Source of the DNA: Candidatus Marinacidobacterales bacterium
GTDB taxonomy: Bacteria > Acidobacteriota > Vicinamibacteria > Marinacidobacterales > DATDRI01
Direction: 5' to 3'
DNA: 64,000 nt
NCBI GenBank assembly: GCA_965226495.1
Contig: OZ245365.1
Coordinates: 5,472,001 to 5,536,000, forward strand
Shown: positions 1 to 64,000 of the stretch, one piece after another
Layout of the letters: every line of letters starts with the position of its first letter
How positions within the stretch are numbered: the stretch's first letter is position 1
Program-made: the position numbers and the translations under genes
The notes under the pieces: generated by a model
Told to the model about the DNA's origin: nothing
What the model saw: the letters and a program-made list of their open reading frames with translations, nothing else
The model's database searches: none

Positions 1-1522
1 CGCTCTCATTGGCTATGCGGTTTATCACCCTGAGAAAAGCGCGCGCGCTGGCCTCCATGATGTCTGGGCTGGCCGCACGACCCCGATGACGTTGCCCCCT
101 ATGCTCGACTTCCACCGTAACCTCGCCCTGCGTGTCGGCTCCTGACCCAACGCTGCGGATCTGGTAGTCCTTGAGCTGGGCCTCGACGCAAGTCACGCGC
201 TCGATGGCTTTGAACACCGCGTCGACTGGGCCCGCTCCACAGGCCGCCTCACGGCGTTGCTCACCGGTCGAGTGCTGGAGAAAGACCGTGGCGGTGGAAA
301 CATCGGCGGTGCCGGTGCTCACGTGCAGATCCTTGATATCCCAGATGGCGGATACCTCCTCCATCCGGTTGTCGATGAGTGCCTCGATGTCGGCATCGTG
401 GATATCCTTCTTTTTGTCGGCGACCTTCTTGAATTCTTTAAAGACGCTGTTGAGCTCCACTTCACTCAGGTGGTAGCCCATCTCTGCTAAGCGCTCCCGG
501 AACGCGTGCCGACCGCTGTGCTTACCGAGCACCAGGTTGCTCTTGCTGAAGCCAACGTCTTCCGGCTTCATGATCTCGTAGGTCAGGCGATTCTGAAGGA
601 CGCCGTGCTGGTGGATACCGGCCTCATGAGCGAAAGCGTTTTCCCCGACAATCGCCTTGTTGCGCTGCACGTGGATGCCGGTAACCTGTGCCACCAGCCG
701 GCTGGTCGGATAGAGCCCCTTGGTTTGGATTCCGGTGGCGACATTGAAGTAGTCCCGCCGTGTCCGAATGGCCATGACCAGCTCTTCGAGAGAGCAATTA
801 CCGGCGCGCTCACCGATTCCGTTGATGGTGCATTCGACTTGCCGGGCACCCTCGCTCACCGCCGCGAGACTGTTGGCAACGGCGAGGCCCAGGTCATTGT
901 GACAATGGACGCTGATGATGGCGTCGTCGATGTTGCGTACATGCTGTTTGAGGTGCCGAATGAGACTGGCGAACTGCTCGGGCATCGCATAGCCCACCGT
1001 GTCCGGGATATTGACCGTACCCGCCCCGGCTTCGATAGCTTTCTCGACGACTTCCGACAAAAAATCCGGCTCGGTACGCGCCGCATCTTCGGGAGAGAAC
1101 TCCACGTCTTCACAGTACTCACGAGCCCGCTGCACGCTCTCGACCGCCCGTCGGACGATCTCTTCCTTCGCCATCTGGAGCTTGAACTCCCGATGAATAG
1201 CACTCGTTGCCAGGAAAACATGGATGCGAGCCCGAGGTGCGTCGCGCAATGCGTCCCATGCGCGGTCGATGTCCTCGTTGTTGCAACGAGCGAGGCCGGC
1301 GATGGTCGGACCTTCCACCTCTCGAGCGATCGCTCGCACCGCTTCGAAGTCTCCAGGCGATGCAATCGGGAAACCACCCTCGATGATATCGACGCCGAGG
1401 TCGCGAAGCGCGCGCGCAACCTGGAGCTTTTCCTCCAAGTTCATGCTGGCGCCGGGAGACTGTTCGCCGTCCCTCAGGGTGGTGTCGAAAATGATGACTC
1501 GATTCGAAGCGTCTTTCTTCAT
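1..1522 (-). CDS. leuA: 2-isopropylmalate synthase (3' end runs off the window)
   Basis: Not in the ORF track. Read manually on the minus strand from ATG 1522: [28 protein letters not shown]; the C-terminal regulatory domain reads [16 protein letters not shown]...[11 protein letters not shown]...[11 protein letters not shown]. Confidence 0.95.
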
Positions 1523-1810
1523 CTCGTCGACTCTCTCGTTTGAAAGGAAGGGGAGGATCCGTTGGGAAGCATCCCACCACCTTAAGAAGTTAAAGTCCCG
1601 TTCTACCTAATCACCCTGCTGCCCCCAAGACCGTTCCATCCTTCGGACATCTTTCGTGCGCTTCCGCCCCCTCCAGAAGGGGTGTGAAGGCATCCAAACA
1701 CGCGTCTGAAGAAACCGGCAAAGCGACTTATCCCCATTATTATCAATTAAATAAGAGCACCCTGCGGTATGATTGTTACCGGCCGACCGGCTGGTTACTG
1801 ACCGCTCGGT

Positions 1811-1839
1811 AATGTACACCGGGACAGTGGAATTGTCAA
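1811..1839 (-). promoter_or_regulatory. sigma70-type promoter upstream of leuA
   Basis: TTGACA-17 nt-TACATT on the minus strand, about 285 nt upstream of the leuA ATG. Confidence 0.6.
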
Positions 1840-1853
1840 GCCGGTCGGGGCCC

Positions 1854-2858
1854 TCAGGGGAGGAAGGCTCGCGGGCCGGGCTGCTGGTGCCCGAGGATCG
1901 GATGGGGTCGGTAGGGGGCCTCGAGACGAGAGATCTCGTCATCGGTGAGGTTGATGTCCACCGCGGCCGCTAGCTCCTCCAAGTGCGAAACGCGAGTCGC
2001 ACCGACGATGGGGGCAGCGACACCTGGAACCGACAGGAGCCAGGCAAGCGCTACCTGAGCCGGCTTGAGCTCTCGCGCTTTGGCCACTCCTAGGAGAGCG
2101 TCGAGCACGTCGAAGTCTTCCTCTTTGAAGTACATCTCGTCAGCGTGCGAGTCAGACTCGCCTCGGCGAGTCGCCTTGCTCTCCCTCGTGCGGCTGCCGC
2201 TCAGGAATCCACGCGCCAGCGGGCTCCACGGAATGATTCCAACACCCTGATCCAAGCAGAGCGGAATCATCTCTCGCTCCTCCTCTCGGTAGACCAAGTT
2301 GTAATGGTTTTGCATGGCGACGAATCGGTGCCACCCGTTTCGATCGGCGGTAGTGAGAGCCTTCGCGAACTGCCAGGCCGCCATGCTGCTCGCACCGAGG
2401 TAGCGAACCTTACCGGCACCGACCAGTGAGTCCAAGGCATCGACGGTCTCCTCGATGGGAGTCGTCGGGTCCCACCGATGAATATGATATAGGTCGATGT
2501 AATCTAGCCCCAGTCTTTTTAGGGAAGCGTCGCAGGCTGAGATGACGCGCTTACGCGACAGGCCACCACGGTTCGGCCCCTCACTGAAAGGGAAGAAGAG
2601 CTTGGTGGCAAGGACGTAATTCTCGCGCCGCGCCATTTCTCGAAGATATTTCCCGGTAACTTCTTCACTTACACCATTGGAATACATATCCGCGGTATCG
2701 AAGAAGTTGATTCCGAGATCGAAGGCTTTCTTGAAGTGCTCGCGCGCTTCCTCGACTCCTAGGATCCACGGACGCCATTCCGGATCACCGTAGGTCATAC
2801 AGCCAAGGCTCAAGCGCGATACCTGGAGTCCCGTATTACCAAGATGAACGTATTTCAC
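1854..2858 (-). CDS. aldo/keto reductase
   Basis: LGNTGLQVSRLSLGCMTYG, FFDTADMYSNG, LDYIDLYHIHRWD, GKVRYLGAS and PWSPLARG motifs. Confidence 0.95.
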   Translation of the reverse strand: MKYVHLGNTGLQVSRLSLGCMTYGDPEWRPWILGVEEAREHFKKAFDLGINFFDTADMYSNGVSEEVTGKYLREMARRENYVLATKLFFPFSEGPNRGGLSRKRVISACDASLKRLGLDYIDLYHIHRWDPTTPIEETVDALDSLVGAGKVRYLGASSMAAWQFAKALTTADRNGWHRFVAMQNHYNLVYREEEREMIPLCLDQGVGIIPWSPLARGFLSGSRTRESKATRRGESDSHADEMYFKEEDFDVLDALLGVAKARELKPAQVALAWLLSVPGVAAPIVGATRVSHLEELAAAVDINLTDDEISRLEAPYRPHPILGHQQPGPRAFLP

Positions 2859-2865
2859 TTCTGCG

Positions 2866-4821
2866 TCACTCCGTCTCCACTTTTTTGCCGAGAGTAAAAA
2901 GAACGCCGACCATGACGGCCACGCCCACTAGTATTGAGATCCATGGAGGAAGACCGTAAGCCGATGGTATATCGCCCACCAGGATCCCGACGATAGCTGC
3001 CAACAACGCATAAGGAAGCTGGGTGCGAACGTGGTCAACATGATCCGCCCCTGACGACATGGAGCTGAGGATTGTCGTATCCGAGATGGGTGAACAGTGG
3101 TCTCCGAAAACGGCTCCGGCCAGGACCGAGCTAACGGACCCCAACAATATGGTTTCTGCTTGGGCAGCGCTCAACTGCGCCTCGAGGCCGAGTGCGTTGG
3201 CGAGTGGGATGACCAGCGGCATGAGAATGGCCATCGTGGCCCAGCTCGTCCCCGTGGCGAAGCTCATCAGCGCAGCGATCAAGAATGTCAGAGAGGGAAT
3301 CCAGAAAGGGGAAAGGTTCCCCCGCATTTGCTGGATCAAGTAATCCGCGGTGTGTAGCTCCTCGGCCAGCGAACCGATAGACCAAGCAAGAACCAGAATG
3401 ACGATCCCCAGTAGGAGAAACTTCATACCTTGTAGCAGGGCGTCGATCGCTTGAGTAATGCTCAATATGCGCTGGGTGAGCGACAGGGCGATGGCTACGA
3501 CGCAGCCCGAAAGAGACGCCCAGAGCAACGCCACATAGGAGTCCGCATTGCTGACGATTTGGCCGAGGCCGTAATCACTGGCACCGTCTGCGTGCAAGGT
3601 TTGCGTTCCAGTCCAATAGATCCCGAACATGCCTACCAAAACAATGGATATGATTGGGACCAACCCGTTGTACCACCGTGCCGGCGCGTCGCTGCCGAGC
3701 TCCGGAGTATCTTCGTTAATCTCCATGACCGGCTGAGCACCGTCGCGCAGCACCTTGCCCGTCCGGCGCGCCCGACGCTCCGCGGTAAGCATGGGTCCAA
3801 AGTCTCTGCCGGTGGAGGCTATGAGGAAGGCGAGAACCAGCGCGAAGATGGGGTAGAAGCGATACGGTATGCTGCGAATGAACACCGCATAGGCGTCGAG
3901 CGGTGAATCGATCATCTTTAGCGCCTGCTGGATCAAGCCGACCTCGTAACCGATCCAGGTGGAGATGAGGAAAAGGCTCGCTACCGTCGCCGCTCCGGTA
4001 TCTACGTAAAAAGACAGTTTTTCTCTCGAGATTCGCAGTTTATCGGTAATCGGACGCAACAGGTTGCCGCGAATGAGCACGTTCGAGTAATCGTCGAAAA
4101 ACAAGACGATGGCCGTGGCCCAAGCAGCGAGCTCACCGCCGCGTGCAGTTTTCGCGTAACGAGTGATAACGTTCGCGATTCCCCTCGCTCCACCGTTACG
4201 GGCAATGAGCCCCATAACGCCGCCGAAGAGCATGCTGAACAGCATGATCTGAACATTGGTCCTGTTGGTCATGGAGTTGACGATGTAATGGTCCAAGACA
4301 CGAAAGAACCCACCTATGACGTCGAAGTCGAAAACGAATACAGCACCCAACCAAATACCCGAATAGAGTGAGATCACCACCTGACGAAAAATGAGCGCCA
4401 TGGCGATGGCGAGTATCGGGGGGAGAATACTGAGGACACCCGGAATGACTCGCAGCGTCTTGCTCGAAGAAACTTCCCCGTCTCTTACCTCGAGCTCCGA
4501 GGTTCCACTCTTGCCAACAACCGCATCGGTGATGAGGAGCTTCCCACCCTCGAAGATCGCGTCGATCTGTCCGTCGGGCCGTCGGTCAGGATCGTCACGT
4601 TCGATCCCGGTCACCGTGGGAACACCCTCATACCCGGGGATCACCGCTCCTTCGGCATCCACCGCTTGGATCTCGACCGCGAATCGCACTCCGGCGAGAA
4701 CGAGCTCAGGTGCTTCGATCTCGAAACCCGCCACGGCTGGCTCCTGCGCCTCGGAGGGGCTCGCGAACCACACCGTCGCGAGCAGAAACGGAAGAGAACC
4801 GCCAAGCATCGACTTCTTCAT
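2866..4821 (-). CDS. Na+/H+ antiporter NhaC-family transporter with an N-terminal exported extension
   Basis: Many hydrophobic helices; FFDDYSN, SFATGTSWATM, GAVFGDHCSPISDTTILSS and HVRTQLPYA motifs; N-terminal signal peptide. Confidence 0.85.
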   Translation of the reverse strand: MKKSMLGGSLPFLLATVWFASPSEAQEPAVAGFEIEAPELVLAGVRFAVEIQAVDAEGAVIPGYEGVPTVTGIERDDPDRRPDGQIDAIFEGGKLLITDAVVGKSGTSELEVRDGEVSSSKTLRVIPGVLSILPPILAIAMALIFRQVVISLYSGIWLGAVFVFDFDVIGGFFRVLDHYIVNSMTNRTNVQIMLFSMLFGGVMGLIARNGGARGIANVITRYAKTARGGELAAWATAIVLFFDDYSNVLIRGNLLRPITDKLRISREKLSFYVDTGAATVASLFLISTWIGYEVGLIQQALKMIDSPLDAYAVFIRSIPYRFYPIFALVLAFLIASTGRDFGPMLTAERRARRTGKVLRDGAQPVMEINEDTPELGSDAPARWYNGLVPIISIVLVGMFGIYWTGTQTLHADGASDYGLGQIVSNADSYVALLWASLSGCVVAIALSLTQRILSITQAIDALLQGMKFLLLGIVILVLAWSIGSLAEELHTADYLIQQMRGNLSPFWIPSLTFLIAALMSFATGTSWATMAILMPLVIPLANALGLEAQLSAAQAETILLGSVSSVLAGAVFGDHCSPISDTTILSSMSSGADHVDHVRTQLPYALLAAIVGILVGDIPSAYGLPPWISILVGVAVMVGVLFTLGKKVETE

Positions 4822-4843
4822 GCCTGCTGGAGTCCTTTCTGCG

Positions 4844-5614
4844 CTATGCGCTCATACCGAAGTGGGTTTGGAGCGCCTCTTCCCATTCAGCCCGCTCGCG
4901 AATGGGGGTTTCTTGCTTGGTGCTTCCGTGGGTCGTGACGAGTCGATCGGGCAGGAGCGTGACCCGTCCGTCCTCAGTCGCCTTCGAGCAGATCGTGTTT
5001 TGAGTGAAATGGGAATGAGGCGACGTCTGGTGATAGTGGCAACCGTCGGTGAAGTCCTCGAGCTTCCGAGGTTCCATGGTGAAGCGGTACTGGGGCTGGA
5101 AGATTGCCGCACCTTCGAGCTGCCGGTCCAAGAACCACCAGGCTTCATTTTGAGACTGTTGGGGCTGTTGGCGTAGCCGATAGACGTGGCCAAGCTGCTC
5201 TACCTCTGCACCGGCTTCCAAAACGAGCGGATGGCGAAAAGAGTCCCCGAAACCAACGTCGGCCAGAATCGGGCGATCGAGCTCCACGCGGAGGGTCATA
5301 TGGTCGAACGGGATCCCCCATGTGCCGTCCGGCTTCGCCACTTCGGCGGACAGGACGCGGACCTCGAAGCCAAGATGTCGCAGGAGCCAGGCAAAGGCGG
5401 TGTTGAGCTCGTAGCAAAAACCTCCGCGGCCGGCGGTCACGATCTTTCGGAGAATTTTCTCTTCGTCCAATTCGATCGGTACACCCCGCTGAATATCGAG
5501 GTTCTCGAAGGGAATCGTAAAGAGATGGCGCTCATGGACCCGGTGAAGCAAGTCCAGGTCGGGTTCCCCGGGGCTTTCGATGTCGAGTCGGCTCAGGTAG
5601 CTTTGAACATCCAT
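4844..5614 (-). CDS. arylamine N-acetyltransferase family protein
   Basis: IPFENLD, GRGGFCYELN (catalytic Cys), DHM (His) and DVGFG (Asp). Confidence 0.93.
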   Translation of the reverse strand: MDVQSYLSRLDIESPGEPDLDLLHRVHERHLFTIPFENLDIQRGVPIELDEEKILRKIVTAGRGGFCYELNTAFAWLLRHLGFEVRVLSAEVAKPDGTWGIPFDHMTLRVELDRPILADVGFGDSFRHPLVLEAGAEVEQLGHVYRLRQQPQQSQNEAWWFLDRQLEGAAIFQPQYRFTMEPRKLEDFTDGCHYHQTSPHSHFTQNTICSKATEDGRVTLLPDRLVTTHGSTKQETPIRERAEWEEALQTHFGMSA

Positions 5615-5760
5615 CGGGATTCCAGGAGCGCCGGCATCATACCGACCCCCGGGGCCGCATGTCCAGCCCTCTCAGGGGCTTCCGACGACGGACCGCAGCA
5701 TCCTTGAGCGAACGAACCTGGGCGAGAGATACTATGACGGTCCGATTGGTTGGGACACCC

Positions 5761-6813
5761 ATGAAACGCCGAAACCGACGCTCCAGCAAGCCAAAGACCG
5801 GTCCCTCTCTGTGGGAGCACCTGCCAGAAAAGGATCTTCTTGCGCTGAGGCTGAGGGACCTAGGTCTCACGATCGAAGGTACGGCACTCAAGGAACGGAT
5901 CGAGCAAGTGTGTCGGGAGCTTCAGGACCGGGGCATCCGTTTCCGACCCCACTTTTGGCTTTCCGACGACTGGTTTACGCCGGACGGCGTTCCCGGAATC
6001 GCCATCCCTTTCTACCTAGCACACCCTCGGCTCGTCCAACTCGAGCGGGCGAAGATGCTCGAAGTGGAAGGTGGGACGCCCCGATCCTGCCTCCGCATCC
6101 TCAGACACGAGGCCGGGCACGCCATCGACAACGCGTACCGCCTGAGACGACGACGACGACGTATCGAGCTCTTCGGAAAATCGTCGGAGCCGTACCCTGA
6201 CTATTACTCTCCTCGTCCCTACAGCAAGAGCTACGTGATCCATTTGGATTCGTGGTATGCGCAGAGCCATCCGGACGAAGACTTCGCCGAGACGTTCGCG
6301 GTCTGGCTGGATCCCGAAGCCGAGTGGCGCAAGAGGTATTCGGGTTGGCGCGCGCTGGCAAAACTGGAGTACATGGACGAGCTCCTACGGGAGGTCGTTT
6401 CGATCAAACCGAAGGTCACGACCCGTCGCCGGCTGGATCCTCTGTCTCGCCTCCGCAAAACCTTGGGCAAGCATTACGAGGAGAAGCGCGAGCGCTATCA
6501 GGTGGACTATCCGACTTTCTATGATCGAGACCTCAGGCAACTTTTCTCGGACGCCCCCGAGCACCAGACCAATACGCCTGCCGCGACTTTTCTGTCCAAA
6601 AAGCGAAAGGAAGTCCGGCGCACCGTCGCGCGGTGGACGGGAGCTTACCAGTACACTATCGACCAAGTGCTGGGAGACATGATAAGACGCTGCCGGGAGC
6701 TAAAGCTGCGGATTGCGAAACCGGAGTCTGAAACGACCTTTGATTTTACTGTCCTTCTCACCGTACAAACCATGAACTATCTTCACAGTGGCCGGCATCG
6801 ATTGAGTCTATGA
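5761..6813 (+). CDS. putative zinc-binding metallopeptidase (start uncertain: 5734 or 5761)
   Basis: HEAGH zincin motif and YAQSHPDEDFAETFAVWL; ATGA overlap with the next gene. Confidence 0.8.
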   Translation: MKRRNRRSSKPKTGPSLWEHLPEKDLLALRLRDLGLTIEGTALKERIEQVCRELQDRGIRFRPHFWLSDDWFTPDGVPGIAIPFYLAHPRLVQLERAKMLEVEGGTPRSCLRILRHEAGHAIDNAYRLRRRRRRIELFGKSSEPYPDYYSPRPYSKSYVIHLDSWYAQSHPDEDFAETFAVWLDPEAEWRKRYSGWRALAKLEYMDELLREVVSIKPKVTTRRRLDPLSRLRKTLGKHYEEKRERYQVDYPTFYDRDLRQLFSDAPEHQTNTPAATFLSKKRKEVRRTVARWTGAYQYTIDQVLGDMIRRCRELKLRIAKPESETTFDFTVLLTVQTMNYLHSGRHRLSL

Positions 6814-7832
6814 AAACTTGTCGCATCCTGGCGCTCATGCACGAGGGCCTGGTTCCACCCGATGATGTTCGCGGCCACGACGTCGCAACCGTTGAATGGA
6901 AGATGGAGTATGACGTCATTAGTTCCTTGGAAGCGATCGGGCATGAGGTTCACCCATTGGGAGTGGGCAGTGATCTAGGCGCGATCCGAAAAGCCATTCA
7001 CGAGTTCAAGCCCCACATCGTCTTCAACCTATTGGAGGACTTCGACGATGTCGCCATCTACGACCAGAACGTTGTCAGCTATCTCGAGCTCATCAAGATA
7101 CCCTACACCGGCTGTAACCCACGGGGCTTGATGCTGGCCCGGGACAAAGCGATCTCCAAGCAACTTCTCACGTACCACCGCGTCGCTGTTCCCGACTTCC
7201 ACGTCTTCCGGCGGCGAAAAGCGATCCGAAAACCGAAACGACTATCCTTCCCCCTGATCGTCAAGTCTCTTATTCTTGAAGGCTCGGCAGGTATCTCGCA
7301 GGCTTCTGTGGTCGAAGACGAGGAGCGACTCAAAGAAAGGGTCGAGTTTATCCACGACACCTTCGAAACCGACGCGATCGTGGAGCATTACATCGATGGA
7401 CGAGAGTTTTACGTTGGCGTGATGGGCAACCAACGCCTACAAGTGCTCCCGGTGTGGGAGCTTCGTTTCACGAAGCTGGCCGACGACGTGCGCCCCATCG
7501 CGACCGGCCGGGTCAAGTGGAACACCCGCTACCAGAAAAAACACGGAGTGAGGACGGGAGCGGTCAAGGACCTGCCAGAGGAAAAACGAGAAGCGATACA
7601 ACATTTGTGCAAACGTGTTTACCGGATACTGGGTCTCAACGGGTACGCGCGGCTCGATCTGAGAGTCGACAAGAATGGCAAAGTCCACGTCCTGGAGGCA
7701 AATCCGAACCCCCAACTGGCTTACGGCGAAGATTTCGCCGAATCGGCGGAAATGGCCGGCATCAGCTACGAAGAGCTCATGCAGCGTATAATCACCCTAG
7801 GGCGGCGATGGCAGCCGGAGCGCTATCGCTGA
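6810..7832 (+). CDS. ATP-grasp ligase, D-alanine-D-alanine ligase-like
   Basis: IPYTG, DKAISK, FPLIVKS..EGSAGISQ, EHYIDGREF, YARLDLR and LEANPNP motifs. Confidence 0.88.
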   Translation: MKTCRILALMHEGLVPPDDVRGHDVATVEWKMEYDVISSLEAIGHEVHPLGVGSDLGAIRKAIHEFKPHIVFNLLEDFDDVAIYDQNVVSYLELIKIPYTGCNPRGLMLARDKAISKQLLTYHRVAVPDFHVFRRRKAIRKPKRLSFPLIVKSLILEGSAGISQASVVEDEERLKERVEFIHDTFETDAIVEHYIDGREFYVGVMGNQRLQVLPVWELRFTKLADDVRPIATGRVKWNTRYQKKHGVRTGAVKDLPEEKREAIQHLCKRVYRILGLNGYARLDLRVDKNGKVHVLEANPNPQLAYGEDFAESAEMAGISYEELMQRIITLGRRWQPERYR

Positions 7833-7840
7833 CGATCAAC

Positions 7841-9721
7841 ATGCGTTCGATTCAGTACCGACTCGCTCTTCTAGTCGCGCTCGCGATTTCAACTCTATCT
7901 TCCTGCGGCCCTTATGGGAGCACCGGGGAAGATCATGCCGCCTGGGTGCGCCTGCACTACGACAAGCAGGAGCACATGGTACCCATGCGGGACGGCGTGG
8001 AGCTCTTCACCATCGTCTATACGCCCAAGAAGAGAGACGAGGAGCTCCCGATCCTCCTCTACCGAACACCGTACTCCATTGCGCCGTATGGCCTAGACGA
8101 GTACCGAGAGGTACTAGGACCCTCCCCCGAGTTCGACCGAGATGGCTACATATTCGCCTTTCAGGACGTCCGCGGGAAATTCAAGTCGGAGGGAGAGTTC
8201 GCGGTCATCCGGCCGCTGGCCCCGAAACCGAAAGGGGTGACCGACACCGACGAGAGCACGGACAACTTCGACATCATCGAGTGGCTTTTGGCGAATATCG
8301 AGGGTAACAACGGGCGCGTCGGACAATGGGGAATCTCATACTCTGGGTGGCAGGCGCTCATGGGCATGGTCGATGCGCATCCGGCGCTCGTGGCTTCGTC
8401 CCCGCAGGCTTCCCCCTCCGACATGTTCATCGGCGACGACTGGCACCACAACGGTGCCTTCCGGATCATGTACGCGTTCTCCTGGCTTTCCCGCAATGCT
8501 CGTCGGCGTGACACTCCCACCGAGGAGCGGGCCGGCCCCTTCGATTACGGCACACCCTCAGGATACGATTTTTTCCTGGAAGCCGGAGCTGCGTCGCGCA
8601 TCGACGATCTCTATTTTCGCGGAGACGTGCTCGCATGGAATGATTTTATGGAGCACGACACCTACGACTACTATTGGCAACGACAGAACGCTCTCCAGCA
8701 TCTTGGTGACATCGATCACGCAATCCTAAACGTGGCAGGGTGGTTCGATACCGAGGATTTCTACGGCCCGATGTCGATCTACCAAACCATCGAGGAAGAG
8801 AATCCGGGAATCGAGAACACACTGGCGGCGGGCCCGTGGCTTCACGGCGGCTGGCGTAGCATGGAAGGGGATCACCTGGGGTGCGTCGAGTTCGACTCGA
8901 AGACGTCGTTGTATTTCCAACGCGAGGTACAGTTTCCTTTCTTCCAGCACCATCTCAAAGATAAAGGGGATTGGGAGGCGTCGGAGGCGGTGGTCTTCGA
9001 GACCGGCTCGAACGAGTGGAAGCGCTACGGAAGCTGGCCGCCGGAAGATTTGGACCCCACTAAAATCTATCTGCGGGGCAATGGACGTCTCTCCTTCGAA
9101 GAACCGACGGAGGCCAAGGCCTCTGATTCCTACGTCAGCGATCCGAACAAACCGGTACCCTTCTCCGCCGAGATCCGCAGCACGCTTGGCCATTTGTGGA
9201 AAGTGGAGGACCAGCGATTCGCTTCGACTCGGCCGGACGTGCTGGTCTACCAGTCAGACGTTCTTGAAAAGGATCTCACCATCGCCGGTCCGATCCTGGC
9301 AAACGTTTTCGTCTCGACCACGGGAACAGACTCTGATTGGATCGTCAAGTTGATCGACGTCTATCCCGGCGATGCGCCGGCGAGCGCCTTCTGCGAAGTC
9401 CCGATGGGCGGCTTCCAGATGCACCTTGCCGGCGAGATCATGCGAGGACGCTTTCGGAACAGCTTCGAGGATCCGGAGCCCATGGTGCCGGGCGAGGTCA
9501 CTCCGATTGCCATCGATCTTCGGGACCGAAATCACACGTTCAAGGCCGGGCACCGCATCATGGTCCACGTTCAGAGCTCGTGGTTCCCGGCGTACGACCG
9601 GAATCCTCAGAGGTACGTGAATATCTACCGTGCCCAGCCGGAGGACTACCAACCGGCGACCCAAACGGTCCATCGCGCTGCTCGATACCCCTCACACCTA
9701 GTCTTGGGCGTCATGCCCTAG
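7841..9721 (+). CDS. CocE/NonD family serine hydrolase, probable lipoprotein
   Basis: VPMRDGVEL, RTPY, QDVRGKFKSEG, GISYSG nucleophile motif and GPWLHG. Likely start is ATG 7841 with signal peptide and lipobox LSSC; the longer ORF overlaps the ATP-grasp gene. Confidence 0.9.
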   Translation: MRSIQYRLALLVALAISTLSSCGPYGSTGEDHAAWVRLHYDKQEHMVPMRDGVELFTIVYTPKKRDEELPILLYRTPYSIAPYGLDEYREVLGPSPEFDRDGYIFAFQDVRGKFKSEGEFAVIRPLAPKPKGVTDTDESTDNFDIIEWLLANIEGNNGRVGQWGISYSGWQALMGMVDAHPALVASSPQASPSDMFIGDDWHHNGAFRIMYAFSWLSRNARRRDTPTEERAGPFDYGTPSGYDFFLEAGAASRIDDLYFRGDVLAWNDFMEHDTYDYYWQRQNALQHLGDIDHAILNVAGWFDTEDFYGPMSIYQTIEEENPGIENTLAAGPWLHGGWRSMEGDHLGCVEFDSKTSLYFQREVQFPFFQHHLKDKGDWEASEAVVFETGSNEWKRYGSWPPEDLDPTKIYLRGNGRLSFEEPTEAKASDSYVSDPNKPVPFSAEIRSTLGHLWKVEDQRFASTRPDVLVYQSDVLEKDLTIAGPILANVFVSTTGTDSDWIVKLIDVYPGDAPASAFCEVPMGGFQMHLAGEIMRGRFRNSFEDPEPMVPGEVTPIAIDLRDRNHTFKAGHRIMVHVQSSWFPAYDRNPQRYVNIYRAQPEDYQPATQTVHRAARYPSHLVLGVMP

Positions 9722-9797
9722 ATGGGAGAGGTAAGTCCCTTGGAATGGTTTAACTTGGGCACGGACCCCGATTACTGCCGGTGGAAAGGCGTAAGGC

Positions 9798-11012
9798 ATG
9801 GCCAAGCCACGTGGACTCAAGCTGGAAGACATCCGAAACCTCACCGACCCCGCGGAACTCTACGCGAGGTTGCGCCAAGATCCAGTTTCCTGGTCCGAGG
9901 AGTTCGATGGATGGTTTCTGTCCCGATACGATGACGTCAAGACCAGCTCGATCGATGGCCCTCTCAGCAACGAGAGAATCTCACACCTGAAGGACGAGCT
10001 TCCCGGGTTGGAGGACCTTCTGAAGGACTACGCCCGTGTCCTTCGTGGAGCCTTGTTCATGACCGACCCCCCGGCCCATACCCGTCTCAGGAAATTGACG
10101 CGGGGGGGATTCACACACGCTTCTGTAGAACGCTGGCGAACCGTCATACAAGGCATTGTGGACTCTTGCCTCGACAAAGTTCAAAAGGCCGGGCGAATGA
10201 ATATAGTCGCCGATTTTGCGGACCCCATTCCGTCGATTTTGATGGCGGAACTATTCGATATCTCTGCCGAAGACCGGGATGAGTTTTTCAAGTGGTCGAT
10301 CGACCTAGCCGCTTTCTTCGGTTCTCCTTTGGGAGACCTCAAGGAGAAGGCGAGGCTCGCGAACGAAGGAACTCGCAAGCTGGAGGAGTATTTCCTTCAC
10401 TTAATCACCCTTCGCCGGCAGAGGCCGGGCCAAGACCTCGTGAGCTTCTTCATTCAACGGCAAGAGGAGGGAACTCTGAGCGAGGCCGAAGTGAGTGCTC
10501 AATGTGTAGCGTTGCTCGCGGCAGGAACCACGACCACCGCCGACCAACTCAGCAACTGCGTCGAGGCCCTGCTCCGAAATCCGGATCAACTGCCACGATT
10601 GCAACAAGATCCGGGTCTCATCGCGGGAGCGGTCCAAGAAACACTTCGGTACGAGCCCGCCGCTCCCTTTATCTATAAGCTCGCTACGGACGACTTCACC
10701 ATAGCGGATCAGGAAATCAGCAAGGGCCAGCGAGTTTTCTTGGGCTTCGGCCCGGCCAACCGAGATCCAAAAACCTTTACCGACCCCGATCGCTTGGACG
10801 TCGAGCGGTCGAACAGCCGGCAGCATCTCGCCTTCGGATCCGGCCCTCATTGGTGCCTCGGGGCAGACTTGGCCAGCGTCGAAATAGAAATTGCGCTGGG
10901 GACATTGTTGAGGCGCATGCCCAACCTCCAATTCGATGAGACGCGACCCTCGAGACGCCGTTGGGAAAGCTTGACTTTCCGCGGTTTCTCCGCGTTACCC
11001 GTCGTTTTCTGA
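9798..11012 (+). CDS. cytochrome P450
   Basis: DPPAHTRLR, ETLR (ExxR), ANRDP and the heme motif FGSGPHWCLG. Confidence 0.95.
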   Translation: MAKPRGLKLEDIRNLTDPAELYARLRQDPVSWSEEFDGWFLSRYDDVKTSSIDGPLSNERISHLKDELPGLEDLLKDYARVLRGALFMTDPPAHTRLRKLTRGGFTHASVERWRTVIQGIVDSCLDKVQKAGRMNIVADFADPIPSILMAELFDISAEDRDEFFKWSIDLAAFFGSPLGDLKEKARLANEGTRKLEEYFLHLITLRRQRPGQDLVSFFIQRQEEGTLSEAEVSAQCVALLAAGTTTTADQLSNCVEALLRNPDQLPRLQQDPGLIAGAVQETLRYEPAAPFIYKLATDDFTIADQEISKGQRVFLGFGPANRDPKTFTDPDRLDVERSNSRQHLAFGSGPHWCLGADLASVEIEIALGTLLRRMPNLQFDETRPSRRRWESLTFRGFSALPVVF

Positions 11013-11045
11013 GGCGATAGGGCTAAGACTTCAGGAGGTAATTCG

Positions 11046-11843
11046 ATGGCGAAGACCGTAACTCACGATGGCGTGCAGATCGACTATGTGAGCAGAGGAC
11101 AAGGCAAGCCGATCCTGTTCGTTCACGGATGGCTTTGCAGCCAGCGCGCCTGGGATTGTCAGTTCCACGCTCTTCAGGATCGATACCGCTGCGTCGCCCT
11201 CGATCTTCGGGGAATGGGACATTCGGAGAAGGCGGACTGCAAGTACACCTTCGAGGAGTTCGGTTCGGACGTTCGTCATATCATCAAGGAGCTAGGGCTC
11301 AAGGAAGTTACCCTCGTTGGCTGGTCGATGGGCGTCAGCGTCTCGCTGGCGTATATGGAGAACTTCCAAGACGACGGAGACGTGGCACGGGTCGTACTCA
11401 TGAACGGCCCGATCAAACTGATTAACTCGCCGGGTTGGGACTTCGGCATCGAGGAGAACGAGTGCATGGGCTATATCGATGGGTTGGCCAACGAACCCAT
11501 CAACGGTCGAAGGAGTTTTGCCGAGGCAAACCTCTACAAACCGACGGAGGCTGAGATCGACTTTCTCTTCAGTCTTTCGCTACAAACGCCCCTCGACATC
11601 GGGCTCAAGGCCGTTTACAACCAGATGGAGCTCGATCAGCGCTCGGTCTTGAAGTCCTTGAATGTCCCGTGCCTCGCCATGCAAAGCGACCACGATTTCT
11701 ACCCGGTGGCTCTCGGTCGCTATATCTCGGAGACCGTCCCGAAGGGTCACTTGAAGATCTTCGAGGACAGTGGACATTCCGTGCAGTTTCAAGACACCGC
11801 TCGGTTCAACGAGGCTCTTATCGAGTTCATTGAGTCCACGTAA
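11046..11843 (+). CDS. alpha/beta hydrolase (non-heme haloperoxidase/perhydrolase-like)
   Basis: FVHGW, DLRGMGHS, GWSMG nucleophile elbow and a C-terminal GH; AGGAGG RBS. Confidence 0.9.
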   Translation: MAKTVTHDGVQIDYVSRGQGKPILFVHGWLCSQRAWDCQFHALQDRYRCVALDLRGMGHSEKADCKYTFEEFGSDVRHIIKELGLKEVTLVGWSMGVSVSLAYMENFQDDGDVARVVLMNGPIKLINSPGWDFGIEENECMGYIDGLANEPINGRRSFAEANLYKPTEAEIDFLFSLSLQTPLDIGLKAVYNQMELDQRSVLKSLNVPCLAMQSDHDFYPVALGRYISETVPKGHLKIFEDSGHSVQFQDTARFNEALIEFIEST

Positions 11844-11868
11844 TTTTCTGAGAAAGGAGAGTCTAAAA

Positions 11869-12186
11869 ATGATCAGAGTATCGGTCCTCTATCCCAACGA
11901 GCCCGGTGCGCGGTTCGAGCATCAGTACTACGCGACGACACACGTCCAATTGATTAACGAGACGCTCGGGACGGCGGGGTTGGTTCGCGTGGAGATCGAT
12001 CGCGGCCTTGCTGGCGCGTCGGAGGAAACGCCGGCGCCGTATACCGCCGTCGGACACCTAGTGTTCGACTCGGTCGAGGCCTTCGGCGCGGCCATGGCCA
12101 CTCACGGGGACGCGTTGGCCGCCGATATGAAGAATTACACTGACCTCGAACCGTCGGTTCAGATAAGCGAGATCCTTCACGGCTAA
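11869..12186 (+). CDS. EthD family protein
   Basis: MIRVSVLYP..F..QYYATTH...ADMKNYTD.P.VQISE; AGGAG RBS before ATG 11869. Confidence 0.85.
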   Translation: MIRVSVLYPNEPGARFEHQYYATTHVQLINETLGTAGLVRVEIDRGLAGASEETPAPYTAVGHLVFDSVEAFGAAMATHGDALAADMKNYTDLEPSVQISEILHG

Positions 12187-12197
12187 GGGACGAGAAG

Positions 12198-13625
12198 TCA
12201 CCTCCAACTCAGGGTGTCGTAGCGCTCACCGGCTTTCATGACCAAGTGGATCTTGTCCCAAGCCCAGCGTTCTTCGAGCGGGTTGGCCTGGAGCGAGATC
12301 ATGTCCGCTAGCTTGCCTGGTTCCAATGTTCCCAGCTCGTCTCCTAAACCGATGTTTTGAGCACCGACCGCTGTACCGGCCCGGATCGCATCCATCGGTG
12401 TGAAACCACCCTCGATCAAAAATTCGATCGCGTTTCCGATGCCACCGACGTAGAGCGGATCCATCCCGAGACTAATGGGAATGCCGGCCTTGAAGGCTGC
12501 CAGGACTTGGCTCTGTTGTGTCCGGATAGAAGGGGAGAAGTCGCGTCCCCGGCGGTTCTCGTCGAAGTCATCATAGGGTCGATCTTCTGTCTCTACTTCC
12601 GGGTGTGCCTTGCGGTGCTCGAAGTATTGTTTCTTTTCGTAGTCGATCCAATCTCCCGGTCCGCGCGCACCGGTGTCCATGAACTCCCAGGTGGACTCAT
12701 CCGGTCGAAAGCCTACGTAAACGAGCGGTGTAAAGCAGACGGCGGTCCCGTGCTCGACCATCATGTCGATGATCTCCGGGGTCATGGGGCGGGCATGCTC
12801 GATGGTGTCGACACCGGCTTTGATGGCGGTCTTCATCGAACGGCCCCAAGTACCCGTCGCATGGGCCGCTACTTTCATGCCAAGACGGTGCGCCTCTTCG
12901 ACGATCGCCACCATCTCGGCAAGGGTCACCGAGGATTCTTCGGGAGATTGGCCGTACAAGCTGACCTTGATCCACTCCGCCTCATGATCGAAGTTTTCGC
13001 GGATTTTTTGCGTCGAGTTCCAGTTGGGGAGGGGCACCAAGTGAAGGCCACTCGGATCGTCCACCCACCTCCCAGAAGTGGTCGGGCTCGTTGACCCCAA
13101 TAGCCCGACGCCGCTGATCAGCAATCGGGGGCCGGGGATGAGTCCTTTTCGGATCCCGGCGCGCAGGTGTTGGTCGTTGTGATGGGCCTCTCCCGTCACT
13201 CTCAGGGTCGTGACACCGCTGAGAAGAGAAACGCGCGCGTGCCGTACCATGCGGATGGTTTGGATCGCATCGTGCTGCATCATCTGTTCCATCATTCCGG
13301 GATTTCCGAGCTTGGGCGTGCCGGAATCCAGGGCAATTCCATAGCGAATGCTCAGATGGTTGTGCCCGTCGATGAGTCCAGGGAGGAGCGTTTCGCCAGG
13401 AAGGTCGATCACCTGCGCGTCATCAGGTATCCGAACGGAAGCTTGGGATCCAACCGCTTCGATCCGATCGCCACGAACGACGACCACGCCGTCGCTGATG
13501 GGAGGAGCGCCAGTGCCATCGATGATACGGCTCGCCCTGATGGCGATAGGAGATTGCTGCGCTCCCGTTGCGGCGGCCGAGAACACGAACAAGACGAGAC
13601 TCGAGAAACCGATTCCAACTCTCAT
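12198..13625 (-). CDS. exported metal-dependent amidohydrolase
   Basis: Signal peptide from ATG 13625; TLLPGLIDGHNH, GVTTLR, AAHA, IEHA and GTLEPGKLADM motifs. Confidence 0.88.
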   Translation of the reverse strand: MRVGIGFSSLVLFVFSAAATGAQQSPIAIRASRIIDGTGAPPISDGVVVVRGDRIEAVGSQASVRIPDDAQVIDLPGETLLPGLIDGHNHLSIRYGIALDSGTPKLGNPGMMEQMMQHDAIQTIRMVRHARVSLLSGVTTLRVTGEAHHNDQHLRAGIRKGLIPGPRLLISGVGLLGSTSPTTSGRWVDDPSGLHLVPLPNWNSTQKIRENFDHEAEWIKVSLYGQSPEESSVTLAEMVAIVEEAHRLGMKVAAHATGTWGRSMKTAIKAGVDTIEHARPMTPEIIDMMVEHGTAVCFTPLVYVGFRPDESTWEFMDTGARGPGDWIDYEKKQYFEHRKAHPEVETEDRPYDDFDENRRGRDFSPSIRTQQSQVLAAFKAGIPISLGMDPLYVGGIGNAIEFLIEGGFTPMDAIRAGTAVGAQNIGLGDELGTLEPGKLADMISLQANPLEERWAWDKIHLVMKAGERYDTLSWR

Positions 13626-13684
13626 GATTCCACTCCTAGGGCAGGTCCGAACCCGCCAAGTTCCAGCGAAGTGGATCATAAACC

Positions 13685-13710
13685 AAAAAAGGCCCGGATG
13701 CGCCGGGCCC
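13685..13710 (-). terminator. intrinsic terminator after the nucleotidyltransferase gene
   Basis: Minus strand GGCCCGG-CGCAT-CCGGGCC followed by TTTTTT. Confidence 0.8.
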
Positions 13711-13732
13711 TTCCGTCTTGGACTTTCCGGAT

Positions 13733-14944
13733 CTAGGCTTGCGTGTAACCCAAACGACTCCACGACAACTTCGCCAGTGTCTTCGCACATTCCACGGAAA
13801 GGAGCGCCCATCGATAGGGATAGCAGAGTGGCCACAGCCACTTTCTACGGAGACTGTAGCGCCAGCACAGATACTCCGGGGTTGGCCAGAGGACGGAACG
13901 AGCAAGTTTCAGCCGACGGGGCCAATCGAGCGAACGCATGCGGTGCCAGATCATAGTGCCGCGCGTTTGAACGGATTGCGCTCTGTTTTCTACTGCCGCC
14001 CGCGTCTTGGGGATGCCATCTGCAGACAATGCATCGAGAAAGCCTTCCGGCAAAGGTGTATCGAAAATGTCTTGCGCGCGCAGTAGCGCTCTTCGCAGCG
14101 CCGGAGACCAGCCATACTCACGAGCTCGCACTCTCAATTGATCCCAGTCGAGCTCGTGCTCGCACTTTCTTACCAATAGATGGATGTCATGGACCCAAAG
14201 GAGTCGCCCTTTCGCGCCTCCGTGTTGAAGCATGAGGTGGGCGGCTAGATAGAGAAGATGCGCGGTCGGCCGGAACTGAAGCGCGGAGAGTGGCGGAGAC
14301 TGCCTTCGTTCGTCTTCCAGTTTCCAGGCTTGCGTCTGCCCCCAGAACCAGTCGAGACTCGGCGATCGCCAGTCGCCTTCGCCCCCGATAAGGCGCCAGT
14401 GCAGCTCGACAATGACATAGCCCCGTGGACCACCCTTCAGTGCGACCTCAAAGTGCGTCTCGCGGCAGAGCCCCGGCGTCATCTCTGGAGAGAGATCTCC
14501 GTACCCCAAAAATCGCAGAGCTTCGACCGCCGACTCCAGGTGCTCGCGGGAGAGGAGTATGTCGACATCGGTCATCGGTCTTAGAGCGATCTCGGAATAG
14601 ATGGTTGTGGCAAGAGCCGCGCCCTTTAGAAGGATCAAAGGCGCTCGAGGCACCGCCACTTGCAAAGCGGTAAGAACGCGAGCGAGCTCCCGGTAAATGA
14701 GAAGATTGGATCCACCGGCCTTGAGATACTCTTTCCGAAGCGCCTGGCGTTCCCGCCCTGGTATCGCAAGCGGCCATCCCGTCGATTCCTGGGCGTGGTA
14801 AAGCAGAGGTGCCAGACCTTCGCGCTTGGCGATCTCGGCCCATGCGATCCAATCGGCTTCAGAGAAAGCTGAACAGGAACCGCCGTCCCTTCCGGTGAGC
14901 GCGAGCCCCATGGAGCGCAGGTAAGGCTCGATGTCGGATTTCAT
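13733..14944 (-). CDS. nucleotidyltransferase family protein (NTP_transf_5-like)
   Basis: LLKGAALA..Y....LRPMTDVDIL, VELHWRL and HLLYLAAHLMLQH motifs. Confidence 0.85.
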   Translation of the reverse strand: MKSDIEPYLRSMGLALTGRDGGSCSAFSEADWIAWAEIAKREGLAPLLYHAQESTGWPLAIPGRERQALRKEYLKAGGSNLLIYRELARVLTALQVAVPRAPLILLKGAALATTIYSEIALRPMTDVDILLSREHLESAVEALRFLGYGDLSPEMTPGLCRETHFEVALKGGPRGYVIVELHWRLIGGEGDWRSPSLDWFWGQTQAWKLEDERRQSPPLSALQFRPTAHLLYLAAHLMLQHGGAKGRLLWVHDIHLLVRKCEHELDWDQLRVRAREYGWSPALRRALLRAQDIFDTPLPEGFLDALSADGIPKTRAAVENRAQSVQTRGTMIWHRMRSLDWPRRLKLARSVLWPTPEYLCWRYSLRRKWLWPLCYPYRWALLSVECAKTLAKLSWSRLGYTQA

Positions 14945-14970
14945 TCTGGGGAATGTGAGGGGAACCGCTC

Positions 14971-17292
14971 CTAACCCTCTCCGGCGGTCAACGTGCGGAC
15001 CGGTTCATCGGCGATCTCTCGCGGCTCGCTGCCGTAGTTGTAGGTGTGGTAACCGTAGTAGTAGTTCTGAGCGTAGTCGTCTAGATCGACGGCGTTGAGC
15101 ACGACGCCTCTCACCTTACCTCCTACCCGCTCGATGGCATCCAAACTGGCCTTCACGTCTCGGTAGGAAGTTTGTCCGCTCCGCACCACCAGCAAGGAAG
15201 CATCACATCGAGTCGTCAACATATGAGAGTCGAACACCGGCAACAGAGGTGCGGAGTCCAGGAGGACAAAGTCGAAATCTCGCGAACAACGCTCGAGGAC
15301 TCCCTGCATTTCCGTCGAGGCCAGAAGCTCGGAGGGTGTAGGGCTGGCGGGTCCAGCCGGGAGCAAGGAAAGGTTCGGGATCGCAGTGCTCACGATGCCA
15401 GTGTGCTCTCCGTTGCTCTGTCCAGTGAGCATACTCGATAGTCCCATGTCGTTATCCACTCTAAACACGCGATGAACCTGAGGGTTGCGCAGATCAGCGT
15501 CTATGATGAGAACCTTTTTGTTCAACTCCGTCAGAGAGGAGGCGAGATTGCAGGCGACGAAGGTCTTGCCCGCATTCTTGTCCGGTCCGGTAACCAGTAT
15601 GACTTTCGGAGGACCACCGGGGTTGGACATCAGAAGCGAGCCTCGGATGAACTTGAATCGCTCCGCAATGACCGATCCCGCTTGCACGTAGCTGGAATGG
15701 TGTTCAGCGCTCCCCGCCGGAACCAGTGAAGACCGAGTTACCGTCCAGTCCTTTCGCGAGCCGTTCCGGTGCGTCTTTCCCCAAAAGGGAGTGAGCGTTC
15801 TTGGCTGTTGGTGGGACTCTTCATTCAACGCGAGCGGCGCGGGTTCCGGATCGTGCCGCGGAACCATTCCGAGATAGGGCAGCGGCACACGCCGTCTCAG
15901 ATCGTCCACGGTGTGAATCGAGTTGTCCCAATACTCCAAGAAGAACGCGACGCCGATAGCTATAAAAAGCCCCAGCCCGAGTCCCCATGTCGCGCTCTTT
16001 TGCAATGTGAAACCGGACGGCCCCTTCGGGACCAAGGCCCGTTCCACCATCCGTACATTCAAGGCCAGCCCTTCGCCAAGCTCGGCGTTCACGCCCGTCT
16101 CGAAGTGCCTGCGGAGAAGCTGTTGCAACATGGCCTTCTTGTTCTCGAGCTCTACGTTGATGCGATCGTAGTCCGCCGTGAGTTGGTTCAGCTGTTGCGC
16201 TTCTCGCTTCTGTTCCTCGAGCGCCTGCTGCAAGAGCTGCTCACCCTCGAGAACTGACAGGTATTCGGTTCTAGCCGCTTCAACGACGTTCTCCGCCATC
16301 TCCTCGGTTTCTCGCTCGAGTCGCAGCTCTACCTTTTCCAACGTCTCCCGCGCCCGTTGCAACTCAGGCCAATCGGCAGCGAACTTGGAAGACAGTTCCT
16401 CAACCTGATTGTGGAGCGAAGCCCGCTGCTTCTTGAGGTGTTGAATGTTGAGGTTGTTGCTCACTTCCCTGAGAGAGTTCGGGCCGGCAGCTCCCATGTT
16501 GTGATAGCGGGCCTCTAATGCGGTGCGTTGACCCCGCACGTTACTCAGCTGCTGATTCAAGTCTTTGAGTTGTTGAATAACAATGCTTTCCTCCTGATCC
16601 ACGAACACCAGGTCTTCACGACGCCGGTACTCTTGGAGATAACTCTCCTTTTCCTGGATCTCTCGATGAAGCTTGTCAATTTGCTCGCCAAAGAAGGAAG
16701 TCGTGTCCCGCGCGGAATCCGTCTCTTTCTTTGTGCTAAAGACGATGTATTGAGCAACGAGAGAATTCGCCAATTGCGCTGACAGTTGAGGATTGGGAGT
16801 GGTAAAGCTCAGCTGCATGAGCTGGCTGTTTCGAACGTGTGACACGTTCAGCATCGACAAGACGGCTCCTGCCAAAGCTTCGCGCTGCTCGGCCGTTGGT
16901 TCGGAGCGGTCGTCATCGCTTTCGAGCCGGATGTGCTCCCAAAGCTCGACATCGTCGACGACTCGTTCGGCCAACGTGAAGCTTCCCAAGACCCTCTTCT
17001 GAGTGGGATAGAATTCTTGTGATCCGAACCAAGATTCCGGAGAAACGTTCCCTTTGACGACGTTCATTCGCCCCCGATTGATTTGAAGCAGCGCGCTCGC
17101 CGTATAGACAGGTGTTCTCAGCAACGCATGGGCCACGGTTAGAGCGAGGACGCCGATCGTCACCGCGGCGATCACCCAGCGTCGTTTCAGGATGAGGAAC
17201 CAGTAATCCCGAAGATGCACCTCGGGCTCCGGCGGGTAAGGCTCCGTCCGTTCCCGCGCCTCGTCGGTTGGGATCAACTCTGCGAAGGGCAT
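14971..17292 (-). CDS. wzc: polysaccharide co-polymerase / tyrosine autokinase (Wzc/GumC-like)
   Basis: Two TM segments flanking a coiled-coil region; Walker A GPDKNAGKT, IDADLRNP, Walker B LLDSAP and a C-terminal Tyr cluster YAQNYYYGYHTYNY. Confidence 0.92.
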   Translation of the reverse strand: MPFAELIPTDEARERTEPYPPEPEVHLRDYWFLILKRRWVIAAVTIGVLALTVAHALLRTPVYTASALLQINRGRMNVVKGNVSPESWFGSQEFYPTQKRVLGSFTLAERVVDDVELWEHIRLESDDDRSEPTAEQREALAGAVLSMLNVSHVRNSQLMQLSFTTPNPQLSAQLANSLVAQYIVFSTKKETDSARDTTSFFGEQIDKLHREIQEKESYLQEYRRREDLVFVDQEESIVIQQLKDLNQQLSNVRGQRTALEARYHNMGAAGPNSLREVSNNLNIQHLKKQRASLHNQVEELSSKFAADWPELQRARETLEKVELRLERETEEMAENVVEAARTEYLSVLEGEQLLQQALEEQKREAQQLNQLTADYDRINVELENKKAMLQQLLRRHFETGVNAELGEGLALNVRMVERALVPKGPSGFTLQKSATWGLGLGLFIAIGVAFFLEYWDNSIHTVDDLRRRVPLPYLGMVPRHDPEPAPLALNEESHQQPRTLTPFWGKTHRNGSRKDWTVTRSSLVPAGSAEHHSSYVQAGSVIAERFKFIRGSLLMSNPGGPPKVILVTGPDKNAGKTFVACNLASSLTELNKKVLIIDADLRNPQVHRVFRVDNDMGLSSMLTGQSNGEHTGIVSTAIPNLSLLPAGPASPTPSELLASTEMQGVLERCSRDFDFVLLDSAPLLPVFDSHMLTTRCDASLLVVRSGQTSYRDVKASLDAIERVGGKVRGVVLNAVDLDDYAQNYYYGYHTYNYGSEPREIADEPVRTLTAGEG

Positions 17293-17356
17293 ACTTTGCC
17301 GCTCAATTTCACAGTCGTTTCACGACTTTTGAAGCTGGATTTTTGTGCTTGTAACG

Positions 17357-17442
17357 ATTCTATCCTCGCGTTCCATGTAAAGTCAAGACGCATCACCAAT
17401 TTACGATGCGAGTTGACTTTTTGTTGCGACGGGCTTTAGACT
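17357..17442. promoter_or_regulatory. candidate back-to-back divergent sigma70 promoters (wzc and the plus-strand block)
   Basis: Minus strand TTGACT-18-TAGAAT (17386-17357); plus strand TTGACT-18-TAGACT (17413-17442); both in an AT-rich gap. Confidence 0.45.
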
Positions 17443-17549
17443 GGTAAGTAGATCAAGCCAAACAATCGAACGGCGCTTTTTACGTCGCTGGGGAGACCCG
17501 AGCGCTAGTGCTCAACCCTACCGCGATTGCGGTGAGCGGAGTGCAACAC

Positions 17550-18272
17550 ATGACCTCGAAAATCGCGTGGCTCACGGCCGGCTTCTCATTGGCTTTCGCC
17601 TTGTCTCTCTTCCTTTCTCCACCGACTGCCTTTGCACAAGCCGACAACTTGGGTTTCGTGCTCGGCCGTGTCTTCGAAATAGACAAGAAGAAGTACGAGG
17701 AGAAGGAAGCGAAGGACGATAAGGATGACGGCAAAGATGAGGATGCCGAGCCCCCTAAGGCGAAGGACAAAGCTCGAAACGACAAGACGCTGTACTCGTC
17801 GCTCCCGGAGTACCTGGAGCCGTTAAGCGACGTGGAGGTGATGGCCCGGCTCCTCGAGAACAACGAGGAGTTTCTGAGCGAGCCAACGGGCGGCGATGGC
17901 GACTACGTGATCTCGAAAATGTCACCCGGTGTTTTAGAATTCACGCTCCGTCATGAAGACAAGGATTACCCAGTAGAGCAGCGCCTCGGCGCTCAGGTCA
18001 ACCTGGCTTTCGTGGCCGAGCTCTGCTTCGTAGTGGACAAGGAAGAAGAGGTGGCTTGGATGGTCGCGGCCGGTCCGAGGCGATCCCCCGACGTACCCAA
18101 CTGGGTTCCGGAGGTTTGCCAATCACCACTCGGCGCCTGCCTGGGAATGGTTACCGGCAACGACGATTTTAGGGAAGGCCTGGTCCTGATCTTTGCCGGT
18201 GCCGGTGCGGCGGCCACGGCCGTCGGGATCGCGGCCACCCGCGAGAGTGCCGCAAGCCCCGTGGAGCAATAA
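17550..18272 (+). CDS. exported hypothetical protein with a C-terminal hydrophobic tail
   Basis: Signal peptide ending AFA-Q, a K/D/E-rich insert, and the C-terminus GLVLIFAGAGAAATAVGIAATRESAASPVEQ. Confidence 0.7.
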   Translation: MTSKIAWLTAGFSLAFALSLFLSPPTAFAQADNLGFVLGRVFEIDKKKYEEKEAKDDKDDGKDEDAEPPKAKDKARNDKTLYSSLPEYLEPLSDVEVMARLLENNEEFLSEPTGGDGDYVISKMSPGVLEFTLRHEDKDYPVEQRLGAQVNLAFVAELCFVVDKEEEVAWMVAAGPRRSPDVPNWVPEVCQSPLGACLGMVTGNDDFREGLVLIFAGAGAAATAVGIAATRESAASPVEQ

Positions 18273-18287
18273 AACCCGCCGTTCAAG

Positions 18288-18313
18288 GGCAGCATGGCGT
18301 TCGCCATGCTGCC
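18288..18313. repeat. perfect inverted repeat (hairpin) between the hypothetical gene and the giant gene
   Basis: GGCAGCATGGC-GTTC-GCCATGCTGCC; no U-tract. Confidence 0.6.
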
Positions 18314-18399
18314 TCACAAGTGTTACAATAATTAGACATCCTAACAATCTACAGCGTTGAGCTTCCCGTTCGGCGGCAGAAATCGCGCCTCCCATCCCG

Positions 18400-21300
18400 G
18401 TGCAGGAGGAGCGCCCGAAACCTCTGTCGCGATGGCGGCAGAAGTTGAAACAGATCAGGGTGAACATGGAGCAGGGAAAACAGAGGCATGCAAAACCGCT
18501 AACCGCGATGAAACGGCTCGCCGGTTGGTTAATCCTAAGCCCGAGCCGCTGGCTGGTACTGCTTTCTTTCCCGGCCGTACTGATCTTACTGGTCATGGTT
18601 CGAGCGGATCCTTTCCCTCCGTTCTGGGAGGGCGGCACCGGAACAGCGATTCACTATCAGCCGGTCGTTTGGCCCACGGACGACGGGGACGGAGAGCTCG
18701 ACAACGGGGACTGGACGCCGTACACCATGATCGGCGCCGACATCCAAGATCCTAAGGTTCAAGACCCTTCCAATGGGGGAACCTCGCCGCAAAACTACGT
18801 CAACATCAGCTCTGGTTGCACCGACCTGACACTACCCAGCACGTTCACCTATTTCGACGCGACGAGCCAAGTGCTCATGTTCCGCTGGCGTGTCGAGCAA
18901 ATCGCTCATACTTACGCCACCGGACCGAACGCCGGGACTGCTTCCGCGACCGATCCATGGAAGTCCGGGTTGTGGACCGTGCTCATCGACATCGACGGCG
19001 ATGGTTATCGAGAGTTTGCTATTCATCTCGACGGGTCGAGCGGCTCACCAGGCACCGACATCGATCGAATCGCCAGTATTTACAGCGACACCCCTAATCA
19101 ATCTATCGATTATGTCAACGACTCCAATATCTGCTTGCTCGAGCACAACCCAACCGCCTTCGTCGACGGTCCCACGCCGGACGGCAACACGAATCGTATT
19201 CTGAATTTTCAGAATAGTCTGACACCAACGGCATCATGGCCCAACGGCAACAGCGAGTCGGTCTGGGACTATGGAACGACTCGAGCGGTAGAGGTGGATC
19301 ACGGCACGTGTATCGAGTACTTCGTCGATTACCAGATTCCACTCGCCATGCTCAATGCGACGGCGTCGGCGTGTAACGGACCCCAGGTCACCGAAGACAC
19401 GCCGATAAGTCTCTTGTTCGCGACCGCGAACAGTCTCAACAACCCGTTGCAGAAAGACGTGGTCCTCTTTGGTGACTATATCGGCGACCCCGATGCTCCG
19501 GCCCCTTTCGGCGATCCGATAACACCCGGAGGGGGTCCTCTCCCACAGCCCGTCATCTCCGCGGTCACCGCTGCCAGCTGTGGACCGGCCACGCTTACCG
19601 CAACGGTGACCGACTCGACTCAGGTCAGCGGCGGTTCGGTCGTCGACTCAATCGCCACCGTCGACTTCTATTACTACGCAGACACCAACGCCAACGGTCA
19701 GCCGGACGACGGAAGTTCTTGGACCCCGGCCGCCGGCGCCACGAGCCCGTCATTGGGAACATGGACCGCCAGCTGGGACTCAACAAACTTGGCGCAGGGA
19801 CAGTATCTGATCGGCGTCCGGGCGGAGGATGATCAAGGCAACGTCACGTGGAGTCACCTGACGGCGGCGCAAGCGTCCCCTGATTTTGCCAACCCCACCC
19901 CCGACCCTGGCGTCGTTTTCGCGACGTTCGTCAACACCTGCGGCTCATCGCCCACCGCAAGCAAGGGCGCCAACGCCTCGGCGGTCACCGCCGGAGATCC
20001 GGTGCAGTTCACGATCACCGTGAACGCGAGCCTCGTATCCCCGCTATCGGTGAGCCAAATCGATGACGTGCTCCCGCCGGGATGGATATTCGTGAGCACA
20101 GACGGCGGCACGCTCACCCCGGCGACTTCATCACCAACTGCTGGCCAGACGGGCACCGTCTCCTGGACTTTCGCACCGGCGACCGTGATCGCAGCGGGCG
20201 GAAGCGGGACGATCGTCTTTACCGCCAGCGCTTCAACCGTCGTTGGCACTTACACCAACGTAGCCAACGCGACCACCGATCAAGGCACTGTCGAGACCAA
20301 CCCCGTCGAAGTGGCAGTGGGTGCCCCACAACTCACGATCGCGAAGAGCGCCGACGTCGCTTCCGCCGATCCCGGTGATCCGGTTACCTACACGATCACC
20401 TACTCCAACGATGCCTCGGTCACCGTGACCAATGCGGTCATCACCGATGCCCTACCGCTAGGCCTGACTTTCGTCTCGGCTGCCAACGGCGGAGTTCATG
20501 ATGGAGGGACGCCGGGGACGATTACCTGGAACATCGGTACCATCGCCGCCGGCGATGGTCCTTTTGCGGTGAGTTTCACCGCCACGGTGGACAATCCTTA
20601 TCCGGCTCTCGCCACGGTACCCTTGGTGAATACGGGAACCATCGACTCCGATCAGACGAGTCCCCTCAACGCGGATGCGTCGGTCTTCGTGAACGTCCCC
20701 CGACCCTCGCTCGCCATTCAAAAGGATGGCGACGTCACTCAGGTGCTGCCCGGAAATAACGTCGTCTACACCATCACTTACGTCAATACAGGTAACGCCG
20801 ACGCCACCAGTGTCGTCATCACAGACCCCGTACCCGCTGGCTTCACGTTCGTTTCGGCGACCGGCGGCGGTACTCACGATAGCGGAAGCCCGGGAATCGT
20901 CACCTGGAACGTGGGGACCGTTGCCGCCGGTGGCACGGGCTCGGTGATGCTGACGCTTCAAGCGACCGCCAGCGCCGCCAATCCGACTACGAATACGGCC
21001 ACCATCACCGGAACTGGAATCACTCCTGTTTTCGACGACTACGACGTGGGCATCACGCAGGGTGCTTGTGCCGTCCCCACGACCTACTACTTCAAGAACG
21101 CTACTGCCGACGTCGGATTCGCTGGGACTCGGAACATTGCGAATACGACGGCGCCCACAAGTGCGACTCCGACGGTCACCTCTACCGTCAGCGTCGGTCC
21201 GGCGAGCGCCGGTCGCACCGAGCTCCTTCGTTTCTATCAGGATCCCCCGCAGGGAAGCGCGTTCGATTTCTCGCAGGCGGTCACTGCAACCGTCTACGTG

Positions 21301-24300
21301 GACAAGAGCGGGTCACCACAGGCTATCTTCTGGTTGACCCTGTTCGATTATGATCCGGTCACCGGTACCGAAACCCAGCTCGCCACCGCCAGCACGAGTG
21401 TCCAAGGCAACAAAACGAACGAGCCGGCTGCGTTCAATCTCGGCACCCCTACCCTCACGGTTCCAGAGACCCATCGCTTGCTCTGGGTCGTCGAGGGCAC
21501 CAATGGCCACGGGGGTCAAACCAACGACGTGGCCGTCCGCTACGACGGCACGGGAAGCCCGAGCGCCTCCGACATCTGCACCAGCCCGATCACCCTAACG
21601 CTGGACAAGCAAGTCGATGTGCTCTCGGCTGGGCCCGGCGACACGCTCGTCTACACGCTCAAGTACGCCAACACCGGCCAGGGCAGTGTGACCAATGCGG
21701 TGCTGACCGATACGTTACCCGTCGGCGTTTCCTTCGACTCCGCGTTACCCGTCGCGGCGAATTGCACCGAGTCCCTCGGCGTTGTCACATGTAATTTGGG
21801 CACCGTGGCAGGAGGGACTTCAGGAACGGTGACGATCACCGTCACCGTCAGTCAGCCTCTGGCGGCAGGCATCTTCTCACTCCAGAACGATGCCACCCTC
21901 GACAGCCTCGAGACCGAACCGGTGAACGATTCGGCGACGACGACCATCGTCCGCCCGGTGCTCGGTATCACCAAGTCGGCCGACGACACGCTGCTCATTC
22001 AAGGGGACACCGTTACCTACACGCTGGAGATCACCAATAGCGGGAGTGCTAGCGCTGCGAGCGTATTGGTGAGCGACTCGCTCCCCGTCGATACGTACTT
22101 CTCGTACGTCGGGTCCAGTTGTTCCGTCGACATCTCCCTGGCACCTTCCACGTCGTCGACCACTTGCGGCGAAGCCGCCGGGGTAGTGACGGCCACCGCG
22201 GACGTTCTCGCCGTCGGCGAGACCCTCCGCATCGCCTTTCAAATGACTGTGGGTGCGGGACCGGCACCGGCGGGACTAACCGTAAAGGACAACTTCGCGA
22301 GCGCATCCGACGACAACTCCCCGAGCGTGAGCAGCAATACGGTGACAGTCACCATCAGCACCAATCCCAACTTGCAACTCGCTAAATCGTCGAACCCGGC
22401 GGCGGGTCCGCTGGATCCAGGAGATCCCGTCACCTACACGCTAGTCTTGGGTAACACCGGCTCGACCGCAGCCGATGATGTCTTGGTCGTCGACCCGATC
22501 CCGGCCAACACCAGCTACGTTCTCGGAAGCCTGATCTTTCAAGCCGTAACCCAGACGGATCCGGATGACGTCGATACCGGGCATTTCGACGCGGTGGGGA
22601 ATCGGGCCGTCTTCGATATCGGCTCCTTGGCTGCCGGCGCGTCCCGCACCATGAGCTTCCAGGTCACTGTCGATTCTCCACTACCAAACGGAACAACGCC
22701 CGTTGACAACACGGCGACAGCTACGGCTAGCAACACCGCAACCAAGCAAGCGAGCGCCAACCTCACTGCGAGCGCCGCGCCCAATCTCACTCTTACCAAG
22801 ACGGCACCGGCCACACTCGCCTTCCCGCTCACCATGCTGTCGGCGACCGTGACTGCGTCCGTAACCATCAACGTAGACGATGCCGACTTGATAGGCGTCA
22901 ACGACTACGTGTCCGTCAATGGCACGGGGGCGCGCGTTACCGCCAAGACCGGCAACACTCTGACCTTGGACACCGCGGTTACCGGCAGTGCCGGCGACAA
23001 CGTGAACCCGGTTATCGCGTTCGTGCTGCGTTACGAGAACACTGGAAACGCAAACGCCACCAACGTGTCGGTCACCGATTCACTTCCAACAAATACGGTT
23101 TTCGTCGCGGCGGACAGCGGTGGCACTCACGACGCGGGCTCACCGGGGACGGTCTCTTGGAGCCTGGGAACCGTACCGGCCGGCGGAGCCGGTAGTCTCA
23201 AGTTCTGGGCGCGACCCACCGTCGCCGGAACCTACAACAACAACGGGACCATCGATAGCGACGAAACGTCGCCCACCAACTCCAACACCACGGTGACGAC
23301 CATCGGTGCGCTGCAACCCACCAAGGTAACCAGCACGCCTAGCGTCACCAACCCAGGAGCACAGGCGACCTACACGATCTCCGTCTTCAACGGGACTGGC
23401 TCGCTCGCCACCGCCATCAACATCACCGACGAGATGGAAAAAGGCTTCAGCTTCGCAAGCAACGTCGGCTTCAATATCACCGGCGGAACGGGAGGCTCGC
23501 GGACCAGCACCACCGACCCCACGTCTGGAGACAATCCGGCGACCTGGTGCTGTTGGGATCTATCGGCCGGGGCCACGCTCGACATCCAGTATCTGGCTAA
23601 CCTATCGGACGAGGTCGGCGACGGGACTTACCAGAACAACGTGACCGTGGACTCGCAAAGCTCCAGCCACCTCCTATTCGATTTTCTGGCCACGACCCAG
23701 GAAGACGTGACCGTGAACTGGATCGGGCCGAACCATGTCGTGCTTTCCTGGATAGAGGCCTTCTACGAACAGGGCTTGGTCGTGGTGCAATGGCAAACCG
23801 ACGCCGAGGTGCGCACTTCCGGCTTTTACCTTAAGCGTTACCGACCCGAGACCGATAGGTACGAGGCGGTGCATGAAGATATGCTGCCGAGCGTCGTCGG
23901 ATCCCCTCAGGGCGGCACCTACCGGGTCGTCGATGAGGACGCGCCGCTTGGCGGTCCTCTCTCTTATGTCCTTCTGGAAATCGAGAACAACGGCAAGGAA
24001 AGAAGCTACGGACCGTTTAGCCTCGAAGTGCGCGACCAACCGTCGCTGCACGTATCCACGGCGGGGGGAACAACGAGGCCGGGCTTCCATCGAACGCCCC
24101 GTTCCCGCAGCCCGCGGAATGGACTCAACCGCTCTACCGCGGCTCTCGAAAGCCGCCGTGTCGCAAGGCGAGGAGGAAGCCGCGGCCTGAAGATAGCCGT
24201 CGATGAGTCGGGTCTCTACCGGGTAGAAGTCGCCGAGATCACCGAAGCACTCGGCCTGAAACTGGGCAGGGCGGCGCGGCTTCTACGCAAACATCGGCTG

Positions 24301-26253
24301 CGGCTCTCGGTAGACGGCGCGCGGATTCCATACTTGATTGAGGGCAGAGGCAATACCTCGGCTCTTCTATTCTACGGTGAGGGCTTCGACAGCGTCTATG
24401 CGTCGCACCGCACGTACCGCCTCAGCACCGGCCGCAGCAAGCGCATAGCGTCGGTTTCCGGCTACCCCGACGGGGTGGCGTTCGATCGGCAAACCTTCCG
24501 GGATACGGTTCGCTTCGAGGAGGATCATGTCCCCTTGGTGCTCGGGGAAGTGGACGGGGATTCGGACTTCTGGTTCTGGGACTACGTTATCGCGGGCGAC
24601 ACGCCGAAGATCTTTCCGATCGACGTGCGAGGAGTTGCACCCACCACAACCGAAGCCATCCTTCGTGTTTTCCTGCGTGGTGCCGTTGACACTGGGGCCG
24701 GCGTCCACCAGGTTCGCGTTCTCTTCAACGGCGAGCTCGTAGGACACGCTCTCCTCGAAGGCTTCGACGGCGGCGCGTTCTCTTTCGCCATACCAGCTTT
24801 TCTGCTTCGCGAAGGAGCGAATACCGTCGAGCTCGAAGGCGTGCCCCAACCGGATGTGCCGTACAGTATTGTGTATTGCGACAGTCTCTCGCTCGTGTAT
24901 GAGCGGACGTACCAGGCCCATAACGCCGCTTTGTTAGCGCGTAGCGAGGACAAGGAAGTCCTGAGCATCGGTGGATTCCCGGAACCGGACGTTCGAGTCC
25001 TCGATATCACCGACCCCCTGTTTCCACGAGAGGTTCGAGGAGTCGTGACAGAAGTGGCCCCGCTTGACGGTTATCGGGTGAGGTTTGCGTCAGTGCAGGA
25101 TGCCAAGTACCTGGCGGTCAGTGCGTCCGGTGTTCGGAAACCGGCCTCTCTACGCTGGGACTATCCGTCCCGCCTGCGAAATCGAAAGAACTCCGCCGAT
25201 TACCTGATCATAACCAGCGCCGAGCTCGCGCCTACCGCGAAGCGACTCGCCGCGCACCGCGCGGGGCAGGGACACCGCACCATGACTATCGATCTAGACG
25301 ACATCATGGATGAGTTCAATGCGGGCAACTTCGACCCTCGCGCAATCCGCTCTTTTCTCGCTCACGCTTACGCGCGCTGGCGAAAACCACCGCGCTATGT
25401 CGCGCTGGTCGGCGAAGGCACTTATGACTACAAGGACATCCGAGGGTTCGGTAACAACCATGTGCCTCCACTCATGGTTGGCGGCAGCTGGGGCCTCTAT
25501 GGCGCCGATAATCGGTTGGCCGATCTGGTCGGTGACGACGGCGTCCCCGAGATCGCCATCGGGCGGATCCCGGTGGAAAACGCCGAGCAATTGGAAGCCT
25601 ATATCGATAAGCTCATCGCCTACGAACAAAATGACGACGAGACATGGACGCGGCAAGTCTTGTTGGCCGCCGACAATCCGGACGACACCGGCGATTACCC
25701 AGCCGACAGCGAGGACTATGCAGCGTTGCTCCCCGAAGAGCTGGTGGCAAATCGGGTCTATCTTGGGCAGCTCACCGCCGAGGAGGGCTTCGAGCTGCTC
25801 ATCGCCAACTTGAACGAGGGCGTCTCCTTGATGACCTATCTGGGTCATGCCGGAATCACCCAGCTCTCCAATGAAGCACTCCTTCGCAGTGCCGACGTTC
25901 CCAACCTCACGAACGGGGACCGGCTGCCAGTGATCGCCGTGATGGGCTGCCACCTGGGCAATTTCTGGTTGCCTGGTTATTCTTCACTTGCAGAAGACCT
26001 CGTGCTCCATCCCGACGGTGGCGCGGCAGGGGTTTGGTCACCTGCCGGGCTCTCCTACAATCCTCAACGGCGGATTCTGGGAGAAGCCTATCTCCGGGCG
26101 GTCTATGAAGAAGGAATCGTGATTCTAGGCGATGCGGTCCTGCGCGCCTTGGCCGTTGCCGCGACACAACACGCCAGCGGACGGCGGGAGGTCCTGGAGA
26201 CGCAGGTTCTCTTGGGCGATCCGGCGCTAAGGCTGAAGAGCGACCACCGATGA
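18400..26253 (+). CDS. giant exported protein: about 8 DUF11-type repeats and a C-terminal C25 (gingipain/PorU-like) cysteine peptidase domain (start may be 18466 or 18508)
   Basis: Signal peptide; repeats of type L.I.K.......PGD.VTYTI.Y.N.G...AT.V.ITD.LP.G..FVSA; C25 features ADYLIIT, YVALVGEG, IAIGRIPV, YLGHAG (His), MGCHLG (Cys) and LLGDPAL. Confidence 0.88.
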   Translation: MQEERPKPLSRWRQKLKQIRVNMEQGKQRHAKPLTAMKRLAGWLILSPSRWLVLLSFPAVLILLVMVRADPFPPFWEGGTGTAIHYQPVVWPTDDGDGELDNGDWTPYTMIGADIQDPKVQDPSNGGTSPQNYVNISSGCTDLTLPSTFTYFDATSQVLMFRWRVEQIAHTYATGPNAGTASATDPWKSGLWTVLIDIDGDGYREFAIHLDGSSGSPGTDIDRIASIYSDTPNQSIDYVNDSNICLLEHNPTAFVDGPTPDGNTNRILNFQNSLTPTASWPNGNSESVWDYGTTRAVEVDHGTCIEYFVDYQIPLAMLNATASACNGPQVTEDTPISLLFATANSLNNPLQKDVVLFGDYIGDPDAPAPFGDPITPGGGPLPQPVISAVTAASCGPATLTATVTDSTQVSGGSVVDSIATVDFYYYADTNANGQPDDGSSWTPAAGATSPSLGTWTASWDSTNLAQGQYLIGVRAEDDQGNVTWSHLTAAQASPDFANPTPDPGVVFATFVNTCGSSPTASKGANASAVTAGDPVQFTITVNASLVSPLSVSQIDDVLPPGWIFVSTDGGTLTPATSSPTAGQTGTVSWTFAPATVIAAGGSGTIVFTASASTVVGTYTNVANATTDQGTVETNPVEVAVGAPQLTIAKSADVASADPGDPVTYTITYSNDASVTVTNAVITDALPLGLTFVSAANGGVHDGGTPGTITWNIGTIAAGDGPFAVSFTATVDNPYPALATVPLVNTGTIDSDQTSPLNADASVFVNVPRPSLAIQKDGDVTQVLPGNNVVYTITYVNTGNADATSVVITDPVPAGFTFVSATGGGTHDSGSPGIVTWNVGTVAAGGTGSVMLTLQATASAANPTTNTATITGTGITPVFDDYDVGITQGACAVPTTYYFKNATADVGFAGTRNIANTTAPTSATPTVTSTVSVGPASAGRTELLRFYQDPPQGSAFDFSQAVTATVYVDKSGSPQAIFWLTLFDYDPVTGTETQLATASTSVQGNKTNEPAAFNLGTPTLTVPETHRLLWVVEGTNGHGGQTNDVAVRYDGTGSPSASDICTSPITLTLDKQVDVLSAGPGDTLVYTLKYANTGQGSVTNAVLTDTLPVGVSFDSALPVAANCTESLGVVTCNLGTVAGGTSGTVTITVTVSQPLAAGIFSLQNDATLDSLETEPVNDSATTTIVRPVLGITKSADDTLLIQGDTVTYTLEITNSGSASAASVLVSDSLPVDTYFSYVGSSCSVDISLAPSTSSTTCGEAAGVVTATADVLAVGETLRIAFQMTVGAGPAPAGLTVKDNFASASDDNSPSVSSNTVTVTISTNPNLQLAKSSNPAAGPLDPGDPVTYTLVLGNTGSTAADDVLVVDPIPANTSYVLGSLIFQAVTQTDPDDVDTGHFDAVGNRAVFDIGSLAAGASRTMSFQVTVDSPLPNGTTPVDNTATATASNTATKQASANLTASAAPNLTLTKTAPATLAFPLTMLSATVTASVTINVDDADLIGVNDYVSVNGTGARVTAKTGNTLTLDTAVTGSAGDNVNPVIAFVLRYENTGNANATNVSVTDSLPTNTVFVAADSGGTHDAGSPGTVSWSLGTVPAGGAGSLKFWARPTVAGTYNNNGTIDSDETSPTNSNTTVTTIGALQPTKVTSTPSVTNPGAQATYTISVFNGTGSLATAINITDEMEKGFSFASNVGFNITGGTGGSRTSTTDPTSGDNPATWCCWDLSAGATLDIQYLANLSDEVGDGTYQNNVTVDSQSSSHLLFDFLATTQEDVTVNWIGPNHVVLSWIEAFYEQGLVVVQWQTDAEVRTSGFYLKRYRPETDRYEAVHEDMLPSVVGSPQGGTYRVVDEDAPLGGPLSYVLLEIENNGKERSYGPFSLEVRDQPSLHVSTAGGTTRPGFHRTPRSRSPRNGLNRSTAALESRRVARRGGSRGLKIAVDESGLYRVEVAEITEALGLKLGRAARLLRKHRLRLSVDGARIPYLIEGRGNTSALLFYGEGFDSVYASHRTYRLSTGRSKRIASVSGYPDGVAFDRQTFRDTVRFEEDHVPLVLGEVDGDSDFWFWDYVIAGDTPKIFPIDVRGVAPTTTEAILRVFLRGAVDTGAGVHQVRVLFNGELVGHALLEGFDGGAFSFAIPAFLLREGANTVELEGVPQPDVPYSIVYCDSLSLVYERTYQAHNAALLARSEDKEVLSIGGFPEPDVRVLDITDPLFPREVRGVVTEVAPLDGYRVRFASVQDAKYLAVSASGVRKPASLRWDYPSRLRNRKNSADYLIITSAELAPTAKRLAAHRAGQGHRTMTIDLDDIMDEFNAGNFDPRAIRSFLAHAYARWRKPPRYVALVGEGTYDYKDIRGFGNNHVPPLMVGGSWGLYGADNRLADLVGDDGVPEIAIGRIPVENAEQLEAYIDKLIAYEQNDDETWTRQVLLAADNPDDTGDYPADSEDYAALLPEELVANRVYLGQLTAEEGFELLIANLNEGVSLMTYLGHAGITQLSNEALLRSADVPNLTNGDRLPVIAVMGCHLGNFWLPGYSSLAEDLVLHPDGGAAGVWSPAGLSYNPQRRILGEAYLRAVYEEGIVILGDAVLRALAVAATQHASGRREVLETQVLLGDPALRLKSDHR

Positions 26254-26314
26254 CGGAAAGTTCTATAATGACTCTTTCCAACAAACTACTCTTAGCAGCG
26301 GGAGAGCAAATGGA

Positions 26315-26494
26315 ATGACGAAACCGGACAAGCCTTCCGAACCTCAACCAGAAGAACATTCCGGCGAGCAGCAAAACAAGAAGAAGCCGTACGAGAAACC
26401 ACGGGTGACTTTTCGGGAACCCCTCGAGGGTGTGGCCTCCATTTGTAATCCTCCCGGCAAAGGCGCCCCACCTTGCGAGTTCGCTTCCTCCTAG
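26315..26494 (+). CDS. putative RiPP precursor peptide, 59 aa
   Basis: Manual translation MTKPDKPSEPQPEEHSGEQQNKKKPYEKPRVTFREPLEGVASICNPPGKGAPPCEFASS*; GGAGAG RBS 8 nt upstream; YxxP leader motif; directly upstream of peptidase, kinase, PqqD and rSAM genes. Confidence 0.85.
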   Translation: MTKPDKPSEPQPEEHSGEQQNKKKPYEKPRVTFREPLEGVASICNPPGKGAPPCEFASS

Positions 26495-26502
26495 GCGAGG
26501 CC

Positions 26503-26913
26503 ATGAGAGAGGAGATCCTATCCGCCCTTCGGGACTTGGGGAACGAGCAGCGACTGCGCATCCGAGTTCGCGGCTTCTCGATGGCTCCCGATCTTCCGGA
26601 CGGTGCGACCGTCGAAGTGTCCCCCCGAAGAATCTACCTTCCCGGCGACGTGATCGCTTTCCTCGGGCAAAAGGGAGAGCTTCGAGTCCATCGCGTGCTC
26701 GGCTATCGGTGGAGACGCTTGGTGACCAAGGGGGATTACACGAGCTGGATCGATCCCCCAGTGACGCACGATCAAGTGCTCGGCCTGGTGCGAGCTGGCG
26801 ACTGCGCACGCTCTATCTACGAGGTTCCTATCAGCCACCGTTTCCGAGGCGTCGGCTTCTTGTTCCGAAAGCTCGTCACATGGTGCCGCGCTCCATGGGC
26901 GAGAACATCATGA
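26503..26913 (+). CDS. S24/S26 family (signal peptidase I-like) peptidase
   Basis: VRGFSMAP (Ser), PGDVIAF, VHRV (His) and VTKGD....D; no obvious TM anchor. Confidence 0.85.
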   Translation: MREEILSALRDLGNEQRLRIRVRGFSMAPDLPDGATVEVSPRRIYLPGDVIAFLGQKGELRVHRVLGYRWRRLVTKGDYTSWIDPPVTHDQVLGLVRAGDCARSIYEVPISHRFRGVGFLFRKLVTWCRAPWARTS

Positions 26914-27851
26914 GCTTCGGCGACCACTTCTTGAGCTGCCCCGATCTGTTCCCCGCCCGTCTCGCCGGTGAACCTTGGGGGAAGCGGACGGTGGCGATCG
27001 ACTTCTTGGGAGAGCGATACCGGGTCACCGGGCTCAACCAAGAACAAGCCGACGCAGTTCATGCTCACTTCGGTCCCTACTGTGTGCCCGGCGATTCCAC
27101 AGCTTCACCCGTGGTAGAGATTCGGATTTATCGTGCGGACCAAGAAGACTTCAGAAGCTTCGATCTCCGTGGCTGGGACTACACGCTAGACATGGACTAC
27201 CGGGTTGACTCCGTCCGAGTGGCCGGACTCGATTTCATGGGACTTCTCGAGTGCCGCCATGATCTCGCCGGGGCTATTTGGACGTCGGCTCGAGATGCGG
27301 GCGGCTTCTGCGGGGTGTTCGAGAACTTCCTCCGCGTAACTGCTCAATACCATTTGACCCAGTCCGGCGGTGTCTTGCTACACAGTGCCGCCCTTGTCAT
27401 AGAAGACACTGCCTATCTCTTCCCCGGTCGCTCCGGGGCTGGGAAGTCGACGCTTTGCCATCTGGCGAAGATGCAAGGATGGCGGATCTTGAGCGACGAG
27501 CTCAACGCCGTCTCGATACAAGAGGGTCGCGCAAACGTTCGGCAAGTGCCGTTCGCCGGCGACTTCGGGCAAACGAGTTGCTCGAGCAAGTCGTTTCCTC
27601 TAGCCGCCATCTTCAGGCTGTGCCAGGCGGAGGACGACACCATCCAGTCGATTTCGCCATCGCAATCGCTCGGCTCGATGTTGTCTTGCGCGCCCTTCGT
27701 GAATCTCGACCCTCACCGATGTGAAACAGCCACAACCGTGTTGGAGGAGATCGCCTCGAACCACCCCGGCTTCATACTGAATTTCTCCCTTGGGGGAAAC
27801 TTGAAAACACTCGAGAGGTTCTGCTCTCGCTCGGAGGTACCGACACTATGA
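26910..27851 (+). CDS. HPr kinase-like P-loop protein
   Basis: LLHSAALV, FPGRSGAGKSTL and LSDE motifs; ATGA overlaps on both sides. Confidence 0.8.
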   Translation: MSFGDHFLSCPDLFPARLAGEPWGKRTVAIDFLGERYRVTGLNQEQADAVHAHFGPYCVPGDSTASPVVEIRIYRADQEDFRSFDLRGWDYTLDMDYRVDSVRVAGLDFMGLLECRHDLAGAIWTSARDAGGFCGVFENFLRVTAQYHLTQSGGVLLHSAALVIEDTAYLFPGRSGAGKSTLCHLAKMQGWRILSDELNAVSIQEGRANVRQVPFAGDFGQTSCSSKSFPLAAIFRLCQAEDDTIQSISPSQSLGSMLSCAPFVNLDPHRCETATTVLEEIASNHPGFILNFSLGGNLKTLERFCSRSEVPTL

Positions 27852-28129
27852 GCCACGCCTTGCGCAAGGACGTCCGCTACCGGCTCCTCCTCAACGAAGC
27901 TGTTGTCATTCGACAAGATGCGGCCGAAGTTCTCGGATTGAACCTTGTCGGAGCCCGAGTCCTCGAGCTGATTGACCAGGGGCATGGCCAGAACGTGATC
28001 TTGACGTCACTCGCGGAGGAGTTCGATGTCGCTCCGCGCGAGCTCGAAGCGGATGTGAGCGCTTTCCTGCGAGAGCTCGTGGAACTCGATGTTATCGAGA
28101 GTGTTCAGACCGCGACCGGATCCAACTGA
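27848..28129 (+). CDS. PqqD family protein (RiPP recognition element)
   Basis: 93 aa; EAVVI...EVLGLNLVGARVLELID......L.EEFDV....LEADVSAFLRELVELDVI. Confidence 0.9.
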   Translation: MSHALRKDVRYRLLLNEAVVIRQDAAEVLGLNLVGARVLELIDQGHGQNVILTSLAEEFDVAPRELEADVSAFLRELVELDVIESVQTATGSN

Positions 28130-28130
28130 T

Positions 28131-29195
28131 ATGGGCTACCACGATGTGATGAAGCGGATGGCCGATGAGTACGGCCTGTTGTCGGTCCTCTTGGAGCTCA
28201 CCTACCGTTGCAACCTCGATTGCTTCTTCTGCTACAACGATCTCAACCTCGAGGGGGAGCGACTTTCCACCGAGGACTATCTCCGTCTACTCCAAGACCT
28301 ACGCGACTTACAGGTTATGGTTCTCGTTGTTTCAGGCGGAGAGCCTTTGGCGAGTCCGGCGTTTTGGCCTCTCGGGGTTAGGGCCCGAGAGTTGGGCTTC
28401 GTCACCCGCATCAAATCGAACGGGCACGCCTTGGGAAAAGAAATCGCGCACCGGTTGAAGACCGAGTTGGACCCCTATATCGTCGAAATCAGCCTACACG
28501 GCGCTTGCGCCGAGACCCATGACCGCCAGACTCGGGTCGAAGGAAGCTTCGACAAGCTGACCGCCAACCTAGAAGAGATGCGCCGGGCTGGTTTGCGGGT
28601 CAAGCTCAACAGCACGTTCACCCGCTGGAACGAGAACGAAATCGATAAGATGTTCGCCCTCGCAGACGAAATGGATATTCCGCTTTCTATCGATGCTGTG
28701 GTTACCCCCAGAGACGACGGCGATCGCGAGCCCCTCGCAATCGCCGCCTCGGCCGAAGGCGTGGCGCATCTCTATTCATTGCTCCGAGAGCGAAAAGGGC
28801 AGCCTCCCCAAGAGACGTTCTCGGTTAGCCAGAATGCTCGGAAGAACTGCGGTACCGGCTCCGCGACACTCGCGGTCGATCCCTTTGGAAACGTGTACCC
28901 GTGCATTCAGTGGCGCAGGCCGGTTGGAAACCTACACCGACAATCGGTCAAGGAGATCTGGGGCGGATCCAACAAAGCGCTCGATGAGATCCGGCAATTG
29001 AACACAGAAGCGGGGCGATTGGTGGACAGCTTGGGCCCCGCGGGTCAGGACATGGGATTCTGCCTCGGGCTGGCGGAAGAGCTGACCGGCGATCCTCTCG
29101 CTCTTTATCCCCAGGCCGAGCGAAACCTGCGCGTCCTGCAAGAATTACAGACGAAAACCGAGACGATACGCCTGCCTATTTACGGACAGGACTAA
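28131..29195 (+). CDS. radical SAM protein with a reduced SPASM/twitch domain
   Basis: ELTYRCNLDCFFCY (CxxxCxxC), SGGEPL, ISLHG and CGTG...VDPFGNVYPC. Confidence 0.93.
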   Translation: MGYHDVMKRMADEYGLLSVLLELTYRCNLDCFFCYNDLNLEGERLSTEDYLRLLQDLRDLQVMVLVVSGGEPLASPAFWPLGVRARELGFVTRIKSNGHALGKEIAHRLKTELDPYIVEISLHGACAETHDRQTRVEGSFDKLTANLEEMRRAGLRVKLNSTFTRWNENEIDKMFALADEMDIPLSIDAVVTPRDDGDREPLAIAASAEGVAHLYSLLRERKGQPPQETFSVSQNARKNCGTGSATLAVDPFGNVYPCIQWRRPVGNLHRQSVKEIWGGSNKALDEIRQLNTEAGRLVDSLGPAGQDMGFCLGLAEELTGDPLALYPQAERNLRVLQELQTKTETIRLPIYGQD

Positions 29196-30822
29196 TTCCT
29201 TTCGGGTCTCGATCGAGCCCGACAACAACTCCCACGATAACACTGAGAAGTGCCGCGTTCGCGGGCAGATGAAGACTGAAATCGGTGAAGCTATGAAGCG
29301 CGATTGCCAACGCCGCCGAGCAATATCCGGCGTGCAAATGGAGTGCGGCACGGTCACCGAGTAGCCTTTGTCGAGTGTGCCAAGCCGCCTTCCAAACGCT
29401 GACTACGAGCCACAAGAAAAGTAGCAGCCCGGGAACGCCGAGCTCTATAAGAAGCTGCAAATAGTCGTTGTGGGTGTGGGTGTAGGAGACAGCCCCTCCA
29501 AAGCTTCGGTAGATGGGGAAGATGTGACCGAAGGTGCCTAAACCCGATCCGGTAAGCCAGAAATCGCTCGTCGCCTGCACGCTGTCCGACCACACTCGCT
29601 GACGCCCCACCTCCGCGTTCCAAAGCTCGGCGACCGCGTCGAAACGCTGAGCCAAGATACCCATTCCAAACCAAATGACGATCCCGGCGACGACGAAAGA
29701 GAAAGCTCGAAGGCTTCGCGCCGCGTAGCGCGCCGGTTCGCCAGCACGAACTTCGATCGGCCCTGCTTCTGGCGATCGCGAGCCGGCCAATACGGTGAAG
29801 AACGCAAGGGCGGCTACCGCCGCGATGATCCCCGACCGGGAGAGCGAAAAGAGGAGCCCCAGGCCAATCACGATGAGCCCGAAGCCCACAACGACGGACT
29901 TGGCTCGCGACTCTTGCCGGACGACATTGGCTAGGCGCGAGAAGCCGCTTCTTCGTGCGTCACCGGCGTCGACACGAGCCATCCGAGCACCAATCCAGCC
30001 GACGCTCACGAGCAAGAGCATTTCCATGCTGGCAGCATAATGGTTGGGGTTGCCAAACGTCCCGCGAGCTCGGAGTCCCACATCCGACGGATCGGCGCCG
30101 AGCAGTTCCTGCAATCCAACAAGCCACTGAGCTACCCCGTAAAGACCAGCCGCGACACCCACTATCAGGAACATCGACGAGAGACGGTCAACGGAGCGGC
30201 GATTCGAAGCCAAGCAAACGCCAACGTAGAAAAGAGCGAGGTAGGCCACCCAAAGGCAAAGTCCGCGCTCGGTTAGAAAGCTAGACAATGTTATGGGTGC
30301 TTCGATCGAAACTTCGTCGTCGAGCATAAGGCCTTGAGCTGCCATCCGGATCTCGCTCGCTCGCGGGGATAGCCGAAGCATCCAACCTTCACTCAGTGGT
30401 AGTAAGGACGCTCCCATCCAAACGGTGAGCAGCAAAAGGGGCATTCCCAAGCTGGCTCGCTTGAATTCGTATCCGGCACAGAAGAAGGAATCGGGGCGCC
30501 TCTCAGGACGACCCGGAAGCAGAATCTCGACTCCCGCTGTACTTCCTCTGGCAGGAAAGAGGCCTAGACTCAACATACGGCTCACGGTAGCTAGGTGCGG
30601 ATACCGAACGGCGAAAGGCAGTTTCCGCGAGGCACGCCGTTCCTCCAAGTTGCGCGCCCTTTCTTCCGGCTTGGTAGACCACAGGACACGCAAGAGAACC
30701 CATGACAAGAGAGAACCCGCCCCGAGCTCAAGGAGGAGGGTAGCCCACGGCGCGTAGCCTCCCCAACCCAGGGTCACACAAACCAGCCATAGCACGATGA
30801 CGTAGGGAAGGTGACGGAGCAT
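29176..30822 (-). CDS. O-antigen ligase / oligosaccharyltransferase (Wzy_C) family membrane protein
   Basis: RARGTFGNPNHYA, SLSRSG, GSGLGTF, HTHNDYLQLLIELG and HSFTDFSLH motifs. Confidence 0.88.
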   Translation of the reverse strand: MLRHLPYVIVLWLVCVTLGWGGYAPWATLLLELGAGSLLSWVLLRVLWSTKPEERARNLEERRASRKLPFAVRYPHLATVSRMLSLGLFPARGSTAGVEILLPGRPERRPDSFFCAGYEFKRASLGMPLLLLTVWMGASLLPLSEGWMLRLSPRASEIRMAAQGLMLDDEVSIEAPITLSSFLTERGLCLWVAYLALFYVGVCLASNRRSVDRLSSMFLIVGVAAGLYGVAQWLVGLQELLGADPSDVGLRARGTFGNPNHYAASMEMLLLVSVGWIGARMARVDAGDARRSGFSRLANVVRQESRAKSVVVGFGLIVIGLGLLFSLSRSGIIAAVAALAFFTVLAGSRSPEAGPIEVRAGEPARYAARSLRAFSFVVAGIVIWFGMGILAQRFDAVAELWNAEVGRQRVWSDSVQATSDFWLTGSGLGTFGHIFPIYRSFGGAVSYTHTHNDYLQLLIELGVPGLLLFLWLVVSVWKAAWHTRQRLLGDRAALHLHAGYCSAALAIALHSFTDFSLHLPANAALLSVIVGVVVGLDRDPKGISPVRK

Positions 30823-30838
30823 TTGCCTTGTTGCCTTG

Positions 30839-32038
30839 TTACGAACCTTCTGCAGATGGCTTGTTCAGAAGCAAGAGTTGTCTAAGCTCTCCATCGGCTT
30901 GGGAATGTTGCGGATGGAGCCGCAGGACTTCCCGGTAGGCCTCAATCGAGGCACGCCGTTTCCCGGCCTTGCGGTACACACGGGCCAAGCCAAGCCGTGA
31001 GTCGGGATCGTTGGGAGCAGCTTCGGTGGCCTTCAGCAAGAGGCTCTCTGCCATAACCACCTGGTCCGCCCTCAGATACTGGTAGCCCATGCCTCTCAAA
31101 AGCTCCACGCTAGCCGAAGACGATGCGCCGGCATGACGCTCTACCTTCTTTAACGCTTCGCTAAAGGCCTCATACGCTCTCTCCGGCTGACCTAGCTCGA
31201 GATGAGCCCTCGCTACCACCAAGGCGGCGCGAGCAAAATCTCTCCCCGCGCGCCCCGAGCGATCCTCCTGCTCGAGCCACTCCTGCCCCGTTCGAAGCGC
31301 GATTGCGGGCGCGTTCCATTCGAAGGCCCATCGTGCCGCGTCGAAGAAAAATTCTCTCTCCGAGGCCGATTCGAGAACCCCGGCGAGAACGTCCAGGGCT
31401 TCGGTTCTGTGCGACGACCTGGCGAGGGCTAGGGCGAGCTCTTTTCTTGCCGGAACGGTCTCGGGTGTCAGGTCGCGCCACTTGTCCGCCGGCACGCCGC
31501 TCCAAGCGACGAGCTTCAACGAGGCGGGGACGAGGTCGGGCTCTAGCTTCATCGCCAACGCCAGATGACCCAGCCCGCGACGGCGAGCATCACCGAACTC
31601 GTCCGACCTTCGCGACGCCACCTTTTCTATTCGAAGCGGCTCGACCCTAGGTGTAAGCAACCATTGCGCGTACGCGAAACGAAGACGTCCATTAGAAGGA
31701 GAAAGCTCGATGGTCGCTTCGAAGGCCCGCTCGGTGAGCTCGCGTTCTTCCAGTCGATTTGCCAAAAAAGCAGCAAGTAGAAATGGCGACTGATAGGAGG
31801 CGGGAGCCTCTTTCAACGATTGGCGAAGATAGGGCAGAATGCTACCAGAGAAGTTCTTGGACTCGATGGCGTGACGAGTGAGGCCCAATGTTGCTTCGGG
31901 ATGTCGCAGCCGTGGGCTCGACTCGAGCTCGATCTCACTGGGAAAGCGCGCCCAGCTCTCTTGCTCATAGAAGAAGAACGAGGCCCCTGCATAAGCGCCT
32001 GCGACGATGGCGAGGATGCTAGTCAGGACGAAACGCAT
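30839..32038 (-). CDS. exported or membrane-anchored tetratricopeptide repeat protein
   Basis: N-terminal hydrophobic segment; TPR-like helices, e.g. APNDPDSRLGLARVYRKAG...YREVLRLHP. Confidence 0.7.
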   Translation of the reverse strand: MRFVLTSILAIVAGAYAGASFFFYEQESWARFPSEIELESSPRLRHPEATLGLTRHAIESKNFSGSILPYLRQSLKEAPASYQSPFLLAAFLANRLEERELTERAFEATIELSPSNGRLRFAYAQWLLTPRVEPLRIEKVASRRSDEFGDARRRGLGHLALAMKLEPDLVPASLKLVAWSGVPADKWRDLTPETVPARKELALALARSSHRTEALDVLAGVLESASEREFFFDAARWAFEWNAPAIALRTGQEWLEQEDRSGRAGRDFARAALVVARAHLELGQPERAYEAFSEALKKVERHAGASSSASVELLRGMGYQYLRADQVVMAESLLLKATEAAPNDPDSRLGLARVYRKAGKRRASIEAYREVLRLHPQHSQADGELRQLLLLNKPSAEGS

Positions 32039-32060
32039 GGTGTTGCAGAAAGAATGGAGT

Positions 32061-34034
32061 CTATTTCCCTACCGCGAGCGAACGGCTCCCCAAGGGCACC
32101 GAGTCGGACCGCGACTCGCCGAAGGGCGGTGACACGAGGCGTGCTTCGGGGAGCACATCACTCAATACCAGCCGGATCGCACTATCCTTCTCCTCGAACG
32201 AGTACTGTTCCAGGCGGCGAAGGGCCGACTGCACCACGTCTTCAGGGTAGGGACCTATCTTGCCGATACGGATCTTGGGGTGTCGAGTCATGGAAACCAA
32301 CTCGCTGCTGAGCTGCAGCTCCTCGTGGAGTTTCTCCCCCGGACGAAGACCGGTAAAGACGATTTCCACATCCTCGAACGGTTTGAGACCCGAAAGCAGG
32401 ATCATGTCGCGCGCCAGATCCAAAATGCGCACCGACTCGCCCATGTCGAGAATGAATATCTCACCCCCTTCTCCCATGGCACCCGCCTGAAGAACTAGTT
32501 GAGCCGCTTCGGGAATGGTCATGAAATAGCGCCTCACCTGGGGATGGGTGACGGTCACCGGTTCACCCCGCTCGATCTGTTCTCGAAAAATGGGGATCAC
32601 GGATCCGGCCGAACCCATGACGTTTCCAAACCGAACCGCGACGTAACGAGTCGGAAAGCGACGCCCGAGATCCTGCACGATCAGTTCGGCCATCCTCTTC
32701 GAAGCTCCCATAATGGATGTCGGTCGGACCGCTTTGTCGGTGGAAACGAGCACAAACGTACTCACGCCGAGCTCACCGGCCAGCACCCCGAGCGTATTGG
32801 TGGCGAGCGCGTTGTTCTTGATGGCTTCGGTGGGATGCAATTCCATCATCGTAACGTGTTTGTGAGCCGCGGCGTGCAAAATCACGTCGGGCCGATGTGT
32901 CGACAGAACCGAACGAATTCTCTGCGCATCCCCTACATCAGCCACTATCGGAACTAACTCTAGGCTCGGGTACAATCGCCGGAGCTCCCGTTCCACGTCG
33001 AAGAGGGCAAACTCTGCACGCTCCAAGAGTAGGAGACGCTCGGGAAGGAATCGGGCCACCTGACGCGCCAGCTCAGATCCGATGGACCCCCCGGCACCGG
33101 TGACCGCAACCGTCTTACCAGCCAGAAACTCCTGTACCTCGTGTTCGTCCAACTGAACCTGTTCGCGTCCAAGCAAATCTTCTATGTCCACGTCGCGTAT
33201 GGCGCTGACGGAAACTCGTCCCTCCAGGATCTCGTAGAGTCCAGGAATGATTCTTACTTTGATCGGAATCCGTTCACAGATTTCAACGATCCTTCGAACG
33301 CTACGCCGAGAGGTGGCAGCAATGGTGATGACCACTTCGTCGATCTTGAGCTTCTTCGTGAGGTGCGGTAAATCCAGGGTCCCCCCTAGAACTTGAATCC
33401 CCTGAATGACGAGCGCATGTTTGTATCGGTCGTCGTCGACGAAACCCATTAACTCGAGGCCCGAGTCGGTCCGCCGCTGAATCTCTTTCGCAACCATGAC
33501 GCCCGCCTCGCCCGCACCAACGAGCAAGACCGCCTTCCGACGCCCGCCGCGAGGGCTCCCGGACCGTTTTTCGAACCGCTCGTGGATCGTTCGCCGGAGT
33601 ACCCGAAGAGCCAACACCCCACCAAACCCGAGCACGGTGGACATCATTAGGATGGAGGTTGGGACGCGCCACCGGTGGAAGTCATCCGGTAGGCCGAAAC
33701 GCATCAAGATGAGGGGCAGGAAAGACCAAAGAGCTGCTTTGACAAAAGCCCCGCTCTCCGCCACACCGACGTAACGCCAGACGAAAGAGTAGACGCCCGC
33801 GATGAGGAGCATCGTGAACTGTACCAGGACGACCAAAGGTAGCTGAGTGATCCCGCGCAGCAGGTTGGTCTCAGGAATACGAAAATCGAATCGAAGGAGG
33901 TAAGACAAACAGAATGCAGCCGCCAAGACGGCGAGATCGAGAGCGAACTGGAGTCGGCGGCTGAGCAGACGACTCCACCAGCGAGGGGACCTCGCCCGTT
34001 CGGTTCTCTCCGTTTTGCTCACTGGTTGGGTCAC
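32061..34034 (-). CDS. membrane-bound UDP-GlcNAc 4,6-dehydratase (PglF/CapD/WbpM-like)
   Basis: N-terminal TMs; VTGAGGSIGSEL, HAAAHKHV, STDKAVRPTSIMGASKR, RFGNV and GLRPGEKLHEEL. Confidence 0.93.
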   Translation of the reverse strand: MTQPVSKTERTERARSPRWWSRLLSRRLQFALDLAVLAAAFCLSYLLRFDFRIPETNLLRGITQLPLVVLVQFTMLLIAGVYSFVWRYVGVAESGAFVKAALWSFLPLILMRFGLPDDFHRWRVPTSILMMSTVLGFGGVLALRVLRRTIHERFEKRSGSPRGGRRKAVLLVGAGEAGVMVAKEIQRRTDSGLELMGFVDDDRYKHALVIQGIQVLGGTLDLPHLTKKLKIDEVVITIAATSRRSVRRIVEICERIPIKVRIIPGLYEILEGRVSVSAIRDVDIEDLLGREQVQLDEHEVQEFLAGKTVAVTGAGGSIGSELARQVARFLPERLLLLERAEFALFDVERELRRLYPSLELVPIVADVGDAQRIRSVLSTHRPDVILHAAAHKHVTMMELHPTEAIKNNALATNTLGVLAGELGVSTFVLVSTDKAVRPTSIMGASKRMAELIVQDLGRRFPTRYVAVRFGNVMGSAGSVIPIFREQIERGEPVTVTHPQVRRYFMTIPEAAQLVLQAGAMGEGGEIFILDMGESVRILDLARDMILLSGLKPFEDVEIVFTGLRPGEKLHEELQLSSELVSMTRHPKIRIGKIGPYPEDVVQSALRRLEQYSFEEKDSAIRLVLSDVLPEARLVSPPFGESRSDSVPLGSRSLAVGK

Positions 34035-34167
34035 GCGTCCGGAATCCCCGGCAAAAAGATCCGGTATTGCTCTCGTTGGCGCGTATTAGGGGAATGCTAT
34101 ATTAGGCTGTTATTGTCTTATTTTGCCACACTTTACAGGAACTTACAATGAGAAAGGGGGGGGCATA

Positions 34168-35310
34168 TCAGGCGCCGCGGCACTGGCGCCGAATGAGATC
34201 GATGACTCTACGACGCTCGCCATCGCCGAGATTGGAGCCACTCGGTAAACACAGCCCTCGCTCGAAAAGCTCCCGCGCCACGCTGCCGCCTTTGATCCCG
34301 CAGCCGGAAAAAACCGGCTGTAGATGCAAGGGCTTCCAGACCGGCCGCACCTCGATGTCCTCCCTCGCCAATGCTTCTCGGACGTCGTCCCTCGTCGCCC
34401 CGAAGTGAGCAGGATCGATCGTCAGGCAAGTCAACCAACGCGTGGAGCGACCGTAGGGCGCCTCGGGCATGAACTCTATGCCGGGCAATCCGCCTAGACC
34501 TTGGAGATAGCAATCGAAGTTATCCCGTCGGGCCTCGATGCGCTTCTGCAATAAGCCCAACTGACCGCTCCCGATGGCCGCGAGGACGTTACTCATCTGA
34601 TAGTTGTAGCCAATCGTAGAATGCTCGTAGTGAGGCGCTTCGTCTCTTGCCTGGCCGGCCAGGAACCGAGCTCGCTCGATGAACCGGTTGTCGTAAGAAA
34701 CGAGCATGCCGCCACCCGAAGTCGTGATGATCTTGTTGCCGTTGAACGAGAAGGCGCCGAGCTTTCCAAATTGCCCCACGCTCCTACCCTTGTAGGTCGC
34801 ACCGAGTGCCTCCGCGGCGTCTTCGATAACCGGAACGTCGTACTCGCGGCAGGCCCCCAAAATGCGATCGTAGTCGGCACTCTGGCCGTAGAGGTCGACC
34901 ACCACCACCGCACGCGGGAGCTTGCCTCGCCGAGCGCGGATCCGAAGCTCCTCCCACAGGAGATCGGGATCCATGTTCCAAGTTGATCGTTCGGAGTCGA
35001 TGAAGAAGGGTCGTCCCCCCTCATAGACAATAGGGTTCGCGCTGGCACTGAAAGTAAGCGTTGAGCAGAGGACTTCGTCCCCCGACTGCACCCCCACCAA
35101 ACGAAGTGCCAAATGAATGGCTGCCGTTCCGGACGAGAGCGCAACCGTATGTGGGACGCCCACTACCTCCGCAAACTCCTTCTCGAAATTCTCGATGTGA
35201 GGACCAACGGGAGCGATCCAGCCGGACGCTAACGCGTCCTGCACGAGGGTCCACTCGATGTCACCCAGATGGGGAGGAGAAAGATAGACGCGCTCTACAC
35301 CATTAGCCAT
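34168..35310 (-). CDS. DegT/DnrJ family sugar aminotransferase (PglE/EpsN-like)
   Basis: YLSPPH, SSGTAAIHLAL, EDAAEALG and SFNGNKIITTSGGG (PLP Lys). Confidence 0.93.
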   Translation of the reverse strand: MANGVERVYLSPPHLGDIEWTLVQDALASGWIAPVGPHIENFEKEFAEVVGVPHTVALSSGTAAIHLALRLVGVQSGDEVLCSTLTFSASANPIVYEGGRPFFIDSERSTWNMDPDLLWEELRIRARRGKLPRAVVVVDLYGQSADYDRILGACREYDVPVIEDAAEALGATYKGRSVGQFGKLGAFSFNGNKIITTSGGGMLVSYDNRFIERARFLAGQARDEAPHYEHSTIGYNYQMSNVLAAIGSGQLGLLQKRIEARRDNFDCYLQGLGGLPGIEFMPEAPYGRSTRWLTCLTIDPAHFGATRDDVREALAREDIEVRPVWKPLHLQPVFSGCGIKGGSVARELFERGLCLPSGSNLGDGERRRVIDLIRRQCRGA

Positions 35311-35947
35311 CGTGTCCTTCCTTACTTTCCTCGTGCAACGGTCGGGCCGGGACACCAACCGCGAACGTTCGTTCAATCAGATCTCGAACCACTGCAGCCC
35401 CTGCACAAACTGTCGTCCAGGCGCCGACTCGTACTGCTGGAATCGCGGAGGCGCCCACGCCGATCAAGCTACCCTCCCCGATCTCGACCCCTCCGCAGAG
35501 CGCCGCGCGGGGCGCGATATGCGCGAAGTCTCCTATTCGGCAATCGTGATCGAGAATCGCTCCGGTATTAATGATGGCGTGCTCTCCCACGACGGTATCT
35601 GGCTGGATCACGGCGCCGGCGAATACCACGGCTCCGACCCCGATAACGACCGAGGGGTGAACGGTCGCACTCGGATGAATCACTGAAATCCATTCGAGCG
35701 TAAGCGCCGAAGCCATCTCTTTCCTCTTTGAATTGCTGCCAATGGCGACGATCCCGGACTCGAGCTTTCTTTCACCCACCTCACGCACCGGCCCCACGAC
35801 TGGGAATCCCAACAACTCGGCCCCCCACTTCCCAGGGTCATCGTCGAACACCGAGATGGATCCATAGCCCGCAGCCTGAAGGGTAGCGATGACGACCTTC
35901 GCATGACCTCCGGCCCCGATGACGGCAATCGTCGGTGTTGCCTTCAT
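35303..35947 (-). CDS. sugar acetyltransferase (PglD/NeuD family)
   Basis: GAGGHAKVV, hexapeptide repeats, DHDC and GVPAR; start taken at ATG 35947. Confidence 0.92.
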   Translation of the reverse strand: MKATPTIAVIGAGGHAKVVIATLQAAGYGSISVFDDDPGKWGAELLGFPVVGPVREVGERKLESGIVAIGSNSKRKEMASALTLEWISVIHPSATVHPSVVIGVGAVVFAGAVIQPDTVVGEHAIINTGAILDHDCRIGDFAHIAPRAALCGGVEIGEGSLIGVGASAIPAVRVGAWTTVCAGAAVVRDLIERTFAVGVPARPLHEESKEGHDG

Positions 35948-37686
35948 TCCACGCCTCCTCTGAACTCCGGCATGGTTGCGTGCCCTTCGGCGCTGATACC
36001 TTCTCGCCTGATGACTTGGAACAAGGTGCTCCAAAGGATCCTGATATCGAGCCACAGGCTCCAGTGATCCACATACCAAACGTCTCCCTCGAGCTTCTCT
36101 TCCCAGGCCAGCGAATTTCGTCCGTGAATTTGTGCCCAACCCGTGATTCCTGGTTTGATGTTGTGACGACGAGCTTGTTCCGGTTTGTAGAGAGACAAGT
36201 ACTTCATCAAAAGGGGCCGTGGTCCCACTAGGCTCATGTCACCACGGAGTACGTTCCAGAGCTCGGGCATCTCGTCCAGGCTTGTGCTCCGGAGGAACCG
36301 TCCTAGCATCGTTAGCCGTTCATCGTCCGAACGACTGCCGGCCTCCATGGTTCGAAACTTCAAAATGTCGAAGGGTCGCCCCTTCAACCCAGGCCGCTTC
36401 TGGCGAAAAAGCACTGGGCTCCCCATGCTGAGGTACACGGCACACGCGGTCAAAACGAAGATCGGCGCCAGCACCACCAAACCCACGCCGGCCCCCACGA
36501 CATCCATCAGGCGCTTGAACAAAGACGTCATTACACCGCGGGGTGGTGTCTCCGCGTGCAGGGCTCGCTCGAGCGCGCACCAAATCATGTGCGAGGAGAA
36601 CTCCTCCTCCGCTCGTCGACGCCCTGCCTTCCCATGCTCTCGACGCAATGCAGGTTCGCGAAGGTAGCGAAGTAGGGCATGCGCCATGGCACGGCTTTCT
36701 CCCATGGGCACCAATGTTCCTGTGACCCCGTCACGTACAGCATCCGTCGTGCCCGTTCCGCGGAAGCCCACGACAGGCAGTTCCGACGCTGCAGCCTCGA
36801 GTAGCACGTTCGGAAACCCTTCACGACGCGATGGGAAAGCAACGACTTCCATGACGGAGTAATAGCTTTCGGGGTCGGGAACAAAGCCGGTGACCACTAC
36901 TCTGGGGTGCTCTCGAATACGATGAACGACGTGGGAGGATGGGCGATCTTCCACTTCGAAGTCACCGACAAGGAGCAAGCAAGCTTTGGGGCAAGAGCCG
37001 AGCACGGTGTCGAAGGCATCGAGCATTTCTTCTATGCCCTTGTCCTTCGTCAATCGCCCGACGAATCCGATGACCGGAGCGTCGCTCGGAATTCTCAATC
37101 GTTCGAGCAATCTCGCCTTTTTGCTATTGCCGGCGGGGACGCCAAAACGTTCTACGTCTACGCCGTTCGAGGAGCCCGAGGCGAGGACCAGGATCTTGTC
37201 CCCCGATCCGAGGCCCAAGCTCGTATAGAGGCTAGCCAAACTCTGGCTGACGCACACGATCCGGTGAGCACAAGCGGATGCCAACCTTTCGGCACACCAA
37301 AGCAATGCTCTTCGCAGCCCCCGCGCCGTCTCCAGTCGCAGACCGCGAACCGTATAGATCCGAACAGGCACACGGGCCACAAAAGCGGCCAGCGTCCCCA
37401 GAAGCCCGGCCTTCGGTGTGCTGGCATTGACAATGTCGGGCTGCAAGGCTCGCAGCGTTCGATACAAACGCAGCAAGGCTAAAACATCTCGCCAAGGACG
37501 GATGGTCCGATCCATTTTAACGGAGATGGTCCGGATGCCCTCACGCTCCGCCACACGATCGAGATCCTTGCCGGCCGAGCTGATGACGAGAACGTCGAAA
37601 CCCTTCTCCATCAAGTAACGAAGCTGCCCCTTCAGCAGCAAACGAGCCGAGACAGGATGGGTAACGATGTAAACGACGCGAGCCAT
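35944..37686 (-). CDS. fusion of a GT4 glycosyltransferase (PglA-like) and a phosphoglycosyl transferase (PglC-like)
   Basis: N-terminal TPKAGLLG, GSSNGVD and REGFPNVLLEA; C-terminal KRLMD, KFRTM, SLDEMPELWNVLRGDMSLVGPRP and PGITGWAQ. Confidence 0.88.
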   Translation of the reverse strand: MARVVYIVTHPVSARLLLKGQLRYLMEKGFDVLVISSAGKDLDRVAEREGIRTISVKMDRTIRPWRDVLALLRLYRTLRALQPDIVNASTPKAGLLGTLAAFVARVPVRIYTVRGLRLETARGLRRALLWCAERLASACAHRIVCVSQSLASLYTSLGLGSGDKILVLASGSSNGVDVERFGVPAGNSKKARLLERLRIPSDAPVIGFVGRLTKDKGIEEMLDAFDTVLGSCPKACLLLVGDFEVEDRPSSHVVHRIREHPRVVVTGFVPDPESYYSVMEVVAFPSRREGFPNVLLEAAASELPVVGFRGTGTTDAVRDGVTGTLVPMGESRAMAHALLRYLREPALRREHGKAGRRRAEEEFSSHMIWCALERALHAETPPRGVMTSLFKRLMDVVGAGVGLVVLAPIFVLTACAVYLSMGSPVLFRQKRPGLKGRPFDILKFRTMEAGSRSDDERLTMLGRFLRSTSLDEMPELWNVLRGDMSLVGPRPLLMKYLSLYKPEQARRHNIKPGITGWAQIHGRNSLAWEEKLEGDVWYVDHWSLWLDIRILWSTLFQVIRREGISAEGHATMPEFRGGVE

Positions 37687-63165: not shown

Positions 63166-64000
63166 TCAGCCTCTCCGATCCTCGAGCATCTTCAAGAAGT
63201 CTTCGAAAAGATAATGCGCGTCGTGTGGGCCTGGTGAAGCTTCGGGATGATATTGAACACTCATCGTCGGGGCGTTTTTGAGGCGAAAGCCCTCCAGTGT
63301 GCCGTCATTCAAGTTGAAGTGAGTGAGTTCCACAGAAAGACCCCGTAACGAATCCTCCTCCACGGCGAATCCGTGGTTTTGCGAAGTGATCTCCACCGCA
63401 CCGTCGGAAGCCCGCTTCACCGGATGGTTCGCCCCGTGATGGCCGAACGGTAGCTTGAAGGTTTTGCCGCCGACCGCAAGGCCAAGCACTTGGTGTCCGA
63501 GGCAGATTCCGAAGACCGGTAAGCGTTCCACGAGCTCTTTGGCGGCTTCGACAGCGTACGTGAGCGGCTCCGGATCGCCGGGCCCGTTGGAGAAGAAGAT
63601 GCCGTCGGGCTCGAGAGATAACGCGTCGCGTGCCGGGGTCTGGGCAGGTACGACCGTGGTGCGAATGCCGCAAGCGGCGAGACTTCGGAGAATTCCTCGC
63701 TTCATCCCCAGATCGTAGGCCACCACGTGGAATCGTTCTTGCGCAGTAGCCGGCCAAAAATATGGCTCGCGGCAGGTCACAACCTTCACTAAATCCGCGC
63801 CGATCATCTCCGGGATACTGCGAGCCTTCTCCGCATGCTCTCGGACAGGAGCCTCGGTCGTCGTCAGGACCGCACGCATCGCCCCCTTCGAGCGAATGTG
63901 CCGCGTCAGGGCGCGGGTATCGATACCGCAAATGGCAGGAATACCGTGTTCGGTCAGGTAACTCCCCAGCGTGCCCTCGGCACGGTGATTGCTCGCCACC
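63166..64000 (-). CDS. carA: carbamoyl-phosphate synthase small subunit (5' end outside the window)
   Basis: [28 protein letters not shown] and [12 protein letters not shown]. Confidence 0.96.

What the first reader, a model, noticed from the sequence alone, without database searches (positions are those of the whole stretch)
18400..29195. Candidate undescribed RiPP-type system: giant C25 surface protein + precursor + S26 peptidase + HprK-like kinase + PqqD + radical SAM, with no lasso cyclase
Seen: six co-oriented, tightly packed genes (gaps of 61, 8 and 1 nt plus two ATGA overlaps). Known: PqqD/RRE domains bind leader peptides; HprK-like kinases and NTP_transf_5 nucleotidyltransferases accompany paeninodin/pseudomycoidin-type lasso clusters; the bioinformatically defined SynChlorMet cassette also combines HprK-like, PqqD and rSAM genes. 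This window has no asparagine-synthetase-like cyclase, no transglutaminase-like B2 peptidase and no ABC exporter. Inference: an rSAM-crosslinked, phosphorylated peptide is released by the S26 peptidase and works with the C25 protein in the cell envelope rather than as a secreted antibiotic. I know of no characterised pathway with this composition.
Basis: partly seen in the sequence, partly recalled or inferred. Interest (0 to 1): 0.92.

Follow-up and report, generated by a model that had tools for sequence, protein, structure and literature searches.

The report
Modified-peptide cassette beside giant C25 protein
A small conserved peptide gene sits with four enzymes that probably cross-link, phosphorylate and trim it, always beside a secreted cysteine-protease-type surface protein, forming a widespread and uncharacterised relative of a peptide pathway described in 2026.

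Summary
Six co-oriented genes lie at 18400-29195 with exactly the stated spacings: a 2617-aa DUF11/Peptidase_C25 protein, a 59-aa ORF, an S26-type peptidase, an HprK-like kinase, PqqD and a radical SAM enzyme.

The set is conserved. In 49 kinase-seeded loci I found PqqD in 47, the radical SAM gene in 45, the short ORF in 37 and a C25 gene in 35. Where the peptide and C25 genes are both present, they are co-oriented in 28 of 28 loci and adjacent in 26 of 28.

The peptide family has a fixed pattern: YxxP, Ala at Y+15, Cys at Y+18, a second Cys, and a C-terminal Ser.

The closest known system is the LPP family (Nat Commun 2026, PMC13381572). It combines an archaeal-type signal peptidase, an RRE, an HprK-like kinase and an NTP transferase in capsule loci of Bacilli.

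This system differs from LPP in three ways: a radical SAM enzyme with only three C-terminal cysteines, the obligatory C25 partner, and no exporter. It also occurs outside Bacillota, in Acidobacteriota plus single Nitrospira and Anaerolineales loci.

I file it as a new variant of a known kind. The product and the role of C25 are unknown.

The parts
13733..14944 (-). NTP_transf_5 nucleotidyltransferase. It is an accessory part, linked to the cassette only in the window's own order.
   Evidence: Pfam NTP_transf_5 at E=8e-46. It lies co-directionally next to kinase-PqqD-rSAM in 7 of 7 loci of family f2. It is present in 12 of 49 loci overall, 10 of them strongly.
14971..17292 (-). Wzc-like chain-length determinant and P-loop ATPase. 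This is context.
   Evidence: Pfam Wzz plus AAA_31/CbiA. It directly precedes the NTase in f2 loci.
18400..26253 (+). Giant secreted or anchored protein with an N-terminal hydrophobic segment, 8 DUF11 repeats and a C-terminal PorU/gingipain-like C25 domain. The true start is probably the ATG at 18466.
   Evidence: for domains. It aligns to PorU (6za2, E=2e-16) and RgpB (1cvr, E=8e-10), with the catalytic His211 and Cys244 conserved. That His and Cys are invariant in 34 of 34 cassette-linked C25 domains. It groups with linked C25s of other families rather than with its own paralogues.
26315..26494 (+). Precursor peptide of 59 aa. The leader contains Y26-x-x-P29. The predicted cleavage is after Ala41. 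The predicted core is Ser42-Ser59, with Cys44, Cys54 and a C-terminal Ser59.
   Evidence: Homologues occur in 37 of 49 loci. Alignment A3 has invariant P29, E38, A41 and C44. There are 373 database homologues, all unnamed. Of the best 120, 116 end in Ser and 120 of 120 keep the spacing.
26503..26913 (+). ER/archaeal-type signal-peptidase-I-like (S26B-type) leader peptidase of 136 aa, with no obvious membrane segment.
   Evidence: Alignment A2 has invariant H63, R64 and D78. The nucleophile Ser26 is Cys in 3 of 17 sequences. The best solved relatives are SEC11A/C at E=2e-12. The complex model passes.
26910..27851 (+). HprK/PEPCK-fold P-loop kinase-like protein of 313 aa.
   Evidence: NCBIfam HprK_rel_A at E=1e-12, below its cut-off. 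H158, K179 and D196 are invariant in 23 of 23 sequences. The AF2 model has pLDDT 87.6. Foldseek top hits are PEPCK, with HPr kinase 1knx at rank 45.
27848..28129 (+). Discrete PqqD-type RiPP recognition element of 93 aa.
   Evidence: Pfam PqqD at E=1.8e-12. The nearest NCBIfam models are the lasso PqqD chaperones, both below cut-off. Present in 47 of 49 loci.
28131..29195 (+). Radical SAM enzyme of 354 aa with CX3CX2C and only three further invariant Cys. This fits a twitch-like single auxiliary cluster rather than a full 7-Cys SPASM domain.
   Evidence: Pfam Radical_SAM plus a partial SPASM match, profile positions 1-52 of 67. Cys27, 31, 34, 240, 258 and 311 are invariant in 38 of 38 sequences. 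The nearest solved structures are BlsE, PqqE and SkfB.
29176..44797 (-). Exopolysaccharide locus. This is context.
   Evidence: Genes: Wzy_C, TPR, Polysacc_synt_2, DegT aminotransferase, PglD-like acetyltransferase, Bac_transf+GT4, three GT4, an FkbM methyltransferase, an unknown 534-aa protein and a flippase-like protein.

Best explanation
This is a ribosomal-peptide maturation cassette built on the same chassis as the LPP and phosphorylated-lasso pathways. It carries a radical SAM cross-linking enzyme in addition, and it is genetically tied to a secreted PorU/gingipain-like C25 protein.

Proposed order of events:
1. The discrete PqqD domain binds the leader through the Y26-x-x-P29 motif. This is inferred from family knowledge and from the complex model.
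2. The radical SAM enzyme acts on the core, most likely at the two invariant cysteines (Cys44, Cys54), forming thioether or other cross-links. This is inferred, and the chemistry is unknown.
3. The HprK-like kinase phosphorylates the nearly invariant C-terminal serine (Ser59), as PadeK, ThcoK and PsmK do. This is inferred.
4. Where an NTP_transf_5 enzyme is present, it may extend the phosphate with sugar, as PsmN does. This is inferred.
5. The soluble SEC11/SipW-type peptidase, docked on the PqqD-leader sheet by its N-terminal helix, cuts after Ala41 (Y+15). That is the same distance from YxxP as the LppS cut in LPP. It would release an 18-residue core. This step is modelled, not shown.
6. The mature peptide then acts together with, or is processed by, the adjacent C25 protein outside the cytoplasm. 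Only the gene linkage is shown for this step.
For: Anatomy and spacing.

Conservation: I examined 49 loci, namely the window plus 48 HprK-like-seeded stretches of at most about 21 kb. PqqD was present in 47, the radical SAM gene in 45, the precursor in 37, C25 in 35 and the S26-like gene in 20. C25 was within the fetched stretch in 11 of the 15 GTDB families sampled through the genome search. That mapping is my own, from the tables.

Precursor and C25 pairing: they are co-oriented in 28 of 28 loci and less than 400 nt apart in 26 of 28. Locus L061 has two C25 genes, each followed by its own precursor copy.

Orthology of the linked C25: the window's C25 clusters (97/96 support) with linked C25s of other families. 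Six unlinked paralogues from the window's own genome form a separate clade with 100/100 support.

C25 active site: His and Cys are invariant in 34 of 34 domains.

Precursor pattern: of the 120 best database homologues, 120 of 120 match [YWF]xxP-x11-A-xx-C, 119 of 120 have exactly two core Cys, and 116 of 120 end in Ser with 3 ending in Thr.

Peptidase: Ser(Cys)/His/Asp positions are conserved, and the best solved relative is SEC11 at E=2e-12.

Complex model of PqqD + precursor + peptidase: ipSAE 0.70 against a best control of 0.27. That mark was reached by 58 of 80 solved complexes and 2 of 110 mismatched pairs. The runs share at least 83% of contacts and the partner's pLDDT is at least 79. 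Precursor residues 36-43 lie on peptidase residues 18-28, 59-63 and 77-82, which hold Ser26, His63 and Asp78. The peptidase N-terminal helix lies on PqqD residues 10-28. This mirrors the AlphaFold3 model of LppS-LppB-LppA reported in PMC13381572, section 11.

Kinase: the His-Lys-Asp positions of the lasso-kinase HKDD motif are invariant. One database relative is a kinase-PqqD fusion (P0014).

Precedents: LPP genetics and mass spectrometry, and C-terminal Ser phosphorylation and glycosylation in lasso peptides.

One rSAM-less locus (L026, Anaerolineales) has a precursor-like ORF without any Cys.
Against: - No step has been shown biochemically for this family.
- The S26-like gene is adjacent in only 20 of 49 loci. 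It was found elsewhere in the genome in 5 of 5 f2 genomes and in 5 of 5 f34/f45/f74 genomes searched, but those copies may serve other systems.
- Seven f2-family loci have the kinase, PqqD and radical SAM genes, six of them also the precursor, but no C25 within about 10 kb, although those genomes hold 3-20 C25 matches elsewhere.
- Five f45 loci have a C25 gene but no detectable precursor.
- No exporter is conserved, and the C25 proteins carry signal peptides. How a cytoplasmic peptide would meet them is unexplained.
- In LPP the phosphorylated residue is Ser3 of the core, at Y+18. Here that position is the invariant Cys44, so the kinase target could differ from my guess.
- The HMMs used for counting were iterated on the same loci that were then counted.
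- The complex alignments were my own, so the calibration holds only roughly. The pass may also partly reflect likeness to known RRE-leader complexes.
- The window's genome has about 10 C25 giants but only one precursor. Most C25 proteins therefore work without such a peptide.
Confidence: 0.6

Rival explanations
1. The C25 domain is itself the enzyme that acts on the peptide. Either it is the true leader or maturation protease after export, or it is a PorU-like transpeptidase (sortase) that joins the peptide to another molecule. The other molecule could be the giant protein or a glycan. For example, the freed N-terminal amine of the core, or its phospho-glycosylated C-terminus, might serve as a linker to exopolysaccharide.
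For: C25 is the most conserved non-cytoplasmic partner, present in 35 of 49 loci against 20 of 49 for the S26-like gene. The peptide and C25 genes are adjacent and co-oriented. The catalytic His and Cys are invariant in 34 of 34 domains. The best solved relative is the T9SS sortase PorU, and NCBIfam T9SS_sortase matches at E=1.4e-63. The window and the f2 loci sit in polysaccharide loci with Wzc, Wzy and an NTase. In lasso peptides, PsmN adds hexose to phosphoserine.
Against: There is no evidence of peptide export and no conserved transporter. The PorU model scores are far below their cut-offs, 215 bits against 420. Polysaccharide genes are near the cassette in only about 10 of 49 loci. I did not test a C25-peptide complex. 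The window's genome has about 10 C25 giants without peptides.
Confidence: 0.2
2. The cassette makes an ordinary diffusible bioactive or signalling RiPP, a cross-linked phosphopeptide. The C25 gene is merely co-regulated or co-inherited, for example as an unrelated surface protein of the same regulon.
For: All the cytoplasmic enzymes needed for a stand-alone RiPP are present. Seven f2 loci lack an adjacent C25. C25 genes are numerous in these genomes, with 3-20 matches per genome. LPP and paeninodin BGCs also sit in capsule loci without a known functional link.
Against: The peptide and C25 genes are immediately adjacent and co-oriented in 26-28 of 28 loci across many families. The linkage is orthologous rather than due to recent paralogy. 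L061 shows one-to-one duplication of C25 and precursor. No exporter is conserved.
Confidence: 0.15
3. The kinase-like protein and the radical SAM enzyme act on something other than the short ORF's product, for example on the C25 protein itself or on a sugar. In this reading the short ORF is a regulator or an adaptor.
For: The kinase scores below every curated family cut-off. Its N-terminal domain is of unknown function, with only a PEPCK-like fold match. Five f45 loci lack a detectable precursor.
Against: The short ORF carries the RRE-binding YxxP motif at fixed spacing, two invariant Cys and a terminal Ser in 119-120 of 120 homologues. A PqqD domain is present in 47 of 49 loci. The complex model places the peptide in the peptidase active site.
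Confidence: 0.05

Closest known systems
LPP (linear polyphosphorylated peptide) RiPP family of Bacillota: LppA/K/B/S/D/N. Popov et al., Nat Commun 2026, PMC13381572. I read sections 6, 7, 11 and 12 and ran term searches.
   Same: [quoted passage not shown] Its leader carries YxxP. The cut site lies 15 residues after the Tyr (after T-1 in LPP, after the invariant Ala here). It is embedded in polysaccharide loci. The peptidase N-terminal helix is modelled on the RRE-leader sheet. The final product and role are unknown in both systems.
   Different: This system adds a radical SAM enzyme and two invariant core Cys. It has an adjacent secreted C25 protein. It has no MsbA-like exporter. Position Y+18 is Cys rather than the phosphorylated Ser3, and a conserved C-terminal Ser is present instead. 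The NTase is present in only 10-12 of 49 loci. It is found in Acidobacteriota, with single Nitrospira and Anaerolineales loci, whereas LPP is described as restricted to Bacillota. I could not compare sequences with LppS, LppK or LppN, because none is held here and the paper's supplements are closed.
Phosphorylated lasso peptides (paeninodin, pseudomycoidin, ThcoA, SyanA). I read passages of the review PMC9266682.
   Same: An HprK-like kinase with the His-Lys-Asp-Asp motif acts on a conserved C-terminal Ser of the precursor. There is a discrete PqqD/B1 RRE that recognises YxxP. An NTase-like enzyme adds sugar to the phosphate.
   Different: This window has no macrolactam cyclase and no transglutaminase-type B2 peptidase. 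A radical SAM enzyme and an S26-type peptidase take their place.
SynChlorMet cassette (ScmC/D/E/F; NCBIfam TIGR04248-04251), a system defined only bioinformatically
   Same: It combines an HprK-like protein, a PqqD protein and radical SAM/SPASM enzymes.
   Different: Every score is far below its cut-off: ScmC 37 against 125, ScmD 24 against 100, ScmE 75 against 400, ScmF 56 against 400. This system has one radical SAM gene, not two. The term 'SynChlorMet' is not found in the paper library.
Radical SAM thioether RiPPs (sactipeptides and ranthipeptides, for example the SkfB, CteB and PapB systems). These names are recalled. SkfB and the CteB-like entry 5wgg are among the PDB hits.
   Same: A radical SAM enzyme with a SPASM or twitch auxiliary-cluster domain works with an RRE on a short Cys-containing core.
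   Different: The chemistry here is untested. The RRE is a separate protein. A kinase, an S26-type peptidase and a C25 protein are not features of those classes.
PorU, the C25-family sortase of the type IX secretion system, and the gingipains
   Same: The C25 catalytic domain and the preceding region align to PorU (6za2) and RgpB, with His and Cys conserved.
   Different: The NCBIfam equivalog score is 215 against a cut-off of 420. These are giant or mid-size secreted proteins of Acidobacteriota with DUF11 and other repeats. I did not look for T9SS components.

Membership tests
LPP RiPP family (PMC13381572) | Archaeal/ER-type signal-peptidase-I-like leader peptidase (Ser-His-Asp) | tested here: met
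   The A2 profile hits SEC11A/C at E=2e-12. His63, Arg64 and Asp78 are invariant. The nucleophile is Ser in 14 of 17 sequences and Cys in 3 of 17. The gene is adjacent in 20 of 49 loci. No direct comparison with LppS was possible.
LPP RiPP family (PMC13381572) | Discrete RRE plus an HprK-like kinase | tested here: met
   PqqD scores above the Pfam cut-off. The kinase matches HprK_rel_A at E=1e-12, its H, K and D positions are invariant, and it has a PEPCK/HprK fold.
LPP RiPP family (PMC13381572) | NTP transferase in the core set | tested here: inconclusive
   NTP_transf_5 is present in the window on the opposite strand, but in only 12 of 49 loci, 10 of them strongly. Whether LppN belongs to the same Pfam family is not stated in the text I could read, and the supplements are closed.
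LPP RiPP family (PMC13381572) | MsbA-like exporter | tested here: not met
   No ABC transporter was found among the 32 scanned window ORFs. No transporter family is conserved across the 49 loci.
LPP RiPP family (PMC13381572) | Precursor motif YxxPxVLxHQxIxFETxxS, with phospho-Ser3 and a linear product | tested here: not met
   YxxP and the Y+15 cut position are shared. The rest of the motif differs: E at Y+9 and Y+12, Ala at Y+15 and Cys at Y+18. A radical SAM enzyme implies a non-linear or otherwise altered core.
SynChlorMet cassette | Proteins reach the curated cut-offs of TIGR04248-04251 | tested here: not met
   Scores against cut-offs were 24/100, 37/125, 75/400 and 56/400 bits.
HPr-rel-A system (TIGR04352/TIGR04353) | Kinase and PqqD reach the curated cut-offs | tested here: not met
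   Scores against cut-offs were 47.6/200 and 22.8/35 bits.
Lasso peptide | Asparagine-synthase-like macrolactam cyclase and transglutaminase-like B2 peptidase | tested here: not met
   Neither was found among the Pfam results for 32 window ORFs of 150 aa or more. Two ORFs of that size were not scanned.
Radical SAM thioether RiPPs (sacti-/ranthipeptides) | Cys-to-carbon thioether installed by the radical SAM enzyme | not testable with these tools
   Only circumstantial evidence exists. Two invariant core Cys. A 3-Cys auxiliary-cluster site. One rSAM-less locus whose peptide lacks Cys.
T9SS sortase PorU | Reaches the NF033707 cut-off and works with T9SS components | tested here: not met
   The score was 215 bits against a cut-off of 420. 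The catalytic His and Cys are conserved. I did not search for T9SS genes.

The most novel reading that the evidence does not exclude
The cassette and its C25 neighbour form a new kind of cell-surface conjugation system. A radical-SAM-cross-linked peptide carries a C-terminal phosphoserine, which in some lineages is extended with sugar or linked to exopolysaccharide. This peptide would be the dedicated substrate or acceptor of a PorU-like C25 transpeptidase. It would act as a covalent linker or cap between giant adhesin-like proteins and the polysaccharide layer. That would make it a sortase-type anchoring pathway with a RiPP as the adaptor, widespread in Acidobacteriota.
Probability: 0.1. Interest if true: 0.93.

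Novelty: new variant of a known kind. Interest (0 to 1): 0.72.

Why it matters
The family is large and unnamed.
- The kinase profile finds 512 clusters (at 50% identity) at E<=1e-30.
- The precursor profile finds 373 clusters (at 90% identity), all annotated "hypothetical".
- The HprK-like kinase profile finds a match at E<=1e-25 in 91 of 401 sampled genomes of the window's phylum. That threshold also takes in more distant HprK-like proteins than those of this cassette.

It takes the just-described LPP logic (an RRE presenting a leader to a signal-peptidase-like protease, plus a peptide kinase) out of Bacillota. It couples that logic to radical SAM chemistry and to a secreted cysteine protease or transpeptidase.

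Both LPP and this system sit in polysaccharide loci with unknown roles. A tractable member could therefore show what phosphorylated peptides do in capsule or biofilm biology. It could also show what the many giant C25 proteins of Acidobacteria are for. The fixed, very short precursor (leader of about 20 aa, core of about 18-23 aa) makes heterologous reconstitution straightforward.

Tried and rejected
Things that led nowhere or were set aside:
- In some searches, my 'giantC25' query was cut out of frame. Its negative results are void and were replaced.
I therefore used the genome search instead.
- Literature searches. 'HPr kinase'+PqqD+'radical SAM'+nucleotidyltransferase gave 0 papers. 'SynChlorMet' gave 0. 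'peptidase C25'/'radical SAM'/PqqD gave no paper holding 'peptidase C25' among the 15 listed. C25/Acidobacteria/'radical SAM'/gingipain gave 3 irrelevant papers. A search for LPP follow-ups gave only the original paper. Term searches in PMC12710340 and PMC10288494 for HPr, kinase, C25, Acidobacter and signal peptidase found 0 occurrences. My statement that the rSAM+C25 variant is not in print rests on these searches only. Subscription journals and supplementary files were not searchable.
- No RNA holder was listed for window:25800-29300. I did not use read laying, because contigs cannot show expression.
- I looked for divergent precursors in the five f45 loci, in L017 and in L081 with a simple YxxP+Cys filter and found none convincing.
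- The kinase profile against PDB sequences gave only P-loop-level hits, with HprK at E about 0.3.
- A neighbourhood clustering found no further widely conserved partner. The next families occur in at most 10 of 49 loci. My greedy ORF caller makes wrong-strand calls in this G+C-rich DNA, so small families may have been missed.
- G002, the same-genus genome, shows split hits for the radical SAM gene, Wzy and Polysacc_synt_2. I rejected reading this as gene decay, because many genes in that assembly are split. That looks like indel error.

Rows dropped before counting. Of the 118 matches listed, I fetched 32, taken from the top by E-value. I left out very short contigs (G085:C50, G362:C270, G379:C276), the unpublished G192, second matches in a genome, and everything below about E=1e-40. 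The tallies include the unpublished genomes G007 and G192. No locus from either was fetched, and no other claim rests on them.

Full report
**What is in the sequence.**
- Giant ORF: 18400-26253, 2617 aa.
- 59-aa ORF: 26315-26494, gap 61 nt.
- 136-aa ORF: 26503-26913, gap 8 nt.
- 313-aa ORF: 26910-27851, ATGA overlap.
- 93-aa ORF: 27848-28129, ATGA overlap.
- 354-aa ORF: 28131-29195, gap 1 nt.

**Domain assignments.** Pfam and NCBIfam give the following.
- The giant has eight DUF11 repeats and a C-terminal Peptidase_C25 domain.
- PqqD scores above its cut-off.
- The last gene has Radical_SAM plus a partial SPASM match.
- The 136-aa protein has a sub-threshold Peptidase_S24 hit.
- The 313-aa protein has only sub-threshold HprK_rel_A and ScmC hits.
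- The 59-aa ORF matches nothing.

**Surroundings.** An NTP_transf_5 gene and a Wzc-like gene lie upstream on the other strand. A Wzy, glycosyltransferase and flippase locus lies downstream to about 44.8 kb. Then comes an rRNA operon. I found no lasso cyclase, no B2 peptidase and no ABC exporter among the 32 window ORFs of 150 aa or more that I scanned. Two further ORFs of that size were not scanned.

**Is the set conserved?** The kinase-like protein belongs to a large family.
- It has 627 word-indexed homologues, which carry PF27840.1. That model is not in our library.
- Its profile finds 512 clusters (at 50% identity) at E<=1e-30 in 1.84 billion representatives.
- It has matches at E<=1e-25 in 91 of 401 sampled genomes of the phylum. 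That tally includes one unpublished genome.
- Named hits are Thermoanaerobaculia, Vicinamibacteria and other Acidobacteriota.

I fetched stretches of at most about 21 kb around 48 such matches. I then scanned them, together with the window, using HMMs iterated on those same loci. The counts over 49 loci were:
- PqqD in 47.
- Radical SAM in 45.
- The short ORF in 37.
- C25 in 35.
- S26-like in 20.
- NTase in 12, of which 10 were strong.
- Wzc in 11, of which 10 were strong.

No other gene family is shared by more than 10 loci, and no transporter is conserved. By my own mapping of handles to the family labels, C25 lies within the fetched stretch in 11 of 15 GTDB families. It is also present in single loci labelled Nitrospira, Anaerolineales and Blastocatellia.

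**The peptide.** The short ORF is a real, conserved family.
- Alignment A3 (25 sequences) has invariant Pro29, Glu38, Ala41 and Cys44. Tyr26, Glu35, Cys54 and the C-terminal Ser59 are conserved in at least 90%.
- A profile search of 5.8 billion proteins gave 373 homologues among 556 candidates. All were called independently as genes of about 37-70 aa, and all are "hypothetical".
- Of the best 120, all 120 match [YWF]xxP-x11-Ala-xx-Cys. 119 have exactly two Cys after the Ala. 116 end in Ser, 3 in Thr and 1 in Leu. The predicted core has a median length of 21 residues.
- Many homologues start directly with MKKPYEKP. The long N-terminal extension of the window's copy is therefore dispensable.

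**The enzymes.**
- *Peptidase.* The 136-aa protein is an ER/archaeal-type signal peptidase I homologue. A 17-sequence profile hits human SEC11A and SEC11C at E=2e-12, through the SM-P, HRV and GD boxes. His63, Arg64 and Asp78 are invariant. The nucleophile Ser26 is replaced by Cys in 3 of 17 sequences, which is what one expects of a catalytic position.
- *Kinase.* H158, K179 and D196 are invariant in 23 of 23 sequences. These correspond to the His-Lys-Asp(-Asp) motif reported for lasso-peptide kinases (review PMC9266682, passages). The AlphaFold2 model (pLDDT 87.6) matches PEPCK first (E=3e-8), with HPr kinase 1knx at rank 45. It thus belongs to the PEPCK/HprK P-loop fold, with low TM-scores. 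One database relative is a kinase-PqqD fusion.
- *Radical SAM enzyme.* It has CX3CX2C plus only three further invariant Cys (240, 258, 311) in 38 of 38 sequences. That is a twitch-like site for one auxiliary cluster, not a full SPASM domain. Its nearest solved relatives, BlsE, PqqE and SkfB, are distant.
- *C25 domain.* It aligns to PorU (E=2e-16) and gingipain R, with the catalytic His211 and Cys244 conserved. Both are invariant in 34 of 34 linked C25 domains. The C25 proteins have N-terminal signal-peptide-like segments.

**The C25 link.**
- Where the precursor and C25 genes are both present (28 loci), they are on the same strand in 28 and less than 400 nt apart in 26.
- L061 has two C25 genes, each followed by its own precursor copy.
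- The window's genome has about 10 giant C25 paralogues but only one precursor.
- In a tree, the cassette-linked copy groups (97/96) with linked C25s from other families. Six unlinked paralogues form their own clade with 100/100 support. The linkage is therefore old and orthologous, not a chance product of high copy number.

There are exceptions. Seven loci of the sister family f2 have Wzc-NTase-kinase-PqqD-rSAM, and six of them have the precursor, which there follows a BBP2_2 porin gene. They have no C25 or S26-like gene nearby, although both occur elsewhere in those genomes. Five f45 loci have C25 but no detectable precursor.

**Closest known system.** Popov et al. (Nat Commun 2026, PMC13381572; I read sections 6, 7, 11 and 12) describe LPPs in Bacillota.
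- The clusters are embedded in capsule loci.
- The leader motif is YxxPxVLxHQxIxFET|xxS.
- LppS cuts after T-1, and only when LppB presents the leader. LppK polyphosphorylates Ser3.
- The final product and the role are unknown.

The window's system shares this chassis. With the same numbering from Tyr, the invariant Ala is at Y+15, where LPP has T-1. The invariant Cys is at Y+18, where LPP has Ser3.

A three-chain model (PqqD, precursor and peptidase, each with my own alignment) passed. It scored ipSAE 0.70 against a best control of 0.27. That mark was reached by 58 of 80 solved complexes and 2 of 110 mismatched pairs. The runs share at least 83% of contacts, and the partner's pLDDT is at least 79. 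The peptidase N-terminal helix lies on the PqqD sheet. Precursor residues 36-43 lie against the Ser26, His63 and Asp78 regions. This geometry matches the published AlphaFold3 model of LppS-LppB-LppA. The pass is a model's confidence, not a measurement, and likeness to known RRE-leader complexes may contribute to it.

**Mechanism I commit to.**
1. The RRE binds YxxP.
2. The radical SAM enzyme modifies the two Cys. The cross-link type is unknown. The 3-Cys auxiliary site would fit substrate-thiolate binding, as is proposed for thioether synthases, but that point is recalled and not tested. In the single rSAM-less locus, L026, the peptide has no Cys.
3. The kinase phosphorylates the conserved terminal Ser, as in paeninodin-type peptides.
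4. The NTase, where present, extends the phosphate.
5. The S26-type peptidase releases the core after Ala41.
6. The product functions with the secreted C25 protein.

The first five steps are inferred from homology, conservation and one model. The last rests on gene linkage only. The unexplained gap is export.

**Verdict.** The system is not a member of the SynChlorMet, HPr-rel-A, lasso or LPP families as those are defined (and the motif and composition tests above). It works like LPP with additions.

Noticed in passing
window 45259-50627 (minus strand): A complete rRNA operon (5S, 23S, two tRNAs, 16S). It explains the stretch without long ORFs and the dip in G+C.
   Followed up: yes
L014 (G002, same genus), about 6900-11320, against window 6810-26253: In the sister genome, homologues of the window's ATP-grasp and PepX genes abut a remnant of only the last 117 codons of the giant C25 gene (91% identical). 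About 16 kb is therefore missing there, holding the P450, hydrolase, amidohydrolase, NTase and Wzc genes, orf254 and most of the giant. The precursor-to-rSAM genes remain. Many genes in that assembly show split hits, so I did not read frameshifts as decay.
   Followed up: partly
own genome G000:C1:597377-667778: A cluster of seven very large open frames, up to about 18.5 kb. Six have full-length C25 domains that form a tight, recently expanded clade. None has a precursor-like ORF detectable with my HMM.
   Followed up: partly
own genome G000:C1:222763-252152: Two more giant C25-type frames (about 4476 aa and about 3166 aa) lie divergent from a second Wzc-like gene (248173-250431). A second PqqD-like ORF (251853-252152) is nearby, with no kinase, radical SAM or precursor hit there.
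   Followed up: no
own genome G000:C1:313081-314741 (minus strand): A second NTP_transf_5 gene directly abuts a second S26-like peptidase gene, with a Wzc-like gene about 5 kb away. It suggests an LPP-like partial module elsewhere in the genome.
   Followed up: no
own genome G000:C1:3474308-3476729 (minus strand; L002): A paralogous pair of a radical SAM gene (274 bits on my rSAM HMM) and an HprK-like gene (111 bits). No PqqD, precursor or C25 was detected beside it.
   Followed up: no
L026 (Anaerolineales MAG) 9812-18886: This locus has a kinase-like gene, an S26-like gene, PqqD and two C25 genes, but no radical SAM gene. Its YxxP-bearing short ORF keeps Ala at Y+15 but has no Cys and does not end in Ser. 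It is a single case linking the Cys pair to the radical SAM enzyme.
   Followed up: partly
L015-L021 (family f2): The conserved order is a Ser/Thr protein kinase (Pkinase; found in the two loci scanned, L016 and L017), then Wzc, NTase, HprK-like, PqqD and rSAM. In six of the seven loci the precursor lies on the opposite strand; none was detected in L017. In the two loci scanned (L015, L016) it sits just downstream of a BBP2_2 putative beta-barrel porin gene.
   Followed up: partly
L022, L023, L060-L063: C-termini of the C25 proteins: After the C25 domain these proteins end in a short Pro/Gly-rich tail. In five of the six the tail ends in Gly-Glu; L022 ends ...RRTE. The window's giant lacks this tail. 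Its meaning is unknown.
   Followed up: no
window 17508-18272 (+) and 40959-42563 (-): Two ORFs (254 aa and 534 aa) have no Pfam match. The 254-aa ORF upstream of the giant has no homologue in any of the other 48 loci.
   Followed up: partly
P0014: A 403-aa database protein carries both PF27840 (the kinase-like family) and PF05402 (PqqD). It is a natural fusion of the two neighbours.
   Followed up: no
window 25800-29300: Near-identical DNA (0.79-1.00 of sampled words) is held by 20 public runs from 7 studies under several organism labels. None is on record as RNA. I did not pursue this.
   Followed up: no

What the first reader, a model, noticed from the sequence alone, without database searches (positions are those of the whole stretch)
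26315..26494. Hidden 59-aa precursor with a lasso-like leader and a symmetric Cys-Lys-Cys core ending in Ser-Ser
Seen: the ORF is one residue shorter than the shortest ORF in the track and has an RBS. The leader contains KKPYEKPRV followed by FREPLEGVA; the putative core SICNPPGKGAPPCEFASS has C44-x4-K49-x4-C54. Known: YxxP-type motifs are RRE-binding sites in lasso leaders, and the paeninodin kinase phosphorylates the C-terminal Ser of its precursor. Inference: the Cys residues are rSAM thioether donors, the terminal Ser is the kinase target, and G-V-A|S fits the small-residue -3/-1 rule of S26 peptidases.
Basis: partly seen in the sequence, partly recalled or inferred. Interest (0 to 1): 0.88.

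Follow-up and report, generated by a model that had tools for sequence, protein, structure and literature searches.

The report
New acidobacterial radical-SAM peptide precursor family
The 59-residue reading frame is a real, strongly conserved precursor peptide of an undescribed family of enzyme-modified peptides, common in Acidobacteriota and always encoded beside a radical-SAM enzyme, a peptide-binding chaperone and usually a kinase and a sortase-like protease.

Summary
Window 26315-26494(+) encodes the 59-aa peptide as described, with GGGAGAG 8 nt upstream. It is translated and under purifying selection: 16-23 synonymous against 1-2 non-synonymous codon changes over the last 35 codons in the six diverged loci.

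A profile search found 283 clusters of 42-92-aa relatives. Conserved across 161-163 family members are the leader Y-x-x-P ... [LIM]-E-x-x-A and a core C...[G/A]-K...C...S-COOH. The C-x4-K-x4-C symmetry is specific to this clade.

The peptide co-occurs with its radical-SAM gene in 86 of 90 peptide-bearing genomes among 401 Acidobacteriota sampled.

The operon is: giant DUF11 plus PorU-like C25 peptidase protein, peptide, S24/S26-fold peptidase, HprK/PEPCK-fold kinase, PqqD, then a radical-SAM enzyme with one Twitch-type auxiliary cluster.

It is not a lasso peptide: no B2 or cyclase gene lies in the window.

Thioether formation, Ser phosphorylation and the cleavage site remain inferences. No Pfam or NCBIfam model fits the peptide, and none of the papers searched describes the system. 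It is a new variant of radical-SAM/RRE-dependent RiPPs. Interest is 0.78.

The parts
18400..26253 (+). Giant (2617 aa) membrane-anchored surface protein with 8 DUF11 repeats and a C-terminal peptidase C25 domain (about 25201-26250), PorU-like.
   Evidence: One search gives the translation, with a hydrophobic N-terminal anchor. Pfam DUF11 3.6e-84 and Peptidase_C25 1.9e-81 (aa 2268-2612); the best NCBIfam match is the T9SS sortase PorU, 207.6 bits, below its 420 cut-off; the catalytic G-H and C are invariant in 21 sequences. A C25 homologue lies next to the peptide in 11 of 12 close loci and in 27 of 34 phylum-wide loci.
26300..26306 (+). Ribosome-binding site GGGAGAG, 8 nt before the start codon.
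   Evidence: Read directly from the sequence.
26315..26494 (+). Precursor peptide gene (59 aa plus stop).
26315..26380 (+). Variable, charged N-terminal part of the leader (aa 1-22).
   Evidence: no column in this stretch is conserved except M1.
26387..26437 (+). Conserved leader (aa 25-41, PYEKPRVTFREPLEGVA). It holds Y26-x-x-P29-x-V31 (nt 26390-26407), the presumed RRE-binding motif, and the invariant Ala41.
   Evidence: P29 is invariant and Y26, E38 and A41 are at least 90% conserved in 140 sequences. Ala at this position in 160 of 161; weak support for binding to PqqD.
26438..26491 (+). Presumed core (aa 42-59, SICNPPGKGAPPCEFASS) with C44, G48-K49, C54 and C-terminal S59.
   Evidence: exactly two Cys in 158 of 161; Lys between them in 160 of 161; G or A before the Lys in 152 of 160; C-terminal Ser in 158 of 163. 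C44 and C54 are invariant in 140 sequences.
26503..26913 (+). S24/S26-fold peptidase (136 aa) with no N-terminal membrane segment. Motifs: G-F-S26-M-A-P, V-H63-R-V, G-D78, D84. It is the candidate leader peptidase.
   Evidence: Peptidase_S24 E 5e-4, 20.1 bits, below the 23.3 cut-off. M27, P29, H63, R64, D78 and D84 are invariant in 16 sequences, and the nucleophile is Ser or Cys. AF2 model pLDDT 78; the Foldseek top hit is human SEC11 (7p2q_A), E 3.3e-4, followed by LexA and lambda cI.
26874..27851 (+). HprK/PEPCK-fold P-loop kinase (about 325 aa; the start is uncertain and overlaps the S24 gene).
   Evidence: HprK-related kinase A 47.5 bits and ScmC 36.9 bits, both far below cut-off. N151, R154, H170, G185-x-S-x-x-G-K191-x-T and D208 are invariant in 20 sequences. 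AF2 pLDDT 87.5; the Foldseek top hits are ATP-PEPCK (E 1e-8), then HprK/P 1knx and 1kkl (E 4e-5).
27848..28129 (+). Discrete PqqD-family RiPP recognition element (93 aa).
   Evidence: PF05402 1.8e-12; the best NCBIfam matches are lasso PqqD chaperones at 31.4 and 26.9 bits, all below cut-off; alignment of 21 sequences.
28089..29195 (+). Radical-SAM enzyme with a Twitch-type C-terminal domain. The likely true start is the ATG at 28131, one base after the PqqD stop.
   Evidence: Radical_SAM 9e-17 and SPASM 7.9e-8 (aa 254-302 only). C41-x3-C45-x2-C48 plus C254, C272 and C325 are invariant in 20 sequences, with no CX2CX5CX3C motif; homologues align from about aa 11-17; all NCBIfam matches are far below cut-off; the nearest solved relatives are BlsE, PqqE, SkfB and CteB.

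Best explanation
The ORF is the precursor (A) gene of an undescribed family of ribosomally made, radical-SAM-modified peptides.

Proposed order of events:
1. The conserved leader segment P25-A41, with Y26-x-x-P29-x-V31, is held by the discrete PqqD protein (the RRE).
2. PqqD presents the core to the Twitch-type radical-SAM enzyme and to the HprK-fold kinase.
3. The radical-SAM enzyme acts on the two invariant cysteines. Most probably it makes two thioether rings, with each Cys as donor to a downstream carbon. The only other invariant core residues, Lys49 and the C-terminal Ser59, are the best candidate acceptors.
4. The kinase phosphorylates a serine, most likely the C-terminal one.
5. The leader is removed next to the invariant Ala41. 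The cut is either A41|S42 (small residues at -1 and -3) or S42|I43. The second option puts Y-x-x-P-x-V at -17 to -12, as in lasso leaders. The S24/S26-fold peptidase does this where it is present.
6. The product is functionally tied to the PorU-like C25 domain of the adjacent secreted giant protein, as its substrate, ligand or regulator.

Shown: a real, translated and conserved peptide; co-inheritance with rSAM, PqqD, kinase and C25; the folds and catalytic motifs of the enzymes.
Inferred: every chemical step, the cleavage site and the role of C25.

My odds: genuine RiPP-type precursor of this rSAM/PqqD pair 0.9; Cys-derived thioethers 0.45; Ser59 phosphorylation 0.45; S24/S26-fold enzyme as leader peptidase in this clade 0.45; a direct C25-peptide interaction 0.4.
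For: Translation and selection:
- 16-23 synonymous against 1-2 non-synonymous codon differences in 35 codons, in 6 of the 8 loci compared. The other two loci are near-identical (4 and 2).

Family size:
- 283 representative clusters at E<=1e-3 and 14 at E<=1e-10.
-, on the 163 sequences in hand (window, 15, and the 147 new ids among the 150 rows listed): C-terminal Ser 158/163; two core Cys 158/161; Lys between them 160/161; Ala three residues before Cys1 160/161.

Synteny:
-, 12 loci: C25 upstream in 11; kinase in 10; PqqD in 5 and rSAM in 5, which is every contig long enough to reach them.
-, 18 genome loci of +-9 kb: rSAM 17, PqqD 16, kinase 16, C25 16, S24 3.
-, 16 further loci of +-6 kb: rSAM 12, PqqD 10, C25 11, kinase 3, S24 5.
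- in 5 of 5 genomes whose peptide locus looked 'orphan', a strong rSAM homologue exists. In 4 of 5 it lies 12-15 kb away on the same contig.

Genome-level co-occurrence in 401 Acidobacteriota: both 86, peptide only 4, rSAM only 15, neither 296.

In G005 the unit 'C25 protein + peptide' is duplicated in tandem beside a single kinase/PqqD/rSAM set (L049).

Enzymes: see the parts list.

PqqD-peptide model:
- ipSAE was 0.51, 0.50 and 0.51, against a best control of 0.02. The tool's verdict is 'weak support'.
- The mark was reached by 58 of 80 solved complexes and 2 of 110 mismatches. At 0.60 or under it was reached by only 7 of those 80 and by both passing mismatches.
- Partner pLDDT was 57 and the runs agreed in at least 93% of contacts.
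- RRE-leader complexes have been solved, so the pass may reflect likeness to them.

Precedents:
- PMC10368454 (passages read): lasso leaders carry YxxPxL at -17 to -12; the HprK-like kinase BsfK was assayed together with the RRE protein B1; C-terminal Ser polyphosphorylation by ThcoK and SyanK is cited there.
- PMC12373016 (abstract read): the radical-SAM enzyme PapB can link an internal Cys to the C-terminal residue.
Against: - No chemistry was measured. No RNA data were found.
- The radical-SAM enzyme scores far below the cut-off of every curated maturase family. Its best full-length matches are mycofactocin MftC at 100.6 bits against a cut-off of 265, and sactipeptide StsB at 91.8 against 625. 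The reaction type is therefore open.
- No acidic acceptor of the ranthipeptide (PapB) kind is conserved.
- The kinase is not adjacent in 13 of the 16 short-core loci. In five such genomes homologues exist, 7-17 kb from the peptide in four of them. In G093 they lie beyond uvrC and a sulfatase gene, next to PhyH and methyltransferase genes, and may belong to another cluster. The terminal Ser is nevertheless kept there, so its conservation need not be due to the kinase.
- The S24/S26-like gene is absent from 26 of 34 phylum-wide loci, while Ala(-1) is universal.
- The C25 proteins carry signal peptides or an anchor, whereas the peptide has none and the conserved module holds no exporter. How the two would meet is unexplained.
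- C25 homologues also occur in 65 sampled genomes without the peptide, and 13 peptide genomes lack one at E<=1e-30. The window's own genome has four further C25 giants but only one peptide.
- The complex prediction is only 'weak support'.
Confidence: 0.7

Rival explanations
1. The modified peptide is not a free natural product. It is a dedicated partner of the PorU-like C25 domain. It could be a constrained loop with P1 = Lys49 that the clan-CD peptidase cleaves, transpeptidates or is inhibited by. It could also be a small anchor or cap that the sortase-like enzyme joins to another molecule. The radical-SAM cross-links would serve to rigidify the loop.
For: - C25 is adjacent in 11 of 12 close loci and 27 of 34 phylum-wide loci, in different gene orders and at 27-46% identity.
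- The C25+peptide pair is duplicated in tandem in G005.
- The catalytic His and Cys are invariant.
- The best family match of the domain is the sortase PorU.
- The Lys flanked by Pro/Gly between two Cys is nearly invariant.
- From recall, with no call behind it: gingipain-type C25 enzymes cut after Lys or Arg, and Bowman-Birk/SFTI-type inhibitor loops are Cys-bridged loops around a P1 Lys.
Against: - The C25 proteins are exported. The peptide has no signal and no exporter is conserved.
- C25 homologues are found in 65 sampled genomes without the peptide, and 13 peptide genomes have none at E<=1e-30.
- No model of the pair was made, because the single complex job went to PqqD.
- Adjacency among relatives is not independent evidence.
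Confidence: 0.2
2. The kinase and Ser are used lanthipeptide-style. Phospho-Ser59 is eliminated to dehydroalanine and Cys54 adds to it, closing a C-terminal lanthionine ring. The radical-SAM enzyme does a different job, for example on Lys49 or Cys44, or an epimerisation.
For: The distance from Cys2 to the C-terminal Ser is nearly fixed: 5 in 98, 7 in 43 and 6 in 15 of 161. This suggests the two residues are joined. A kinase sits in the operon.
Against: No lyase or cyclase homologue is seen in the conserved module. The terminal Ser is also kept where the kinase is not adjacent.
Confidence: 0.07
3. It is a lasso peptide precursor.
For: The leader carries Y-x-x-P-x-V. The discrete PqqD's best NCBIfam matches are lasso chaperones. 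An HprK-like kinase is present, as in phosphorylated lasso clusters.
Against: No Transglut_core3 (B2) match lies in the window; the genome's only match is at 2.1 Mb. No Asn_synthase match lies within 120 kb of the locus. The core has no Asp or Glu at positions 7-9. A radical-SAM gene is the constant partner instead.
Confidence: 0.02
4. The ORF is a chance open frame in G+C-rich DNA.
For: Many chance ORFs occur in this DNA, including two on the opposite strand.
Against: The synonymous to non-synonymous pattern, 283 related clusters and fixed synteny.
Confidence: 0.01

Closest known systems
Phosphorylated lasso peptides (paeninodin type; BsfA/BsfB1/BsfK of Bradymonadales)
   Same: The leader carries Y-x-x-P-x-[L/V]. 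The RRE is a discrete PqqD-type protein (B1). An HprK-fold kinase acts on the leader-bearing precursor, and Ser is phosphorylated at the C-terminus in ThcoK and SyanK (PMC10368454, passages read).
   Different: There is no B2 protease and no cyclase, and no acidic ring-closing residue. A radical-SAM enzyme and two invariant Cys take their place. The PqqD and the kinase score below all lasso-related cut-offs.
Sactipeptides and ranthipeptides (SkfB, CteB, PapB type radical-SAM thioether maturases)
   Same: A radical-SAM enzyme with an auxiliary Fe-S domain acts on a Cys-bearing core behind an RRE-bound leader. SkfB, CteB and PqqE are among the nearest solved sequences. PapB can join a Cys to the C-terminal residue (PMC12373016, abstract read).
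   Different: The RRE is a separate protein. There is only one Twitch-type cluster, with three invariant Cys in this clade and four in the short-core clade. No conserved acidic acceptor exists. A kinase and a C25 partner are present. Scores are far below the family cut-offs (StsB 91.8 against 625; AlbA 44.7 against 850).
SynChlorMet (Scm) cassette and HPr-rel-A system of NCBIfam/TIGRFAMs
   Same: The gene sets combine an HprK-related kinase, a PqqD-family protein and radical-SAM/SPASM enzymes. The window proteins hit ScmC, ScmD, ScmE and ScmF, and TIGR04352 and TIGR04353.
   Different: All scores are far below the curated cut-offs: ScmC 36.9 against 125, ScmD 24 against 100, ScmE 75 against 400, HprK_rel_A 47.5 against 200. 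There is one radical-SAM gene, not two. What those systems make is, to my recollection, also unknown.
PQQ and mycofactocin pathways (PqqD/PqqE, MftB/MftC)
   Same: A discrete RRE pairs with a radical-SAM enzyme acting on a short peptide. MftC is the best full-length NCBIfam match (100.6 bits). An invariant C-terminal residue recalls MftA; that comparison is recalled, not tested.
   Different: The scores are below cut-off (265 for MftC, 381 for PqqE). The conserved residues differ (Cys, Lys, Ser). None of the other pathway genes is present.
T9SS sortase PorU (peptidase family C25)
   Same: The C-terminal domain of the neighbouring giant protein is a C25 peptidase whose best curated match is PorU (207.6 bits), with the catalytic His and Cys kept. 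The sortase-like action of the T9SS is known to me from the title and abstract start of PMC4560394 in the listing, and from recall.
   Different: The score is below the 420-bit cut-off. The domain is fused to DUF11 repeats here, or to PKD/fn3 repeats in L052. The phylum is Acidobacteriota. No T9SS components were looked for.

Membership tests
Lasso peptide biosynthetic cluster | A leader peptidase B2 (transglutaminase-core Cys protease) encoded at the locus | tested here: not met
   the genome's only PF13471 match is at 2,107,374, while the window is 5,472,001-5,536,000.
Lasso peptide biosynthetic cluster | A lasso cyclase (asparagine-synthase homologue) encoded at the locus | tested here: not met
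   of 8 PF00733 matches, the nearest is at 5,348,400-5,349,176, more than 120 kb from the locus.
Lasso peptide biosynthetic cluster | A core with Asp or Glu at positions 7-9 to close the macrolactam | tested here: not met
   with either cleavage site, core positions 7-9 are G/K/G/A. The first acidic residue is E55.
Lasso peptide biosynthetic cluster | A leader YxxPxL motif bound by a PqqD-like RRE | tested here: inconclusive
   Y26-x-x-P29-x-V31 is conserved. The PqqD is below the lasso cut-offs. The complex model gave weak support.
RRE-dependent radical-SAM RiPP (general kind) | A short precursor gene co-inherited with a radical-SAM enzyme and a PqqD/RRE | tested here: met
   86 of the 90 peptide genomes also hold the rSAM.
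RRE-dependent radical-SAM RiPP (general kind) | An intact CX3CX2C radical-SAM cluster motif and an auxiliary-cluster domain | tested here: met
   C41, C45, C48 and C254, C272, C325 are invariant in 20 sequences.
RRE-dependent radical-SAM RiPP (general kind) | The peptide is actually modified by the enzyme | not testable with these tools
   This needs expression and mass spectrometry.
Sactipeptide / ranthipeptide | A Cys sulfur to carbon thioether installed by the radical-SAM enzyme | not testable with these tools
   Only indirect evidence is available: two invariant Cys, and three-Cys auxiliary site.
Sactipeptide / ranthipeptide | A maturase scoring within a curated maturase family | tested here: not met
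   StsB 91.8 against 625, AlbA 44.7 against 850, and all others below cut-off.
SPASM-domain radical-SAM enzymes | The seven-Cys motif for two auxiliary clusters (CX9-15GX4C ... CX2CX5CX3C ... C) | tested here: not met
   only C254-x12-G-x4-C272 and C325 are present (plus one more Cys, as CxxC, in the short-core clade). The domain is Twitch-like.
SynChlorMet cassette / HPr-rel-A system (NCBIfam) | Proteins scoring above the curated cut-offs of ScmC/D/E/F or TIGR04352/TIGR04353 | tested here: not met
   all scores are far below cut-off.
HprK/PEPCK-fold kinases | The fold, a P-loop G-x-S-G-x-G-K-[ST] and a conserved His upstream and Asp downstream of it | tested here: met
   The match of H170 and D208 to the catalytic residues of HprK/P is recalled, not tested.
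Peptidase clan SF (S24 LexA-like / S26 signal peptidase) | The fold and a Ser nucleophile in G-x-S-M-x-P with a general base | tested here: met
   Ser, or Cys in 3 of 16 sequences, is paired with the invariant His63. Pfam S24 scores 20.1 bits, below the 23.3 cut-off. The Ser/His dyad of ER-type S26B enzymes is recalled.
Peptidase C25 / PorU | A C25 domain with the catalytic His and Cys | tested here: met
Peptidase C25 / PorU | An equivalog-level match to PorU and a T9SS context | tested here: not met
   207.6 bits against a cut-off of 420. T9SS genes were not searched for.

The most novel reading that the evidence does not exclude
This would be a new RiPP class. The peptide is bicyclic, with radical-SAM thioethers from Cys44 to Lys49 and from Cys54 to the C-terminal Ser59, and the serine is phosphorylated by an HprK-fold kinase. 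Its biological role is to be handled by a PorU-like C25 sortase domain on giant acidobacterial surface proteins, as a covalently transferred cap or anchor or as a built-in Lys-loop regulator. That would be the first link between RiPP chemistry and sortase-like surface-protein processing.
Probability: 0.12. Interest if true: 0.95.

Novelty: new variant of a known kind. Interest (0 to 1): 0.78.

Why it matters
Acidobacteriota are abundant and hard to grow, and their peptide chemistry is almost unknown.

- **Size and definition.** The family is large: 283 clusters at 50% identity, found in 90 of 401 sampled genomes and 65 of 228 genera. The precursor motif is sharply defined, yet no curated protein-family model fits the peptide and none of the papers I searched describes the system.
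- **Unusual combination of parts.** The system joins parts previously seen in separate RiPP worlds. It has a lasso-type leader, RRE and HprK-type kinase, but a Twitch-type radical-SAM enzyme. It then adds a sortase-like C25 protease that no RiPP pathway is known to use.
- **Testable chemistry.** Only four core residues are invariant (Cys, Lys, Cys, C-terminal Ser), which makes the chemistry a compact experimental question. Four point mutants and one mass spectrometer would answer most of it. A Cys-Lys or Cys-to-C-terminal-Ser cross-link would be new enzymology.
- **Possible biological role.** If the C25 link is functional, it would point to a role in building the acidobacterial cell surface rather than in antibiosis.

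Tried and rejected
- **Chance ORF:** rejected.
- **Lasso peptide:** rejected as a membership claim.
- **EPS-locus function.** The window locus sits inside an exopolysaccharide gene cluster. The module in L052 lies between a pyruvate-ferredoxin oxidoreductase gene and an ECF sigma-factor gene, and in G093 next to hydrolase, sulfatase and uvrC genes. The EPS context is therefore not part of the system.
- **Kinase absent from short-core loci.** I first read that way. One search showed kinase homologues in 5 of 5 such genomes, so absence is not shown. Whether those copies serve this peptide is open.
- **Orphan peptide loci** (L057, L064, L066, L067, L073). One search found the rSAM in all five genomes, on the same contig 12-15 kb away in four.
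- **S24 elsewhere.** Five genomes without an adjacent S24 gene have only weaker matches, on other contigs (best E 7e-15 to 8e-11). This is inconclusive.
- **Promoter and terminator scan**: no promoter-like site. There were 6 terminator-like sites against 3.4 expected, none placed meaningfully.
- **Expression:** no RNA holder was listed. Read laying was not used, because contigs cannot show expression.
- **Solved-structure sequence search for the kinase:** 0 matches at E<=1.
- **Protein Atlas**: only unnamed clusters, scoring 0.90-0.91, with Acidobacteriota and Myxococcota as the commonest phyla. This is a lead only.
- **Literature.** Searches returned no paper describing this peptide family or a radical-SAM/PqqD/HprK/C25 module. 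Text searches of RRE-Finder (PMC7470986) and PMC12710340 found no mention of HPr, kinase or signal peptidase. PMC13642348 (passages) only counts RRE-containing and ranthipeptide clusters in peatland metagenomes. Subscription journals and supplementary files were not visible, and these could hold a prior description.
- **Promiscuous leader.** I considered that the weak 'leader-only' hits were a different RiPP class sharing the leader. One search showed they are the same family with a shorter core.
Full report
**1. The observation**

Window 26315-26494(+) reads MTKPDKPSEPQPEEHSGEQQNKKKPYEKPRVTFREPLEGVASICNPPGKGAPPCEFASS*.
- KKPYEKPRV and FREPLEGVA;
- C44-x4-K49-x4-C54;
- the terminal Ser-Ser;
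- a GGGAGAG box 8 nt before the ATG.

The ORF has 59 codons, one below the 60-aa default of the ORF lister.

Open frames are cheap in this G+C-rich DNA: 142 ORFs of at least 40 aa overlap 18 kb, and two long ones lie antisense to this ORF. The frame itself is therefore no evidence.

**2. It is a real gene**

A word-indexed search of 5.8 billion proteins returned 15 of 15 candidates as homologues of 57-66 aa.
- In their alignment the first 22 residues drift freely.
- Y26, P29, T32-A41, C44, P46, P47, G48, K49 and S58-S59 are invariant.

I compared the last 35 codons with eight related loci.
- The six diverged loci show 16-23 synonymous and only 1-2 non-synonymous codon differences, almost all at third positions.
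- The two near-identical loci (L003, L005) show 4 and 2.

This settles the strand and the frame.

**3. It belongs to a large family**

A profile of the 16 sequences was scored against 1.84 billion representatives. It found 283 clusters at E<=1e-3 and 14 at E<=1e-10, nearly all 42-92 aa long.

I took the 163 sequences in hand: the window peptide, the 15, and the 147 new ids among the 150 rows listed. One search gives these counts:
- C-terminal Ser in 158 of 163 (Thr in 4, Arg in 1);
- exactly two Cys in the core in 158 of 161;
- a Lys between them in 160 of 161, preceded by Gly (123) or Ala (29);
- an Ala three residues before the first Cys in 160 of 161;
- at -3 relative to that Ala: A 96, G 28, V 21, S 5.

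A 140-sequence alignment has P29, C44 and C54 invariant, and Y26, E38, A41, K49 and S59 at 90% or more.

The spacing is not fixed.
- The offset from Cys1 to Lys runs from 4 to 15, most often 5-7. It is only 2 in a short-core clade (C-x-K).
- The offset from Cys2 to the terminal Ser is much tighter: 5 in 98, 7 in 43 and 6 in 15 of 161.

The four-residue signature C...[G/A]K...C...S-COOH is the family's hallmark.

Neither Pfam nor NCBIfam (release of June 2026) has a model that matches the peptide.

**4. The neighbours**

Downstream on the same strand, tightly packed, lie four genes.

(a) **An S24/S26-type peptidase**, a 136-aa protein starting 8 nt after the peptide's stop.
- Pfam S24 gives E 5e-4, just below the gathering score.
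- In 16 homologues M27, P29, H63, R64, D78 and D84 are invariant. The nucleophile in G-x-S-M-x-P is Ser, or Cys in three.
- Its AlphaFold model (pLDDT 78) is closest to human SEC11, LexA and lambda cI.
- It has no N-terminal membrane segment.

(b) **A kinase** of about 325 aa.
- It has a P-loop G-x-S-G-x-G-K-S-T with invariant N151, R154, H170 and D208.
- It matches HprK-related kinase A and ScmC only weakly.
- Its model (pLDDT 87.5) is closest to ATP-dependent PEPCK and then to HprK/P.

(c) **A 93-aa PqqD protein** (PF05402 1.8e-12). Its best, sub-threshold NCBIfam matches are lasso-peptide chaperones.

(d) **A radical-SAM enzyme.**
- C41-x3-C45-x2-C48 and three further Cys (C254-x12-G-x4-C272 and C325) are invariant.
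- The short-core clade has a fourth Cys, as CxxC.
- The CX2CX5CX3C block of true SPASM domains is missing.
- This is a Twitch-type domain with a single auxiliary cluster. In the window's clade that cluster has only three Cys ligands.
- All curated radical-SAM families are missed by wide margins. The best full-length matches are MftC and the sactipeptide maturase StsB. The nearest solved sequences are BlsE, PqqE, SkfB and CteB.

**Upstream**, 61 nt before the peptide, a 2617-aa gene ends.
- It encodes a membrane-anchored protein with eight DUF11 repeats and a C-terminal peptidase C25 domain.
- The best curated match of that domain is the type IX secretion sortase PorU (207.6 bits, cut-off 420).
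- The catalytic His and Cys are invariant in 21 homologues.

**5. Synteny**

Twelve loci came from genome and metagenome contigs.
- The C25 gene precedes the peptide in 11. The twelfth has no upstream DNA.
- The S24-like gene follows in 10.
- The kinase is present in 10; two contigs end before it.
- PqqD and the radical-SAM gene are present in all five contigs that reach that far.
- The two most distant loci (L004, L014) lack the S24-like gene.

L003 is a 'Candidatus Marinacidobacterales' MAG, which places the window in Acidobacteriota.

A search of 401 genomes of the phylum found the peptide in 90 of them, in 65 of 228 genera.

| Set of loci | rSAM | PqqD | kinase | C25 | S24 |
|---|---|---|---|---|---|
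| 18 best loci, +-9 kb | 17 | 16 | 16 | 16 | 3 |
| 16 weaker, short-core loci, +-6 kb | 12 | 10 | 3 | 11 | 5 |

Gene order and orientation differ between clades.
- In L052 the order is kinase-PqqD-rSAM-peptide-C25.
- There the C25 protein has 1495 aa, with the protease in the middle and fn3/PKD repeats behind it.
- That module lies between unrelated genes.

The exopolysaccharide context of the window is therefore incidental.

Further checks:
- Five 'orphan' peptide loci come from genomes that do hold the radical-SAM gene. In four it lies 12-15 kb away on the same contig.
- In G005 the pair 'C25 protein + peptide' is duplicated in tandem beside one kinase/PqqD/rSAM set.
- Several loci carry two or three precursor genes in a row.

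Genome-level co-occurrence over the same 401 genomes:

| Pair | both | peptide only | partner only | neither |
|---|---|---|---|---|
| peptide and rSAM at E<=1e-70 | 86 | 4 | 15 | 296 |
| peptide and C25 at E<=1e-30 | 77 | 13 | 65 | 246 |

These genomes are relatives, so the tables describe the pattern and are not statistical tests. They include one unpublished genome, G152.

The radical-SAM gene and the peptide are thus all but inseparable. The C25 domain is a frequent neighbour, but it also exists without the peptide. The window's own genome has four further copies and only one peptide.

**6. How it most likely works**

This is a leader-dependent radical-SAM peptide maturation system. The steps below are marked as shown or inferred.

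- **Leader binding (inferred, weakly supported).** A model of PqqD with the peptide, each with its own alignment, scored ipSAE 0.51, 0.50 and 0.51 against 0.02 for the best of three controls.
 - The tool calls this 'weak support'. The mark was reached by 58 of 80 solved complexes and 2 of 110 mismatched pairs. At 0.60 or below it was reached by only 7 of those 80 and by both passing mismatches.
 - Partner pLDDT was 57 and the runs agreed in at least 93% of contacts.
 - RRE-leader complexes have been solved, so the pass may reflect likeness to them.
- **Radical-SAM step (inferred).** The two invariant Cys and an auxiliary cluster with an open ligand position fit thioether formation, as in sacti- and ranthipeptides.
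 - That the substrate Cys binds such a site in CteB is recalled, not tested.
 - The only other invariant core residues are Lys49 and Ser59.
 - The near-fixed Cys2-to-Ser distance suggests that these two are joined.
 - PapB shows that a radical-SAM thioether maturase can use the C-terminal residue as acceptor (PMC12373016, abstract).
- **Kinase step (inferred).** In lasso systems HprK-like kinases act on the leader-bearing precursor. BsfK was assayed together with the RRE protein, and C-terminal Ser polyphosphorylation is reported for ThcoK and SyanK (PMC10368454, passages).
 - By analogy Ser59 is the target here.
 - Against this, the terminal Ser is kept in short-core loci whose nearest kinase copies are 7-17 kb away and may belong to another cluster.
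- **Leader removal (inferred).** A41 is at -1 and G39 at -3, which fits the small-residue rule.
 - Cleavage after residue 42 would instead put Y-x-x-P-x-V at -17 to -12, as in lasso leaders.
 - The S24/S26-fold enzyme is the obvious candidate in this clade. It is absent from most loci, although the Ala is universal.
- **C25 (inferred from co-inheritance only).** It could be the missing leader or core protease, a sortase-like enzyme that transfers the peptide, or the target of a Lys-loop ligand.
 - The C25 proteins are exported.
 - The peptide has no signal and the module holds no exporter. This is unexplained.

**7. Comparison with what is known**

- It works like a hybrid. The leader, RRE and kinase resemble phosphorylated lasso peptide systems. 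The radical-SAM chemistry resembles sacti-, ranthi-, PQQ- or mycofactocin-type systems.
- It is not a lasso system: no B2 or cyclase gene lies in the window, and the core has no acidic ring-closing residue.
- It is not a member of the SynChlorMet or HPr-rel-A systems: all scores are far below cut-off.
- It is not a SPASM enzyme in the strict sense.
- The C25/PorU-like partner has no counterpart in any RiPP pathway that my eight literature searches returned. Subscription journals and supplementary files were not visible.

**8. Verdict**

The family is new to the curated libraries and to the literature I could search. I class it as a new variant of a known kind, radical-SAM/RRE-dependent RiPPs, with undetermined and possibly new cross-link chemistry and an unexplained tie to a sortase-like protease. 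Interest is 0.78.

Noticed in passing
window 45259-50627 (-): A complete rRNA operon: 5S, 23S, two tRNAs in the spacer, and 16S. It explains the stretch without long ORFs.
   Followed up: partly
window 14971-17292 (-) and 29176-37710 (-): The peptide operon is embedded in an exopolysaccharide locus. Its genes are a Wzz/tyrosine-kinase-type protein, a Wzy_C O-antigen-ligase-like membrane protein, a TPR protein, a PglF-like dehydratase, a DegT aminotransferase, a PglD-like acetyltransferase and a fused GT4/sugar transferase. The Wzy_C and TPR genes are syntenic in L003 and L008 but not in distant loci.
   Followed up: partly
L003 7792-8890: In the closest public relative, a Marinacidobacterales MAG, the radical-SAM gene is split over two frames. 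This is either a frameshift or an assembly error.
   Followed up: no
L049 (G005:C13) 5902-7191 and 11457-12752: The pair 'C25-domain protein + precursor peptide' is duplicated in tandem. The two peptides differ by one residue. They sit beside a single kinase/PqqD/rSAM set.
   Followed up: partly
G000:C1:614196-667778 (outside the window): The window's genome holds four further giant ORFs (open frames of 951 to 6188 aa) with a closely related C25 domain (E 1e-91 to 1e-95), clustered within 55 kb. No precursor peptide match lies nearby.
   Followed up: no
L055, L072, L073, L074: These loci carry two or three precursor genes in tandem with differing cores. P0054 carries two leader repeats in one ORF. 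In P0040 (714 aa) and P0135 (277 aa) the peptide sits at the C-terminal end of a long called protein, probably because the start was mis-called.
   Followed up: no
L078 (G093:C1) 12717-16245 (-): Two paralogous HprK-fold kinase genes lie with a PhyH dioxygenase gene between them and a methyltransferase gene beside them, all between uvrC and uvrB, 7-10 kb from the peptide module. Similar tandem kinase pairs lie 10-17 kb from the peptide in G264, G001 and G284. This may be a second, unrelated peptide-modification cluster.
   Followed up: partly
window 17508-18272 (+): A 254-aa ORF directly upstream of the giant C25 gene has no Pfam or NCBIfam match.
   Followed up: no
C25 alignment: The C25 domains paired with short-core peptides carry a Cys-containing insertion of about 20 residues between the catalytic His and Cys. 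The window's clade lacks it. Protease subtype and peptide subtype therefore vary together.
   Followed up: no
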